This document shows positions 1 to 64,000 of a stretch of DNA of 64,000 bases, in pieces. Position numbers and translations under genes: made by a program. A model generated the notes under the pieces. It saw only the letters and a list, made by a program, of their open reading frames with translations. It made no database searches and was not told where the DNA came from. Every line of letters starts with the position of its first letter. The first letter of the stretch is position 1. Origin of the DNA: an uncultured Bacteroidota bacterium (GTDB lineage: Bacteria; Bacteroidota; Ignavibacteria; UBA10030; UBA6906). The stretch covers positions 224,001-288,000 of the forward strand of contig CAVOYH010000004.1 in the NCBI GenBank assembly GCA_963700635.1, in the 5' to 3' direction.

Positions 1-534
1 ACGGTTGCACCTCCCCACAGGGCATCCGGAATCGGTACCGACTGCGAGTCATGCCACTCTGCGGCCGCAGTTTCATGGGGCGGTCACTTTGACCATACCC
101 AGACCGGGTTTCGTCTCACCGGGGCTCATGTGGCCGTGCCATGTTCGCAGTGCCATCAAGGAAGAGTGTATGGCGGGCTCTCTGATGCGTGTTCCTCCTG
201 CCATATCCAGCAATACGCCGCGACAACCAATCCCTCTCACACAGGCTCGGGATTTCCCACAACCTGTCAGACCTGCCATGCTACCACCGGCTGGACACCG
301 TCCTCCTTTCAACATGACACATACTTTCCGATCTCCGCGGGCAGCACGCACCGGCCCGGACGGTGGAACGCATGTTCCGATTGCCATGTTTCGGCGGGAT
401 CCGTCCAGCTGTTTTCTTGCTTGAATTGCCATGAGCATGCACAATCACAGGTTGATCCCAAACACACCGGAATCGCCGGCTACCGGTACGATAGCCAGGC
501 ATGCTATTCCTGTCATCCCCGCGGTCGTCAATGA
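1..534 (+). CDS. Multiheme cytochrome c, C-terminal part (runs off the left edge)
   Basis: Frame 1 is open from base 1 and holds seven CxxCH motifs (CESCH, CSQCH, CSSCH, CQTCH, CSDCH, CLNCH, CYSCH), with repeating FxHxxTxFxLxGxH-type spacers. Confidence 0.93.
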   Translation, partial: TVAPPHRASGIGTDCESCHSAAAVSWGGHFDHTQTGFRLTGAHVAVPCSQCHQGRVYGGLSDACSSCHIQQYAATTNPSHTGSGFPTTCQTCHATTGWTPSSFQHDTYFPISAGSTHRPGRWNACSDCHVSAGSVQLFSCLNCHEHAQSQVDPKHTGIAGYRYDSQACYSCHPRGRQ

Positions 535-2120
535 GGTCCAAGCCGCTTTGGGGCGTACTCTTTTTTCTCGCATGGTTTATCAGGCTTTCTGCGGATGCCC
601 AGTGGTCCGCGAACGGGTCGGTGGTCGTTCGTGGACACGTAACTTTTGTTTCCTCCGCCTCTGCCTACCTTGATGTCGGGAAGGACCGTGGTGCGGCACC
701 CGGTGATTCGGTAGTATTTATCCGGGGCGGCCAGGTGCAGGCAGAAGGAACCATTACCGCTGTCTCCTCGGGCTCGTCGGTGGTCCCCGTTAAGGGCGAC
801 GGACTCATCAGAGTCGGAGACAGCGTGCTCGTCCGCCATCAACGACCCGCCGTCAATGCAGAACAGTCTGCAGCCACCCTGACCCGCACGACGCAAGCAT
901 TCCTGGCGCCGCGTGCCGTTACGGGAAGGGTGGCCCTGCAATACATCGGAGCAGGCAGCGTGAAAGAGGGAATATCCACTTCCCAACCAGCTATGGTACT
1001 TCTCCTGAATATCCCTGCACTTTTTGAAAGCGGCCTGAGTATGAGGTTTCATGGCCGGACGGCGAGGGACTTTTCACGGGAACGCTTTTCCGGAAGGGAG
1101 GGTTCGAGGACGTCCACGAGGATCTATGAACTCGCTTTTGCATCGGATGCCCCGGGACGCACGTTTGGCTTCTCGTTCGGCCGGGTGATGTCGCGTTATG
1201 TCTCCGGGCTGGGTTCCTTCGATGGAGCAGAGTTGCTGGTGCGAAAAGGCAATCTCACTGCCGGACTTGTTGGCGGGTTCCAGCCCGATCTCCGGACATC
1301 CGGCATAGATGGAAGACGCCAGACTGTTGCGATTTTTGGCAACATGACGTGGAGCGCTCGCGACAGAACGGGGGGTGATGTTACACTGGCCTATGGCCGC
1401 CAGATGTTCAAGGGGAAACTGGATCGTGATTATGCCTACATCCAAAGTAGCACGCGGATAGGAGAAACGTTATCGCTCTTTCAATCTACTGAGGTCGATG
1501 TGACCGGGATGGAGGGGGAAGTCAGGACGGAGAAATTCCGGCTCACCAATACGTTCTTCACGCTGTCGTATGGTCCCACGCCGTGGTTGAATATTGACGG
1601 AGGGTATGACGCTACGCGAACGGTGTACTACCTCGAATCTATGAATATCCGATCGGACACCCTGATGGATAACTCTATCCGTCAGGGTCTCAGAGCTGGA
1701 GTGTCTGTGCGACTGCCGTTGCGGCTGCGTGTGGGTGGGCGGATGTACGTCAGATCTGCCACCGGTGATCTTCGGGCGTCGCGGACAATCATCGGCATGG
1801 CAGGAATGAGTGACATCGGGCGTACAGGAATTAGCACGAATGTCCAGCTGGCCGGCATCACCGGTATCTATGCCGAAGGAACCAATCTCTCTGCGCGCCT
1901 GAACTATATGTCTGGCGCAGGACTCAATATAGATCTGGGGATTGAACGATATGCGTACACCCTCGTACGAACCGGCGAACAGTCACGTACGCTTACCGCC
2001 AGTGTATCGGTGCAATCCTTGATCGCACAGCGATGGTACCTTCTTGGTGGCTTCGATCAAATCTGGGAAGACGGGATTCCGTTCCAGCGAATCTTTGCTG
2101 AGGTCGGAGTCCGATTCTGA
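531..2120 (+). CDS. Outer-membrane beta-barrel protein, putative cytochrome-associated porin
   Basis: ATG overlaps the cytochrome stop (ATGA). Sec signal peptide, small N-terminal domain, alternating amphipathic beta-strands and a C-terminal Phe (FAEVGVRF) typical of BAM substrates. Confidence 0.8.
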   Translation: MRSKPLWGVLFFLAWFIRLSADAQWSANGSVVVRGHVTFVSSASAYLDVGKDRGAAPGDSVVFIRGGQVQAEGTITAVSSGSSVVPVKGDGLIRVGDSVLVRHQRPAVNAEQSAATLTRTTQAFLAPRAVTGRVALQYIGAGSVKEGISTSQPAMVLLLNIPALFESGLSMRFHGRTARDFSRERFSGREGSRTSTRIYELAFASDAPGRTFGFSFGRVMSRYVSGLGSFDGAELLVRKGNLTAGLVGGFQPDLRTSGIDGRRQTVAIFGNMTWSARDRTGGDVTLAYGRQMFKGKLDRDYAYIQSSTRIGETLSLFQSTEVDVTGMEGEVRTEKFRLTNTFFTLSYGPTPWLNIDGGYDATRTVYYLESMNIRSDTLMDNSIRQGLRAGVSVRLPLRLRVGGRMYVRSATGDLRASRTIIGMAGMSDIGRTGISTNVQLAGITGIYAEGTNLSARLNYMSGAGLNIDLGIERYAYTLVRTGEQSRTLTASVSVQSLIAQRWYLLGGFDQIWEDGIPFQRIFAEVGVRF

Positions 2121-2217
2121 ATATGTTCCTCCGGCCTGCCGAAAAGTGCGGACTGAGTGGTGCGCCCGTTCGGACGCGGCGTTCAACTGGGGTAAATCAA
2201 ACGAGACCTCCTCATCC

Positions 2218-3516
2218 TTGGAAACGCTGATTACCATTATCATCGCCGTTCTCCTGGTTGCGGGAACCGTGTTTCCGTACTACAGGAAATTTCGGCGACG
2301 CGAGGCGGAGGCTCACCAGCGGTGGGGTGATTTGAAGTTGACAGGACTCGACAAGGCCGGGGGTGTGCACCCGCATATAGACGTGCTCGCGTGCATCGGG
2401 TGTGGTGGATGTGTTGATGCGTGCCCTGAGGGGGATGTGCTGGGGGTTGTGGACGGTAAAGCGATTCTGGTGCACGGGGCAAAGTGTGTAGGTCATGGGC
2501 GCTGTGCTGATGCCTGTCCTGTGGGCGCAATTCGTCTGGTTCTGGCCCCTCCGGGCCGCGGTGCTGAACTGCCAATTCTGTCAGAGCAATTTGAAACTAA
2601 CATGCCGGGGATATTCGTTGCGGGAGAGCTGGGTGGACTCGGGCTCATCCGGAATGCAGTCGCACAGGGAGTGTCCGTAGTGCGTTCCGTTGCATCCCGT
2701 CCCAATCGAGCACCTGAAGGGGTGTTCGATGTCGTTATTGTCGGCGCTGGTCCTGCAGGATTGGCCTCTGGACTCGCGGCACAAGAGCGCGGGCTGCGAT
2801 ATCTTGTGCTTGAACAGGAGACCATCGGCGGAGCAATTCTGCATTATCCGCGACGCAAGATCGTACTGACATCGCCATTCGAGCTTCCACTCTGGGGGAC
2901 CGTAAAGTTCACCGAAGTATCAAAGGAGGACCTCCTTGTGCTGTGGGAGCGTGTTCTTGATCGCACTGGACTCGCTGTCAGGACAAGCGAAAAGGTCAAC
3001 GCCATTGTCGCCGGCCACTACGGATACGAGGTGCGGACACCTTCGGGGGTCTATCCAACGTCTGCCGTCGTGCTTGCGGTAGGACGCCGGGGGACGCCCC
3101 GGAAACTCGGCGTGCCGGGGGAAGAACAGGCAAAGGTGATGTACCGCCTTATTGATGCAGGGACTTATGTCGACTGCGATGTCCTGATTGTGGGGGGTGG
3201 GGACAGCGCGATTGAGGCGGCAATCGGTTTGTCGATGCGGATGAAGAATCGTGTCACAATTTCCTACCGAGGAGAGTCGTTCACACGGATCAAAGAGAGA
3301 AACAACCGAGCCATTGCAGAAGCTATCCGCAGAAATCATGTGCGTGTATACTACAGCTCCACTGTGCGGGAGATAGAGGCGAATTCCGTGGCACTCGATA
3401 CGGCGGAGGGATTGATGTCAGTAAAGAACGACATCGTGTTCATATTTGCGGGTGGAGAAACGCCGTTTGATTTCTTACGCAGTGTTGGTGTCGGATTTCA
3501 GACAACAATCGCATGA
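2218..3516 (+). CDS. Membrane-anchored 4Fe-4S ferredoxin fused to a thioredoxin-reductase-like FAD/NAD(P)H oxidoreductase
   Basis: N-terminal TM helix; CIGCGGCVDACP and CVGHGRCADACP; GAGPAG FAD motif; GGGDSA NAD(P) motif. The start is inferred at TTG 2218. Confidence 0.88.
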   Translation: METLITIIIAVLLVAGTVFPYYRKFRRREAEAHQRWGDLKLTGLDKAGGVHPHIDVLACIGCGGCVDACPEGDVLGVVDGKAILVHGAKCVGHGRCADACPVGAIRLVLAPPGRGAELPILSEQFETNMPGIFVAGELGGLGLIRNAVAQGVSVVRSVASRPNRAPEGVFDVVIVGAGPAGLASGLAAQERGLRYLVLEQETIGGAILHYPRRKIVLTSPFELPLWGTVKFTEVSKEDLLVLWERVLDRTGLAVRTSEKVNAIVAGHYGYEVRTPSGVYPTSAVVLAVGRRGTPRKLGVPGEEQAKVMYRLIDAGTYVDCDVLIVGGGDSAIEAAIGLSMRMKNRVTISYRGESFTRIKERNNRAIAEAIRRNHVRVYYSSTVREIEANSVALDTAEGLMSVKNDIVFIFAGGETPFDFLRSVGVGFQTTIA

Positions 3517-3790
3517 GTGGGGCCGAATGCCTGCCACACACCCGCTTGGCCTATCATAATCGCCTGCACGATCTTTACGTCGCGATGTGCAATAGCAGCA
3601 AAGTCGCCTGTTGTTTTTGATGTATTGTCGCCCTCCGAAGGAGACATCCCGGGGTTCGCTGAAGATCAAGTGCACACGGTAAACCTTGTCAAGATTCTGG
3701 GTGGGCTGGCGTCGTGCGCCAGTTCGTTGATCCGGTTGATTGCGGACTTGACTTTTGGTAGATTCAGGCTAACGTGCTGTCGAGAATCGT

Positions 3791-4363
3791 ATGCCCACTC
3801 CCAGATTCAGGAGTATTCGACGAGGGAAGAGCACCGTGCCATCACATCAGTATCAGCCCCGACCCAGATTGATTGGACATTTTCTTCTGCTTTGCTCCCT
3901 TGTTCTTGTTTTAGGGTCATGCGCACCCTGTGAGCCCGATTTTATCGGCAGAAGAGATGAGCATAAACCCGCAGAGTTCTCCATCGTGCTGGGTGAGGGA
4001 GGAGGATTTGCAGGGACGTGGCAGGGGTACACCATCACCGGGAACGGTGTTGTTTTTTCCTGGAGCGGACGTGGTGCGCGGGAGAATGAGCAGGAAATTG
4101 GCCTTCTGGCCCCCGATACGCTCTGCGCGCTCTGGGATGCAGTGCAACCGCTTAGCGCTGTACCCTCAGTGGATTCCTCTGGATCTCTCGTGCAATTCCT
4201 CACGGTGGCCATTCAGGATTCAACAAGAACGTACTCCTGGAGACCACAACTCGGTGTGAACCTGACGAGAACGACGTATCAGGATCTCTATCATCGCTGT
4301 GCTGTGGCGATTCAGACTACCATCACAAATGCAACCAATACTCCGACATCAAAAAAGAAGTGA
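3791..4363 (+). CDS. Lipoprotein with an emfourin (protealysin inhibitor)-like domain
   Basis: Lipobox LVLGSC; motif GEGGGFAG resembles the emfourin GGxAG motif; stops 6 nt before an M4 protease. The true start may be GTG 3836. Confidence 0.55.
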   Translation: MPTPRFRSIRRGKSTVPSHQYQPRPRLIGHFLLLCSLVLVLGSCAPCEPDFIGRRDEHKPAEFSIVLGEGGGFAGTWQGYTITGNGVVFSWSGRGARENEQEIGLLAPDTLCALWDAVQPLSAVPSVDSSGSLVQFLTVAIQDSTRTYSWRPQLGVNLTRTTYQDLYHRCAVAIQTTITNATNTPTSKKK

Positions 4364-4369
4364 GGATCC

Positions 4370-7300
4370 ATGCGAGTCCATCTGAGTGTAATTCTTGCGC
4401 TGTTGATGGTGTGCGGCGGGTACGGAAAAGCAGGGGAGGGGAAGGCGCCGACGTCGTCGGGACAGGTTCGCGGGTTTGACACAAAACACTCACGTCAACG
4501 GATCCCCATGCCCGATCAACGGGCCTTGTTCGAATCCGAGGCGGCGACACTTTCGGAGCGGCTGGCGTCGGCGAAACAGAACCGGATGGATGGGGGAGTC
4601 CGCCTTACAACGACCCAAAGGACCGCAATGGAATCGCTCCGGGGATTGGGCAAAGGAAATGTGTCGATTCACTGGGATGAACTGCTCGGAGTCCCGGTAT
4701 TCGTCCAGGGCCTCCAGGCGACAGGGGGCACAGCAGGCGTGGAACGTATCGTCAGTGATGTTCAGGCACAAGAATCTGCACAAAATTTTCTGCAGGCGAA
4801 CGCCCAGCTTTTCCGGATCGATGATCCCTCCGCCGAGTTCCGCCAGCTCGACCTGACGACGGATGATCTCGGATTCACGCACATCCGGTATCAACAGATG
4901 TATCAGGGCGTGGAGGTCTGGGGACGAGATGTTCGGGTGCACCTGAACCGGGAGGGCGAAGTCGAGAGCTGGAACGGCCGGTATGTTCCGACGCCGGCTG
5001 AACGGGTGTCCGGTATGCAGGGAATAGGTATCGGTCAGGGCCGGGCGATTGCGCTGGAGCGGTTTGGATCGGGCGGAACGGTTACCGCAACGCGGCAGGT
5101 ATTTCTTCCCGATGCCGCAGGACATCTCACGCTGTGCTGGCTTATCACGGTGGAAGGATCGCTTGACCGGAAAAAGGATCTGTTCGTGGAGGTCAGCAGC
5201 GGACGGGTTGTGAAGGAGTACAGCAGGGTCATCATGGATGGTCCGGCAATTGGAAGCGGCACGGATGTAAAAGGAGTTTCACGGGCGCTTAACGTGTATC
5301 AAATCGGCGCTCAGTTTTATATGATCGATGCGAGCAAGCCGATGTTTAACCCTTCCCAGTCGCAGATGCCCAATAGCGCAAAAGGAGCGATCTACACGTT
5401 TGACGCGCAACATGGCGAGAGTAATCTTTATCACATCACTTCCACAAATCAGAACATCTGGGGCGTTGCCCCCGGGGTGTCGGCTTTGTTCACGGGCGGC
5501 AAGGTGTATGACTACTTCAGTGCCGTTCACAACAGGAACGCGATCGACAATCAGGGCGGGACAATGAACTTTGTGGTAAACTTCGCAACGAACTATAACA
5601 ATGCCTTCTGGAATGGCCAGTTTATGGTGTTCGGGAATGGTGACGGATCCATCTTCAGTGATCTGACCGGGGCGGCAGACGTGACTGCTCACGAGATGAC
5701 ACATGGCATCACAGAATGGACGGCAAACCTGCTGTATGAAAACCAGTCCGGAGCGCTGAATGAGTCGTTTTCCGACGTTTTCGGTACGCTGTTTGAATTC
5801 TGGCTGGTCGGTGCGGCAGGGAACTGGCTCATGGGCGAGGATGTGTTTACTCCGGGGACGCCGGGAGACGCTCTTCGCAGTATGTCCAATCCGGGTGGTC
5901 CCGAGGTTCCGCCGTCATCCCGGCAGCCTTCCAGCATGAGTGAGTACGTCAATCTGCCCAACACGGAAGCAGGCGATAATGGCGGTGTTCACGTGAACAG
6001 CGGAATTCCGAACAAGGCGTTCTACCTGTTTGCCACCGCACCCGGAATGACGAAAGAGAATGCGGGGAGAGTATATTATCGCGCGCTGACGACATACCTC
6101 ATAAAAAACTCACAATTTGTGGATTGCCGTCTGGCCGTCATCAAGGCTGCTGAAGATCTCTTCGGGGGTGCGGGGAACGCAACGGCACTTGCTGCTGCCG
6201 CTGCGTTTGATGCCGTGGGGATCATGGCGGGCTCCGGTACGGGCGATCCGCCCAAAGACCCCCCGGTTCAGGGCACTGAGTATCTTGCCCTTGTTGACGT
6301 TTCGAACGGCCGATTGTACCGCTGGACGGTGGGAACCAACACCTTTGCGCCGCTTTCCTCGTCGGGCCTCTCCAGCCGGCCTGCAGTGACGGATAATGGA
6401 GGGCATCTGTTCTATGTCGACCAGCAGAGTAATCTTCATGTCGTACAATCGGATGGGACGAACGATCAAACGCTGTCCAGCTCAGGGGGGTTTAACAACA
6501 TTGCAGTTTCGCGAAGCGGGCGTTACCTGGCTGCGACAACCGTGTTTTCTGAACCGAACATCTATGTCTTCGACCTTGACGACAGCGTCGGGAACACGGT
6601 GCTTCAATTGTACACGCCGACCTATCACCAGGGAGAAACCGCCGCGAGCATCCGTTATCCGGATAGAATCGACTGGACTTCGGATGAATCCAAAATCATG
6701 TACGATGCCTACAATACCACAGTTCTTACCGGGGGTGATACTCTGGGGTTCTGGGATATCAACACAGTCCGTGTAGCAGACGGGAGCATTACGCGTCTGT
6801 TTGCTTCTCAACCCCTCGGGATCAGTATCGGCAATGCGGTTTTTGCATCTAACACCGACAACATCATCGCACTTGATAGAATCGATGAGAACGACCAGGT
6901 GCTCGTCCTGGCTGTAAACCTCAACACCGGGGATGTGGGTATTGTTACGAACAACTACTCCTCTCTCGGGAGTCCGACGTTTTCCGTAGACGACAAGAAG
7001 GTGTATTACCATTATATCGACGATTTTTCGGGTCTGTACGAGGTGTGGTCAGTCGGGCTGGCTGCGGACGGGATCACGGGATCGGGCAACGACAAGATTG
7101 AGGTTGATGGGGGGATATATCCTGTGGCCTTTGCGACTGGCACTCGGCCGACGGATCTTCCCGTTACCGAAAGTACGCCGCCATCATACCTTCTGGATCA
7201 AAATTATCCAAACCCGTTTAATCCCGGAACACAAATCAGATTCCATATCCCGGCGGCGGGCCGGGTCGTCCTGAAGGTCTTCGATGTTCTGGGTCGTGAG

Positions 7301-7444
7301 GTTGTTACACTGGCAGAAGGGTCATTTGCACCGGGTGTGCATACGGTGACATTTGACGCCACAGGATTAGCGAGTGGCGTGTATCTCTCGCGGTTGGAGG
7401 CAGGCGGGGTAGTGCAGACACGCCGGATGATGTTTATGAAATAA
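4370..7444 (+). CDS. M4 (thermolysin-like) zinc metallopeptidase with propeptide, beta-propeller and T9SS sorting domain
   Basis: Signal peptide; FTP/PepSY-like propeptide; NNAFWNG, HEMTH, GALNESFSD and GGVHVNSG motifs; TolB-like repeats; C-terminal QNYPNPFNP domain. Confidence 0.95.
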   Translation: MRVHLSVILALLMVCGGYGKAGEGKAPTSSGQVRGFDTKHSRQRIPMPDQRALFESEAATLSERLASAKQNRMDGGVRLTTTQRTAMESLRGLGKGNVSIHWDELLGVPVFVQGLQATGGTAGVERIVSDVQAQESAQNFLQANAQLFRIDDPSAEFRQLDLTTDDLGFTHIRYQQMYQGVEVWGRDVRVHLNREGEVESWNGRYVPTPAERVSGMQGIGIGQGRAIALERFGSGGTVTATRQVFLPDAAGHLTLCWLITVEGSLDRKKDLFVEVSSGRVVKEYSRVIMDGPAIGSGTDVKGVSRALNVYQIGAQFYMIDASKPMFNPSQSQMPNSAKGAIYTFDAQHGESNLYHITSTNQNIWGVAPGVSALFTGGKVYDYFSAVHNRNAIDNQGGTMNFVVNFATNYNNAFWNGQFMVFGNGDGSIFSDLTGAADVTAHEMTHGITEWTANLLYENQSGALNESFSDVFGTLFEFWLVGAAGNWLMGEDVFTPGTPGDALRSMSNPGGPEVPPSSRQPSSMSEYVNLPNTEAGDNGGVHVNSGIPNKAFYLFATAPGMTKENAGRVYYRALTTYLIKNSQFVDCRLAVIKAAEDLFGGAGNATALAAAAAFDAVGIMAGSGTGDPPKDPPVQGTEYLALVDVSNGRLYRWTVGTNTFAPLSSSGLSSRPAVTDNGGHLFYVDQQSNLHVVQSDGTNDQTLSSSGGFNNIAVSRSGRYLAATTVFSEPNIYVFDLDDSVGNTVLQLYTPTYHQGETAASIRYPDRIDWTSDESKIMYDAYNTTVLTGGDTLGFWDINTVRVADGSITRLFASQPLGISIGNAVFASNTDNIIALDRIDENDQVLVLAVNLNTGDVGIVTNNYSSLGSPTFSVDDKKVYYHYIDDFSGLYEVWSVGLAADGITGSGNDKIEVDGGIYPVAFATGTRPTDLPVTESTPPSYLLDQNYPNPFNPGTQIRFHIPAAGRVVLKVFDVLGREVVTLAEGSFAPGVHTVTFDATGLASGVYLSRLEAGGVVQTRRMMFMK

Positions 7445-7466
7445 TTCTTCCGAAAGGAGCACGGCG

Positions 7467-8538
7467 ATGATACGACAATGGCTTGCATTATGTATGCTGG
7501 TTGTTCTCCTGCAATCACAGACCGTCTCCCAGGGACTTGATTTGGATTCCCTGTACACATCAAAGCCTACGTTGCAGGAACAATCGGCGATACTGGATTC
7601 CTTCCATATCACGCTCAAAGACGGTACCGGGCCGAATGCGCAATGGAGTTTCTACGATCCGTATTTGTTCAGGCCTGACTCGACGGCGCCCTCAGCCTAC
7701 CCCCTGATAAACTCTCTCCGGGTGATTCGGGAACAGCGGTTCTCGCTTCCCATCCCATTTGCAGGAGGGGGCTTACGGTCGTGCCTGCATCTATCAGATG
7801 TGGATCTGGAAGCACGGGTTGAACATCAGCCGGCGGAACCGTACCGCGGCAGGAATCGAGGCGAAAGAATTCCTTGCGAATCGTTTTGTGGAGCAGCCTG
7901 CGACGCATCCCCATGCGGATGTGCAGGCTATCATCGACGAGCTTGCTACGACAACGGTACGGGCAATTGAAGCGGACGCCGGTCCCGACACAACGATTAC
8001 CATTCCGTTGCCGGCCGCGGGTATTCCCGTGACGCTTGACGCAAGCCGGTCTTTCTCGGTGTATGCACCGATCGTGGAATACCGGTGGTGGTGTTCTTCG
8101 CCGTTCATTGCAATTACATCGGCGCGGCCGGATTCAACGATATTTCTTACGCCCGGAGTGTACGTCTGGATGCTTGACGTGAAGAATGCCTGGAATGGGT
8201 ATTCCCGCATCGATACCATGGTGATGAACATAGTTCGTGGCACCACGCACGCCGACGCTGATCGGGAGCTGCCGCAGCGACATCTTCTGCACGGCAATTA
8301 TCCCAACCCGTTTAATCCGGCCACGGAAATTGTTTTTGATCTGGCATCGGCGGAGCAGGTCAGGATAGTCGTACACGATCTTCTTGGGCGGGAGGTGGCG
8401 CTGGTTCTGGATGAGCGCATGGGGCCCGGTCGGCACACGGCGCAGTTCAGGGGGGCTGGGCTTTCCAGCGGGGCGTATGTGTGCCGGATGATGGCCGGTC
8501 AGTACGCGGCCACGCGGAAGATGGTGATTCTCCGGTAG
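7467..8538 (+). pseudogene. Secreted PKD/Ig-like protein with T9SS domain, split by a 1-nt frameshift near 7750
   Basis: ORF 7467 carries the signal peptide. Overlapping ORF 7759-8538 carries VTLDASRS..IVEYRW (PKD-like) and GNYPNPFNP. Removing one base near 7750 joins them. Confidence 0.7.
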
Positions 8539-8566
8539 ATTGGGCGGCTTGTTCATGGGCGGGATG

Positions 8567-8597
8567 TTGCCTTGGCGGACGTACTTTCGTATATTTG
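8567..8597 (+). promoter_or_regulatory. Sigma70-type promoter of tRNA-Ser
   Basis: TTGCCT-17nt-TATATT; TATATTTG also fits the Bacteroidota TAnnTTTG motif. Confidence 0.65.
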
Positions 8598-8609
8598 AAC
8601 GACGAAAGT

Positions 8610-8695
<86 letters not shown>

Positions 8696-8802
8696 ATGTA
8701 CTGTAAGTGCTGTATTATCAATCACTTATAACTCACCTTCTGGCCACGTGTCCAAATCGTGCCCATCTTTCGATGATCTCTAGGGAAAGGTAGGGATACC
8801 AC

Positions 8803-9240
8803 ATGGCCACTCCGAGAGTCACACTCCAATCCAGAAACGTCCGTGGCAAGACGGTCTTCCATCTCGACTACCGGATAAACGGAAAGCGGTTCCGTCCAAA
8901 GGTTGGTACGAGCAAACGAGATGCGGAACTGATCCGGGCAAAAGTCGAACGTGACATTCTGCTGGGGACATACCAGGTGTCGGCCTCTAAGAAGGCCATC
9001 GGACTCGGTGGACTGATTGATGAGTTTCTCGATGCCAGGAAACACTCGATCCGAGAGACATCGCTGCATCGCTACAGGAACTACTTCGACCCGCTCCGCC
9101 ATTACTTCGACAAGTCATTTCCTGCTGTCACGTCCGACGTATCGCTGATCGAAACAAAATACCTACGCAAGTTCATAGATGACGCAGTCGACGGGAGAGC
9201 AATGGGGGGCAAGAAATGGTCCCGCCGGACTGGGAATGAC
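8803..9240 (+). pseudogene. Tyrosine integrase N-terminal fragment (arm-binding and SAM-like core-binding region), truncated by an IS fragment
   Basis: Lies directly downstream of the tRNA. FHLDYRINGKRFR...KRDAE arm domain and ETSLHRYRNY helix; the catalytic domain is absent and replaced by IS3 sequence. Confidence 0.8.
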
Positions 9241-9566
9241 GCGACCATAGGCACTGCCGTCTTGACAATTTCCTTTCGCAGAGCCTCCTCATCGGACTTG
9301 ACCACCGGGTTTCGTCTCTGCGTTGATCTGGGGTGGTCCATGGCACGACAGACACGTCGTTCTGACACCTGGAGTACTGACTGAACCTGAACTGCTGCCC
9401 GGCGCCGTTTGGCCGGGCTCAATATTTTCCCCGGCTGACTTCCTTCAGGATCATGTTATCTAACGTCAGATCGGCCACTGCCTTCTTCAGGCGGCTGTTC
9501 TCGTGTTCAAGCTCAGATAACATTTTTGTCTACAAAATCTTGGACCGAGTTTCGGGGGTCAGGACA
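9241..9566 (-). mobile_element. Internally deleted and truncated copy of the IS3-family element at 13892-15133
   Basis: The reverse complement matches the left IR (TGTCCTGACCCCCGAAACTCGGTCCA), skips about 200 bp of orfA, then matches the orfA end and orfB start (SPAKRRRAAVQVQ...). Confidence 0.9.
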
Positions 9567-9908
9567 GCACAACATCCAACCCTCACCGCACATGGGTTTG
9601 GCGTGTCGATTGACCCCAACAGACCGTGCGGAGAATTGAAGAAGCAGAATCTACTTGAGCAGGCCCGGCAGGAGCTATTGGACGCTCACCTACCCTTCGA
9701 ATATTGCTGCCAGTGGATCGACGAAAATCCGGAACTTCCGGACAAGCGGACCTCATACCACTGGAAACACCAGGTCGAGAACTGGCTCCGAGCGAACCAC
9801 TACAATCCCGATTACATCGGTGAAGGCGTCTTCACATTGGCCGCGATCTACAAGGGCTATAAAATCCACAGGATTCAAGATAGCACGGGAGCGAGGATCG
9901 AACCATGA
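9567..9908 (+). pseudogene. C-terminal fragment of a phage/mobile-element-type hypothetical protein
   Basis: TSYHWKHQVE...YIGEGVFTLAAIYKGY resembles the SYxLKH..Y.xNG.FI.AA..GF pattern of small mobile-element proteins. The 5' end is cut by the IS. Confidence 0.5.
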
Positions 9909-10111
9909 GCGCAAAGTCCAAAAGAATACTCGCACTCCTCACTGATCCGCGATACCGCTCCAAGATTCTCGATAAGCTAAACAAGGACAATGCACCGGAA
10001 GGGAGCCCCATTTCAGGTGGACCGCAGGAGATGACCATCCTCAAGGACATGAACGCGATGGACGAAGCACATGACGCGTTTATGGATTCGCTTAAGGATG
10101 GGGGGAGTTGA
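9905..10111 (+). CDS. Small hypothetical protein (68 aa)
   Basis: ATG overlaps the previous stop (ATGA) and has an upstream GAGG. Confidence 0.5.
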   Translation: MSAKSKRILALLTDPRYRSKILDKLNKDNAPEGSPISGGPQEMTILKDMNAMDEAHDAFMDSLKDGGS

Positions 10112-10140
10112 GTCTGCTGTCCACGGTGTCGGGATTCTGC

Positions 10141-10169
10141 TTGACAATGATGCTGCGTTTCGTTAATCT
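10141..10169 (+). promoter_or_regulatory. Sigma70-like promoter
   Basis: TTGACA-17nt-TAATCT. Confidence 0.5.
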
Positions 10170-10209
10170 ATCGCAGATATTCGCGTTGGGGGCAGAGACG
10201 TGAAGGGGA

Positions 10210-10320
10210 TTGCAGAGAGGGCCTCTCTTGTCCGATGAAGGATGGGAGAGGCTTTCGTCGTTGTTGGTTTGGGTTCCGATGGAACTGCGGAGGGGGTGTC
10301 CCGGGGAGAATTTCTGCATA
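10210..10320 (+). mobile_element. Degenerate IS5-family transposase N-terminal remnant
   Basis: LSDEGWERLSSLL...RRGCP resembles the LSDxxWxxIxPLLP...RGRP start of IS5/IS427-type transposases. Confidence 0.4.
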
Positions 10321-10323
10321 AAT

Positions 10324-10471
10324 CCTTCAATCTCTTCAACTACATCGAGGTCTTCTACAACCAGCAACGCCTGCATTCATCTCTCGTGTACAACACCCCG
10401 ATGCAGATGCTGCAGGAAATAATCAGCACAAAGCGGCTTAACTCGCTGTCTACAAAAGCAGGGGAACTTCA
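10324..10471 (+). mobile_element. 3' remnant of a different IS3-family element
   Basis: LFNYIEVFYNQQRLHSSLVYNTP is an IS3 orfB C-terminus. It is followed by an IR-like end CTGTCTACAAAAGCAGGGGAACTTCA. Confidence 0.75.
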
Positions 10472-10960
10472 GAGTGATGAAGGGGCTTTTGAGGACTTGA
10501 AGAGTGGCGGAAATTCGGATTGACGTTGACTTTTCGAATCCGGAAACCATATTGTATCCAAGCTTACATAGGTCGAATGCGGATGATCCCGCGCCAGACC
10601 TGGAAGCGCACCTGATCTTTGCCTCTATCTGCACTCCCTCTTCGAACGCGGGTTTCGACTTCTGCATGTTGTCGTAAGGTCTTTCAGAACAGTCTCGTAT
10701 TTGCTTATATCATGGCTCACTCAGCCATCGGGCCGTTGGCCTGGACCCTGATCCTGTTTCTCCGCTATAGAGCCCACCACGACGACCGTTTGCCTGCGAG
10801 GCCTCGAACAACACGTATTTGTTTACGGCAAAAGATTTGATTGACTCGGAATAGGTGTCAGTGTGCCGCCGAGTGTTTCTGCAATGTCGTCGTACCCAAC
10901 AGCCCGTTTGTGACACCACAAGCTGTTACCCAAGTTCTATGGATGAACCGGAGGTGGTCA

Positions 10961-13093
10961 ATGAATAGAGCGATGTCCAGATTCAGCAGTCTCCTGCTGG
11001 CATCCTTCCTCTCGTTCGGCGCTGTAAAGAGCCAGGATATTGGCTGGATGGCGGGTGGATTCGGAGATGACGTAAATTGCGTCGACTTTTCACCTGACGG
11101 CACGTACTTGGCCATAAGCGGCTGGGACGGTGTGATCCGATTCTACGACAGAGTCACATTGAATCCATTCCGGGAGTTTCGTAACCCCTCCAGCGCCTAC
11201 ATGTTCGACATTTCTCCCGACGGGAAATATCTCGCCGCCGGAAGGTATACCATCAGCATATGGGATGCGGCCACGGGTACGCTTGTGAGGACTCTCGCGG
11301 GGCACAGCCAAAGAGTTGCGGCGCTCAGCTTTTCACCGGATGGCAAATATCTGGCTACGGCGAGTTACGACAGCACGCTGAAACTGTGGGAGGTTACTTC
11401 TGGCGATTCGCTGGCCGCGCTCGTCGGGCATCGGGGGAGGATTGTTGATTTGGCGTTCTCGTGTGATGGGAACTCCATCGTCACCACGGGTGCGGATAGC
11501 ACCATCCGGGTTTGGAATGTGCCGGGGAGGAATCTCACTCGCACGATTTCGGTAGGCAAATGGGTTATATCAGCGATGTTCTCTCCCGATGGACAGCACA
11601 TCGCAGCCGGGGTAGGAGACAGTACTGTTACACTTTGGAATACTGCAACCGGATCCGTGTGGAAGAAATACGGTCCAAGCTTGAATATTTACAGAGTACG
11701 TTTCTCTCCCGACGGTCAATACCTCTGCCACGGCGGAGGAGCGGATAGCAATATTACCGTCCGGGAGGTCGCAACCGGAAGCGTCGTTAAGGTGTTGAAA
11801 GCAGGTGTCTACGGGTTGGCAAGTCTTGCATATTCCCCGGATGGCAAGTATATCATGCATAGCGGGAGACTTGCGAATCTGTGGAACGTTGTCACGGGGA
11901 GCCTCGAGTCGATTGTGGCGGGACACATCGGGCAGGTAAATTCCGTGGCGTTCTCAACTCTGGGGCAGTACTTCGCATCTGGAGGCGACGACGCACAGAT
12001 CATCGTCAGGTCTGGTGCGTCGGGACAACATGTTCGTTCCTTCCATCTTGGTTCGTTCAAACGCATCTACTCCGTTGTCTTTTCTCCGAATGAGGAACTG
12101 CTTGCGGCTGGAAGTATCTCGTCAGTGTACCTGTGGCGCACGGGAACCTGGGACACTGTCAGGACTATTCCGCGCGGGGTGAACGCCATTGCCTTTGCCC
12201 CTGACGGAAGCCTGCTCGCAACCGCGGAGAGGTACGCTCCGGTTCAATTGTGGGACGTCGCGACAGGCGCATTCGTGCGGGCATTCAGTGGACAGACAGG
12301 AGAGATCCGCTCAGTCAGCTTTTCTCCTGACGGTAAGTACATTGTCGCCGCGGACGTAGGGATTTCCCAGAGTTCCTTGCGGGTCTGGGAAGTGGGTACG
12401 GGCAATAAGGTAAAGGCGTTCGTGTTTGATCCCAGTCAGGAGGGAGTTAGCTCTGCAGTTTTCTTGCCTGACGGGCAAAGGCTTGCAGCTGTTGTTGGCA
12501 GCGGTTCTATCAGAATCTGGAGGACAGTATCGTGGGATACACTATTGACCATCAATGCGAAATCCTCGGTGATGAGCTTTTCCGCGGATGCAAAGTATCT
12601 GGCGACTGGATCTGATTCGGGGTGGGTTCAGATCTGGGATGTGAGGACTGGTGCTCTCCTGAAGATCTGTGACGGATACCGTCAGTACAATTGGTCCCTG
12701 GCGTTTGCACCAGATGGCCGGACTGTTCTCTCAGGGAAAAGCGGAGGGTGTGTAATCCGCTGGAATACAGGGCTTGTGTCGGAAGTCCTGCCCTATCATA
12801 ACGCGTTTCCCGGCCGGCTAGAACTCTCTCAGAACTACCCAAACCCGTTCAACCCCTCAACGACGATCCGCTATGGTCTCCCCGCACGCTCGCACGTAAC
12901 CCTGGATGTATTCAATACATTGGGGCAGCGGGTGGCAGTTCTCGAGAGCGGAGAGCAGGACGCCGGGTACCACGAGGTCAGATTCGACGGAGCGAACCTC
13001 CCGAGCGGCGTGTATTTCTATAGGATGCAGGCGGGATCATACACAGAAACCAAACGTCTCCTATATGCTGCGCTAATCGACAGCTTTCAATGA
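10961..13093 (+). CDS. WD40-repeat beta-propeller protein with T9SS sorting domain
   Basis: GGAGGT RBS, signal peptide, about 14 FSPDG..LA..W repeats and QNYPNPFNP. An extra T near 13064 probably alters the last residues (otherwise KRLLMLR-stop at 13076). Confidence 0.92.
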   Translation: MNRAMSRFSSLLLASFLSFGAVKSQDIGWMAGGFGDDVNCVDFSPDGTYLAISGWDGVIRFYDRVTLNPFREFRNPSSAYMFDISPDGKYLAAGRYTISIWDAATGTLVRTLAGHSQRVAALSFSPDGKYLATASYDSTLKLWEVTSGDSLAALVGHRGRIVDLAFSCDGNSIVTTGADSTIRVWNVPGRNLTRTISVGKWVISAMFSPDGQHIAAGVGDSTVTLWNTATGSVWKKYGPSLNIYRVRFSPDGQYLCHGGGADSNITVREVATGSVVKVLKAGVYGLASLAYSPDGKYIMHSGRLANLWNVVTGSLESIVAGHIGQVNSVAFSTLGQYFASGGDDAQIIVRSGASGQHVRSFHLGSFKRIYSVVFSPNEELLAAGSISSVYLWRTGTWDTVRTIPRGVNAIAFAPDGSLLATAERYAPVQLWDVATGAFVRAFSGQTGEIRSVSFSPDGKYIVAADVGISQSSLRVWEVGTGNKVKAFVFDPSQEGVSSAVFLPDGQRLAAVVGSGSIRIWRTVSWDTLLTINAKSSVMSFSADAKYLATGSDSGWVQIWDVRTGALLKICDGYRQYNWSLAFAPDGRTVLSGKSGGCVIRWNTGLVSEVLPYHNAFPGRLELSQNYPNPFNPSTTIRYGLPARSHVTLDVFNTLGQRVAVLESGEQDAGYHEVRFDGANLPSGVYFYRMQAGSYTETKRLLYAALIDSFQ

Positions 13094-13100
13094 CAACTAC

Positions 13101-13131
13101 CGGCCCGGCTGATCACCGGGTCGCTTTGTTT
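13101..13131 (+). terminator. Possible intrinsic terminator
   Basis: CGGCCCGG..CCGGGTCG hairpin followed by CTTTGTTT. Confidence 0.45.
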
Positions 13132-13310
13132 CATGCCCTCCCGATGCATCCGTCAGAGCATCCAGGAGTATTCTGGGTAGTACCAGGCAGATGAGCACCT
13201 TCTGTGAAAGTTCCATGACGGAACCGTGACAGGAATCCTTTCAGGAGATATGATATTTCCTATGAACACAGGGGGGTCTGAAATCTGAGGACAGCACAGA
13301 AGGTGGCGCT

Positions 13311-13721
13311 ATGAAACTCATTTGTGTTTGTCTGTCTTTTGCCATCCTGCTTACAGGATGCTATTCCTATTCGTCAATTGGCGAGGATGAATCAATTCTC
13401 GATGATATGGATGCGCGATTTCACCTGACGGATGGGAGTCTCGTGGAATCACGTCAGGGCAATCACAGTCGGATAGAAGGAGGTTATCAGGTGTCTGGCA
13501 CTCTCACCAAAGAAGATATGCTACGAGAAACTTGGGTCAATGGGGTTAGCAGAACAGTCCAGCCATTTACGGGTACGATTCAGGATGCCGATATTCAAGA
13601 AATCAGTGTGTACCAGTACCAAGCTGGAGCAACAACGCTTGCTATAGTAATAGCATCACCAGCTGTTATAGTGGCCTGCCTGTTCCTCTTTAATGGGCAA
13701 GGACTCCTACTTTGTCTTTAG
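13311..13721 (+). CDS. Hypothetical lipoprotein with C-terminal hydrophobic helix
   Basis: RBS AAGG, lipobox LLTGC and a C-terminal TM-like segment. Confidence 0.7.
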   Translation: MKLICVCLSFAILLTGCYSYSSIGEDESILDDMDARFHLTDGSLVESRQGNHSRIEGGYQVSGTLTKEDMLRETWVNGVSRTVQPFTGTIQDADIQEISVYQYQAGATTLAIVIASPAVIVACLFLFNGQGLLLCL

Positions 13722-13732
13722 GAGGGATAACC

Positions 13733-13891
13733 ATGAAACTCCTGTGCATCACGATGTCGTTCACACTCCTATTGACAGGATGCTACTCTCCTACGACCAT
13801 AACAAAGGAGAATACCGACAATTTAGACAACGAAGCAGTCACGTTCTATCCCACCGATGGCACATTTATCGAATCAAAGGCTGGTAACCAC
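13733..13891 (+). pseudogene. Tandem paralogous lipoprotein truncated by an IS3 insertion
   Basis: MKLLCITMSFTLLLTGCYS...TDGTFIESKAGNH aligns with the previous gene (TDGSLVESRQGNH). The IS left end supplies the stop. Confidence 0.8.
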
Positions 13892-13962
13892 TGACCTGAC
13901 CCCCGAAACTCGGTCCAAGATTTTGTAGACAAAAATGTTATCTTGGACCAGAAGGAGGGCAT

Positions 13963-14241
13963 ATGGGTAAGCAACGGCACACGGCAGAGCAGATTATTGC
14001 AAAGTTGCGAGAGGCGGAGGTCCTCCAGGGCAAAGGGATGTTGCTGGAGGAGGTCCTGCGGCAGATCGGGATCAGCGACGCGACGTACTACAAGTGGCGG
14101 AAAGAGTACGGAGGTTTGCGGGTCGAGCAAGCGAAGCGGCTCAAGGAGCTTGAACACGAGAACAGCCGCTTGAAGAAGGCGGTGGCCGATCTGACGTTAG
14201 ATAACATGATCCTGAAGGAAGTCAGCCGGGGAAAATATTGA
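13963..14241 (+). CDS. IS3 transposase OrfA (HTH)
   Basis: IGISDATYYKWRKEYGG..RLKELEHENSRLKKAVADL; putative frameshift site GGGGAAAA at its end. Confidence 0.93.
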   Translation: MGKQRHTAEQIIAKLREAEVLQGKGMLLEEVLRQIGISDATYYKWRKEYGGLRVEQAKRLKELEHENSRLKKAVADLTLDNMILKEVSRGKY

Positions 14242-15083
14242 GCCCGGCCAAACGGCGCCGGGCAGCAGTTCAGGTTCAGTCAGTACTCCAGGTGTCAGAA
14301 CGACGTGTCTGTCGTGCCATGGACCACCCCAGATCAACGCAGAGACGAAACCCGGTGGTCAAGTCCGATGAGGAGGCTCTGCGAAAGGAAATTGTCAAGA
14401 CGGCATGTGCCTACGGGCGGTATGGGTATCGGAGGGTAACGGCACTGTTGCGGAACGGTGGGTGGAGGGTAAATCATAAGCGGGTTGAGCGGATATGGCG
14501 TCAGGAAGGGCTGAAAGTGCCCAAGCGGCAGCCCAAACGGAGAAGGTTGTGGTTGAATGATGGTTCCTGTATCCGGCTGCGACCCGAGTATCCAAACCAC
14601 GTCTGGAGCTATGATTTTGTGGCTGAGCGGACCACTGACGGAAGACCACTGCGGATGTTGAACATCATGGATGAATACACGCGGGAATGCCTCAGAATCC
14701 ACATTGGACGGCAGGTCAAGGCGACAGATGTAATCTATGAATTATCTGAACTCTTCATCGAACGTGGAGCGCCGGACTACCTTAGGTCAGACAACGGATC
14801 AGAGTTTACGGCAGATCTGATTCGGGAATGGCTCGGGCGGCTCGGTGTCAAGACGCTGTTCATAGAACCGGGGAGCCCGTGGGAAAACGGCTACATCGCG
14901 TCGTTCAACGGCAAGCTCAGAGATGAACTGCTCAACGGTGAGATCTTTGACACGATCCTGGAGGCAAGGGTAATCACGGAGGACTGGAGACAGCTTTACA
15001 ACACAATCAAGCCGCACAGCTCTCTGGGCTATCGTGCACCAGCCCCGGAGGCATACACCCCGCACCAGGTCGCCAATGCCTGA
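14238..15083 (+). CDS. IS3 transposase OrfB (DDE integrase core)
   Basis: RYGYRRV, WSYDF, DEYTRE, SDNGSEF and PGSPWENG motifs. Confidence 0.95.
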   Translation: MSPAKRRRAAVQVQSVLQVSERRVCRAMDHPRSTQRRNPVVKSDEEALRKEIVKTACAYGRYGYRRVTALLRNGGWRVNHKRVERIWRQEGLKVPKRQPKRRRLWLNDGSCIRLRPEYPNHVWSYDFVAERTTDGRPLRMLNIMDEYTRECLRIHIGRQVKATDVIYELSELFIERGAPDYLRSDNGSEFTADLIREWLGRLGVKTLFIEPGSPWENGYIASFNGKLRDELLNGEIFDTILEARVITEDWRQLYNTIKPHSSLGYRAPAPEAYTPHQVANA

Positions 15084-15135
15084 GACAGGGAAAAAATGAA
15101 CTCAACATTGGTACACGAACCGGGGGCAGGTCACA

Positions 15136-15729
15136 TTGTTGCCTGAACTGAGCATAGGTTGGGGAACTGCATGGTGGTTTGCGGCTGCGTACGCCCTAAT
15201 CACGCTCTCCATTGTTGCGATCTATGGCAGGGAGTTCTCAAAGAGATGTTTCCGCTTCCCCAGATCCAAATCCATCAAGCATAAGATACCTGTTGCCCTC
15301 GGTGCTGCCTTGTTTGGCAGAGCGCTCATGATGTATTCGATCTTCGTGCCTCTCGAACTGAACACCCCATGGTTCTGGACTGGAGTTTCGATGTTTGGCG
15401 CTGGTGCCCTTCTCACCGCCATTGCCATGATCAATTTTGCCACAACTTCCCAGGATCAACTTGTTACAAAGGGCATGTATCGAATTTCGAGAAATCCCAT
15501 ACAGGTGCTGGCTATCATCATGTGGATAGGCGTCGGAATAGCCACAGAATCATGGATCATGTTGGTGGCATGCCTGCTCCTGGCTGTTGTATCATATCCG
15601 TCAATTCGGGCACAGGAACACTCTTGCATTGAAATCTATGGGGATGCCTATCGAGAATACATGAAGTCCACACCACGCTATTTGCCGTTCGGCAAGAACC
15701 TTCAGAGTCAATATACTGGGAGGTCATGA
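15136..15729 (+). CDS. Isoprenylcysteine carboxyl methyltransferase/PEMT-family membrane protein (5' end possibly clipped by the IS)
   Basis: Multiple TM helices; LVTKGMYRISRNP and YGDAYREYMKSTPRY motifs. Confidence 0.8.
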   Translation: MLPELSIGWGTAWWFAAAYALITLSIVAIYGREFSKRCFRFPRSKSIKHKIPVALGAALFGRALMMYSIFVPLELNTPWFWTGVSMFGAGALLTAIAMINFATTSQDQLVTKGMYRISRNPIQVLAIIMWIGVGIATESWIMLVACLLLAVVSYPSIRAQEHSCIEIYGDAYREYMKSTPRYLPFGKNLQSQYTGRS

Positions 15730-17115
15730 TGAAGATCACCGTTCTGAATGGAAGTCCCAAGGGCGAGTTGAGCATAACACTACAGTATGCGCACTTCCTT
15801 CAGAACAAGTTCCCTCGGCATGAGCTGAAAGTCTTTCACGTCTCACAACATATCAAGAAGCTTGAAAAAGACGAGAAGGCCTTTCGGGAGATCATGGATG
15901 AAGTCAGATCGTCTGATGGTGTCTTGTGGGCGTTTGGTGTCTTTGTGCTTGCTCCACCCTCTCAGTATATGAGGTTCGTTGAGCTGATTTCCGAAAGAGG
16001 CGTGGAAGATGCCTTCAAGGGCAAGTATGCAGCGGTTCTCACTACCTCGATTCACTACTTTGACCACACCGCTCACAATTACATGAGGGCCGTATGTGAG
16101 GCCCTCAACATGAGATATGCGGATGGACTATCTCTGTATTTGCAGGACCTGACGGACAAGAACAGAAGACAAGATCTCATTGCTTTTGCTGAAAACTTCT
16201 TCGAGGCAATCGAGAAGAGGTTCACCACTGCCCGACTTTTCAAGCCACTCACGTTCACCGATTTTGTCTATGAGCCTTCCCCTCCGGAGAAGAAGACCGC
16301 CACGAAGGGCAAGAACGTTGTCGTGCTTACAGACGCGTACGACAGCAATTCGAACCTGGGAAAGATGATCAACAGATTCAAGCAGTCTTTTGTAGTGGAG
16401 ATCGAGGTAATTGACCTTCACGATATCGATATAAGAGGCGGGTGCCTAGGCTGCATGCGATGTGGATACGATTACAAGTGCGTTCAGAAGGACGGGTTTA
16501 CCGACTTCTACAACAATCGAGTAAGGACGGCCGATATCATTGTGTTTGCTGGCGAAGTCAGGGGTCCCTATCTGTCCTCGAAATGGAAGGAATTCTACGA
16601 TCGCGCCTACTTCTGGAACCATACACCATCACTGGTCGGCAAGCAATTGGGATACTTGATCTCAGGGCCTTTGAGCCAAACAGCGAATCTCATCCAGATT
16701 CTGGAAGCCTCTTCTACCATCTCGGCAGGATGCCAATCACGCAGATGTAGTCACCGACGAGTGTGAGAACTCGGCGGAGACTGACGCCTTGTTACAGAGC
16801 TTTGCGGAGCGTCTGGTCAGTTTCGCTGAAAAAGGATACGTTAGACCGCAGAACTTCCTTGGGGTTGGGGGACATAAGGTTTTTAGAGACGATATCTGGG
16901 GAAGGCTTCGCATGATTTGGCAGGCGGATCATGGATACTTCGAGAAGCACGGTAAGTATGATTTTCCCCAAAAAGAGCTCACGTTGTGGATCGCCAATCC
17001 CATCATGATGACATTGACAAAAATCCCCAGGTTCAGAAAGAAGTTCTATGCAAACCTAACCAAATTCTCCAGTGGAAGATTGAAGAAGATCGCTGAGAGA
17101 AAGGATCGAAGTTAG
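15726..17115 (+). pseudogene. Double flavodoxin-fold NAD(P)H-dependent FMN reductase / iron-sulfur flavoprotein, frameshifted near 16715
   Basis: VLNGSPKG and GCLGCMRC..C motifs. The reading continues in another frame (..QDANHADVVTDE..LQSFAERL..) to the stop at 17115. Confidence 0.78.
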
Positions 17116-17347
17116 GTGCCCAGTACTCGTCCAGGGAGAACGCCACATAGCCTTTTTTGGAGACCGACCTCAGCTCGGAGACTCGTGAGATCGGCTCAAT
17201 TTGGCCGTCAGTTGGTGCGGCAAGTGTAGAGTACTTTGGGTCTCCCTCCACTCGGAAACCCGGTTGTAGACGTCCAGAGGTCCAGCATTCTCCAGTCACG
17301 TCCAAAACCTTTCCCCAAGGGAGCGACAGACAGACCCCCACCGCCCG

Positions 17348-17376
17348 TTGACAATTCCGCCCTCACGCCGTAGATT
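17348..17376 (+). promoter_or_regulatory. Sigma70-type promoter
   Basis: TTGACA-17nt-TAGATT upstream of ORF 17447. Confidence 0.6.
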
Positions 17377-17446
17377 AGTTCATTCGTCGGGGGGTGTTCA
17401 GCTCGACTATTCCATTGACCAGACACCTGAAACAAGGTAGACATTT

Positions 17447-18943
17447 ATGCAGCCGCTGGCTCTTCATATTCTCCTTGCCATCCTTGTGGTACCATGTTCC
17501 ACTCAACTACGAGCTGCTGAGCAGTGGCGCATCAATTCAACAGAGGAGTGGAAGCAGTCCAGGAGCCAAAGCGACGGGCTTACGTTTGAGGAGGGGTTTG
17601 CGTTGCCCCTCGGAAAGGCCGGCTCTTATCGGAGTGTTATGCGTAGGTTCGATGACAAGACGTCGGCGTCACATATTGTTGTCGAGCAGTCTCCGGTGTG
17701 GCTCAACTGGAATGCTGTTGAGCCCATAGGCCCGACAAACCTGGTGGACGCACCCGTACTGCTGACGCTGGGTCCCGGTGACTATTGGCTCTTTGGACGC
17801 TATGGTCGCAGCACGGGCGATACGACGTTCACGTCCGAGGAAGCCAAACTTGAAGGCTTCGACATCCCGTTACGAACGACCCCTTTCAAGAATCAATTCG
17901 ACGCTGCCGGCGGGCTGAAGCCCGGACTCGGCGGATATCATGCCTGGCAAAGCAAAGATATGGTGCACTGGGTCCACCATGGACCGGTTACTGAAGCATT
18001 TTCACGCTGGGTCACCACTGCCGAGTATGTCGACGGGAAAGCGTATGTCTACTACGACTATCCGAATGACCAGGATCCGCATCTGTATATTGATGAGAAC
18101 CTGACCGATGGTGTACCCGGGAAGAATATGGGGCTGGCATTCGACGATCCCTCTGACGGATCAGATTGTGCCGTCATTCGCGACCTGGAGGGAAGGTTTC
18201 ACGTGATCTACGAAGATTGGAGCCCGATCAATGCCGGAAACCACTCATGGGATTCGCCTCTGGCCGGACATGCCGTCAGCGCGAACGGCATCGACCATTT
18301 CCGAATACTCAAGCCGGCCGTGGACCATCGAACAGAACCGACCGGGAAGTTCGCCGAATATCGCCACCCCCACTGGACACAGCATCCTCACTGGAATTCC
18401 AACATCGCAACATACGAAGTGCACGAACCCGAACAAAACGCGTATGGGGATTGGGCTGCCATCGGCATTGGCGGCCAATACTACCTCTTCGGGGATTTCC
18501 ATGCTGCCGGAAATGGCGGGGAGGAAATGAGTGTTGCCTGGTTCACCTCATCCAGCCTCGACGCACCGTTCGAGTATTGCGGGCAGATCGGGAACGGCCA
18601 TCCTGACCCGGATATTGCCTTCGCCGAGGGACAGTTCTATCTGGTCACCCAGACTGATACAGACTTCGTCAGTCCTGGCCCCTGGGTTCAGAGGGTTGAG
18701 ATCCGGGTAGGCGTTGACAGGAACGGTGATGGGCAGATTGACGTATGGACGAAGTGGCAGGAGGTCAAAGAGAGCTACGCCCCTATCAAGGGGTTCTCGA
18801 AGCAGGTTGAGCGTATTCCGGCATCGATGGAACTCACTGACCTCCCCGCGGGCTTTGGATTCTGTTTCGAGTTTCGCACGACGGACACCACCGGGAATTT
18901 GTCAGCACCGACGCTGGACAGTATCAGCATGTTTTTTGAATAA
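17447..18943 (+). CDS. Secreted putative glycoside hydrolase-like beta-propeller protein
   Basis: Signal peptide; DAPV, SKDMVHWVHHG and HPDPDI segments resemble GH43/GH32-clan propellers; DRNGDG Ca-binding-like loop. Confidence 0.55.
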   Translation: MQPLALHILLAILVVPCSTQLRAAEQWRINSTEEWKQSRSQSDGLTFEEGFALPLGKAGSYRSVMRRFDDKTSASHIVVEQSPVWLNWNAVEPIGPTNLVDAPVLLTLGPGDYWLFGRYGRSTGDTTFTSEEAKLEGFDIPLRTTPFKNQFDAAGGLKPGLGGYHAWQSKDMVHWVHHGPVTEAFSRWVTTAEYVDGKAYVYYDYPNDQDPHLYIDENLTDGVPGKNMGLAFDDPSDGSDCAVIRDLEGRFHVIYEDWSPINAGNHSWDSPLAGHAVSANGIDHFRILKPAVDHRTEPTGKFAEYRHPHWTQHPHWNSNIATYEVHEPEQNAYGDWAAIGIGGQYYLFGDFHAAGNGGEEMSVAWFTSSSLDAPFEYCGQIGNGHPDPDIAFAEGQFYLVTQTDTDFVSPGPWVQRVEIRVGVDRNGDGQIDVWTKWQEVKESYAPIKGFSKQVERIPASMELTDLPAGFGFCFEFRTTDTTGNLSAPTLDSISMFFE

Positions 18944-18969
18944 GGTGCGTTGGAGCGAACGAGGCGATG

Positions 18970-19588
18970 GAGGGGACGACTTACCGCTCCGCTTCATCGT
19001 GCCAAAGTCTGCTTGCGGACCAGTTCTGGCGGACCCCTCCTGCAGCGTCTCCATCCAACAAGAAGGGAGCTCCGCCTGTGATTTCGCGCGGGTCTCCTGC
19101 GAATCATATTTACGGAGGAGCCTCCAGCGATGCTCCGTAACGGTGTGTGGAGCGTGCCCACCCGAGGCTGTCGCAGGCCTGTCGTTCGCTCGTCTGGTAG
19201 GTGCGCTCAACCTCTCGGACGATCTCCCAGCGCACGCCAGGCCTTAGAGCTTTTTTGACAACACATCCTGAAGGATCTGCTTGTCGAGCGTCAAGTCTGT
19301 CACCATGCGTTTCAGGCGACGGTTCTCGTCCTCAAGTTCTTTCAACCGATGGATCTCAGAGACCCCCACGTCCGCAAACTGCTTCTTCCACCGGTAGAAG
19401 GTCTGCTTCGTGATCCCCATCTTCCGGATGATCTCAGCAACCGTTGTACCGTTGACAGCCTGGCGAAGTGCGAGGGCAATCTGTGCTTCCGTGAACCGCT
19501 TTCTCATAGCAAGGTCCTCCTCCATCGGGTGGGCTAGGATACGAAAAAAACTAACACCCGAAATGGACCGCGAAACTGGGTCCAGACC
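18970..19588 (-). mobile_element. Degenerate IS3-family element: orfA (19507-19244) and eroded orfB
   Basis: MRKRFTEAQIALALRQ..TFYRWKKQF..RLKELEDENRRLKRMVTDLTLDKQILQDVLSKKL, followed by a SERQAC..RSTHRY orfB start that then decays. Confidence 0.85.
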
Positions 19589-19646
19589 CGCCCGTTGCGT
19601 GGCATGAATCCGGGTTGTATATTGGACGCATGACACGCGCAGGACA

Positions 19647-20333
19647 GTGCGGAAAAGATCTGGCCTCACGCCAGATCCCCCAGACACGGCTCCGGTGCCC
19701 CTGACCACGATCAGCCGGCGCGAATTGCTCTCGACGATGGCAATCGGCGGCGGAGCAATCGTGTCGGGCGTGGACCAGTTGTCCCACTCCCCGCGCCCCG
19801 CCGTGCCTCCGGGATCAAGGGATCATCCGGTCTTTCCGATCCGGCAACCGGACGTCCTGGCGCAGTCGTTCGGGTTCCATTCCTGGAAGACGCGGGAACC
19901 CGAGATCGCCGAGATCCTCGATGCGCACTCCTCGGTGATCGCCGTGACTTCCGGTCATCTCCACTTGACCGGCATGTCGCTCCATGGGCGAGTCCCGCAG
20001 ATTGTCTTTGCCGGGACGGCATCATACCCCCACGACGTGGGGCTGTTCACCGTCGCGGAGAGCACCGTCACCGTGGAGGCGGTACGGCTTCCTTCTCATC
20101 TCCTTGTGCCGGAAACAAACATCCACGGAATGCAGCGTCACGGGATAGACTTCACCGACCCGGATCACCCTTCGTACACGCACTCTGTGATGGGACACGT
20201 TGAAGAGCGTCGGTTCATCACACGCGTCCGTCGTTGTGACAGCGGTCAGATCGGAGTGTCGAGCCGAGACCGAATCTTATGGTCAGGGTTTCATGCCTCT
20301 CCGATTTCACCTTCACGGTGTCAGACGCAATAG
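19647..20333 (+). pseudogene. Tat-signal metallophosphoesterase remnant with internal deletion
   Basis: SRRELL Tat-like motif and C-terminal HPVF / TSGHLH motifs; the N-terminal DxH, GD and GNH motifs are missing. Confidence 0.55.
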
Positions 20334-20417
20334 TCGAATCCTGTTCATTCGTAACGGTTTGACAATGCTCGAGGTTTTCACGAATACTTCATCCAGCAAT
20401 GGAACGAGGAAACGCAT

Positions 20418-22583
20418 ATGAAGCCCTGTGGACTACCAGCAACGGTGCTCGCCTGTGCCGCCGCTCTTCTCTGCGCCCTGCCCGCCCCGGGCAGCAGTCA
20501 GCCGGTACTCAAGGTCATGACCTACAACATCCAGGGAATGCGCCCTGGCAGCGACCCCGAAACACGCCTCTACCACATTATCGAGAATCTCAAGCGCATC
20601 GATCCAGACATTATCGGACTGCAGGAAATCAATGAGACCCTTGGCGGGAACGGCCTCGACAACCAGGCCAGAAGGATCTCTGAAGCGCTGAGCAGTCATT
20701 TCGGGATTCCCTACTTCTGGCATGCGGTGGCAACCCACGAAGCGTGGTGGGGCCAGTTCACGGAATCGATCGGCATCATGACCAAACACAACATTCAGGC
20801 AATGGATGAGAAGAGTCTTGTGAGCACGGACTTCCCTCGCAAAGTCTACTATAATCTCATTGATACTCCCCTTGGCGCGGTGCATTTCTTCACCACCCAT
20901 CTCTCTGCCAACGAACCGACCATTGGCGCCCGGCAGGGTGCCCAGGTGAAGGCATTTGTGACGGAGAAGGAGATCGGCTCGGGCGCCATCGCATCAATCG
21001 TCACCGGAGATTTTAACGGCATCCCAACGTCTGATGTGGTGCGGTTGTTCGTGGCGGGAACCGACGATTCCTGCTACATCGATACTTTCGCCGAGACCAA
21101 TCCCACTCTCCCAGGGTACACCGCCCCTGCCGGCGCCGCTGACGCACGCATCGACTACGTTCTTCTCAAGCGAACCGGGCGCCTGATGCCCGTGACGTCG
21201 ATCGTGGAATGCGATCTCCCGTATGCAACAGACGCCTACTGCTCCGACCATTACGCCGTCGTGAGCACGTTTTCTACACCTCGGCTCGGGTATCCCCGTT
21301 CCTTGATGCACAATCCCACTCTCGTCGGACGTTCCGACACTGTGGACCTTCAACTCACAAGCCTCTCGCTCGAGCCGGTGACTGTTCTCAGCGTGATCCC
21401 GCAGACGGGCGAGTTTGAGGTGCTGCCCGGCCCGGCATTGCCGGTAACGCTCACGACGCGCGGCGCATCCGTGACCCTCCGGATCGTCTTCTCGCCCACG
21501 CGCGAAGGGGAGATCACCGATACAATCACGGTCACCACCGATGACCCTCATTGGCCGACGGCAAGGATCCCCCTTGGCGGCATCGCCGTGGGCACACTCA
21601 CGCCTGCAGCTCTCGGGCCGTGTTACACGATCTCTAGAGGCCCCGGTGGAGATCTTCTCGGGAAACTTGATCTGGTCACCGCAGTGCCGTCGACGATCGG
21701 ATCCATGGGTTTTGCCGGAATGACAGGACTTGCCGTATGTCCGACGACGGGGGATCTTTATGCGGTGAGGCCAGACTCGCCCCAGAGCACGCTTGTCCTG
21801 GTCAATGCTCAGACCGGCGCTGCCGTGTCAGGAGGGAAGCTACCGATCGCCTCATTGCGCACCATCGCGTTCGGCCTGGGTGACACGCTCTATGGCGGGA
21901 CAACGACAGGTCGTCTCGTGCGTGTCGATCTCCGCCAACGGAGCGTCTCCGACATCATGAATTTTAATGGGATGGGCTTCGGAGGGATCTGCTATGACGC
22001 CCGGCAGGGAAAGATCCTCGCAAGTACATACGTGCCTCCCTTTACCAATGACAGTCTCTATGCCATCGATCCCCGCAACGGGGCCTCGACACTAGTCGGC
22101 TCGACCGGCTTGTGGATTGTGACTTCGTCGCTCACACTTGACACAACGGGAGCGCTCTACGGCTTAACCGGCACAGCTGCCAACCTTCTGGTACGTATCG
22201 ACAAGTCCTCAGGTCTCGGTGAACCTGTGAACACCGATGCGCTCGAGCACTATGCTGCTCTCGCGATCAGACCAAAGCCACGCGGAACCACATCTGTTGA
22301 CCCGGGGCCCACCGCCCCGATCCGGTCGGGGCTTCTCGGCAACTATCCCAACCCGTTTAATGGAGGCACGCGCATCATCTTCAGGACCATGCGCGAGGAC
22401 CGTGTGGTGCTCGAAGTGTTCAACATCCTGGGGGAACTCGTTGGGACGCTCGTTGATGATATCCGTGCAGCCGGAATCTATCAGATGGATTTCCGCGATC
22501 CGACGCTCGCCGGTGGTGTCTATGTATGTCGTCTGCGCACCGGCTCCCTCTCACAGGCAGGGAGAATGCTGTATCTCAAGTAG
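20418..22583 (+). CDS. Endonuclease/exonuclease/phosphatase (EEP) protein with Ig-like domain, beta-propeller and T9SS domain
   Basis: MTYNI, LQE, THL, TGDFN, RIDY and SDHYAV motifs; GNYPNPFN C-terminal domain. Confidence 0.9.
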   Translation: MKPCGLPATVLACAAALLCALPAPGSSQPVLKVMTYNIQGMRPGSDPETRLYHIIENLKRIDPDIIGLQEINETLGGNGLDNQARRISEALSSHFGIPYFWHAVATHEAWWGQFTESIGIMTKHNIQAMDEKSLVSTDFPRKVYYNLIDTPLGAVHFFTTHLSANEPTIGARQGAQVKAFVTEKEIGSGAIASIVTGDFNGIPTSDVVRLFVAGTDDSCYIDTFAETNPTLPGYTAPAGAADARIDYVLLKRTGRLMPVTSIVECDLPYATDAYCSDHYAVVSTFSTPRLGYPRSLMHNPTLVGRSDTVDLQLTSLSLEPVTVLSVIPQTGEFEVLPGPALPVTLTTRGASVTLRIVFSPTREGEITDTITVTTDDPHWPTARIPLGGIAVGTLTPAALGPCYTISRGPGGDLLGKLDLVTAVPSTIGSMGFAGMTGLAVCPTTGDLYAVRPDSPQSTLVLVNAQTGAAVSGGKLPIASLRTIAFGLGDTLYGGTTTGRLVRVDLRQRSVSDIMNFNGMGFGGICYDARQGKILASTYVPPFTNDSLYAIDPRNGASTLVGSTGLWIVTSSLTLDTTGALYGLTGTAANLLVRIDKSSGLGEPVNTDALEHYAALAIRPKPRGTTSVDPGPTAPIRSGLLGNYPNPFNGGTRIIFRTMREDRVVLEVFNILGELVGTLVDDIRAAGIYQMDFRDPTLAGGVYVCRLRTGSLSQAGRMLYLK

Positions 22584-22748
22584 CTCCAATTGCGTCATTT
22601 GGTGCCCGGCGTGGATCACGTCATCAACTTTTGCACAAGTCCGATGCCGACCGGTGTGGTATCAGGCGCGGGTTCCACTTTCCGTATCCGAAGGAAAGCG
22701 GAATACCATACGCAAAAGAGAGGAGAGGAGGGATGGGGTGGTGTCCCG

Positions 22749-24641
22749 TCACCAGGTCTGGGTCACCACCACGCGCAGCACAGATTCATGGAATGCATCG
22801 ACTACATCGGCATACTTGCTCCACTCACCGTACACTTCCACCGTCCCGCCGGTCCACACCGGCAGAAGCGAGCGGAGATAGAGCCCCGAACGCATGACCG
22901 CGTCCCGAGAGAGAGAAACACCTGCGGTCGTCTGCCAGTTACGCGGCGTGGAATACGTTGCGGAGAGATCCCAGGTGACGATGGACGAGAGCGATGAGCC
23001 GATCCCGGTGTTCAGAAGTCCCGCCGCCAGATTGAGCGACAACGGGATCACAAACCCGACACTCTGGAAGAACATCGCATTGCGCGAGATGTACCGGCCG
23101 CCCGGAAGCTGGGTCTTTCCTTCATGATAATTGATGGAGAACATCGTGGACGACATGAGCCCTCCAGCCGTCCGGAACGTGTACCCCGCAGTACCGCTGA
23201 CTGCGAGGATGTCACTTGTGATGTTCAGGCTGTCCGCCAGGATGCGGCTCACCTGCGACAACGGAGCATAACTGATCCGGAGGTACGGCAGGTTCCGGAA
23301 ATTCAAAGAGAGCTGAGCACCAAAGGCATCGACCGTGGTTCGGTATGCCTTCGTATCCGAAAGGTTGTCCTCGTCCCTCCTGTAGAACGCTCCCACCGAT
23401 AGTTGGCGTTGTACAAAAGATTGTTCTGCTTTCCCCTCAACGCGCATATTGTCCTTGCGCAGATACGGAACACCGAGAGACGCATAGCCCGCGCCAACGC
23501 GTTTGAAATTCGCCGAGATGGATGTACCACTCTCCGGGAACCTGTACCTGCCGTCGAAGCTGAGGGCCATGTCAGCAACACTGGTGAGGTTGGCATCCGT
23601 TACCGATCCGAGCCACGAGGGGATGTCGGATTCAGCAGGCCCTGCCGCCTGAATATCGGCTGTCAGGACCGAGTACGCCACCTCGCCTCCGATGTCGAGG
23701 CGATCATTGAACAGGAACAAACGGCCATCGATACCAATGACAGCGTTCTTTTGCGGCGCCACAGGACGGTGAAGGGAATCACGAGTAAGTGACCCGGCAT
23801 CATCCGCTCCGTACACTGCATTGATGAACAGATGCGTGTCGTCCCTTGCCCCGATGCCGACCCGCCCAGCTGCAAGGGTTCGCCGGTACGCGGCATTCTC
23901 GAACACAGAGGTCCACGACTGTGAAGCTCCCACGGCCGATTGAACCTGTCCTCCGGCAACAGCAAGATAGAACATGCCGGGTGTGAATTCGAGCTGTAGT
24001 CCCGTCAGAGTGGTTCCGTCCAGCGTCAGACGGGAATATGACGGGTACGTCACGCCGAGGACAATGGTCGGAAAGAGGGAAGCGAAACTCTGCGTTGCCG
24101 ATGCGAGACCCATCGCCTGCAACTCATCCATCCGCGCCTGCAGATCGGTTTCCTTCAGGTCCCGCAGTTCCTGGAGCTTCGTCAGCAGTGCTTCCGGATC
24201 CTCCCCTCCGGTCACCGAACTCCCGAGCGACCGAAGCGAGTCCTTCGCTGCCTCCGGCGTAAGTCCGGCAAGACGGTCCTGAAGCGATGAGAGATCCTGA
24301 ATACGCCCATCGATGCGTCGTCGGATCTGATCCTGGAGGTCGCTCCTGCTGAGTCCGACGCTGAAGGCGTTGATGTGCTGGAGACTGCTGCCCTCCTCCG
24401 TTGTCGCCAGTGCCTGGATCGAGAGCGGAAGACCGTACACATTCAGGACAGAGCTGAGGTCCCATCGAAGAAATGCCGGCGGCAGCTGCTGTCCGAAACC
24501 CTGACGGTTTGCGGTCTGCCAGGTCAGATGACTGACGCCGTTGAACTGCACGGGATCGGCGTTCTGCGCATACCCCGGTGCCGCCAGCCCGAGGAGGCAA
24601 CAGAGGGCGAAGAACGACGGGACACACAGTGACCGGCTCAT
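22749..24641 (-). CDS. Outer-membrane beta-barrel protein with a coiled-coil insertion (operon gene D)
   Basis: Signal peptide MSRSLCVP..GYA; helical insert DLQDQIRRRIDG..ELQAMG; many amphipathic strands; C-terminal Trp (VVVTQTW). Confidence 0.78.
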   Translation of the reverse strand: MSRSLCVPSFFALCCLLGLAAPGYAQNADPVQFNGVSHLTWQTANRQGFGQQLPPAFLRWDLSSVLNVYGLPLSIQALATTEEGSSLQHINAFSVGLSRSDLQDQIRRRIDGRIQDLSSLQDRLAGLTPEAAKDSLRSLGSSVTGGEDPEALLTKLQELRDLKETDLQARMDELQAMGLASATQSFASLFPTIVLGVTYPSYSRLTLDGTTLTGLQLEFTPGMFYLAVAGGQVQSAVGASQSWTSVFENAAYRRTLAAGRVGIGARDDTHLFINAVYGADDAGSLTRDSLHRPVAPQKNAVIGIDGRLFLFNDRLDIGGEVAYSVLTADIQAAGPAESDIPSWLGSVTDANLTSVADMALSFDGRYRFPESGTSISANFKRVGAGYASLGVPYLRKDNMRVEGKAEQSFVQRQLSVGAFYRRDEDNLSDTKAYRTTVDAFGAQLSLNFRNLPYLRISYAPLSQVSRILADSLNITSDILAVSGTAGYTFRTAGGLMSSTMFSINYHEGKTQLPGGRYISRNAMFFQSVGFVIPLSLNLAAGLLNTGIGSSLSSIVTWDLSATYSTPRNWQTTAGVSLSRDAVMRSGLYLRSLLPVWTGGTVEVYGEWSKYADVVDAFHESVLRVVVTQTW

Positions 24642-24651
24642 GCGATCCTCG

Positions 24652-27600
24652 TTAGAGTTCGATAGCATCGGCGTACACCAGGCGGGGCACAGTCTCGCCT
24701 GCAGCATCATGGTGCACTTCGAATTCGCGGACAATGATGCGGTATTGTTTGCTCCCTTGCGCCACCGGTTCACTCAGTGTGATCTCTTTCACCCAGCGCA
24801 TCTTCGTCTCATGTAATTCCGTGGGAACCATACGGTCTGCCGCATCAGGTTCATCGGCCGACCCGGGGATCATGGTACCGGAAACCGGAATCCATGTCAG
24901 GTCCCCCTCCCCGACCTTCTTCTCAAGTGTGGCAGTGAGGTACATACTCCTATTCAGCGCGGCAAGGGGCTTGACCTCACCCGGATACCGGCTGGCATAG
25001 ACACCGGCGACCTGCACGGTGATCTTCTTGTCCGTGTTGAAGGTCACCGCAGCAACCCGGTCGGGCACCACCTGGATAAAATCCGTCAGCACGGCGTGCG
25101 ATAGATGTGCATTCACGATGGAATTCGGCTGGAAGCGGACGAGCGCGAGACGGACGAATGGGAAGTATGCCTGACCCGGATCGAGGACCACGTCCGCGAA
25201 CCAGAGGTTGCGCTCCTTGTCGAACACCGGTTTGTATCCGGCAACATGCAGCGGGACCCCTGCTCCGATATTCGCCGTACCAACGGCCAGCGGAAGCTCC
25301 TCCAGTGTCACATCCACCTGCTTTCGTTCCGTGTTCTTAAAATCCGCCAGTGTTGGCGCAGCCTTAATTGCCCCACCCGACTTGACGATGGGATCGAGGC
25401 CCCACTGTGTCACAAACGGCCGCAGCCGGTTATCGTCCGGATCGTTCTCATCAAGGGGTTTGCCGCCCGGACGGATGACAATACCCAGGAGCTCGCCGTC
25501 GCCCGAGGAGAACCATGGCCGCTCCAGGAACACTCGAATACCGCCCCCGCATCGCCTGCTGATGATTGTCCGGGCATCCTCTTTCCGTTCCCACTGGAAG
25601 GTCGGCACACAATACTTCACCTTCGGTGCATGCGGACGTGCCGAATTCAGAACTGCTGCTTCGACGGACTGCTCACGGGTGAACGGGACCGGGGGTTTCA
25701 CCTTCTTCATGTCGCCCGCTGTCGGAAGCAGATCCAGAAAACATTCGCGGAACCGCGAGACCGCCACAACTGTGTATCTCACCTTCCTGTATTTTGTATC
25801 GCCAAAATCATGTCGTTGCTCTGCATGCGTGCTGGTAACGAGGCTCACCGGGCCCTGAAGTTCAGGAGCGGGTGTCGCGGTTACCGACGGCTGCGCACCA
25901 GGGAGGGTCAGCGCCATGTTCACCTGACCGCCGGCTTCCTTTCCCGGCGACTGGACCGCAACCTTCTGGTCACCGATCAACACCGACTTGTCAGTCTCCT
26001 TCACCGGCAGGGAGAAGGCCTGCCCCTTTCCATCCACCGTGGTCCACTCGGGCATGGTGATATCGTCGAACGGTTCGCTCCATTCGGCGCGGAGGTCGAA
26101 CCGGTCCGTGCTCCGGCCGTGCACCCCGATCTTTCCGTGGATCATCGCGAACGTCGCACCATAGGTTTTGACCGGGATCAGTTTCTCAACGGATGGTTCA
26201 AGGAGTGGTTGCTGGACAGCATGCACGATGATCATCTCGCGGTATGGCGTGATCATCCAGTGCTGCCCCTTTTTCGCCTCCTCTTTCACCTTGGCCGAAG
26301 CGGCGGTGGATTTGTCCGCAACCCAGCTGGCGATGCCGAGCACGTTTGCTCCGGCATCATCCACATACGAACTGTACCGCACGGTCACCACACCGGCTTT
26401 CGGGACCTTCACGATCACCAGTGTATCCCCGCCCTTTTCTACTGTCACAGCATCTGTGTGCTCCTCGATACGGATCCGGAAGGAGCGCACATCCGGCCAT
26501 CCCGTGCCGCCAGGAAGCAGATCAAGGTACTCAACCGTACCGACCGGGAGACCGTTCCAGGAGAACGACAATGCGACGCCACGTGCGAGCGGATCGGGAA
26601 GATATGGCACCGTTACACTGTCCCCTGGATAGATCTTTGCAGGAAATCCTTCGTGTGAGACGATCAACGCGTAGGCGTCGGCGGCGGAAAGTCCGTCGAA
26701 CCTGCCGTGGTACTCTGCCATCTGCTGACTGCATCGGGGGGCGAGGAGATGGCGCTCCGGCGTCGGGTCGTCCAGATCGTGGGCCTTGAGATACGCAGCA
26801 ACCGTCGCATCATAGTTGCTCCGGAGAATGACACGCTCCACGGACTCACCGGGTTTGACAGGTGTGCGCAACACCACGGCCGGTGAGGCCACTGGTTCGA
26901 GCCGGAGATATGTCGTCTCGCGCGTTGCAATGGACACATCATTCACGGAAAGCTCTGCCAGATCTCTCCCGTTCCCGGCGAGGTCAGCGATGCGCGCGCG
27001 CAAACGGTACTTCCGTCCGAACCGAAGCCGCGGCAGGGTCCCGGTCTCTGCTTCCGTGGTTGCGGACAATTTTGTGAACGTCACAGCCGGATTATCATTG
27101 TTCTCCACTTCGTCGAGGTCCGAGACCCGCTTGCCGGGTCGCGGCGCCACAAGACTCCACCCATCCCACCGGCAGATGTTCTCGCTCAGCCGCATTTCAT
27201 CGGGACTCCCGGCATCCGTTTCACCTTCCGCAGGCGGGGGGGAGGTGAGTGCGATGCTCACATACCCCTCCGTTGTTTCAGCATGAGACAGACCGGGCTT
27301 CCCGCCGAAAGACACGGCAGTCTTTCGCTTGCAGAGCGAATGCCATTTCCCTGTTGCGTCGGACCAGGCGTCCACTCTGTATCCCCGCACCAGATCCTCA
27401 GCGTACAGGCGCACCGCTGCCTTGTCCGCTTCCAATGTTGGCGGCGACGGGTTCTTCAGGACAGCAGGGTGAACCTGGGCATATGAAAGGTTGACGTTGT
27501 AGGCCGCCTGGGCGTCAATGCGGGTCAGTACTTCCGCGCTGTGATCCCGGCGGACGAGGGCGATCCCCTGGGTACGAAGCGACGGCAGTGAGATGAAGGG

Positions 27601-28893
27601 AAGCATCGGAACAGCGGTTGCCTTGATCAGGCCGTTGATCTTTTCAATCCCGGCGGCCGACGCGAGCATCACGGGCTCCGGCAGCGTCTCATCCCACGAT
27701 CCCTGTTCGATCGTTCCCATGAGCGCCTTGAGCTTCATCGCAGCACCGTCCACATCAAGCTGGACGACATCGAATTTTGTTGGATCGCTCAGATCGAAAA
27801 CACCGTCCTTGATCGCACTCACCCCCGCACGGGGTGCCGCACGAAAGTCACCCGTGGTGAGGGTGTATTTCGTTTTCGCTGAGAAATTCAGGCTGGCACT
27901 GTCCGTGAACACACTCTTCCAGTTCGCCTTTACCGCTACGAATGAGGATGCGGGGATGCCTGCCATGGCCGGAATGGTGATATCGATGACAAGGCCGAGT
28001 TTGCGCATCAGGTCGGGATAATCTCCGAGGGAAGAAACCGCCTCATGGAACTCGACTTCGGGCAGCTTGGGAAACACCTTTCCGGGTTGCACCGGTTTCA
28101 CGGGGTCCATCGGTGTGTGGAACAGGCTGAACGCCATGAAATTCTTCATTACGTTCTGACCATTCGTCAGGATACGCCGTGAAGCGGCCAGATCCTTCAA
28201 AATGCTCTGGAGGCCGGCAGCGGCACCTGATTTTAATCGCATCCCCGGTCCCTTTACCAGCTGCTCCATGCTCCGCTGCATGCGGGCCCGGACAGGTGCA
28301 CTCATCATGTTCAGGGATGGTTGGACCGTCTGGAGGGATCTGAGATCGAGGCCCGGGGACACTGCGCCGGGGGTCTTGACGGTCGCCGTGCTGCTCATGA
28401 ACTCATAGAGAGAGACATCTTCAAATGCCTTGAGCACCTCCTGCACCGGAGGATAGCTGCCAGGCCAGCCGGCAGCGATCGTCGCGTACTTCTCCTTGAT
28501 GAATTCTTCGATCTCTTTCACCGGATAGGAGAGGATCGGCACCTTTCCGAGCGATTCGATCGCATAGGGTTTCACGGGAGAAGAAGGTGTGAACATTGCC
28601 TGCCAGTATGCGGGGTCAAGCGAGACATTCCAGAGCTTGGGATCGTCAAACGGTACGGTAGGACCATTCTCGAATTCCACGGACAAACGCAGGACATCGC
28701 GCACATGTTCCGTCCAGGCCAGGAGTTTGCTAAAATCATTCAGGGTCTTCATGACGACGGGCCCGGTCGGGTCGGCGTCCGGCGAGATCTCATCCGTACT
28801 CAAACGGAATGAGATGAACACTGAGAGTTTAAGCGCACCTCCGGTCGCCTTGCCGTTCGGGAGAGCCGTCCAGAGTAATGTTTGCGTGTTCAT
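24652..28893 (-). CDS. Giant hypothetical protein, 1413 aa, no signal peptide (operon gene C)
   Basis: Long ORF rich in Pro and beta structure, with motifs WTALPNG, LPRLRFGRKYRLRAR, RPWFSSGDGELLG and YFPFVRLALVRFQP. No function is recognisable. Confidence 0.85.
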   Translation of the reverse strand: MNTQTLLWTALPNGKATGGALKLSVFISFRLSTDEISPDADPTGPVVMKTLNDFSKLLAWTEHVRDVLRLSVEFENGPTVPFDDPKLWNVSLDPAYWQAMFTPSSPVKPYAIESLGKVPILSYPVKEIEEFIKEKYATIAAGWPGSYPPVQEVLKAFEDVSLYEFMSSTATVKTPGAVSPGLDLRSLQTVQPSLNMMSAPVRARMQRSMEQLVKGPGMRLKSGAAAGLQSILKDLAASRRILTNGQNVMKNFMAFSLFHTPMDPVKPVQPGKVFPKLPEVEFHEAVSSLGDYPDLMRKLGLVIDITIPAMAGIPASSFVAVKANWKSVFTDSASLNFSAKTKYTLTTGDFRAAPRAGVSAIKDGVFDLSDPTKFDVVQLDVDGAAMKLKALMGTIEQGSWDETLPEPVMLASAAGIEKINGLIKATAVPMLPFISLPSLRTQGIALVRRDHSAEVLTRIDAQAAYNVNLSYAQVHPAVLKNPSPPTLEADKAAVRLYAEDLVRGYRVDAWSDATGKWHSLCKRKTAVSFGGKPGLSHAETTEGYVSIALTSPPPAEGETDAGSPDEMRLSENICRWDGWSLVAPRPGKRVSDLDEVENNDNPAVTFTKLSATTEAETGTLPRLRFGRKYRLRARIADLAGNGRDLAELSVNDVSIATRETTYLRLEPVASPAVVLRTPVKPGESVERVILRSNYDATVAAYLKAHDLDDPTPERHLLAPRCSQQMAEYHGRFDGLSAADAYALIVSHEGFPAKIYPGDSVTVPYLPDPLARGVALSFSWNGLPVGTVEYLDLLPGGTGWPDVRSFRIRIEEHTDAVTVEKGGDTLVIVKVPKAGVVTVRYSSYVDDAGANVLGIASWVADKSTAASAKVKEEAKKGQHWMITPYREMIIVHAVQQPLLEPSVEKLIPVKTYGATFAMIHGKIGVHGRSTDRFDLRAEWSEPFDDITMPEWTTVDGKGQAFSLPVKETDKSVLIGDQKVAVQSPGKEAGGQVNMALTLPGAQPSVTATPAPELQGPVSLVTSTHAEQRHDFGDTKYRKVRYTVVAVSRFRECFLDLLPTAGDMKKVKPPVPFTREQSVEAAVLNSARPHAPKVKYCVPTFQWERKEDARTIISRRCGGGIRVFLERPWFSSGDGELLGIVIRPGGKPLDENDPDDNRLRPFVTQWGLDPIVKSGGAIKAAPTLADFKNTERKQVDVTLEELPLAVGTANIGAGVPLHVAGYKPVFDKERNLWFADVVLDPGQAYFPFVRLALVRFQPNSIVNAHLSHAVLTDFIQVVPDRVAAVTFNTDKKITVQVAGVYASRYPGEVKPLAALNRSMYLTATLEKKVGEGDLTWIPVSGTMIPGSADEPDAADRMVPTELHETKMRWVKEITLSEPVAQGSKQYRIIVREFEVHHDAAGETVPRLVYADAIEL

Positions 28894-28910
28894 ATCAGGT
28901 CCCCGAATGA

Positions 28911-31900
28911 TTATTCCACCGCGAATGCGGCACGGTACCGCCCGTACTCATCCGCATTCGTCGTGTCCTTGAACAGTGGGTCGCCGGCCGATCCCTTGAA
29001 TTGTCGCGACGTAGACATCGACACTGATTTGCTGAAGAAGGCGATCTCGATCTTCACCTTTACCGTCGCCTTCCCCTCCATCTTTCCGTTCGACGTATAA
29101 CTCAGACCCAGATAGAACTCCACGGAGAGCGTGATCAATCCGAGGATCGCCAGCGCCCCGCCCAGGCGGACGTACGCCTCATAGTTCGTCGTGTCGGAGG
29201 ACTTCATGTAATAGAAGCCGCCCATCACCACCACCCCACCCTTTGCCACACCGAGGTTGATTGCAATGGCTCCGCCAAACTCCAGGGATGCCTCGAGCAC
29301 TTCCACTCCCCGCGGGGAGATGGAGATGCCGAAGAAACCACCCCCGCCAAACAGTGAGACGGTGAGAAGGAATGGGTTCTCCCGGGAACAGAAATCAAAT
29401 CCGACATTCAACGGATTCCCGTTGAAGGGGATTCCCAGTCTGGCACCAAGAGAGATATTCTGCAGACTGAAGGCGCCGACAGCGATCGTGGGAACGGAAA
29501 GTGAATACCCGGCGGTCACCCCCGACGTATTCACCTCGAGGAACGGAGGATCACTGAATCCTTTGGTGTCAACCACTGTCAGGATCTGGTTTACGAAGGA
29601 GAGTGCGCCAATAAAGCGGAGGTCTTTGATGTCGACGTCCACATCGACCTTGTTTCCGGGTTTGATAGTAAAGACCGCGCGGTTGAATTCGATCGCCATA
29701 AACTCCTGGATCTTCGGCAACAGGCGGAGCTCAAAATTCTTGAGTTCGCTCCGGACCGTCGCCACCGGGGCCGAACCGTTCATCGGCATTCGCAGCTCCA
29801 CGGTCACGGAAAGCCCGCCGGCGGGATCCTTCGGGACGAATACCCCGTCAAAGACCGCATCCGAAGAACCTGACGGCGCGACGTTCTTCTTCAGGCGGGG
29901 AGTCCAGGTCAGCGTCGTCCGCATGTATTCCGGACACGTTTCCGTCACCATGCGTGGCATGCGCCCCGCTTCGGCGGCGATATCCGGGATCGTGGCGATC
30001 AACGTGTACAGCGGAATCCCGCCGAGGATCTTGGCGTCAGAGAGCGCAGACTTGAAGTAGTCCACGGGGTCGAAGATGCCTGTCGCGAGCGATGCCACAC
30101 TTCCGCCAAAGGCGCCGACCTTTCGCGACATTCCGGTGATGCCCAGCGAAGGAGTCACGAGACCGCCTGACTTCTTCGAGTCTGCAGCGAAGTTGATCGG
30201 CAGTTCTTTCTTAAGCGAGACGAACACTTCGCCCTTGTTCTTGTTCCCGTCGAAGCCGTTCTGGATGTACGCCGGATCAAGCACGATGGTCTGTGCTGCA
30301 GCGGCGCCCAGAAGCTGTTCGGCCGGCGAGATATGCACGGAGGCTTCTTCTACCGTTGGATAGAAGGGTGGATCGTTGGTGGACTGGAGTGCGGACATCC
30401 CGTTGATGTTCACTTCACCGCCGAACTGAAGCATCTCCGTTTCGAACGATGTGTCGCCGGGCGTGACCGGGTCTGCGAAGGCAACACGCTGGCCGCCGAG
30501 TGAGCTCTTGCGCCTCTCCTTCCACTTCATGTAGTCGGAGAGTGCAGCAGCGGCCGTTGAGCCGTCGAATGTGACACCCCGATCCAGAAACAGGATCGGC
30601 GCCGTGAACTCCGAGGGTCTCCCTTCCCAGTCCTCACCGATGCAGTGGAAACCGAACGGTGTGCCGCCCACGACAGGCCAGAATGCCGATTGCCCCTTAT
30701 TCGCGACATCAGAGTCTTCAGGCTTGTCGAGATTCGGCGTGATGAGCGTCGTGATGCGGATCCGGCGATACGGCATCCGGCGTGCTTCCGATCCGGCGGG
30801 CATCGCGTTCTGGCCCGCGCCGGGATAAATTTTGTCACGTTCCTTGAGGATGATATACATGCGCTGGCGGAGGTACGCCACCGGAACAGGCTTTCCACCG
30901 AGGCCGAGTTTCTTGAGATGAAACTTGCGTTCGGTGATCTTGATAAGGGACGCCTTGTGACCGAACGGGAACAGGAACCCGGCGTACACGACACGGACAA
31001 AATGGTCGCGCCCCAGTGTTGCACGGTGGCGCCAGTGCTCAACCGACAGGCCGGGTGGGACGGGCCATTCCCAGTCGCCGACGACATTCATCCATCCGCC
31101 GAGCCCCGAGAGCATCAGGAGCTCTGCATTCATCGGCACGGGATCATAGCCGCTGTTGTGGAACCCGGCCGTAAGGTGCACGATTTCATGCCGGTCCTGC
31201 CGGTCGAGAGATGTGCGGTAGGGAACCATCGGCAGATGACCCGGACCCTGATCGGACTTCTCCTTGTAGTGCGGGGACCAGAGCGCCCGCAACGTTCTGA
31301 GCTGCGGTGGACCATCAGAGGAATTTCCCTGTGCATCACGGATCCCCAGACGCGTGTGCCACAATTCCACACGCCCATCGGACAGGGATGGTTCTGTTTG
31401 ATGCATCCAGGCTGCACGATCGTTGGGGGACATAAATAGCGCCGACGGCAATTCCAGAGCGGTATCGGTTTCACCAGGAGGGTTCGGCTTGAGCATCTGT
31501 CCCAGAAGTCCCGGAGGAATCGCTGGCGCAACGGGTGCAAGAACACCGGTCAGTTCAACATTCGCAAGGAGTTTCTGAAGTGAGGCGGCATGGAGGGTCG
31601 CGAGTTCGGGATCGGTATCAGCTTCGTGGGCAGCGGCATTCCGGAGGGTCTCGATGCGTTTGAACACCCATCGATCAGATTGGCCCGCGCGCACAGAGAC
31701 TTCCAGCACCTTGATATTGTCATCCAGTGCCTTGAATGCACCTTGCGTGGCGTTTTTCCGCGCCGGGGCCGCTCCGGGTGTGATGTCGCGCAACGCATCG
31801 AGCGCAACACCTGCGGCCTGACGCGCCCCGGATACGCCGCTCCGGAGTGCGGCTCTATTCTGAAGCATTGTAACATACGATTGCTGTTTCTTTGACAACA

Positions 31901-33589
31901 CAGAAGCAGGGCCCGTGACATTCAGCGGCAGGGTCCGGCACGCTTCGAGGAGCCCTTTCAGCGTGTATTCGATCGGCGCAGCATTGTTGGGCACCTTGAA
32001 GACCAGCCGGCTCGGCCCCGCGATCTGCGACGGCACCGGCGGGTCGGGCGGATTCTCGTCAGAAGACTTTCCCTTATCCGGATCGGGAGGCTTACCCGGT
32101 GGATTCGTGACAGGGAAGTTCTTGTTGTCCGTTTCGAAATACGCTTTCTCGATGATATGCTGCGGGGGAAAATGTGCGATCAGGAACGCGGGCTTCGAGG
32201 AGTCGTCTTTCACCAGCACCTTCACCCCGCTGCCGCTTGTTTTCATGTTGCGGAATTCAAAATCGATCCGTACAAAATCATCCGGACGGATGACCGATAC
32301 AACCGAGTTCAACGAGAGCGCATTGATGGGCGCGATCTGACCGATCTGCATCCCTGTATTCGTTTTCTTGACCTCCTGACCGGCGTCCAGCGAAATCGTC
32401 TGGGCTGACCGGAGAGGAGACGCATCCGTAATCGCATCGGGCAGGGGCAGCAGGGTCCTGCGGATCGACGGCGTGCACCGGAGCGCGAGATCGTCTGCCG
32501 TGTGCCAGACACACTCGAAGGGGGTCCGGGCCACATCCCCGGCAACCTCGACTCCGACCTCGCCATTGGACAGCCATACCGGCTGCTGCGCCAGCGTGGC
32601 GAAGACGGAGTGCTCAATGGTCCTATTGTCGATACCCACAGCGTACTGTGGGAACGAGAGTGGCAACGTTCCGGTAAATCCCGGCGCCGGATGCGATAAA
32701 GAAGCCCACAGCAGCGAATGATCTGCAGCCTGACCGGCAACGATCGCCTGGCGAATCCCACCCCGGGCCGGAGCCGCACATTCGATCTGAATGACGTCGA
32801 AGGACGCCGGGCCGGTAAGGAAGGTCACTGCCGAGCGACCATACACCGAGGGCTGCACCGACCAGGGACCGTCACCCCGGCGCAGCGTGAGGATCGTGCG
32901 CGAGCGTGTGGGTGCCTTCAAGAAGCTGCCGTCTGCATTGCCAGCAAGACGGATCCCGGCCAATGGCGACATGGTGCGCATGCCGGGTGCAACAAGTTCT
33001 GCGAGCGCGCGGCCATCACAGTCGAAGGACCAGCGTGGAGTGAACAGGGCAGAGAAGGATCCGTTGAGTTGGAGGGCGCTGGACTGACACGCGAACGCGC
33101 GGACATTGTCAAAGGCGCCTGTAAGGCGGAGAGGTTCAAGATCTGCTAGCCAGCGTTCGAAGCCCGCTTCACCGTCGCTTGAACCAAGAGCGAACTGCAT
33201 ACGGAGGGTGGAACCGAAAAGCGCAGGGGTGATAGTGGCATGTACGTCGGCCGGCAACTCCGTGCCGGGGAAGAGCGCTCCGGTAAGCAGGACGTGTACG
33301 ACGCCATCCTTCCGCTCGTACTCCAGGCGCGGGGCACCTGCAAACATCCGGACGTCAATGACCCAACGGTTCTTCGAACCCAGCCGGAAAGTGACACGAC
33401 CACGCTCGGCGCGTACTTCGTATCGATCAAGAAGAAGTGCGCTGGCATTCTTCAACCCGGGTGTAGTCACCACCGCAGCAGAACCCGCCATGCCAAGCCA
33501 GGCCCGACGCGGAGAGACTCGGTAGCGGACTTCAGCCCTGATGCGGAGCGAAGGGCCGGGATGTTTAGGCAGGAAGTGTTCACGCGCAT
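28911..33589 (-). CDS. Giant hypothetical protein, about 1560 aa, with probable Tat signal and beta-rich C-terminus (operon gene B; 1-nt frameshift near 33512)
   Basis: Long ORF. The RBS-preceded ATG at 33589 is one base out of frame; restoring the base gives ESLSRRAWLGMAGSAAVV. The C-terminus is Gly/aromatic beta-strand rich and DUF6603-like. Confidence 0.78.
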
Positions 33590-33606
33590 CTCCCTCTACT
33601 GGTTGG

Positions 33607-34530
33607 TCAGGGTGTTTCGGAACAGGACCGGAGCAATTCCTGCAGCACATCGATCTGCAAGCCAACGGGCTTCTCGGCGAGCTTCACGATCAAAGGAACG
33701 GTCGGCTTCGGGGGCTGATAGGTGAACTCCCAAACTTCGCTTCGCCCTACCAATTGATCGAATGTGTACACAACGACCATCCACGCGTATCGGTGACCGA
33801 TCTGCAGGGCGCGTGCGTGGGGCGGATATTGGAGGACGGAGGTCCGGAGATTCTCTGCTTCGAACCATGCGAGATTCCGTTGCATCGCTGCCTGTGCGGG
33901 CTGACGACCGAGGATCTCCACGATCCGCAGGCGGTACTCCATCCGGACATCCGGACGCCCCGCACCACCCCAGATCCATGTGAAGACGGGCAAAGGCTCT
34001 TCCAGGAGTGATTCATTCACCGGGGTAAGTAGGATCGGAGCAACCGTATTCTCCACACGCTGGTCAGCACAGTCCGTTCCAAGGGAACCGCCCGCTGCTG
34101 CAGAGACAGCGCTTACGTCCACACAGATCGTGTAGTCGCCCGAAGGGAATTCTCCCGTACCGGTGACGGCATCACGGTACCGGCTGATGCGATACTGAGT
34201 CTGGACCGGCGAAAGCTGGTTTGCTGTTGCCGCCGTGAAGCTCTTCATTCCCGGTGGGAGCGAAAAGGCCGACGAGGTTGCCGTAAGGACTAGTCCATCG
34301 TTGCCGTTCACACGTACTGTCGAAATGATGCGGACAGTGAAGGTGGTGCGTGTGGGGTTGAGAAGATCAACTTCCCAGAGGTCGGAATAGCGCAGCTGAT
34401 TGGGGGGAGGCTGGCGCAACCGGACCGTCACGGTCTGCTGCGCCTGCAGGGTTCCGGTTGTGGCGGCGAAGATGACAATCTGAATGAGGTAGACCAGGTG
34501 CTGCCATCGACGCGACAGAGGTCGGGTCAT
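33607..34530 (-). CDS. Secreted TANFOR-like Ig/FN3 protein (operon gene A)
   Basis: Signal peptide; PPPNQL..SDLW, PSGDYTICV..C, PILLTP, PVFTW, YRLRIVEI and LQIGHRYAWMV match the pattern of Bacteroidota TANFOR-type N-termini. Confidence 0.65.
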   Translation of the reverse strand: MTRPLSRRWQHLVYLIQIVIFAATTGTLQAQQTVTVRLRQPPPNQLRYSDLWEVDLLNPTRTTFTVRIISTVRVNGNDGLVLTATSSAFSLPPGMKSFTAATANQLSPVQTQYRISRYRDAVTGTGEFPSGDYTICVDVSAVSAAAGGSLGTDCADQRVENTVAPILLTPVNESLLEEPLPVFTWIWGGAGRPDVRMEYRLRIVEILGRQPAQAAMQRNLAWFEAENLRTSVLQYPPHARALQIGHRYAWMVVVYTFDQLVGRSEVWEFTYQPPKPTVPLIVKLAEKPVGLQIDVLQELLRSCSETP

Positions 34531-34944
34531 AGTGGATCCTCCGCGTAAAGTAGTACTACTTAAGGAACACTTTCACCAATGTCAAGTCCTCCCCATCACC
34601 CCCCTTATCGGGGTTAACTCAAGGTTTTCCGGAGACGATCGTCCGCGCCCTTTCCCTGACAGCGTGATACATCGGGATTTTATTAGCGTACACCATCACC
34701 TGGTGTTGCGGCTCTCGTTCCTCCATGGTACATTGAGCTAAGCTACCACCGCGCCCATGCCAGCCGGAATACGACGATGCCATCGAACGACCGACGCGCC
34801 GTTCAGAAAGGGACCTATGCATCCGGGTTTCCCGAACCGACCTCCATCGGAAACAATCGGGAGGCAGTGGAGGTGAAGCTGAGAATGCGAAACCGGCTAT
34901 GCTGGCGCTCCATGGGAATGCACATAGTGAGGATGACAGTGCGT

Positions 34945-36750
34945 ATGGCGAATTCGTTCATGCACAGGTGTCTGCTGGCACTCCTTCTTCCCAGCGCCGC
35001 CGCTTTTCTGCTTCCGCAGGCTCCTGCACAAACCGTGCAGTCTCCCTATCTCCTCAACCCCGGCCTGGCGATCGGATACGTTGACAGCTGCGCTCGCTTC
35101 TGGTTCACCGCATATGACTCTGTTCAGGGTGGATTCTTTATGAACATCGATCGTACGGGAAAGCTGATCAGTTCCTGGGGAACAGGGAAGAACACGCTGA
35201 ACCAATCGAGGGATGCGTACGGGTTCCTGCGAGCCTACATGCTCACCGGCAAACAGGAGTACCTTCTGTATGCGCGGCGTGCCCTGGACTTCCTTTATTC
35301 GTCGGGATGGGACAAATCCTCGGGCGGGTGGTATAACGAGATCGACCGATATGGGATACCCTCGAACCCCTCGGCGGAGAAGACTGCATATTATCAGCAC
35401 TATGCCATGCTCGGCATCGCAGCGTCTGTCGAGGTGACGGATGACAGTCTTGACCGGGCTGTTCTTGAACGGAGCCTGGTGCACACGGACGCCCATTTCT
35501 GGGATGCGCGGCCCGGTGTATTCGGGTACTTTGACCGGACCCGTGCCGACGGGACACAACCCTTGGGTAAGAGCTTCAATGCGACCGTCGATGCGGTGAC
35601 AACACACCTCCTCTCGCTCTATCTCATGACGGAGGACACGGTCTATCGGAGACGCCTGATGGACGTAGCGGACAACATGGTGAACCGGCTTGCGGCCTCG
35701 GCGGGCTCACAGGCCATCGGCTTTGTAGAGGGGTATGATACCGAATGGAACCCGGACCCCGCGAACACCATGACGATTATGGGCCATGTGCTGAAGACGG
35801 CCTGGTGTCTGGGGCGGTTGTATTCCCTGTTTCATGACCAGACGTATCTCGCTGCCGCTGAACAGCTCGTCCAATCCGTTCTCCAGAAAGGATATGATCA
35901 TCAAAATGGCGGGCCGTACAAAGACTATAACCGCATCACGGGGGCGATGCTCATGTGGGGCCAGCAGGACACTGCAAAGGCCTGGTGGCAGATGGAACAG
36001 GCGGTCACCGCCGGATTGATGCTCTACAGTCTTACCGGAAATCCGGCGTATCTGCAGATGGCAGACGAAACCCTTACCTTCTTCATGACCCATTTTGTCG
36101 ACCATGTATATGGCGAAGTGTATGAAAACAGGACGAAAGTGGGAGGCCAGATCTGGGATACGAACAAAGGGAGCAGCGGTAAGGCCGCTTACCATTCCGT
36201 GGAACTCGGCTACTACGTGTATCTGTACGGAAACCTTCTCCTGAAACGTTCTCCCGCAACCCTGTACTATGCGTTCCCCCCGGTGCAATATCCGCGGACC
36301 ATCACCCTGGCACCGATTGCTGCCGATCTCCGGATTGCCTCTGTTCTCCTCAACGGGCTGCCGTTCGGCGGTGTTGATCACTCAAACTGCACACTCTCGA
36401 TTCCACCTTTTATCGGCGGCGAGTTCGTCGTAACGTTCGAGCGTCCGCTCACAAGTGCGCAGGAATCGCAACTCGCTCAGCTTCCCGGGATGATCCACCT
36501 CGATCAGAATTACCCCAATCCTTTTAACCAGTCGACCGTCATCGGCTATCAGATATCGAAACCGGGCCATGTGCGTATCGCAGTGTACGATCTGCTCGGC
36601 AGGAAGGTGGCTGTGCTCGTGGACGAGCCAAAGACGGTGGGGAGGTATTCCGTTCATTACGACGGCGCCGCTCTGGCCTCGGGGGTGTACCTGTGTCGGT
36701 TGGAGGCGGCGGGAGCAGGGCTGAGCAGGCGGATGATTCTGACAAAGTGA
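34945..36750 (+). CDS. AGE-family (N-acylglucosamine/cellobiose 2-epimerase-like) protein with signal peptide and T9SS domain
   Basis: (alpha/alpha)6 motifs NQSR, WDKSSGGWY, GHVLKTAW, WWQMEQA and KAAYHS; QNYPNPFN. The start is uncertain (34945 or 34960). Confidence 0.85.
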   Translation: MANSFMHRCLLALLLPSAAAFLLPQAPAQTVQSPYLLNPGLAIGYVDSCARFWFTAYDSVQGGFFMNIDRTGKLISSWGTGKNTLNQSRDAYGFLRAYMLTGKQEYLLYARRALDFLYSSGWDKSSGGWYNEIDRYGIPSNPSAEKTAYYQHYAMLGIAASVEVTDDSLDRAVLERSLVHTDAHFWDARPGVFGYFDRTRADGTQPLGKSFNATVDAVTTHLLSLYLMTEDTVYRRRLMDVADNMVNRLAASAGSQAIGFVEGYDTEWNPDPANTMTIMGHVLKTAWCLGRLYSLFHDQTYLAAAEQLVQSVLQKGYDHQNGGPYKDYNRITGAMLMWGQQDTAKAWWQMEQAVTAGLMLYSLTGNPAYLQMADETLTFFMTHFVDHVYGEVYENRTKVGGQIWDTNKGSSGKAAYHSVELGYYVYLYGNLLLKRSPATLYYAFPPVQYPRTITLAPIAADLRIASVLLNGLPFGGVDHSNCTLSIPPFIGGEFVVTFERPLTSAQESQLAQLPGMIHLDQNYPNPFNQSTVIGYQISKPGHVRIAVYDLLGRKVAVLVDEPKTVGRYSVHYDGAALASGVYLCRLEAAGAGLSRRMILTK

Positions 36751-36903
36751 GCCTCACGTCACACTGCGGGGCAATCGGGGAAGTCAGGTTTCGTACAACA
36801 CCGGAGCAGTGTTCTGTGTCCGATTGCATGAATGCTCCGGCCTATTCATGATAAGCCGGGCCATGGTTTGACAGTCCGAGGTAATCACAAGGGGTGAACC
36901 CGT

Positions 36904-37332
36904 ATGCCCAGAGTCCGACTTAATCTTCCGGAGCGCTATCTTTTTACAACAGAGATAACACTTCGAGTGTCCGACATCAATTACGGCGGACATCTCGGCA
37001 ATGACGCGGTGCTTGCGCTCGCGCAAGAAGCACGGATGCGTTTCCTGAGCTCCCGTGGCTGGTCGGAACAGAATGTAGCCGGCGTCGGGATCATCATGGT
37101 CGACGCAATTGTGGTGTACCGGTCAGAAGCGTTCTACGGTGATGTGTTGACGATAGATGTCGCCGTGGAAGATCTGCAGCAGTCGGGATGTGATTTTCTT
37201 TTTCGTATGGTGAACAAGGTTTCGGGGAAAGAGGTCGCTCGCGTGAAGACGGGCATTGCTTTTTTTGACTACACAAGCCGCCGTCTGTCCCCGATGCCCG
37301 AGGCATTCCGGGCCCGATGCAGCCAGGAGTGA
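36904..37332 (+). CDS. Acyl-CoA thioesterase (4HBT/hotdog fold)
   Basis: LRVSDINYGGHLGN motif. Confidence 0.9.
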   Translation: MPRVRLNLPERYLFTTEITLRVSDINYGGHLGNDAVLALAQEARMRFLSSRGWSEQNVAGVGIIMVDAIVVYRSEAFYGDVLTIDVAVEDLQQSGCDFLFRMVNKVSGKEVARVKTGIAFFDYTSRRLSPMPEAFRARCSQE

Positions 37333-37363
37333 AATTCCTTCTTTAAAAAAGTGTGATGAAGCC

Positions 37364-37392
37364 TTGACAGCAATTCCCATCAATGGTATATT
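37364..37392 (+). promoter_or_regulatory. Strong sigma70-type promoter
   Basis: TTGACA-17nt-TATATT with an extended TG. Confidence 0.7.
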
Positions 37393-37928
37393 AAATCACT
37401 AACAACAGTACAAAGAAGGTTTTCGTGTCCCGATGGATCCCCAGACTCTGGAGATCCCGAGGGTTCTGAGGGTACCCCTGCACACTGCTCTTTTCAGAAC
37501 GATATGGAGAACATCCTGACAGCGCGCAAAGGATCTTTTGGTACAATCCTGCTCCTTTGCCTCCTCATCACCGTATCGGCATCTTCCCAGACGAACAGCC
37601 ACAACCTGTGGAAAAACCCGCAGTTTCCAGCGATTAAGAGCAAGGCCATCCCGGGTCAGCTCATTCATTTTCCCTCCCGCTGCTCGAAGGCAATTCTTCC
37701 CGCTCCATTATACCTCTTTCAGCCAACCCAGCACTATCTTGTGGCATATTTCCTCTACGGACTCGGACCCTACAAGGATGGTTTTATCCCCCGGGTTCCC
37801 CCCCCTTGTAGGAATCTATGAACGGATGGAGAAGGGGGATCTGTCCGATTTGTTTTTCTGCTTTTTCGAACAAAGGATATAGAGACATTCAGAATGCTCA
37901 ATTATTCATCAACTCCAGGGAGATATTC

Positions 37929-40900
37929 ATGAACTGCGTACAAACCCCGATTCGATTTGTCCAGTGGGCTGTCGTGCTGCTGATGCTGGCTGCCATTCCA
38001 TCGGCAGGCCTTTCCCAGTTCCTGCTTTCGCCCCAACCCGGCGACGTGTACAAGGAGTTCTCCCGGGTGATGGGTGGTGATGACTGGCGCGTGACCGACC
38101 CAAACATCAATCTCAGCGTCTATCCGGCAGCAGGCGATTTTCTCCCAAACCCCACGCTCTCCCTCTCTGTTAATGATCTGGCGGGAGCCATCCGTGCCGA
38201 GGCCGTCATCAATATCTGGAGCGGCCATATCGGAACGGTCGGAAAGAAGATCCGCTTCAACGGCAATTCCTGGATCGACATCCCCGAGTTCGGATCCGGC
38301 AATGGGATACCCGGCGGCAATGACGGATTCAACTACATAGGCGAATCAGACATGGTGATCGCTGTTCCTCTCGGACATCTTGTCCAGGGAAACAACACCT
38401 TTCAGGGAACGAATGCGGGGCAGACGGGCCCGTATGGTTTTGGCTGGGGACAGTTCGGCTGGTACAGTATCATCCTGCGGGTGTACTATGATGGAAGTAA
38501 ATCTCACTCAACCGGCTCTATTACTTCACCGACTTCCGGGGGGACGTTCGGTGAAAACCCCGTTGTAACGGCGAGTGTGAGCGGGGGAACCGACCGGGTA
38601 GACTTCCTCGCCTATTACGACGGCTACGATACCGATGGGGATGGCGTGTGGCAGGAATACCATCATGACTATGCACCAGCGGGGGGAGAATCCAACCCGA
38701 CGATCAAAAACCACGTCGGCACAGCAACCGGAGGTTCCTGGCAGGTGACGTGGAACACGCAATATGTCCCGGATCAGGGGGCCGGGAGTATCAAGATCCT
38801 TGCGCGTATCCGTAACGGAAACGGTGTCTGGTACGTCTCCCCTGAAGTTACAGGCCTGACGCTGCAACGATCTGGAAGTTATGTGAGGCTGTATAAACCA
38901 TTGGATACTCCCGAGCGGGCCTGGGCACGGGGTGATATCGGCGAAATTCGAATTCGTACAGACATCCCCGGCGGCGACAACGTCGCGAGTGCAACCGAAG
39001 CGCGGGGCTTTGTCCGTACGTGGAACGGCATTGATGGTGCACAGGAGCCGGGCGACTACAATTACAGAAGATTTAACAACTGGACCGACGGGGCGTACGG
39101 CGGAAACCACTCCTATTCATTCGATATCAGAACTCTTCCTCTCTCAGAATTACGTTCGGGCTCCAATGAATTCATTTTCTATTCCTCGAATCTTCTCCAC
39201 CACGGCATTGAAATCCTCTGGCCTGGTCCGGGGCTCATTGTCCGCTATGGTGGCGGGGCGTCTAACGTGGCGCCCAGCATCAGTGCCCATCCCTCGAACC
39301 AGTCTGTGGCCGTTGGCGGGACCGCGACCTTCAGCGTCGGAGCGACCGGCACGTCGCCGCTCTCCTATCAATGGCAGAAAAACAATTCGGATATCGGGGG
39401 CGCAACCGGTGCGAGTTACACAACACCGGCAGTTGTGGCCGGCGATAACGGGGCTACATTCCGGTGTGTCGTCACCAATCCCTATGGAGCCGCGACCAGC
39501 AATTCCGCAACGCTGACCGTCGGGACGACGACTGGCCCGTCAATCACCACGCAACCCGGTGACCAGACAGTGCAGGTCGGCCAGACGGCCACATTCTCTG
39601 TTGTGGCATCCGGAACTCCGCCGCTCTCCTATCAATGGCAGAAAAACAACGTGGATGTCGGTGGGGCGCTCAGTGCCTCCTACACGACTCCGGCGACCAC
39701 CATGGCTGACAGCGGGGCGCTCTTCCGTTGCGTGGTCACGAACACGTCCGGGAGCACGAACAGTAACGCCGCGCGTCTTACCGTTATTGGTTCGACATCA
39801 CCGGTGATCACCCGGAACCCGGTCGATCAACTCGTCGGTGTCGGGCAACCTGCTACGTTTACGGTCGGAGCATCCGGGGCCGGACAGCTCACATATCAAT
39901 GGCAAAAGAACAGCGCGGATATCAACGGGGCAACAGGCGTTTCGTACACGACGCCGGCTACCGCGCCTGCGGATAGCGGATCATTATACCGTTGTGTTGT
40001 CACCAACTCCTTCGGCAGTGCAAACAGCACCAATGGAATGCTGAAAGTCACGACCGGTTCAGTCTCTCTGCTTTCAAATTCCGGTTTTGAACAGGGGACG
40101 GATTCCTGGGCCTTTTTCACGAACGGTGCCGGCGTGTATAGTGTGGTACCCGCGGGGCCGAATAACCCTCATGCGGCACGTATCTCCATAAGCCAGGAAG
40201 GCAGCAACGTCCAGCTCTATCAGTCCGGTCTCACCCTCGAAGCGGGCGCGGAATATCTGTTTTTCTTCCGGGGGTACAGTTCGTCAGGACATGACGTCTC
40301 CGCGAGCGTCCAGAAACACGGGACGCCATTTTCCTCCTACGGTCTCCCGGGTCAGGTGTTTAACCTGGATACGGCATGGAAGGATTTGTCCACGCAGTTT
40401 ACTGCATCCGGATTCACCGGTGTGGCGACGGATGCGCGTGTGATGTTCTACCTGGCGCCGTATGATTCAGCGAGTGACAACTTCTATTTCGATGATATCG
40501 TCCTGACCAAGCTGAGCAGTGTTGCGCCGCCGGGTTTTACGTCCCATCCTGCCAACGTATTGGTGTCGCCGGGCATGACGACCATCTTTCGAGTAGTGGC
40601 TTCGGGAACACCTCCGTTTTCGTATCAGTGGCAGAAAAACAACGCTGATGTAGTCGGGGCGACGGGGCCAGACTATACAACACCGGTGGCCACGATTGGC
40701 GACAATGGGGCGGTCTTCAAGTGTATCGTGAAGAATCCTGTTGGTAATAGTACAAGTAACACGGCAATTCTGACTGTGTCGACGACCGGTGTCGAGGGTA
40801 CGCGCGAAATCCCGTCGTCGTTTGCATTGGATCAGAATTACCCCAATCCGTTTAATCCATCAACGACCATTCGCTACGCTCTGCCAGCCCGGTCGTTTGT

Positions 40901-41078
40901 CCTTCTTACGATTCATAACACTCTCGGGCAGCAGATCGCGACACTTGTCCAGAAGGAGCAGGACGGTGGCTTCCATGAAGTGCGCTTTGATGCGGAGGGG
41001 CTCACAAGCGGCGTCTATTTCTACAGGATGCAGGCAGGAAGTTTTGTGGAAACAAAGAAATTGTTGCTCCTGCAATAG
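37929..41078 (+). CDS. Secreted multidomain protein: unknown N-terminal domains, four Ig-like repeats, CBM4/9-like module and T9SS domain
   Basis: Signal peptide; YQWQKN Ig repeats; LSNSGFEQG carbohydrate-binding-like module; QNYPNPFNP. Confidence 0.88.
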   Translation: MNCVQTPIRFVQWAVVLLMLAAIPSAGLSQFLLSPQPGDVYKEFSRVMGGDDWRVTDPNINLSVYPAAGDFLPNPTLSLSVNDLAGAIRAEAVINIWSGHIGTVGKKIRFNGNSWIDIPEFGSGNGIPGGNDGFNYIGESDMVIAVPLGHLVQGNNTFQGTNAGQTGPYGFGWGQFGWYSIILRVYYDGSKSHSTGSITSPTSGGTFGENPVVTASVSGGTDRVDFLAYYDGYDTDGDGVWQEYHHDYAPAGGESNPTIKNHVGTATGGSWQVTWNTQYVPDQGAGSIKILARIRNGNGVWYVSPEVTGLTLQRSGSYVRLYKPLDTPERAWARGDIGEIRIRTDIPGGDNVASATEARGFVRTWNGIDGAQEPGDYNYRRFNNWTDGAYGGNHSYSFDIRTLPLSELRSGSNEFIFYSSNLLHHGIEILWPGPGLIVRYGGGASNVAPSISAHPSNQSVAVGGTATFSVGATGTSPLSYQWQKNNSDIGGATGASYTTPAVVAGDNGATFRCVVTNPYGAATSNSATLTVGTTTGPSITTQPGDQTVQVGQTATFSVVASGTPPLSYQWQKNNVDVGGALSASYTTPATTMADSGALFRCVVTNTSGSTNSNAARLTVIGSTSPVITRNPVDQLVGVGQPATFTVGASGAGQLTYQWQKNSADINGATGVSYTTPATAPADSGSLYRCVVTNSFGSANSTNGMLKVTTGSVSLLSNSGFEQGTDSWAFFTNGAGVYSVVPAGPNNPHAARISISQEGSNVQLYQSGLTLEAGAEYLFFFRGYSSSGHDVSASVQKHGTPFSSYGLPGQVFNLDTAWKDLSTQFTASGFTGVATDARVMFYLAPYDSASDNFYFDDIVLTKLSSVAPPGFTSHPANVLVSPGMTTIFRVVASGTPPFSYQWQKNNADVVGATGPDYTTPVATIGDNGAVFKCIVKNPVGNSTSNTAILTVSTTGVEGTREIPSSFALDQNYPNPFNPSTTIRYALPARSFVLLTIHNTLGQQIATLVQKEQDGGFHEVRFDAEGLTSGVYFYRMQAGSFVETKKLLLLQ
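39270..40780 (+). repeat. Four intragenic Ig-domain repeats (three tandem, one after the CBM)
   Basis: Recurring P.I...P..Q.V..G..ATF.V.A.G...YQWQKN...GA...YTTP....D.G..FRCVVTN. Confidence 0.85.
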
Positions 41079-41103
41079 ATCCTTAAGGCCGTTGGCGACA
41101 GAT

Positions 41104-41134
41104 GGCCCGGTGCGTTTGCATCGGGCCTTTTTTT
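41104..41134 (+). terminator. Intrinsic terminator
   Basis: GGCCCGGTGC-GTTT-GCATCGGGCC followed by a T-run. Confidence 0.85.
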
Positions 41135-41207
41135 AGTCCGATGCGGTAACCCTATGCTGTTCAGTCCAGACATGGGTGACGCTCTTCGACCGCCATTTCA
41201 TTTATAC

Positions 41208-41236
41208 TTGTAATCGGATAAGCTGCTTCGTATATT
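41208..41236 (+). promoter_or_regulatory. Sigma70-type promoter
   Basis: TTGTAA-17nt-TATATT, with the same TTCGTATATT context as the tRNA promoter. Confidence 0.55.
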
Positions 41237-41449
41237 TTATTCACGAACCGGCCTTGCGCTCCCACTTCATGTTGTTACTCTCATCTTCGTCCCTCGAAGA
41301 TTATCAATTCTGCTGGTATCGTAACTGTCCTTTGTCCTGCGGCAATCTCTTGCCTACACTCGGAAGTACTTTCGCAATGATCCCGATCTGACCGGTGGGA
41401 TGGCCTGAGATTGTCGTCCGCCTTCCATCTATAACCTGCGGAGGTTTCA

Positions 41450-42850
41450 GTGGAACACAAATACACGTTTGTCATTGTTGCTCTCTGTTGTCTTCTTCTA
41501 GCGCCTGATGCGACGGCCCAGCCATGGTCGTACGACTTTGGGACATCAACTGGCAGCCATACATCGTCGGTAAGCACAACGTTTCTGCCTGCGGCCCCGT
41601 CAGGAACCTCGCGCGTGAGAATCGGCTCCGCGGGTGGGAGTTTTGCCATGGAAGACCAGGCGATTACGTTTGGTTTGTCGTCATATCTCCGCGGTGTTGC
41701 GTCCACATCGACGTCATACAACAAGTTTTCGATCTATGACTACGATGCCGGTTCTGCATTCACGTTGCGGTTTAGAATCAGATTTGGGGACTCGAACGGA
41801 GCGGCAGCCGTGTCATCGGGCGCGTGGTACCTCTTTGTGGGCGATGGCGCCACATTTGGTGACAACAATGTCTTTAGTGGTACACAGGTTTTCACGGGAC
41901 TGCAGTGGACATTCGGTGAATCAGGTGCAATCGCGACAACATACCGGAACAGCGGATCATGGAGCACGAGCGGATTGAGCGGAACGCCCTTTGAGCAGGG
42001 TGCGTCCTATATCGTTGAGATTTACGGGAATAACACAACAACAGCGCTGCCCTATCAGTACGGAGGTGCACAAAGCACTGGGGCGAATACGTTCGACCTC
42101 TGGGTAAACGGCAGTCTTGTGGGAGACGATCTCGCAAAAGCATTGCTAAGCAATGAAGCCAACATCGATTCCTGGATGTTCTACGGCGGATCAAGCGTGT
42201 CGAATGCAGCCAATGTGTTCATTGACGACATCATATACACAAACGGCGTTGCTGATACTCCGCTGCCAGTCCAGCTCTCGGCATTTGTTGCCCAGCAATC
42301 TGCCGAAGCCGTGGTGCTTACCTGGTCCACCATCACCGAGGTAAACAACTACGGGTTCTACGTCGAAAGAAGAAAAGAGGGGGAGACGGCCTTTGGCGCA
42401 GTCGCAATCGGGTTTGTGTCCGGGCATGGGACAACTCTTGAACGGAAGAGTTACCGTTTTGAAGACAGAGATGTTCCGCCGGGCGTATGGTACTACCGGT
42501 TGCGCCAGGTTGACCTCGATGGCAGGGAGCATCTGTCCGACGCAATCCGCGTTCAGGCCTTGACCGGCACTGACGAAGTCACCCCCGCACACTTCATGCT
42601 TTCGCAGAATTATCCCAACCCTTTTAATCCCTCCACATCGATCAGTTATCACCTTCCGTCACAGACGCGGGTTACACTGACGGTGCAGGATCTCTTAGGC
42701 CGCGTGGTGGCCACGCTTGTGGACGGAATCGAACCTGCGGGGAGCAGAGTGGTCAGATTCGACGCGGCGGGGCTGTCCAGCGGTATCTACACCTATCGAC
42801 TTCAAGCGGGCGAGCAAACGTCTTCCATGCGAATGATTCTCCTGAAGTAG
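41450..42850 (+). CDS. Secreted beta-sandwich protein with PLPV-type linker and T9SS domain
   Basis: Signal peptide; PLPVQLSAF..WST.TE.NNYGF.VER..YYRLRQVD module; QNYPNPFNP. Confidence 0.85.
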   Translation: MEHKYTFVIVALCCLLLAPDATAQPWSYDFGTSTGSHTSSVSTTFLPAAPSGTSRVRIGSAGGSFAMEDQAITFGLSSYLRGVASTSTSYNKFSIYDYDAGSAFTLRFRIRFGDSNGAAAVSSGAWYLFVGDGATFGDNNVFSGTQVFTGLQWTFGESGAIATTYRNSGSWSTSGLSGTPFEQGASYIVEIYGNNTTTALPYQYGGAQSTGANTFDLWVNGSLVGDDLAKALLSNEANIDSWMFYGGSSVSNAANVFIDDIIYTNGVADTPLPVQLSAFVAQQSAEAVVLTWSTITEVNNYGFYVERRKEGETAFGAVAIGFVSGHGTTLERKSYRFEDRDVPPGVWYYRLRQVDLDGREHLSDAIRVQALTGTDEVTPAHFMLSQNYPNPFNPSTSISYHLPSQTRVTLTVQDLLGRVVATLVDGIEPAGSRVVRFDAAGLSSGIYTYRLQAGEQTSSMRMILLK

Positions 42851-43003
42851 TCAGTACCGGCAGCCCGTTGTTGTGTTTGCGCTTTCATGCCGTGCTCATG
42901 GTCGGATTCTGTATCGGCGGAATTGACGGGTGGCTCTGCGTGAGCAGGGTATCGTGAACAGGGTGACTGTCAGGCCATATTTCTGGAATCTTTTATCGGA
43001 TCG

Positions 43004-44542
43004 ATGCCAATGCGACGATTTATTCTAGTCTTCCTCATGCTGGCGGGGCTTCAAGCGTACGGCGAAGAGCTTGTCAAAGTCGTCGCGTACAACACGCTGA
43101 ATTACCGGACTACTGACCAAACCCGTGATCAGTACTTCAGGACGGTCTTGCGGTATGTCCACCCTGACGTACTGGTCATTTGTGAAGTGTCAAACCAGGC
43201 CGCGGTCAGTCAATTCTACGACAATGTGCTCAATCTGACCTACCCGGGTGAATATTCCGCAGGAGTCTTCATTGACGGCTACGATACTGACCGAGCAGCA
43301 TTCCATAAATCAGGGATGTTTGATTTTGTCTCCAATACCCCCATCCAGACGGCCCTCCGGGATATCAACGAGTTCACATTCGTCCATGTTGCGTCCGCCG
43401 AAACACTGCGGGTGTATGCAGTACACCTGAAGGCCAGTGATACCGCCACGGATCGGGACAAGAGAGCCGCCGAGGTCGATAACCTGCGCATGGTGACGAA
43501 TCAGCTGCCGGCGGGAAAGAACTTCATGGTGCTGGGTGATTTTAACATCTATGGTTCGACCGAGCCGGCCTATCAGAAACTCCTTCAGGATAATCCGACA
43601 GATGACGGACACGTCGTCGATGCCTTGACGCTCACGGGCACCTGGAACAATGCGGCCTATGCTCAGTATCATACCCAGTCCCCACGCGTACGATCGTTCG
43701 GAGGGGGTGCCACGGGAGGGATGGATGATCGGTTTGACATGATCCTGTTCTCGAATGCGCTTAATGGAAGCGGGAGAGTGTCCTACGTTCCGGGATCATT
43801 AACACCCATCGGGAACGACGGACTTCACTACAACGATTCCATCAACCGGTTGCCGAACTACGCTGTCCCGGACAGTGTGGCCAATGCCATTCATTACGCA
43901 AGCGACCATCTCCCAATTGCTGCAGTGTTCTCCTTTCCTGGTGAACACCTCCCCGTGCAGCTTGTGAACTTCGCGGCTTCGCCAATACCCTCAGGCATAG
44001 TAAGACTCCAGTGGTCAACAGTGAGCGAAATCAACAACTATGGCTTTGAAGTCCAGCGAAAGGGGGTTGGGGACACCGGGTTCAGCACGATTCCCGGTAG
44101 CTTCGTCCCGGGTCACGGAACAACGCAGACCGCCCATCACTATTCGTATACGGATCTGGTTCCTCCGCCTGGTACAAGCTGGTACCGACTACGGCAGATC
44201 GATCTGAATGGGGCAGAAGCGTTCACCGGCTCTGTTCGGGTAGAGGTCCTGACTACCGTAGCTGGAGGAGGCATCATCGGTGAATACAATCTTGCACAGA
44301 ACTATCCGAACCCGTTTAATCCGAACACCACGATACAATACGATTTACCCAATGCCGGATATGTCACGCTCAAGGTCTATGATTGTCTGGGACAGGAAGT
44401 GGCCTCTTTAACGAGTGAGGAGAAGCCAGCAGGGAGGCATTCGGTTCAGTTTAATGCAGCGGACATTGCCACCGGTGTGTATTTATACAGACTTCAAGCG
44501 GGTAACTTCACACAGTCAAGGAGACTGGTGGTGGTCAGGTAA
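43004..44542 (+). CDS. EEP (DNase I-like) family protein with T9SS domain
   Basis: YNTLNY, VHLKAS, GDFNIY, DDRFD and SDHLP motifs; LPVQL module; QNYPNPFNP. Confidence 0.88.
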   Translation: MPMRRFILVFLMLAGLQAYGEELVKVVAYNTLNYRTTDQTRDQYFRTVLRYVHPDVLVICEVSNQAAVSQFYDNVLNLTYPGEYSAGVFIDGYDTDRAAFHKSGMFDFVSNTPIQTALRDINEFTFVHVASAETLRVYAVHLKASDTATDRDKRAAEVDNLRMVTNQLPAGKNFMVLGDFNIYGSTEPAYQKLLQDNPTDDGHVVDALTLTGTWNNAAYAQYHTQSPRVRSFGGGATGGMDDRFDMILFSNALNGSGRVSYVPGSLTPIGNDGLHYNDSINRLPNYAVPDSVANAIHYASDHLPIAAVFSFPGEHLPVQLVNFAASPIPSGIVRLQWSTVSEINNYGFEVQRKGVGDTGFSTIPGSFVPGHGTTQTAHHYSYTDLVPPPGTSWYRLRQIDLNGAEAFTGSVRVEVLTTVAGGGIIGEYNLAQNYPNPFNPNTTIQYDLPNAGYVTLKVYDCLGQEVASLTSEEKPAGRHSVQFNAADIATGVYLYRLQAGNFTQSRRLVVVR

Positions 44543-44577
44543 AAAGACTCACATTGCGCGTGAAACCCGGAACGCCG

Positions 44578-46560
44578 CTACCTGCACGCCGGTCGTGTCG
44601 CCTCCAGGATAAAGTCGACGATGGGCCCGGGATCCGCAAGACTGTGCGGATGATGTCCGACACCGGGTTTCCGGATAACGGTAATCCGCCCACCGGCAGC
44701 GAGGACCCGCCTTTCAAAAGGATCAGTATTCTCCTCCGGCGGCACGACAAGATCCGCGTCACCACATACGTGGATCATCGGAAACCCCCCTTGTGCCAAC
44801 TGGTCCGCCAGATCGATCGGGCTTCCCGTAAATGCCAGGGCCTCTTCCTCCGTCCGGAGACCGAAATTCTGCTTCAAGCGCTCCCACTCGACCGGGTTCC
44901 CGTTACTTTTTCCCTTCCCGCCGGGCCAGCTACGTACGTCGAGAACGGGTGCGTCGGCATACACGCATGCCACCCGTTCCGGATATACTGAAGCCCACCG
45001 GTACATGTAAATCCCGCCCCGGCTGAGCCCCTCGAGCGTAACTTTTGTGCACAACCCGGCACCAACGAGCATCCTGTAGAACCGGTCCCAGATCCCGATA
45101 GCCTCCGGATTCCCGTAGAGTTCCGCCACGTCACAGAAGGCTACATGGAACCCATTCTTCAGGAGGGCAACCTCCGTTTGTGGCTCATGCTCCCAAAACC
45201 TCGAACGCCAGATCCACGGCCGTCCATCTGCCGGAATGTGGGGCCGGACAATTCTTGCCGTGCGCCCCTCAAAAAGGAATTCGCAACAATCATATCCATG
45301 GAAATCACTGTGTATGCCGATGATACCCGCCCGTTCGAGAATGTCGGATTGGGGAAGTGTGCTTCCGGGAAAAGGCTCCGGGAGATTTCCACCTGCCTCT
45401 TTGTCCTTGAGGAATGATCGGAAGCCTGCCACTCGGTGGACCGTGATCAAGTTGGAATCGTGGCAGTCGTGTGCGCCGCCCATTCCATCATCAAATGCAG
45501 TTCGCGAGATTGCAACAAGATCATCCCCTTCAAAGAACCAATCGATGTACTGGAACCCTGTGCGTTTTACATCCTTACTTTCAAGGATGACGTCATGAAT
45601 CTGCCAGGATCGGAGGTCGGACGAAGAGACCAGAACCGCCGTGTTCCGGGTGCGTTCGACGTGGTTGAGGCCCCTGTAGCGGGGGAGGGGGTAGTTGGTC
45701 AGAGACCAATACCGTCCGGACCGCTCATCGTAGCGGACTGTAAATTTCTTGCAGGCGCCGGGGAGAGCGATCGTCGGCATTTCCGGATCCGGCGTGACCG
45801 TCGTGCCGTCGTCCGAAACGGCAAGAACGCAGGCAATATTATCTGTTTCCGTGTGGCACCTGAGAATATTAACGAGCCGTTTCTCTGGCGTAAGCAGGAT
45901 ATTCCCTTCCAGCCACGTGGATCCGGGCAGCCCCGTACGCGGGTGGGGGAGTTCATTGGAAAACGTCCAGACGGTTCTGTTCAGGAGGTCCGCGTCGGCG
46001 GGCGCAGACATCACGAAGCTTCGAAAGCTCCCCCACGGAAGGTTCGGTTCATACCGTTCCATGGCACGCCATACCCGGCCATTGTGCAGAAGCATGGGAA
46101 CCGGCGCACAATGGTACCGGGACAGACTGTCTCCCGGAATGAGCAAGCCGCTAGCCGCGTCCGATGGTTCAGTCCAGCGTATACCACGATCAGTCGATTT
46201 GCGAATGACCGCGTTACCATGTGGTCCATGGACGCCAATCAAGTACACCGCATTCTTTAGAACATGGAGCGACGACCACCGTTGTCCTGACAGCACGCTG
46301 ATTTGCTCCCAATGAGCGCCCTTGTCGGCAGAACGGTACACATATGTTTCGAACCCTCTTTCACCTACAGTGCCGAATCTGTCATGGGTGGCCAGATAGG
46401 TCCCGTCCGGTAGAAGGGTAATGGACGGGGACCCAAGATACACACCGGAGCTTGCAGGTGAGTGGGCGATAACGGTGCCCGGAACGAGGGATAGGTTCTG
46501 TGCGATGGTAGCGGCATAGAGGACGGGCACACAGAAGAGCAGCATGAGTTTTTGGAGCAT
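44578..46560 (-). CDS. Fusion of a sialidase-like BNR/Asp-box propeller and an alpha/beta hydrolase
   Basis: Signal peptide; Asp boxes SADKGAHW, STDRGIRW and SDDGTT; GLSRGG nucleophile elbow, GDADLVVP and GHHPHS. Confidence 0.82.
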   Translation of the reverse strand: MLQKLMLLFCVPVLYAATIAQNLSLVPGTVIAHSPASSGVYLGSPSITLLPDGTYLATHDRFGTVGERGFETYVYRSADKGAHWEQISVLSGQRWSSLHVLKNAVYLIGVHGPHGNAVIRKSTDRGIRWTEPSDAASGLLIPGDSLSRYHCAPVPMLLHNGRVWRAMERYEPNLPWGSFRSFVMSAPADADLLNRTVWTFSNELPHPRTGLPGSTWLEGNILLTPEKRLVNILRCHTETDNIACVLAVSDDGTTVTPDPEMPTIALPGACKKFTVRYDERSGRYWSLTNYPLPRYRGLNHVERTRNTAVLVSSSDLRSWQIHDVILESKDVKRTGFQYIDWFFEGDDLVAISRTAFDDGMGGAHDCHDSNLITVHRVAGFRSFLKDKEAGGNLPEPFPGSTLPQSDILERAGIIGIHSDFHGYDCCEFLFEGRTARIVRPHIPADGRPWIWRSRFWEHEPQTEVALLKNGFHVAFCDVAELYGNPEAIGIWDRFYRMLVGAGLCTKVTLEGLSRGGIYMYRWASVYPERVACVYADAPVLDVRSWPGGKGKSNGNPVEWERLKQNFGLRTEEEALAFTGSPIDLADQLAQGGFPMIHVCGDADLVVPPEENTDPFERRVLAAGGRITVIRKPGVGHHPHSLADPGPIVDFILEATRPACR

Positions 46561-46956
46561 ATCGATTGCCCTGTCCGGGGATTTGTGGGGGAAAAATGAC
46601 ATGCCGGTCAATCTGCGCGCATGCGCTATGCAATTCCGGAGATGGCCTCGCGCGCGATTGCGGTGTGATATTGCATGAATATAGCAAAAATTCCGGGAGA
46701 GTAAAACGAGGATCGTTTCCGGAAGGTGAACGGCACACAGATGGCCAAATGTACGCATCCGGGAATGGGGTTTGCCCTCGATTTCCGGGTGAAAGGGGAC
46801 TCTCTGAGATGGCATCCCGCATGATATATAATAAGAGCTGAGCTTTGAGGGGTCCGGTCTGTTGAGTCTCTCCCTGATTGTTCTGCTCATTCATGTGGCC
46901 TCGATTCGTGTGAGGCGTGCTTACAAGTATGAAATTCATTATTGTGGGAAGAAGCC

Positions 46957-47139
46957 ATGACATCTCCGGATTACGTACACATTCTCAAACTCGACAAAAT
47001 AGCATTGAAGTCAAAAACACGGGTGGATTTTCTTGAGGCCGTGAAGACGCGTTTCCAGTTTGCCAGGAATCTTGGCGTGGAGGAGAACTTCCCCTATTTT
47101 GTTGACCAGGCGTGGCTGATCTTCGGGGATGGCGAATAA
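46957..47139 (+). CDS. Small hypothetical protein, copy 1 (60 aa)
   Basis: 49 of 60 aa identical to the ORF at 47859; both share the upstream GGGAAGAAGC. Confidence 0.75.
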   Translation: MTSPDYVHILKLDKIALKSKTRVDFLEAVKTRFQFARNLGVEENFPYFVDQAWLIFGDGE

Positions 47140-47159
47140 TCCGGATGCGGAGTGACAGT

Positions 47160-47768
47160 ATGGAACGTAAGGAAGAATTCCGTTTGACTACGATCCCGGA
47201 CGGATTCTATTGGTTTAACGAACCGGCGCGGTACAAGTTTGGAAACGGTTTGGAAATATGTTCGGGTGAGGGAACTGATTTCTGGCAAAACACTCACTAT
47301 GGTTTTCAGAAGGATGATGGACATTGTCTTCTGACGACACACCGCGGCGACTTCACTCTCACGTGCCATGTGGAATCTCGTCCACGGGAACAATACGATC
47401 AGTGCGGCCTGATGGTTCGTCTTGATCGGGAGAATTGGATTAAGGTATCAACGGAATATGAGAATCAAGAAATCAGCCGGCTTGGTTCGGTGGTGACCAA
47501 TCTCGGATATTCCGATTGGGCTACCCAGGATATCCCTTCGACACACACGGCAATGTGGTACCGCATCAGCAAGAGCGGAAGAGATTGTTTGCTCGAGAGT
47601 TCTTCTGACGGCAAAATCTGGATGCAGCTTCGTATGACACACCTGCATAAGGCGTCAGAACAGTACGACATCGGCGTCTATGCATGCAGCCCGAAGGGGA
47701 AGGATTTCTGGTGCAGATTCACGTCGCTGGAAATCTCCAAGAGTGCGTGGGCGCGCACAGCGGGTTAG
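47160..47768 (+). CDS. DUF1349 family protein
   Basis: TDFWQNTHYGF, YDQCGLMVR, WIKVSTE, SVVTNLGYSDW and GVYACSP motifs. Confidence 0.88.
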   Translation: MERKEEFRLTTIPDGFYWFNEPARYKFGNGLEICSGEGTDFWQNTHYGFQKDDGHCLLTTHRGDFTLTCHVESRPREQYDQCGLMVRLDRENWIKVSTEYENQEISRLGSVVTNLGYSDWATQDIPSTHTAMWYRISKSGRDCLLESSSDGKIWMQLRMTHLHKASEQYDIGVYACSPKGKDFWCRFTSLEISKSAWARTAG

Positions 47769-47858
47769 AATCTCTCTGATTGCTATTGAGCACCTATATT
47801 ACATCTATAGTGTAGTGGGTACGGGTGGCTTTGAGGCGCAGTAAACGGGGAAGAAGCG

Positions 47859-48047
47859 ATGGCATCACCGGACTATATACAAATCCTAAAACTCGACAAG
47901 ATTGCCATGAAGTCCAAAACACGGCTGGATTTTCTCGAGGCGGTAAAAGCACGTCTACAATTTGCCAAAAATCTCGGAGTGGAAGAAAACTTCCCCTATT
48001 TTGTCGAGCAGGCGTGGCAAATTTTTGGCGACGGCAAACCATCATAA
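47859..48047 (+). CDS. Small hypothetical protein, copy 2 (62 aa)
   Basis: Paralog of 46957-47139 with many synonymous differences. Confidence 0.75.
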   Translation: MASPDYIQILKLDKIAMKSKTRLDFLEAVKARLQFAKNLGVEENFPYFVEQAWQIFGDGKPS

Positions 48048-48072
48048 AGACACACTACAACCCTTTTTCTGT

Positions 48073-48102
48073 AAAGGCCCCTCCTGTCCAGGAGGGGCCT
48101 TT
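48073..48102. terminator. Bidirectional intrinsic terminator
   Basis: AAAGGCCCCTCCTG-TC-CAGGAGGGGCCTTT, a perfect hairpin between convergent genes. Confidence 0.85.
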
Positions 48103-48134
48103 GCGTTCTACCGGGACGGCTGATCACATTTCGT

Positions 48135-51005
48135 TCAGCGAAGCAGCACCAGCTTGCGCACTTCCGTGAATGTTCCTGCTACGATCCTGTACAGGTAGAT
48201 CCCCGATGCAAGCTCCAGGGGTTCGAATCTGGCTTCATGCAAACCCGCATCCTTCGGGCCATCAACCAGCGTGGCAACTGCCTGCCCCGCGATGGAGTAG
48301 ATCGTGAGTGTGACGTGTGCCGGCCGGGCCAGCGTAAACCGGATAGTCGTGGATGGGTTGAACGGGTTGGGATAATTCTGGCTGAGGAAGAAGCTTTTCG
48401 CGAGATGGTCATCCCCTTCTACAACCTGAACCGACGAAATGCTGAAAGCCGTACTGTTCGAAAAAAGAGTCGTGTCCTCGCGAATCTGCACGCGGATCGC
48501 ATATCCGGAGTCAGCCACGAGACCCGTCGCAGGCACCTTCCAGACATAACGGCCTGTATTTTCGACGCTGTCGGCAAGCCTTGTGACCACTGAACCGTTG
48601 CGCAACAGATGGACATTTACCCTTTCCCCGGTATTTGACTCCCAGCGGACGACGACGGTAGATCCGAACCCGATGGTATTTCCGTCGTTCGGAAAAAGTA
48701 CACTCACATACGGCATTGACATGGTGAAATTCGCCGGGCCAGACCATGCGGTCATACCCGATTCATTCCAGAGCCGGACCCTCCAGAAATACTGCGTCCC
48801 TGCGACTCCGTTAGTCCAGGAGAACGATGAACTGCGGAGAGTCGAGTCATTGAGAACAAGGGCCGTGAACAACGAATCAGTGGCGATGTGCAACTGGGAG
48901 CCCGTGATCCGGCCGTAGGAACTCCATTGCAGGGTGACGGGCTGTGTCTGGTTGACCTTCGCCCCTGGCAGTGGTAGCACGAGCGTCGGGAGGCCGGGAG
49001 CCGTTACTTCTGCCGGGATGCCCACGACAAACTCTCCGAACTGTGTCGTCGTTGCGGTAATACTCTCCCCGGTGGGGCTGAACGACGTACCAAGAGGAAT
49101 AAATGTACCGCTCCCCTCCGTCGGGCGGTAATAAACGACCGTCTGGTCCTTCCGGGTGGACGAAGCGAGTGTCGTGCTGTCGAATGTCACTGTCGCAGTG
49201 AACGCAGTCATCCCTATCTGCCGGATTACCCACCGTTGTCCCTGCAAGAACGGGGCGACACCCGCAAAATCCGGATTTACAGGAGATCCTGCATACCGTC
49301 TGACTGTCACGCTGTTGTAGCCGCTGGTGATCTGCGAGAAATTGAGAGCCACACCTGTCTGCACGCTGTCCCCCTTACGAAACGAGTAGGTGACGCCAGG
49401 CACAACATCATACATGGGCACGACAGCAGCCGGGAGGAGAAGAGAGCTGAACACATACTTGAATGCACGATAACTCACTGCGGGATCAAGGAACCGCATC
49501 TCAATGGCAATGGATTTGTCGGGGCGGACCTCCGTGAGACACTGGGGTCCTACGCCCGTGAGAAGCGAAGAACCCCACCCAATCAGCGTGTTGCCGTTTG
49601 GGAGCCGCTGCACCGAACCGCGGGTGGGTGCAAAAATGTCCGGCGTGTGACGGTATTCCCACACCATCGTTGCGGTTTTGCTGACCTGATCCACTGCATA
49701 CTCCACTGCACGCGAGACTTTTTCTGGATGAAGATTCCCGTTGTCGAACAGAAGAAAATTGCCGTTCGGCAGACGTTCAAGGCAGTGTTGATACGTGAAA
49801 TAGGTCGGCGCGTTTGCCGCGTTCTCTCCGATAAAAGTGAAGTCGTTCTTCTTGCCCCCCATGCGCCAGAGAATATCCCCCGTCATCCTGTTGATCTTGA
49901 CGATGTCGCATGTGTTCCTGAAACAGGCAAGGATGTTGCCGTCACCATCCATGTCGTAAGCATTAACATGAATGTAGTCGAATGCTGAAGCGGTGACCGG
50001 CATGTAGGTATCGGCAATCGGGATGTAATCCCAGCTGCGCCACTGGAAGACCACCTGCCGGTTCAGGTCCAGTTCCTGGAGTATGGATCCGACCACAATG
50101 GCGTTCGGGTTGCCATTTGCCACCAGCGTGCTCATGTCCACGTACTGGATGTCGTATGCATGCAGCAGGATGTGGCCGTTGGCGAGCATGCGGAAATCAT
50201 GGCTGTCCGCATCGTAGCCATTTCCTGCCCGCACACTGTCCACATCTGTGAGAGTCGAGTCAACGATCCGGTGTACCGTTCTGCTCCCACCTGCGTAACC
50301 CCACTGGGAGAAGCCCTCGGCATAGGAAAGGAGCCCGTTCGGTTGTTGCTTAAAATCGTATGTGTGTCCGTGTGTTTCTTTGTGTCTGACAATCTGGCCG
50401 GCATTGTCAACGACAAAGACGTATTCTCCGAGGCCCGCGCCGACCTCTGTCGTCGAGAGGAGAAAATACCCCGGGGCAGGGCTGTTGACCGTATCCACCT
50501 GAATACGCGGGAGGTCGGTCGGGAGGGAATCAAGTCCCGCGATCTTTGCACTTGCGGGAGCGCTGCCGGACGTTCTTGTGATGACCTCCCCGTTGTCCGT
50601 AACGATATAAAGATCCGAGAGGGGAGTGCGCTGTGGCGTCGTGGTGAAGGAAAATCGCAAAGGAGCAAGTGTTTGTCCGGAGGATCCGTTCACTGTCCCG
50701 GCAAAAACCACGTCCACCCGTTCGTTCTCCCGGAATGGGGCCTGCGGGGTGAAGATCATGGTCTGGCCATCATCGGACAGTGTTGCGGTTACGGCGAGGA
50801 CACCCGATTGTTCCCCCCGGATTTCTATGACGTCAGACGAAACGGCGGAGCGAGCGATCTGAGCGTCAGCCCGGAGAATTATGTTGGATTCCCGCGAGAC
50901 GAGAGCCGATCCGGGCTTTGGCGAGAGATAAATGATGTTCTGGGTGGCTGCCTGCTGTGAAAAAAGGAACAGCAGAGCGGGGAGTAACCATCTTCCGGTC
51001 TTCAT
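48135..51005 (-). CDS. Aryl-sulfate sulfotransferase (ASST-like) with Ig/FN3 domains and T9SS domain
   Basis: DSHDF, DYIHVNA, WRMGGK, YQH, FDNG and GSVQRLPNGNTLIGWG motifs; QNYPNPFNP. Confidence 0.88.
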   Translation of the reverse strand: MKTGRWLLPALLFLFSQQAATQNIIYLSPKPGSALVSRESNIILRADAQIARSAVSSDVIEIRGEQSGVLAVTATLSDDGQTMIFTPQAPFRENERVDVVFAGTVNGSSGQTLAPLRFSFTTTPQRTPLSDLYIVTDNGEVITRTSGSAPASAKIAGLDSLPTDLPRIQVDTVNSPAPGYFLLSTTEVGAGLGEYVFVVDNAGQIVRHKETHGHTYDFKQQPNGLLSYAEGFSQWGYAGGSRTVHRIVDSTLTDVDSVRAGNGYDADSHDFRMLANGHILLHAYDIQYVDMSTLVANGNPNAIVVGSILQELDLNRQVVFQWRSWDYIPIADTYMPVTASAFDYIHVNAYDMDGDGNILACFRNTCDIVKINRMTGDILWRMGGKKNDFTFIGENAANAPTYFTYQHCLERLPNGNFLLFDNGNLHPEKVSRAVEYAVDQVSKTATMVWEYRHTPDIFAPTRGSVQRLPNGNTLIGWGSSLLTGVGPQCLTEVRPDKSIAIEMRFLDPAVSYRAFKYVFSSLLLPAAVVPMYDVVPGVTYSFRKGDSVQTGVALNFSQITSGYNSVTVRRYAGSPVNPDFAGVAPFLQGQRWVIRQIGMTAFTATVTFDSTTLASSTRKDQTVVYYRPTEGSGTFIPLGTSFSPTGESITATTTQFGEFVVGIPAEVTAPGLPTLVLPLPGAKVNQTQPVTLQWSSYGRITGSQLHIATDSLFTALVLNDSTLRSSSFSWTNGVAGTQYFWRVRLWNESGMTAWSGPANFTMSMPYVSVLFPNDGNTIGFGSTVVVRWESNTGERVNVHLLRNGSVVTRLADSVENTGRYVWKVPATGLVADSGYAIRVQIREDTTLFSNSTAFSISSVQVVEGDDHLAKSFFLSQNYPNPFNPSTTIRFTLARPAHVTLTIYSIAGQAVATLVDGPKDAGLHEARFEPLELASGIYLYRIVAGTFTEVRKLVLLR

Positions 51006-51072
51006 AAATTCTTCCTTTGCTTATTGCTCACTCTGAGCAGGTTCCATGACACGATGTGTCCTGTTTCCGCAT

Positions 51073-53565
51073 TCATCGCAGGAGAAGCATTTTTATGCTC
51101 TCCATGAAAGGTGTATGGCCGTCGGCTCCCGTCGGGACGGCAGTAACGCGGCAGATGTAGATGCCGGTCGCCATTGATGCGCCGTCCCAGACATACCGGT
51201 GATATCCCGGCGGGAGCGCCGCCCGGACCAGCACCGCCACTTCTCTCCCGAGTGCGTCGTACACAGACACCGAGATCATGCTGGCAACGGGGAGGCCGAC
51301 CGTTATCGAAGTGCTCGGATTAAACGGGTTTGGATAGTTCTGGCCCAAGAGAAATTCTGATGGGACAGGATCATTCACTGCCGGGATATTCAGGAGTGGA
51401 TCTTTACCTTCTCCGTGCAGAGGGATAGCATACACGCCGGCGCTGGTATGGAGCGAAAGTGTGTCCTCATAGATTTGAATTGCCAGCGGAAGGAAGCGCA
51501 CGGAGAGAAGCAGACTATCGTCCTCCCGGACCACGACCGGGGCATCAACGTTAACTGTGAACGCGCTTCCGCTGACAATCATTCTATCAATCGTTATCGG
51601 GATACCAGACGGATTATGGATCGTCACGGCTCTGACAGCCGAGTCTCCGATGGCAAGAACGCCAAAATCAAGGTCGGGGGCTGAGATGACCAGCGTCGGA
51701 ACCGCCGACATCCCCCGTAATATAACTCTTCGTATGATCCCCTGTAACGAGTCTTCTGATCGTATTTCCAGTGTATCGATCATGCTGCCCAGGGAGTCCG
51801 GACTAAACCGCAGGGGGAGAACGAACGTACCGAGCGCCGGAAGGAGGACAGGCCCCGTTGTATCGGCAGCAAATTGGGTGCTGCGCGTGGGGAAGGATGT
51901 CAGCGTGACGTCATGGGTGGTTGGGTTAGAGATTACCACATGTGTCCGCGCCGTGTCATCGGGCGTACACACGCCGAACAGTACCGTGTCGCGTTGAGGA
52001 ACAAATGCAGTCGTTTGCCAGGGTGCGCTGAAGATACGGTATGTGAACTCAAGCTCGCGCATGTCAAGCTCATACACGACTGTTCCGTTTGGCGTCACCT
52101 CTGCGGCGATGGGATTGGCGGACCCCCAGCCGATCAGGGTGTTGCCGTTGGGGAGCCGCTGCGTACTTCCCATTGCCCACCCCAGAACGGCCTGGTTGGC
52201 ATTGTACTCCCACACCTTGGTTGCGACCCGGGTTGTTTCATCGATCGCATACTCCACCGCCCGGGAATAACCCCGGAAGGTGCCGTTGTCATGGATGGTG
52301 ATGTTACCGTTCGGCAGGTGATAGGCCGTGTGCTGGTGGTCAATCCAGCCTGCATTGTCATGGATGGTAAACTGGTTGTTCTTCCCTCCCAGCCGCCACA
52401 TGATCTCGCCTGTCGAGCGGCTGATTTTTGTGACCTCATCAATGTTCCGGGAAGAGATCATGATGTTGCCGTTCACATCGATATCAATCGAGTTCCCGTG
52501 CACGTAGTCGATTTCCCATGCGGTAAGGTCCTCCTGTGTGGCATCGGTGATCTTCAGGTGATCCCAGCTCCGCCATTCGAACACCACGTTCTTGTCGCGG
52601 TCGATCTCCTGAATGATAAGTCCCCACACAAGCGCCGTCGGGTGGCCTCCGGGAACGACCGTGTCCATGCCGACTGTCTCCGCATCATAACTCATGACGT
52701 ACGCATGTCCGTCGGGCAATACCCGCAGTTCATGTTCGTTTGTTGAATATCCATTACCGCAATAAAACGAATCGGCCATGTGGTATGCGCTGTCGAGCCC
52801 GTAGAAGACCTGCGCGTATTCGTCAAAATACGTCAGGAGTCCATTGGGTTGGACCTTAAAATCCCAGGCGAAGGCCTTCCGGTAGAATGCGGGGGATCCG
52901 TCACGATAGAGAATCATCATGTATTGCGGCGTTGAGTCCGGTCCCCATGAGAAGTTGCCGAGGAACAATGGATCTCCCGTCGGAGTGTTATTGCGGAGAA
53001 CGCGGATCGGGGGAAAATCCGGAGGCAGTTCGCCTGTGGCGTTACCCGGATACGCCCGGTCGTTTGCTCCGATACTCTGCCGTGGTGCCCGGTGTGACTG
53101 TAGTGCACTGCTGCCCGGCCGCGGAGCATGGCGGGCCTTTCGGATTTCCCTTGTCGAGGTTACAAATGTATAGGAAAGCCCGGAGATCACGTGACCGGTC
53201 GTTGTTCGTAAGCCCCCGCCGATATGCACATGAACCGTCTCGGCCTGCATAAATGCTGGATCGGGAATGCACACGACCGTCACGCCATCATCGGAGAGTT
53301 TTGTGGTAACACGATGGACACCGCTTTTTGAGCCCAGCGCCGACACGCGCAGTTCGCCGAGGCTGGCGGCAGCGATGGGCGCTCCCTGACGGAAAGCGAT
53401 CGTCGTGCCTGGATTAACCCGGGTTGCGCCCGGGAGCGGAGAAACATAATCAAACGAGGGGATTCTCGCAGAGTCCGGAAGGACGTCAGGGGGGAAGAAC
53501 AGGGGAAGACAGAGCACCATACAGGCGGAAACCGGACGTACGATGTTCACTGATCGAACAGCCAT
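51073..53565 (-). CDS. Aryl-sulfate sulfotransferase (ASST-like) paralog with Ig-like domains and T9SS domain
   Basis: NEHEL, DYVHGNS, WRLGGK, HQH, HDNG and GSTQRLPNGNTLIGWG motifs; QNYPNPFNP. Confidence 0.88.
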   Translation of the reverse strand: MAVRSVNIVRPVSACMVLCLPLFFPPDVLPDSARIPSFDYVSPLPGATRVNPGTTIAFRQGAPIAAASLGELRVSALGSKSGVHRVTTKLSDDGVTVVCIPDPAFMQAETVHVHIGGGLRTTTGHVISGLSYTFVTSTREIRKARHAPRPGSSALQSHRAPRQSIGANDRAYPGNATGELPPDFPPIRVLRNNTPTGDPLFLGNFSWGPDSTPQYMMILYRDGSPAFYRKAFAWDFKVQPNGLLTYFDEYAQVFYGLDSAYHMADSFYCGNGYSTNEHELRVLPDGHAYVMSYDAETVGMDTVVPGGHPTALVWGLIIQEIDRDKNVVFEWRSWDHLKITDATQEDLTAWEIDYVHGNSIDIDVNGNIMISSRNIDEVTKISRSTGEIMWRLGGKNNQFTIHDNAGWIDHQHTAYHLPNGNITIHDNGTFRGYSRAVEYAIDETTRVATKVWEYNANQAVLGWAMGSTQRLPNGNTLIGWGSANPIAAEVTPNGTVVYELDMRELEFTYRIFSAPWQTTAFVPQRDTVLFGVCTPDDTARTHVVISNPTTHDVTLTSFPTRSTQFAADTTGPVLLPALGTFVLPLRFSPDSLGSMIDTLEIRSEDSLQGIIRRVILRGMSAVPTLVISAPDLDFGVLAIGDSAVRAVTIHNPSGIPITIDRMIVSGSAFTVNVDAPVVVREDDSLLLSVRFLPLAIQIYEDTLSLHTSAGVYAIPLHGEGKDPLLNIPAVNDPVPSEFLLGQNYPNPFNPSTSITVGLPVASMISVSVYDALGREVAVLVRAALPPGYHRYVWDGASMATGIYICRVTAVPTGADGHTPFMESIKMLLLR

Positions 53566-53817
53566 GGTCAGAACAGCTTTCGGCTAAGAGTATGATAAAG
53601 TTTGCGGCCGTAGGTCGCATGGAATCTCCCCCTCCCCCGCTTCGAATATACCAAAACTTGCGCTGGTATACGGCCGTGATATGCCAATCAACGTACAAAA
53701 AAAAGGTGCCATCGAATATGGGGATGCCCGTTGCTTTTCGGGGCAAAACAAAATACCTTATATTGGCCATAAACCCACAGTATTAGCATGATTGACGTCG
53801 TTGGGGGGGAACAGAAA

Positions 53818-54054
53818 ATGGTATCTCAGCGCTTTGTCGTGTTTGTTGTCTTGATAGCCGCCGTGTCCGTGGTCCCGCAGATGCTCACTGGCCAGACATC
53901 CTGGCTGAGGTCTCCGGACTATCTGCTTCCCGAATCGGGGTTGGTTGAGCCGTCGCTTCTCTACAACAGCTCCGGCCTTCAGAGTGGAGTGTATTTCTAT
54001 CGCCTGCAGACTGGAAACTTCATTTCAATAAAACGGATGATGATTCTGAGATGA
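53818..54054 (+). pseudogene. Collapsed T9SS cargo gene (signal peptide fused in frame to the tail of the sorting domain)
   Basis: MVSQRFVVFVVLIAAVS.. is followed within about 55 aa by SSGLQSGVYFYRLQTGNFISIKRMMILR. Confidence 0.7.
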
Positions 54055-54072
54055 TACGAAAGATCTCGGCAC

Positions 54073-54979
54073 GTGCTTAGAAACCTGGAAGTCCTTCTTA
54101 ACACACGGCTCTTCGTGCTGGGCGGTACCGAGTTTACGGCGTGGACCGTGCTCTATGTGGCCCTCCTCGTCATCGTGTTGATCCTCATCTCTCGATGGCT
54201 CAAACGGTGGCTGGTCCACAAGATTCTCGCGCGGAGAGAGATTGACATAGGTGTGCGCCAGGCGTTCGCAGCGATCATCCAGTATCTCTTTCGTGCTTAT
54301 CGGCGTTCTTGTTATCCTGGGCACTGCGGGGATTGATCTCACCACGTTGAACGTCCTTGCAGGAGCCGTCGGTATTGGTGTCGGATTCGGGCTGCAAACC
54401 ATAACGAACAACTTCATCAGTGGGCTGATCATCCTGTTTGAACGCCCGGTGAAGGTGGGTGACAGGATTCAGGTGGGGGATGTGACCGGCGATGTTGTCC
54501 GGATCGGCGCCCGGGCAACGACGATCAGAACCAACGATAATATTGAGATCATTGTTCCGAATGCTGATTTTATCTCCTCTCAGGTGATCAACTGGAGTCA
54601 TTCGGACAGGGAGGTGCGATTGCACATTCCCGTGGGCGTTTCGTACTCTTCCAACCCGGAGGAAGTGCGCGATATTCTCCTCGAGGTTGCCGCGTCGCAT
54701 CATGGGGTCCTCACGCATCCACCGCCTGATGTAGTTTTTATGGAGTTTGGTGACAGTTCATTGAACTTCGATCTGAGAGTATGGACGAGCGACTACATTA
54801 CCAAACCAAAAATCCTCCGCAGCGACCTGAATTTTGCGATCCGGAAGGAATTTCGGTCACGGGGAGTCGAAATCCCATTCCCACAGCGTGACATTCACGT
54901 AAGGTCGGGAGGGCTTGTTCTCCATAAGGAGAGCAGAAGGACGCTCCCGATTTACACTACTAGAAAGAAATCTCCATGA
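54073..54979 (+). pseudogene. MscS-family mechanosensitive channel, frameshifted near 54290
   Basis: GIGVGFGLQ..NNFISG..ERPVKVGD motif. An extra T in CTCTTTCGTG splits the TM region from the core. Confidence 0.82.
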
Positions 54980-56952
54980 GAAACGTAACGGGAAAGTGGT
55001 TTTCCTGCCGGGTGTTGCTGTACACAACTTTCGCGATGGTGTTCTTTCACGCGAACAGTGTTCTCGCGCAAACCGACTCGCTGGCGATGCAGCGTCCCCC
55101 TCAGGGTGCGCCGGTATTGATGGAGGGTGACACACTGTTTTTTGTCCGGGCAAGCCTCGGACCTTTTACGCCTGAGGTGAGGGCAGCCGCGATCAATGAG
55201 AAGCTCAGTTTGATTGTCAAACAGGGGAAAGGTGATTCCCTTGTTGTTGTGGAGACAGGCGCGGGGTCAAATATCATGTCAGACAGCGTCGTGATCATGG
55301 CAGTCACTGATGACGATGCCGTTCTGGCGGGTTTGCCGCGCGCGGAAGTTGCCGCAGGGTACGCTGCCATCCTGGGGAAGCATATACGCGGCGACATTGA
55401 CCGGTACAGCTCAAAATCTCTCCTTGTCGGCAGCGGAATTACCGTCGGCCTCCTCCTGATCCTTGTACTCGCTTTCTGGGGGATGCGCAAGGTGTTTCCC
55501 CTTCTGTACGCCAAACTGGAGTTGTGGGAGGGGAGCGTCATCAGACCGATCCGGTTCCGGTCGCAGGAGATTCTGAGTGCCGAGAGCATATCGGCCTTCT
55601 TTATCGTGCTGGTCAAGGGTGTTCGACTCGCTATCACGCTCGCCCTCATCTATTTCTTCATAACGTATACACTTTCACTCTTTCCCTGGACGCAGCGCTG
55701 GAATGTCAAGCCTGTGCTCATCGGGATCTTTCTCAGCATCCTTACCACCACGGCGGCGTTTGTCCTGTTGAAGGCGATAAACTCCTTCTTCGGGATGTTG
55801 ATCGGAAAGATTGGTGGTTGGAAGGGGACCGTCATAAAGTCGGTCAAGCTAAAAACGGTCGAGGTCCTTTCGGAGGAACGGATCGCCGAGATTGTTGAAG
55901 GCGGGTTCAAAATTCTCAAACTGTTCTGCTTCGCTGTGCTCGGCTACTTTTACGTGACGATCCTGTTCAGTTTTTTTGCGTTCACGCAAACATGGGCCGG
56001 GATCTTGTTCGGGTATATCGTCAACCCGCTGTGGGACGTGATCACGTCCTTCGTGAACTATTTACCAAATCTCTTCTTCATTCTCGTTATCGTCTATGTC
56101 ACCCGGTACGTCCTGAAATTTGTGAAACTCATTTTTGACGAGATTGCCAGGGGCACGCTTGCCCTGCCGGGGTTCTATGGTGAATGGGCAGATCCGACGT
56201 ATAAAATCGTCCGATTCCTGATTCTCGCATTTTCCGTCATTGTGATCTTTCCCTATCTTCCGGGATCGGATTCCCCGATCTTTCAAGGCGTGTCGGTATT
56301 CCTGGGCGTGTTGTTTTCGCTCGGCTCGACGTCGGCCATCGCGAATGTCGTGGCAGGCATCGTGCTCACATACATGCGCCCCTTCAGGATCGGTGACCGG
56401 GTAAAAATCGCCGATACGATCGGTGACATAAGGGAGAAGAACCTCCTGGTGACACGGGTCCGGACAATCAAGAATGTGGATATTACGATTCCGAATGCGA
56501 TGGTTCTCAGCAGCCACATCATCAACTTCAGCTCGTCCGCCAAGAATCCGGGACTTATTCTCCACACCGGGGTCACCATCGGGTACGATGTGCCATGGAA
56601 GACGGTACACGAGCTGCTCATTGCCGCGGCCGATGCAACGAGCAATATCCAGAAAGAACCCAAGCCGTACGTGCTGCAGACGAGCCTTGATGACTTTTAT
56701 GTGAGTTATGAGCTAAACGCATACACAAACGAACCAAACACGATGGCGAGAATTTACTCCGAATTGCACCAGAACATCCAGAACAAGTTCAATGAAGCCG
56801 GAGTGGAAATCCTGTCGCCGCATTACGCGGCAGTGAGAGATGGAAATCAGGTGACAATACCGGAACAGTATCTTCCGAAGTCGTATCAGGCGCCTGCGTT
56901 TCGTCTCTTCCCGCTCGGCGATACGGGGAACAAACCACCCCGGCCGGATTAA
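54976..56952 (+). CDS. Large MscS-family mechanosensitive channel
   Basis: Periplasmic N-terminal domain, multiple TMs, and RPFRIGDRVKI, IPN and TIGYDVPW motifs. Confidence 0.9.
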   Translation: MRNVTGKWFSCRVLLYTTFAMVFFHANSVLAQTDSLAMQRPPQGAPVLMEGDTLFFVRASLGPFTPEVRAAAINEKLSLIVKQGKGDSLVVVETGAGSNIMSDSVVIMAVTDDDAVLAGLPRAEVAAGYAAILGKHIRGDIDRYSSKSLLVGSGITVGLLLILVLAFWGMRKVFPLLYAKLELWEGSVIRPIRFRSQEILSAESISAFFIVLVKGVRLAITLALIYFFITYTLSLFPWTQRWNVKPVLIGIFLSILTTTAAFVLLKAINSFFGMLIGKIGGWKGTVIKSVKLKTVEVLSEERIAEIVEGGFKILKLFCFAVLGYFYVTILFSFFAFTQTWAGILFGYIVNPLWDVITSFVNYLPNLFFILVIVYVTRYVLKFVKLIFDEIARGTLALPGFYGEWADPTYKIVRFLILAFSVIVIFPYLPGSDSPIFQGVSVFLGVLFSLGSTSAIANVVAGIVLTYMRPFRIGDRVKIADTIGDIREKNLLVTRVRTIKNVDITIPNAMVLSSHIINFSSSAKNPGLILHTGVTIGYDVPWKTVHELLIAAADATSNIQKEPKPYVLQTSLDDFYVSYELNAYTNEPNTMARIYSELHQNIQNKFNEAGVEILSPHYAAVRDGNQVTIPEQYLPKSYQAPAFRLFPLGDTGNKPPRPD

Positions 56953-56982
56953 ACGCAGCGAGCCCAGAACGGAAGTCCTGCA

Positions 56983-58224
56983 TTGACAATCTTTCAGACG
57001 ATCGCCCTGCTGCTGACATTTGCCGCGCTGGCGGGCTATTGTAACCACAAATTTCTGCGGCTCCCCCGGACGATCGGGCTGATGGTCATCGCGCTGTCGT
57101 TGTCGCTGGTGATGGTCATTCTCGGCGCGTTCGGTGTCATCGACCTGGCAGGCGCCACAACATTCGTTCAGGCAATAGATTTCAGCGAGACCCTTTTGCA
57201 CGGGATGCTGGCGTTTCTCCTTTTTGCCGGAGCGCTGCACGTAGATTTGAACGAACTCAGGACTCAGGCGCTGCCGGTTACGGTGCTTGCGACCGTGGGA
57301 GTGATGATCGCCACGTTTATCACGGGATCCTTACTCTGGATCGTTGCGCAGTGGATGGGTATCGGACTTCCGTTTGTCTATGCGCTCCTGTTCGGCGCGC
57401 TGATATCTCCCACGGATCCGATTGCCGTGCTGGGAATTCTGAAGCGTGTGGGTGCTCCGAAAAGTCTCGAGACGAAGATTACCGGCGAATCACTCTTTAA
57501 TGATGGCGTGGGTGTGGTGATATTCCTTACAATTCTGGGGGTCGCGCTTGGCCGTCAGGAGCCGGACATCGGTCAGATTGCAGGATTTTTGCTCAAGGAA
57601 GCTGCCGGAGGAGCCCTGCTTGGTCTGCTCCTCGGCTGGGTGTTCTACCGGCTGCTCAAATCTGTGGACCTTTACCAGGTTGAGGTGCTGCTGACGCTTT
57701 CGCTGGCAGCAGGAGGATATTCCCTGGCTGAAGCCATCCATGTCTCGGCGCCTATTGCCATTGTCGTGGCCGGCCTCTTTATCGGCAACCATGGACGCGC
57801 CTTTGCCATGTCCGAGACAACGCGTGAGCATCTTGACACATTCTGGGAACTGGTGGATGAAATCCTGAATGCCGTTCTTTTTGTCATCATCGGACTGGAA
57901 TTCCTGGCTGTCAGGCTGGATGCCGCCTATCTGATCATCGCACTGTCTGCAATTCTTATCGTGCTGCTTGCCCGGTATGTCAGTGTTGCAGGACTCGTGT
58001 CGGTCATGCGTTTCAGGCACACGTTCAGCAAAGGGGTTACGGAAATATTGACCTGGGGCGGTTTGCGGGGGGGTATCTCCATTGCCCTCGCCCTCTCGAT
58101 ACCGATGGTGCCTGAACGCCAGGTTATCCTTGCGGCGACGTATGTTGTTGTGATTTTTTCAGTCCTCGTGCAGGGGCTGACCATCGGAAGAGTCATTGCT
58201 TCGCGCAATGCTCCTTCAGCGTAA
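56983..58224 (+). CDS. nhaP: Na+/H+ antiporter, CPA1 family
   Basis: SPTDPIAV, GESLFNDGVG and WGGLRGGIS motifs. Confidence 0.92.
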   Translation: MTIFQTIALLLTFAALAGYCNHKFLRLPRTIGLMVIALSLSLVMVILGAFGVIDLAGATTFVQAIDFSETLLHGMLAFLLFAGALHVDLNELRTQALPVTVLATVGVMIATFITGSLLWIVAQWMGIGLPFVYALLFGALISPTDPIAVLGILKRVGAPKSLETKITGESLFNDGVGVVIFLTILGVALGRQEPDIGQIAGFLLKEAAGGALLGLLLGWVFYRLLKSVDLYQVEVLLTLSLAAGGYSLAEAIHVSAPIAIVVAGLFIGNHGRAFAMSETTREHLDTFWELVDEILNAVLFVIIGLEFLAVRLDAAYLIIALSAILIVLLARYVSVAGLVSVMRFRHTFSKGVTEILTWGGLRGGISIALALSIPMVPERQVILAATYVVVIFSVLVQGLTIGRVIASRNAPSA

Positions 58225-58275
58225 TACAAAGAATGTACACCATATGCCCTTGAACCTCACCCATTGGAGACACCC

Positions 58276-59325
58276 ATGATCAAACCAGCTCACAGATTCC
58301 TTCTTCCTGCCGTTCTGCTCGTCGTGATGATCTTCAGTTCCGTCCATGGACGCGCCCAGGATGACCCGGTGTACGATGAACTCAAAAGCACATTCAAGAA
58401 GAAGTACCTGAGCATCGGCATTCTTTTTCAGGGAGTTGCCGATTTTCAGCTGGAGAGGAGTTTTTCGGGAAACAACGGTTTTAATGTTTCCAACGCGAGG
58501 GTCACTTTCTCAGGGGAACTCGACAACGGCTTCGGGTATCTGCTCAAAACAAACATCATCAAATCTCCTGCGGTTGTTGACGCGAAAATGTATTACACTA
58601 TCACACCCCACCTCAGTGTCGACGTGGGCTTGTTCAAGCCACCGTTCAGCAGGGAATACCTGACAGGCGCCGGTGCTATCGACTTTGTCAACCGGTCTCA
58701 GGTTGTGAGCGCGCTCGCCGGGCGGCGACAAATCGGGGTGCAGCTGCGGGGGACAGGATCCGACAAGGTTGTTTCGTGCGGAGTGGGGATGTTTAATGGT
58801 AATGGATTCGACGGAAACAACAATGATAACAATGAATTCATGTACGTTGCCCGTCTTGCCATATCACCCCGCGTGCCGGGTCAAAGCGAGGGTAACAGCA
58901 GCCTGGAGATTGCCGCAAACGGGGCATTCAGCAACGACAATGGCGCAACAATCGGCTCGGGAGCCATTCCGTTGTTCGACGGACAGCGGTTTGTGTACGG
59001 TGGAGATTTCCGGTGGAGAAGCTACGACTTCCTGTTGAGCGGGGAAGCAATCGGCGCCCGGCTGAAACAACGGGGCGGCAGCACGCATAATCCGTTCGGA
59101 TATCACTGCACGGCCGGGTATATGGTGAGTGGTTCTTCACAGGTTCTCCTCCGGTGGGAGAGTTTTCGCGCGGATGGACTGGCCGCGGACAGCCACCTCC
59201 TTGTATTCGGATACAATCTCTGGCCGACGAGTGTAACCGAATTGCAGGTGAACTATGTCATACCCACGTCACACGGAAATGCGAAGAACCATCAGATCCT
59301 TGTGAATGCACAACTTGAGTTTTGA
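58276..59325 (+). CDS. Outer-membrane porin (OprO/OprP-like)
   Basis: Signal peptide; GLFKPPFSRE and GMFNGNG motifs; C-terminal Phe. Confidence 0.75.
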   Translation: MIKPAHRFLLPAVLLVVMIFSSVHGRAQDDPVYDELKSTFKKKYLSIGILFQGVADFQLERSFSGNNGFNVSNARVTFSGELDNGFGYLLKTNIIKSPAVVDAKMYYTITPHLSVDVGLFKPPFSREYLTGAGAIDFVNRSQVVSALAGRRQIGVQLRGTGSDKVVSCGVGMFNGNGFDGNNNDNNEFMYVARLAISPRVPGQSEGNSSLEIAANGAFSNDNGATIGSGAIPLFDGQRFVYGGDFRWRSYDFLLSGEAIGARLKQRGGSTHNPFGYHCTAGYMVSGSSQVLLRWESFRADGLAADSHLLVFGYNLWPTSVTELQVNYVIPTSHGNAKNHQILVNAQLEF

Positions 59326-59334
59326 GAGAGGTCG

Positions 59335-60237
59335 ATGACGGTGGAACAATCTCTGGAACATATCTTTATCGATCCCACGCTGGGAAAGATCGTCGCTGTT
59401 GCGATTGGTATTGCCATCATCCTGACGATCGCCAAGATTCTCAAGCGTACGCTGACGCGGTACATCAAGGAGTCGGATACCCGCTACAGGGTACGGAAAG
59501 TCCTCACCTTCCTTTCCTATCTCGCCATTCTTGTGTTTCTGACCGTGCTTTTCAGCGACCAGCTGGGAGGGCTCACGGTGGCATTCGGTGTGGCAGGTGC
59601 GGGAATAGCATTTGCTCTGCAGGAGGTGATCGCAAGCTTCGCCGGATGGGTTGCAATTTCGTTCGGCGGGTTCTATAAGATCGGCGATCGTGTTCAACTG
59701 GGCGGCATCAAGGGGGATGTGATTGACATCGGTGTGCTCCGCTCAACCGTCATGGAAGTCGGGGAGTGGGTGAAGGGCGACCTGTACAACGGACGTGTCG
59801 TACGGATCGCCAACAGTTTCGTATTCAAGGAACCGGTGTTTAATTACTCGGGTGATTTTCCATTCTTATGGGATGAAATTGTCATTCCGGTAAAATACGG
59901 ATCGGACTATCGTGCTGCCCGGGCCGTGCTTGAGCGTGTGGCTCAGGAAATCACCGGCGACTTTGCCAGGGAGGCCCAGATCTCGTGGAAGACAATGGTT
60001 GATAAGTTTATGATCGAAGATGCCCGCGTGGAACCGTCGGTCACCCTGGTCGCCAATGACAACTGGATGGAATTCACCGTCCGGTACGTTGTGGACTATA
60101 AGAATCGCCGTACGACGAAGGACGTTCTCTTTCAGAGAATTCTGGAAGAGATTGACCGGGCGAAGGGAAAGATCGCTCTTGCATCCGCGACGTTTGAGGT
60201 TGTGGGCATCCCACCGGTAAAGATCAAAAGAACATAG
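59335..60237 (+). CDS. MscS-family mechanosensitive channel
   Basis: GAGIAFALQE and IGDRVQLGGIKGDVIDIG motifs. Confidence 0.9.
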   Translation: MTVEQSLEHIFIDPTLGKIVAVAIGIAIILTIAKILKRTLTRYIKESDTRYRVRKVLTFLSYLAILVFLTVLFSDQLGGLTVAFGVAGAGIAFALQEVIASFAGWVAISFGGFYKIGDRVQLGGIKGDVIDIGVLRSTVMEVGEWVKGDLYNGRVVRIANSFVFKEPVFNYSGDFPFLWDEIVIPVKYGSDYRAARAVLERVAQEITGDFAREAQISWKTMVDKFMIEDARVEPSVTLVANDNWMEFTVRYVVDYKNRRTTKDVLFQRILEEIDRAKGKIALASATFEVVGIPPVKIKRT

Positions 60238-60287
60238 ACGCTTTCACGATAATTGAACTGTTTCGTTTCACATGAACGGGTGCGACC

Positions 60288-61142
60288 ATGCTAAATTATC
60301 AAATCAAGAATATCCTTGTCCCGACTGATTTTTCCGTCAGTGCCAGCTACGCGATGCAGCATGCGGAGCTGATTGCAAAACGGACCAAGGCCAGGATCAC
60401 ACTTGTGCACGTGATCGAACCGGTGAATGACGGGGTTGGGACCAGCGGCATGCTGGGTGTCGCAAAACAGATGGAAGAGAAGTTGCAGAAAGAAAGAAAA
60501 CGGAAACTCGCGCGGGTCGCGCACGCGGCAAAAAAACGATCGGCCGTAATCGTGGACAGTGTCGTCGTGGTGGGTCGTATCACAGCGATGCTCTCAAAGG
60601 CGATCACGGAAATGAACGCTGACCTTGTCGTCATGGGAACGCATGGTGTAAGCGGGTTTGTAGAAAACCTCCTGGGGAGCAACACGTACCGGGTCGCTTC
60701 ACTGACAAAAGTCCCGTTATTAAGTGTGCATAAGAAGATAGGCCCTGCCGGATACAAACATATCGTGTATCCCGTCCGTGACTACGCGCGTGTCCTCAAG
60801 AAGCTGGATCACACGATTCTGTTCGCCCGTCTTTTCAAGGCAAGGGTCCATATCATCGGACTTCTCAAACCCGGCCAGAAGGAGCACGAGAATGAAATGC
60901 GATCGCAGTGCACGTCGGTTCAGAAACGGTTTGCCGAGAATAAGATTACGGCGGAAATAACCTACACCTCCGACAGCTTCTTCCCGGAGGCGGCCATCCG
61001 GTTTGCCCACACGCATCCAGCTTCTCTGGTCGTAACGGTACAGGATGCAGACTTCCATCTCGTTGAGCTGTTCCAGGGAACATTTACAAAAAGAGTGCTT
61101 CATAAGATCCTTGCTCCGGTGCTCACCGTCCCGGGCAACTGA
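60288..61142 (+). CDS. Universal stress protein (tandem USP)
   Basis: ILVPTDFS and DLVVMGTHG..LLGS motifs. Confidence 0.9.
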   Translation: MLNYQIKNILVPTDFSVSASYAMQHAELIAKRTKARITLVHVIEPVNDGVGTSGMLGVAKQMEEKLQKERKRKLARVAHAAKKRSAVIVDSVVVVGRITAMLSKAITEMNADLVVMGTHGVSGFVENLLGSNTYRVASLTKVPLLSVHKKIGPAGYKHIVYPVRDYARVLKKLDHTILFARLFKARVHIIGLLKPGQKEHENEMRSQCTSVQKRFAENKITAEITYTSDSFFPEAAIRFAHTHPASLVVTVQDADFHLVELFQGTFTKRVLHKILAPVLTVPGN

Positions 61143-61191
61143 CCGAGCAGTCAGCTGTTGCCCGTTTCGATTACATCCAGGAGTTTTCTCT

Positions 61192-63465
61192 ATGGGGAAA
61201 TTTACTACAGAGGTTCATCTCAGCCGAGAGATGAAACTGCTGGATGTGACGATGATCGGCGTTGGCGCGATGATCGGTGCAGGCATCTTTGTTCTTACCG
61301 GAATTGCTGCCGGCGTCGCAGGACCGGCGCTGATCATCGCGTTCACTCTTAATGGTATTGTCGCGCTTCTGACGGCAATGTCGTACGCTGAACTCGGATC
61401 ATGTTATCATGACGCAGGCGGGGGGTACCTCTGGGTCAAGGAAGGCCTGCCCAAGTGGAATGGGTTTCTCTCCGGATGGATGAGCTGGTTCGCACATGCG
61501 GTCGCGTGCAGTCTGTATGCGCTCGGTTTCGGGGCATACTTTGAACATGTCCTCAAGGAGTTTGGCGTTTTTATTCCACACTGGGGTTTTCTGTCGCCGC
61601 AGAAACTGCTTGCTGTGGGAATTGCCATTGTCTTTGCGTACATCAATTTCCGCGGAGCTTCGGAAACAGGGAAGATAGGGAACATGGTGACGATGGCAAA
61701 GATCGTCATCCTTGCGATATTTATCGGATTTGGTCTCGAGCTGCTGCTCCGGCGCGGGGACGCGTCAGCTGCCTTCACGCCGTTCATGCCGAACGGTTGG
61801 GGAGGCGTCTTCAAGGCGATGGGTCTTACGTTTATCGCATTTCAGGGGTTCGAAGTCATCTCGCAATGCTCGGAGGAAGTCAGAAATCCCAAGAAAAACA
61901 TCCCGCGAGCAGTATTCCTCTCGCTCGTGATCGTGGTGCCAATCTATCTGCTCGTCGCCGTCACCTCGCTGGCTGCAGTCAGGCCAGAGGGTATGACGGC
62001 GTGGGACTATCTGGCGCAGCAGAAGGAAACCGCGCTTGTCGGTGTGGCGGAGACGTTCTTTGTGGGTGGAGGCGTGATGCTGCTGATCGGCGGGATCATT
62101 TCCACGATGTCCGCGCTGAACGCAACCGTGTACTCCTCCTCACGTGTGGCCTTCGCGCTGGGGCGGGACAGGAATTTTCCCGCTCTTTTCAGCAAGGTGC
62201 ACTCGAAAAAGTTCACTCCGCATTTTGCAATACTTGGTTCCATTGTCATTGTGGTGCTGATGTGTGTGTCGTTGCAGATTGAAGATGTTGCCTCGGCAGC
62301 CGATATCATGTTTTTGCTCCTCTTCCTGCAGGTGAACATTACCCTCATCCGCCTCCGGAAAAAGCGTCCCGACCTTGACAGAGGATTTGTTACTCCGCTT
62401 TTCCCCTATCTGACCATTGTCGGAATTGCGTTCCTGTTGTTTCTTGCCGTGTACATGGTCAACTACAGCCCGCTCGGCTGGCTGGTGACGGCAGGGTGGA
62501 TCGGCATTGGACTTGTTATCTATCGCACCTACGCATCGAAGAGGGAAATTGAGTATGTGAAAAAAGTGAAGGCCCTGGAACGCCTCGAACGGAAAGAGTT
62601 CACGATCCTTGTCCCGCTCTCGAACCCCGCGACAGCCAGAGGCCTGGTTGCCATCGCTATTGCGATCGCCAAGAAGCACAACGCCGAAATCCTGCTTCTT
62701 CACGTCATTGAAGTCGACCAGGGTGTGCCTCTCCGGGCTGGTATAGACAGAGGGGAACACGTGTTTCCGCTCCTTGAGGAAGGAAGAACCACGGTGGAAA
62801 AAATGGGGATTCCCGCACGCTCGATCGTTCAGGTCTCCCACAGAATCTCGCAAGGTATCCTTGAAACGGCAATCGAAGAGGACGTAAATTTTATTATTCT
62901 CGGACGCGAGAAACACCCGACTTTCCTGGATCGGATCAATGCAAGCGTCATTGATACTGTGCTTGACCAGGCGCCCTGCGAAGTTGCCATCCTGCACGGT
63001 GAGCTGGACCCGGAGAGCGTCAAAACGGTCCTGATCCCGTTCGGTGAGAACGTCCATACGCAGTTGGCGTTTGAAATAGCACCGGCGATTATTGCCCATT
63101 TTAAGAGTGCTGCCCAGGTGGCGGTGGTCTTTGAACCCGACACACCCTCGGAGCGACAGGCGGAACTCCTCACAAAGGTCGAAGGACGTATCACGGCAAG
63201 CGGCATCGCGGCGGATCTCAACGTCATACAGAACAAAGGGATACTGGAGGGTGTTGTCCAGGAGGGAAAAAAGACGGATCTCACCATCATGGGTGGGAGG
63301 TCGGGAGATTTCCTTGGATTGTTGTTGGGCCAATCGTTGACCCAGGAGATCACCGAACATTCAGATTCTCCCGTTCTCTGGGTAAACGAATACGAGGAAC
63401 AATCATCATTCTGGAAGGCGCTTTTCAGGCCCGTCGCAAAGGAGGCAGAGGAACATCATGGATAA
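61192..63465 (+). CDS. APC-family amino acid/cation permease with C-terminal USP domains
   Basis: GAMIGAGIF, YAEL, AGGGY and EEVRNP motifs; about 12 TMs, then ILVPLSNP USP-like domains. Confidence 0.9.
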   Translation: MGKFTTEVHLSREMKLLDVTMIGVGAMIGAGIFVLTGIAAGVAGPALIIAFTLNGIVALLTAMSYAELGSCYHDAGGGYLWVKEGLPKWNGFLSGWMSWFAHAVACSLYALGFGAYFEHVLKEFGVFIPHWGFLSPQKLLAVGIAIVFAYINFRGASETGKIGNMVTMAKIVILAIFIGFGLELLLRRGDASAAFTPFMPNGWGGVFKAMGLTFIAFQGFEVISQCSEEVRNPKKNIPRAVFLSLVIVVPIYLLVAVTSLAAVRPEGMTAWDYLAQQKETALVGVAETFFVGGGVMLLIGGIISTMSALNATVYSSSRVAFALGRDRNFPALFSKVHSKKFTPHFAILGSIVIVVLMCVSLQIEDVASAADIMFLLLFLQVNITLIRLRKKRPDLDRGFVTPLFPYLTIVGIAFLLFLAVYMVNYSPLGWLVTAGWIGIGLVIYRTYASKREIEYVKKVKALERLERKEFTILVPLSNPATARGLVAIAIAIAKKHNAEILLLHVIEVDQGVPLRAGIDRGEHVFPLLEEGRTTVEKMGIPARSIVQVSHRISQGILETAIEEDVNFIILGREKHPTFLDRINASVIDTVLDQAPCEVAILHGELDPESVKTVLIPFGENVHTQLAFEIAPAIIAHFKSAAQVAVVFEPDTPSERQAELLTKVEGRITASGIAADLNVIQNKGILEGVVQEGKKTDLTIMGGRSGDFLGLLLGQSLTQEITEHSDSPVLWVNEYEEQSSFWKALFRPVAKEAEEHHG

Positions 63466-64000
63466 CCCACTCGAAAAAGCTCTGTATGGAGTTTCTGAAA
63501 AATTTATTGCCTACCTCCCGAACCTGGTCGCCGGCATCGTGCTTATTGCCATCGGTTGGCTTCTCGGATGGCTCGTCAAACGAATCGTCGTGCAGGTGCT
63601 CCTGGTCCTGAGATTCGATCGGCTGCTCCGCCGGTTTCGATGGGGGTCCGGATTGGGCAAAGCCGATGTACGATACGCTATTGCCGAGTTTTTCGGCAAC
63701 GGGGTCTTTCTGATCGTGTTCATGATCCTGCTCAATGCCTCCCTCGAGGCGCTGCAGTTGACGGTGATCTCTGATGTCCTGACGGAGGGTGTCCTCTTTG
63801 TGCCGAAGCTGCTTGTTGCGATGTTTATCCTCGGACTCGGATGGTTTCTGGCGGGCTGGATTGCGGGAACGATTCAGCGGGCACTCACGAAGGAGGATAT
63901 TCCCAGGGCTACGCTCATTGCGCGGTTCACGAAAGTTGTCATCATGATCTTTTTTTCGGCGATGGCTCTTACCGAGCTGGATATTGCCCGCGAAATCGTC
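63458..64000 (+). CDS. TM-helix-repeat MscS-family membrane protein (runs off the right edge)
   Basis: MDNPLEKAL..YLPNLVAGIVLIAIGW and FVPKLLVAMFILGLGW repeats; open to the window end. Confidence 0.8.
   Translation, partial: MDNPLEKALYGVSEKFIAYLPNLVAGIVLIAIGWLLGWLVKRIVVQVLLVLRFDRLLRRFRWGSGLGKADVRYAIAEFFGNGVFLIVFMILLNASLEALQLTVISDVLTEGVLFVPKLLVAMFILGLGWFLAGWIAGTIQRALTKEDIPRATLIARFTKVVIMIFFSAMALTELDIAREIV

Follow-up and report, generated by a model that had tools for sequence, protein, structure and literature searches.

The window, a stretch of 64,000 nucleotides from an uncultured bacterium of the class Ignavibacteria (Bacteroidota), contains a compact block of four genes, referred to here as A to D, which the first-pass annotation had taken for a dedicated export and assembly apparatus (A and D) serving a large two-subunit surface complex (B and C). 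Whether these four genes constitute one such unit, and which kind of system they would represent, is the question addressed here.

Layout of the locus

Analysis of the open reading frames confirmed the four co-oriented genes and the spacing read in the first pass: all lie on the minus strand in the order A-B-C-D, separated by intergenic gaps of 17, 17 and 10 nt. The block is limited to exactly four genes by a convergent gene at 20418-22583 (plus strand) and a divergent gene at 34777-36750 (plus strand). The features are:

33607..34530, minus strand: gene A, 307 aa, stop ending at 33607
28911..33589, minus strand: gene B as defined by its family, about 1559 aa, start ATG at 33589, 17 nt past the end of A
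33665..28911, minus strand: uninterrupted long frame of B from the ORF analysis
33438..33515, minus strand: twin-arginine (Tat) type signal of B, an S-P-R-R-A-W-L-G motif followed by a hydrophobic stretch free of charged residues and by the site A-S-A
28914..32300, minus strand: conserved core of B, ORF residues 456-1584, found in long as well as short family members
28971..29570, minus strand: predicted C-terminal porin-like beta-barrel of B, ORF residues about 1366-1565, glycine-rich
24652..28893, minus strand: gene C, 1413 aa, 17-nt gap to B
22749..24641, minus strand: gene D, 630 aa from the ATG at 24641, 10-nt gap to C
24084..24350, minus strand: helical, heptad-rich (coiled-coil-like) insert of D, residues 98-186

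The longest frame of D starts from 24773 and comprises 674 aa. A comparison between the genome of the window (G000) and a second genome of the same genus (G001) yielded dN/dS values of 0.10-0.16, indicating purifying selection on all four genes, which speaks for more than chance. Terminator-like sites were more frequent than in shuffled sequences (17 versus a mean of 9.3, sd 2.9), and none was located within the three intergenic gaps A-B, B-C and C-D. Promoter-like sites at the locus occurred at the shuffled level (4 versus a mean of 3.8) when a sigma-70 model was applied, which is unsuited to the host phylum. IS remnants and raised G+C content surround the locus.

No significant match for any of the four proteins was obtained in Pfam, NCBIfam, PADLOC or PHROGs, and sequence and profile searches against the PDB were likewise without matches. 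Neither a known toxin domain (Pfam, NCBIfam, PADLOC, PHROGs) nor an NTPase or nuclease domain (Pfam, NCBIfam, PADLOC) was detected in any of the four proteins, and the anti-phage defence models of PADLOC matched none of them at E<=0.1. The Pfam scan also bore out that all four lack the T9SS C-terminal domain, which is present in 8 of the 18 other window proteins scanned.

A length of about 1560 aa had been given for B in the first pass. This size fits the family-defined gene, but relative to G001 a short TC run at ~33511/33512 contains a 1-nt indel, which separates the start from the long frame. As the ATG at 33589 is not in frame with the long ORF, an intact B of ~1559 aa requires reading across the frameshift. 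The corresponding protein of G001 (P0061, 1557 aa) is encoded by a continuous frame; across B residues 700-1584, the region used in the search, it is 94% identical. Close to the 5' end of gene C, G001 has both a stop and an indel. Since the start of B is out of frame with the Tat motif in one genome and C is damaged in the other, the B-C system may be switched off or decaying in the genus, unless these lesions are assembly errors.

Genes B and C as a pair

The two giant proteins had been likened to a gene pair of other phyla, and such a pair was indeed recovered. Of 80 loci drawn from many phyla, among them monoderms, 72 have B immediately upstream of C and in the same orientation, and in seven of the remaining eight the sequence ahead of C is shorter than 300 nt. 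The gap between both genes has a median of 16 nt and is 30 nt or shorter in 39 of 54 loci. The B-C family is present in Bacillus, Streptomyces and Symbiobacteriaceae. When 978 flanking ORFs were clustered, B formed a cluster represented in 67 loci and C in 76, and the next cluster occurred in 6; among the flanking ORFs of the sampled loci there was no conserved third gene, and no recurring partner was seen near B-C in other phyla. Single loci have a TIR protein or a STAND-like ATPase among their neighbours, and in Marinifilum-type loci OMP_b-brl_3 barrels sit upstream of B. A relationship of D to these OMP_b-brl_3 barrels was rejected (hhalign probability 0.08). Neither A nor D was seen in 71 of the 72 loci with B beside C, which are mostly from other lineages, monoderms among them. 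B-C is therefore not dependent on A and D and, judged by its gene order, is an autonomous and tightly coupled pair.

B is not signal-less, as a Tat-type signal is located near the start of its long frame. The layout of twin arginine, hydrophobic stretch and A-x-A also occurs in the intact B of G001 and is kept across phyla; a regular expression for RR plus hydrophobic stretch fitted 41 of 53 full-length B homologs, and 12 lacked the motif. HMMs of the Tat-signal type matched the N-termini of 24 of these 53 homologs weakly (E<=0.1), with a single one above the curated cut-off (TIGR01409). TatC (PF00902) is encoded in G000 (244 bits). To our knowledge, a B-C complex of ~330 kDa would exceed any known Tat cargo, and we know of no precedent for a membrane barrel on a Tat substrate, nor for one in monoderms.

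None of the protein clusters of the B family, of which there are at least 1374 at E<=0.001, carries an informative name. Its conserved core, which was delimited by tblastn coverage in 72 of 80 loci and by an alignment, was modelled with AlphaFold2 (m1fc296db977d; pLDDT 77, pTM 0.64). The N-terminal 400 residues of B are variable. In the alignment, nearly invariant residues were densest in the stretch of the C-terminal barrel, which VIA-align superimposed on CymA (Z 14.6, rmsd 2.9 A over 182 residues), OmpG (Z 13.4-13.7) and the AIDA-I translocator (Z 12.7). The strands of the barrel alternate hydrophobic and small/polar faces, and the high conservation and glycine richness are unlike those of ordinary porins.

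The Foldseek list for B was headed by LptD (E 6e-5, prob 0.92) and also contained microsomal triglyceride transfer protein, OrfX1-OrfX3 and TamAB; these matches to lipid-handling proteins had TM-scores of 0.03-0.29 and were driven by the barrel, and the AsmA, TamB and Lpt families of Pfam and NCBIfam gave no match. TcdB2-TccC3, Rhs cores and teneurins were listed at a probability of 0.04-0.10 (TM 0.03-0.06), and Pfam RHS did not match B. Comparison with viral models resulted in weak rows for tail-fibre and host-specificity proteins alone (TM <=0.36 over short pieces). The ESM Atlas returned 'hypothetical' clusters only; DUF6603, at 0.77 for B, is a lead only, and no literature on DUF6603 was found.

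C is devoid of a signal and conserved right from its N-terminal residues, and its homologs never carry a signal either. In the model of residues 214-1413 (pLDDT 79.9, pTM 0.61), FN3/Ig/macroglobulin-like beta-sandwiches are arranged in an array, with generic matches to FN3/Ig/macroglobulin arrays only (best VIA Z 9.2). A reading of C as alpha-2-macroglobulin was dropped, since no thioester-type motif was seen by eye. LamG, Big_3_5 or lectin-propeller domains are added on some C homologs. According to the alignments, neither B nor C is polymorphic at the C-terminus. At least 587 stretches of species-representative genomes encode a relative of C.

Genes A and D and their link to B-C

A carries a Sec-type signal (residues 1-30, by eye), followed by a two-part beta-sandwich domain, and its 31 homologs are all 'hypothetical'. 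The first-pass annotation had called the protein TANFOR-like. A direct match to TIGR02542 (TANFOR) was not obtained at E<=0.1, A being below the curated cut-off of 67 bits, and a genome scan with the model, relaxed to E<=10, left the locus unmatched. What stood was a remote homology: all eight TIGR02542-positive ORFs (27-60 bits, all below the cut-off) matched the A-family profile, with E-values from 2e-23 to 6e-9. TIGR02542 matched 3 of 28 members of the A subfamily weakly (best E 0.0072), more members than any other family did. The TIGR02542 model covers the N-terminal half of the A-like domain, and by profile comparison A is a remote TANFOR-class domain.

The A-family profile detected 6061 representative proteins at E<=0.001. 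Among the 150 A-like proteins listed (262-3400 aa), most match within about the first 50 residues and a few further in. The passenger domains of A-headed proteins vary and were of surface type in 20 of 38 sampled, with RCC1, GEVED, RTX, lectin-like and protease domains occurring; a known toxin domain was found in none of the 38. TANFOR proteins have been described as polymorphic toxins of Bacteroidetes, some of which have their cargo or toxin in the gene that follows (Jana, Salomon and Bosis, 2020; PMC7073777). The available part of that paper speculates on export by the T9SS and names no barrel partner.

D has a Sec-type signal (residues 1-26, by eye) and a C-terminal Trp and is predicted to be an unnamed outer-membrane barrel. 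Homologs were found in 75 of 401 genomes of the phylum and, at E<=1e-20, in 66 of 301 genomes of the class. All eight B-C-linked D proteins span the whole D profile, and 10 of 11 unlinked D-like proteins lack profile positions about 115/135 to 200/210; from this profile coverage, the helical insert is specific to the B-C-linked D subfamily.

Modelling of A together with D predicted binding, with an ipSAE of 0.87 versus 0.00 for the best of three controls; in the ipSAE calibration, the mark was reached by 58 of 80 solved complexes and by 2 of 110 mismatched pairs. This predicted complex was modelled from author-made alignments and contains 379-425 contacts with a partner pLDDT of 76-78. Alternate residues of many D strands touch A in this model, in which A is predicted to sit inside the lumen of D as a plug. 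The helical insert lies outside the predicted interface, no D residue between 93 and 198 being listed there. The suggested co-occurrence of TANFOR-like genes with such barrels was also seen in distant loci, where an A-like ORF adjoined a D-like barrel in eight of eight cases, and A::D fusions occur in loci L090, L094 and L095. A-D pairs are widespread with quite different cargo.

Within the class, D was present in 34 of 34 C-positive genomes versus 32 of 267 C-negative ones, counts that overstate independence because the C-positive genomes are related. D lies no more than about 12 kb away on the contig that carries C in 26 of the 34, where four gene orders occur; the other eight have it elsewhere or on another contig. 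The order A-B-C-D recurs in L117, L118, L121, L122, L126 and G001, and three other orders exist. An ORF in L125 fuses an A-like domain to a region resembling C residues 1090-1396 (E 3e-18), with a D-like barrel beside it. The proposed co-conservation of the four genes thus holds in this class. B-C itself was found in 2 of 41 genomes of the order of the window organism; in two families it was present in 19 of 21 and in 5 of 6 genomes. The idea that A-D is the dedicated export apparatus of B-C did not hold up as a general statement, however, as 71 of 72 B-C loci are without A/D, B has a Tat-type signal of its own, and A-D widely carries other cargo. By gene content, the operon is composed of two modules, B-C and A-D, each of which also exists independently.

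Possible mechanisms and relation to known systems

The reading we prefer, which is tentative and in our estimate falls somewhat short of an even chance, is that Tat exports B together with bound C and that the complex is mounted on or handed to A-D. B would be made with its twin-arginine signal, fold in the cytoplasm and bind the signal-less C, whose gene would be translationally coupled to that of B. The Tat machinery would then export the B-C pair, to the periplasm in this organism and to the outside in monoderms. The conserved porin-like barrel at the C-terminus of B may represent the membrane-inserting element and the FN3/Ig array of C the exposed or binding part. D would reach the outer membrane as a Sec- and BAM-dependent barrel, and A would enter it from the periplasm, plug the lumen and pair a strand with the N-terminal segment of D. 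As an A-like domain heads long passenger proteins in other genomes, barrel plus plug may form a general handle for the mounting or export of proteins at the outer membrane. In this class, A lacks a passenger, and the neighbouring B-C would be its non-covalent cargo, docking probably at the extra helical insert of D or at the conserved tail of A, which would result in a large complex mounted at the outer membrane. The direct results are the gene order, the conservation and co-occurrence of the genes, their motifs, the predicted folds and the predicted A-D complex; Tat export, the joint passage of C with B, membrane insertion of the B barrel, any docking of one module on the other and the biological role are inferred.

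B-C may also be a delivered effector, that is, a Tat-exported two-component pore-forming toxin whose barrel inserts into the membranes of other cells, with A-D as a TANFOR-class route of release or presentation, in the manner suggested for the polymorphic toxins of that class. TANFOR is a published polymorphic toxin class with the toxin sometimes in the next gene (PMC7073777), and A is a remote member. The patchy occurrence near the window organism (2 of 41 genomes of the order), the highly conserved, glycine-rich barrel unlike ordinary porins, and the lack of a conserved third gene, which fits a toxin harmless to its producer, would be in line with this view. However, no known toxin domain was found in B or C (Pfam, NCBIfam, PADLOC, PHROGs), 0 of 38 sampled A-headed proteins have one, the C-termini of B and C are not polymorphic, and the presence in nearly all genomes of two families (19 of 21 and 5 of 6) points to a standing component more than to a sporadic weapon. 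In addition, a folded complex so large could presumably not cross a barrel of the size of D. We consider a toxin unlikely, if worth keeping in view. A bridge-like or lipid-handling envelope protein B, whose large beta-sheets and barrel would bind lipid or move it between membranes, with C, A and D as scaffolds, is suggested by the LptD-headed Foldseek list (E 6e-5, prob 0.92) with its MTP-type, OrfX1-OrfX3 and TamAB rows, but the TM-scores of 0.03-0.29, the barrel-driven matches, the lack of any AsmA, TamB or Lpt family match and the occurrence in monoderms, which have no second membrane, argue against such a role, and it appears improbable to us.

Each pair is widespread without the other, and IS remnants and raised G+C suggest acquired DNA, as would be expected if A-D and B-C were unrelated neighbours on one island and the four genes not a functional unit. 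Mere neighbourhood is nevertheless highly improbable in our view, given that D occurs in 34 of 34 C-positive genomes and within about 12 kb in 26 of them, in four gene orders (in related genomes), that the B-C-linked D is a subfamily with its own insert, and that the gaps here are just 10-17 nt. Little credence is also given to an intracellular action of B-C, for example as a defence or stress module in which the RR motif is not a working export signal. Although 12 of 53 B homologs lack this motif, C never has a signal, and a TIR protein and a STAND-like ATPase lie near single loci, PADLOC gave no match and no NTPase or nuclease domain was found, the Tat motif layout is conserved across phyla, some C homologs bear add-on domains of extracellular type, and in this class B-C is linked to two Sec-exported envelope proteins.

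The furthest-reaching interpretation, which is possible but doubtful, combines two undescribed elements. The TANFOR-like plug and the cognate, unnamed barrel encoded next to it would represent the missing export or display route of TANFOR proteins, published toxins included, independent of the T9SS and widespread in the phylum. B-C would be a pan-bacterial, Tat-exported machine of ~330 kDa with a riding signal-less partner and a conserved single-chain membrane barrel that works even without an outer membrane, coupled in this class to that route. B and C are very large families across many phyla for which no name, domain, structure or paper was found, and a giant Tat-signal protein with a conserved porin-like barrel and a signal-less partner, also in monoderms, fits no described kind of system. 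For the TANFOR toxins, the 2020 paper left the way out of the cell at a guess of T9SS, and a cognate barrel with a TANFOR-like domain predicted in its lumen provides a concrete alternative to the T9SS. If true, this would add an outer-membrane display or export route in Bacteroidota-type bacteria and open up the study of several thousand A-headed proteins (6061 representatives, E<=0.001).

No description of a B-C or A-D system was found in the literature searched. As in the TANFOR toxins (PMC7073777), the A-like domain is N-terminal behind a Sec signal and heads proteins of varied length and C-terminus, the cargo is sometimes the next gene and the organisms possess a T9SS. In contrast to these toxins, A is below the TIGR02542 cut-off and without a passenger, no known toxin domain was seen in the 38 relatives sampled, and a cognate barrel is predicted where the paper guesses T9SS export. 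Two-partner secretion (type Vb) has a similar logic as an analogy only, since A and D lack Pfam and NCBIfam matches and hence any to Omp85, POTRA or TPS.

Plug-in-barrel complexes of the outer membrane comprise LptD-LptE, MtrA-MtrB and the plugs of TonB-dependent transporters and ushers. A-D resembles these in that a separate protein or N-terminal domain is predicted in the lumen of a large barrel, and the A::D fusions mimic their plug-then-barrel layout; A and D differ from these families in having no sequence or profile similarity to them, and the A-D arrangement is a predicted one. In Tat 'hitchhiker' export, known for the hydrogenase HybO/HybC, a protein lacking a signal crosses together with a partner that has one; for PlcH of Pseudomonas, a Tat step is followed by an outer-membrane step. 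Like the hitchhikers, B has an RR signal and its strictly co-encoded partner C has none; unlike them, B-C is without a cofactor-binding enzyme, its combined size is far larger, and the binding of B to C is putative. In size and shape, the B barrel resembles CymA, OmpG and the autotransporter translocators AIDA-I, BrkA and EspP (monomeric, 12-14-stranded; Z 11.7-14.6), and as in autotransporters, a very large part of B precedes the barrel. B differs from autotransporters (type Va) by its Tat-type rather than Sec signal, the lack of a Pfam Autotransporter match and its presence in monoderms, and from the CymA, OmpG and autotransporter barrels by the strong sequence conservation of its own.

Layout of the four genes and their 5' lesions

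The four genes A, B, C and D follow one another on the minus strand:

34530..33607, minus strand: A, ORF of 307 aa
33665..28911, minus strand: B, long reading frame, ORF
28893..24652, minus strand: C, ORF of 1413 aa
24641..22749, minus strand: D, 630 aa counted from its ATG

The first-pass annotation had described four co-oriented genes separated by 17, 17 and 10 nt. These ORFs and gaps were borne out, the first gap running from the A stop codon to an ATG at 33589, but a frameshift and a twin-arginine signal in B had been overlooked. The unit is bounded by a convergent gene that ends at 22583 and a divergent one that starts at 34777, and so consists of exactly four genes. Judged by eye, the N-termini of A and D are signal-peptide-like and that of C is not; D carries a heptad-rich helical insert (residues 98-186) and ends in Trp. 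A Pfam scan confirmed that all four proteins lack the T9SS sorting domain, which was present in 8 of 18 other proteins scanned in the window. No significant match to any of the four was obtained in Pfam, NCBIfam, PADLOC or PHROGs, nor any match by sequence and profile searches of the PDB, and the ESM Atlas returned nothing but 'hypothetical' clusters.

The ATG at 33589, which corresponds to the start typical of the B family, and the long B ORF are in different frames. A genome of the same genus, G001, is 90.5% identical to the window over 12.6 kb and carries an extra base within a short run of TC at about 33511/33512 (window 33505-33520), giving a continuous B frame of 1557 aa (P0061). Past the indel, the long frame in the window encodes the twin-arginine motif S-P-R-R-A-W-L-G, next a hydrophobic stretch free of charges and then an A-S-A site. 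In this assembly the 1-nt indel thus severs the family-type start from the B export signal; it may reflect an error in the assembly, a recent mutation or a switch prone to slippage. In G001 it is C that is damaged: codon 35 is a stop, a 1-nt indel comes right after it (matching window 28760-28800), and the annotated protein begins at residue 48. The 5' lesion hence hits a different giant gene in each genome, while dN/dS between the two is still 0.16 for A, 0.14 for B, 0.13 for C and 0.10 for D. These ratios indicate that all four genes have been under selection for most of the divergence of the two genomes.

Among 53 full-length B homologs, 41 were identified by a regular expression for RR with a charge-free hydrophobic stretch after it, which makes a few wrong calls in both directions, and many of the motifs are textbook-like. 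HMMs of the Tat-signal type matched 24 of the 53 N-termini at E<=0.1, one of them above cut-off. The 12 homologs without an RR-type signal are mostly short forms, and TatC is encoded in the source genome. At the extreme N-terminus of many B homologs (first 40 residues, loci L001-L080) an 'LNxxALR'-like motif is conserved, which precedes the twin-arginine motif by 15-40 residues and is kept in some homologs without RR (L010, L011).

The B-C pair across bacteria

The first search for C homologs returned 56 proteins, every one unnamed, from sources including Chloroflexota, Bacillus cereus, Streptomyces, Acidobacteriota and Asticcacaulis. A C relative is encoded in at least 587 stretches of species-representative genomes (587 of the 599 candidates listed), and 80 loci were retained for neighbourhood analysis. 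In 72 of these 80, the gene immediately upstream of C, and co-oriented with it, is B, in keeping with the earlier suggestion that the giant pair occurs in other phyla. Seven of the remaining eight have less than 300 nt upstream of C, leaving L075 as the one true exception. The median gap between the two genes is 16 nt, and it is 30 nt or less in 39 of 54 loci. When the 978 ORFs at the C loci were clustered, only the C cluster (76 loci) and the B cluster (67 loci) proved to be widely shared; the third-commonest was found in 6, and the neighbours scanned with Pfam included no recurring partner gene. Gene content and order indicate that B and C form an autonomous pair that is distributed across bacteria. 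Near the window organism its occurrence is patchy (2 of 41 genomes of the order), and across the class it was found in 34 of 301 genomes, mostly members of four families (19/21, 5/6, 6/16 and 3/35).

At least 1374 protein clusters are related to B, and apart from one automatic 'Outer membrane channel' and an isolated COG label they are unnamed. The protein exists in two length classes, 1400-1790 aa (long) and 1000-1190 aa (short), with the C-terminal ~1100 residues in common, and near-invariant residues are densest in the C-terminal barrel stretch. In the model of residues 456-1584 (pLDDT 77, pTM 0.64), the last ~200 residues are predicted to form a 12-14-stranded barrel. It resembles autotransporter translocators (Z 11.7-12.7), OmpG (Z 13.4-13.7) and, with Z 14.6 and an rmsd of 2.9 A across 182 residues, CymA; its strands are hydrophobic on one face and Gly/Ser/Thr-rich with a few charges on the other. 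Outside the barrel, the whole-model search gave low-probability fold matches only. C residues 214-1413 were modelled as a chain of FN3/Ig/macroglobulin-like sandwiches (pLDDT 79.9) with generic fold matches (best VIA, Z 9.2), and the fold search found no enzyme fold in this region.

A different barrel of ~810 aa, with CarboxypepD_reg and OMP_b-brl_3 domains, occurs near B-C in five loci of Marinifilum and Prolixibacteraceae type (L045, L051, L061, L062, L063) and lies immediately upstream of B in the Marinifilum-type L061-L063; a relationship to D was rejected (hhalign probability 0.08). Other neighbours were a TIR-domain protein (L033, 13880-14845), a BTAD/AAA STAND-like regulator (L054, 2134-5589) and an AAA plus VWA pair (L077, 7784-9939), each at a single locus and without a recurring pattern.

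The A-D pair and the TANFOR class

Homologs of D were found in 75 of 401 genomes of the phylum and, at E<=1e-20, in 66 of 301 genomes of the class. At distant D-like loci, which were examined with 1.5-kb flanks, an A-like ORF directly adjoined the barrel in all eight cases, and in three loci both parts are fused in one ORF of ~940-950 aa. At E<=0.001 the A-family profile matched 6061 representative proteins, of which 1256 still match at E<=1e-30; the 150 proteins listed range from 262 to 3400 aa and mostly carry the match near the N-terminus. Recognisable passenger domains were present in 20 of 38 long A-like proteins scanned and in none of the other 18: RCC1 propellers (7), GEVED (4), FN3/Ig-like (3), RTX (2), and PKD, subtilase, M19 peptidase and DUF928 (1 each), with LamG, SdrD_B, DUF11 and Fib_succ_major as additional domains on some of the 20. 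These comparisons indicate that A and D form a further pair and that it is widespread in the phylum.

Complex prediction for mature D with mature A yielded an ipSAE of 0.87 (runs 0.89, 0.87 and 0.87), whereas the best of three controls scored 0.00; in the calibration of the tool 58 of 80 solved complexes attain this mark, as do 2 of 110 mismatched pairs, figures that are approximate here as our own alignments were supplied. The model has 379-425 contacts with a partner pLDDT of 76-78, and at least 75% of contacts agree between runs. Since the interface residues of D take every other position on many strands, and residues 48-54 of D are paired with 220-224 of A, we read the model as placing A in the lumen of the D barrel.

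TANFOR (TIGR02542) is described as the N-terminal domain of a Bacteroidetes polymorphic toxin class in which 339 proteins are listed, ~87% of members have a Sec signal and the toxin is sometimes on the next gene; the authors leave the export route open and speculate about the T9SS (PMC7073777). TIGR02542 did not match A itself, and in the A subfamily it was weakly matched by 3 of 28 members (best E 0.0072), more than matched any other family. It matched seven ORFs in four of 401 phylum genomes (27-36 bits) and one ORF in one of 301 genomes of another family (60 bits), all eight below the 67-bit cut-off. The A-family profile matched all eight (E 2e-23 to 6e-9), TIGR02542 spanning the first half of the A-like domain, and a D-like barrel lies directly upstream in two (L131, E 9e-30; L135, E 3e-27). 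Thus, the label 'TANFOR-like' and the suggested link to barrels both hold as remote homology, but membership of the TIGR02542 family does not; profile matches indicate that A is a remote TANFOR-class protein.

Linkage of the two pairs and genomic surroundings

Within the 301 class genomes, D (E<=1e-20) was present in 34 of 34 C-positive versus 32 of 267 C-negative genomes, counts that overstate independence as the genomes are related. By a hand count of coordinates, D lies within ~12 kb of C on the same contig in 26 of the 34; three of the eight exceptions are on separate contigs in fragmented assemblies (160-740 contigs). The genes occur in four orders.

Gene orders of A, B, C and D in the class
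A-B-C-D: window, G001, L117, L118, L121, L122, L126
A-D-B-C-A': L119, L120, L123
B-C-A'-D: L124
A in a long form carrying an RCC1 propeller, co-oriented with D; B and C transcribed divergently from the opposite strand: L104, L105, L107, L108, L110-L112

All eight B-C-linked D proteins cover the whole D profile, and 10 of 11 unlinked D-like proteins lack the stretch matching the helical insert, which falls outside the predicted A interface. In a single case (L125, 7368-9365, plus strand), an A-like (TANFOR-like) domain and a segment that resembles residues 1090-1396 of C (E 3e-18) are joined in a 665-aa ORF, which is followed by a D-like barrel, with no B nearby. Co-occurrence and proximity indicate that the A-D and B-C modules are linked in this class.

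Tentatively, and with more doubt than conviction, we read the operon as encoding a complex of B and C that Tat exports and that is coupled to an outer-membrane plug-and-barrel module of the TANFOR class. B would be exported by Tat and C would travel out with it, the C-terminal barrel of B would insert into a membrane, and B-C would dock on A-D, in an assembly whose biological role we infer. Counting against this reading are the weak HMM support for the B signal, the 5' lesions in both genomes of the genus and the putative nature of the B-C and cargo-dock contacts. To our knowledge, the supposed cargo, B and C with about 2970 residues together, would also be large for Tat, and a membrane barrel would be odd on a Tat substrate and in monoderms.

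The main rival, which we consider rather unlikely, is that B-C is a delivered pore-forming effector; the predicted barrel of B would then enter the membranes of target cells. A lipid-handling or bridge role is improbable. That A-D and B-C adjoin by chance is more improbable again, and a cytoplasmic role of B-C appears the least probable of all: the LamG, Big_3_5 or lectin-propeller domains on a few C homologs fit a location outside the cytoplasm. The literature searched, mostly non-subscription and covering DUF6603, Tat plus barrel and barrel-lumen topics, gave no description of B, C or D, nor of a barrel partner of TANFOR-like domains.

T9SS cargo genes are dense in the window (4370-7444, 20418-22583 and 34777-53565) and include an M4 peptidase, two EEP-family, two arylsulfotransferase-like and one epimerase-like protein and an Ig/CBM protein; a 750-aa WD40 protein is encoded at 10841-13093. 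IS remnants occur a few kb away from the operon (14238-15083, plus strand; 19244-19708, minus strand), in the form of an rve-type integrase core and of a transposase HTH, and G+C is 0.57-0.61 over 18-36 kb versus 0.51-0.57 across most other parts of the window, which together hint at acquired DNA. When window 34593-35500 was compared with the G001 copy of the region (L115), similarity stopped ~60 nt upstream of the A start codon, so that the flank on the A side differs between the two genomes.
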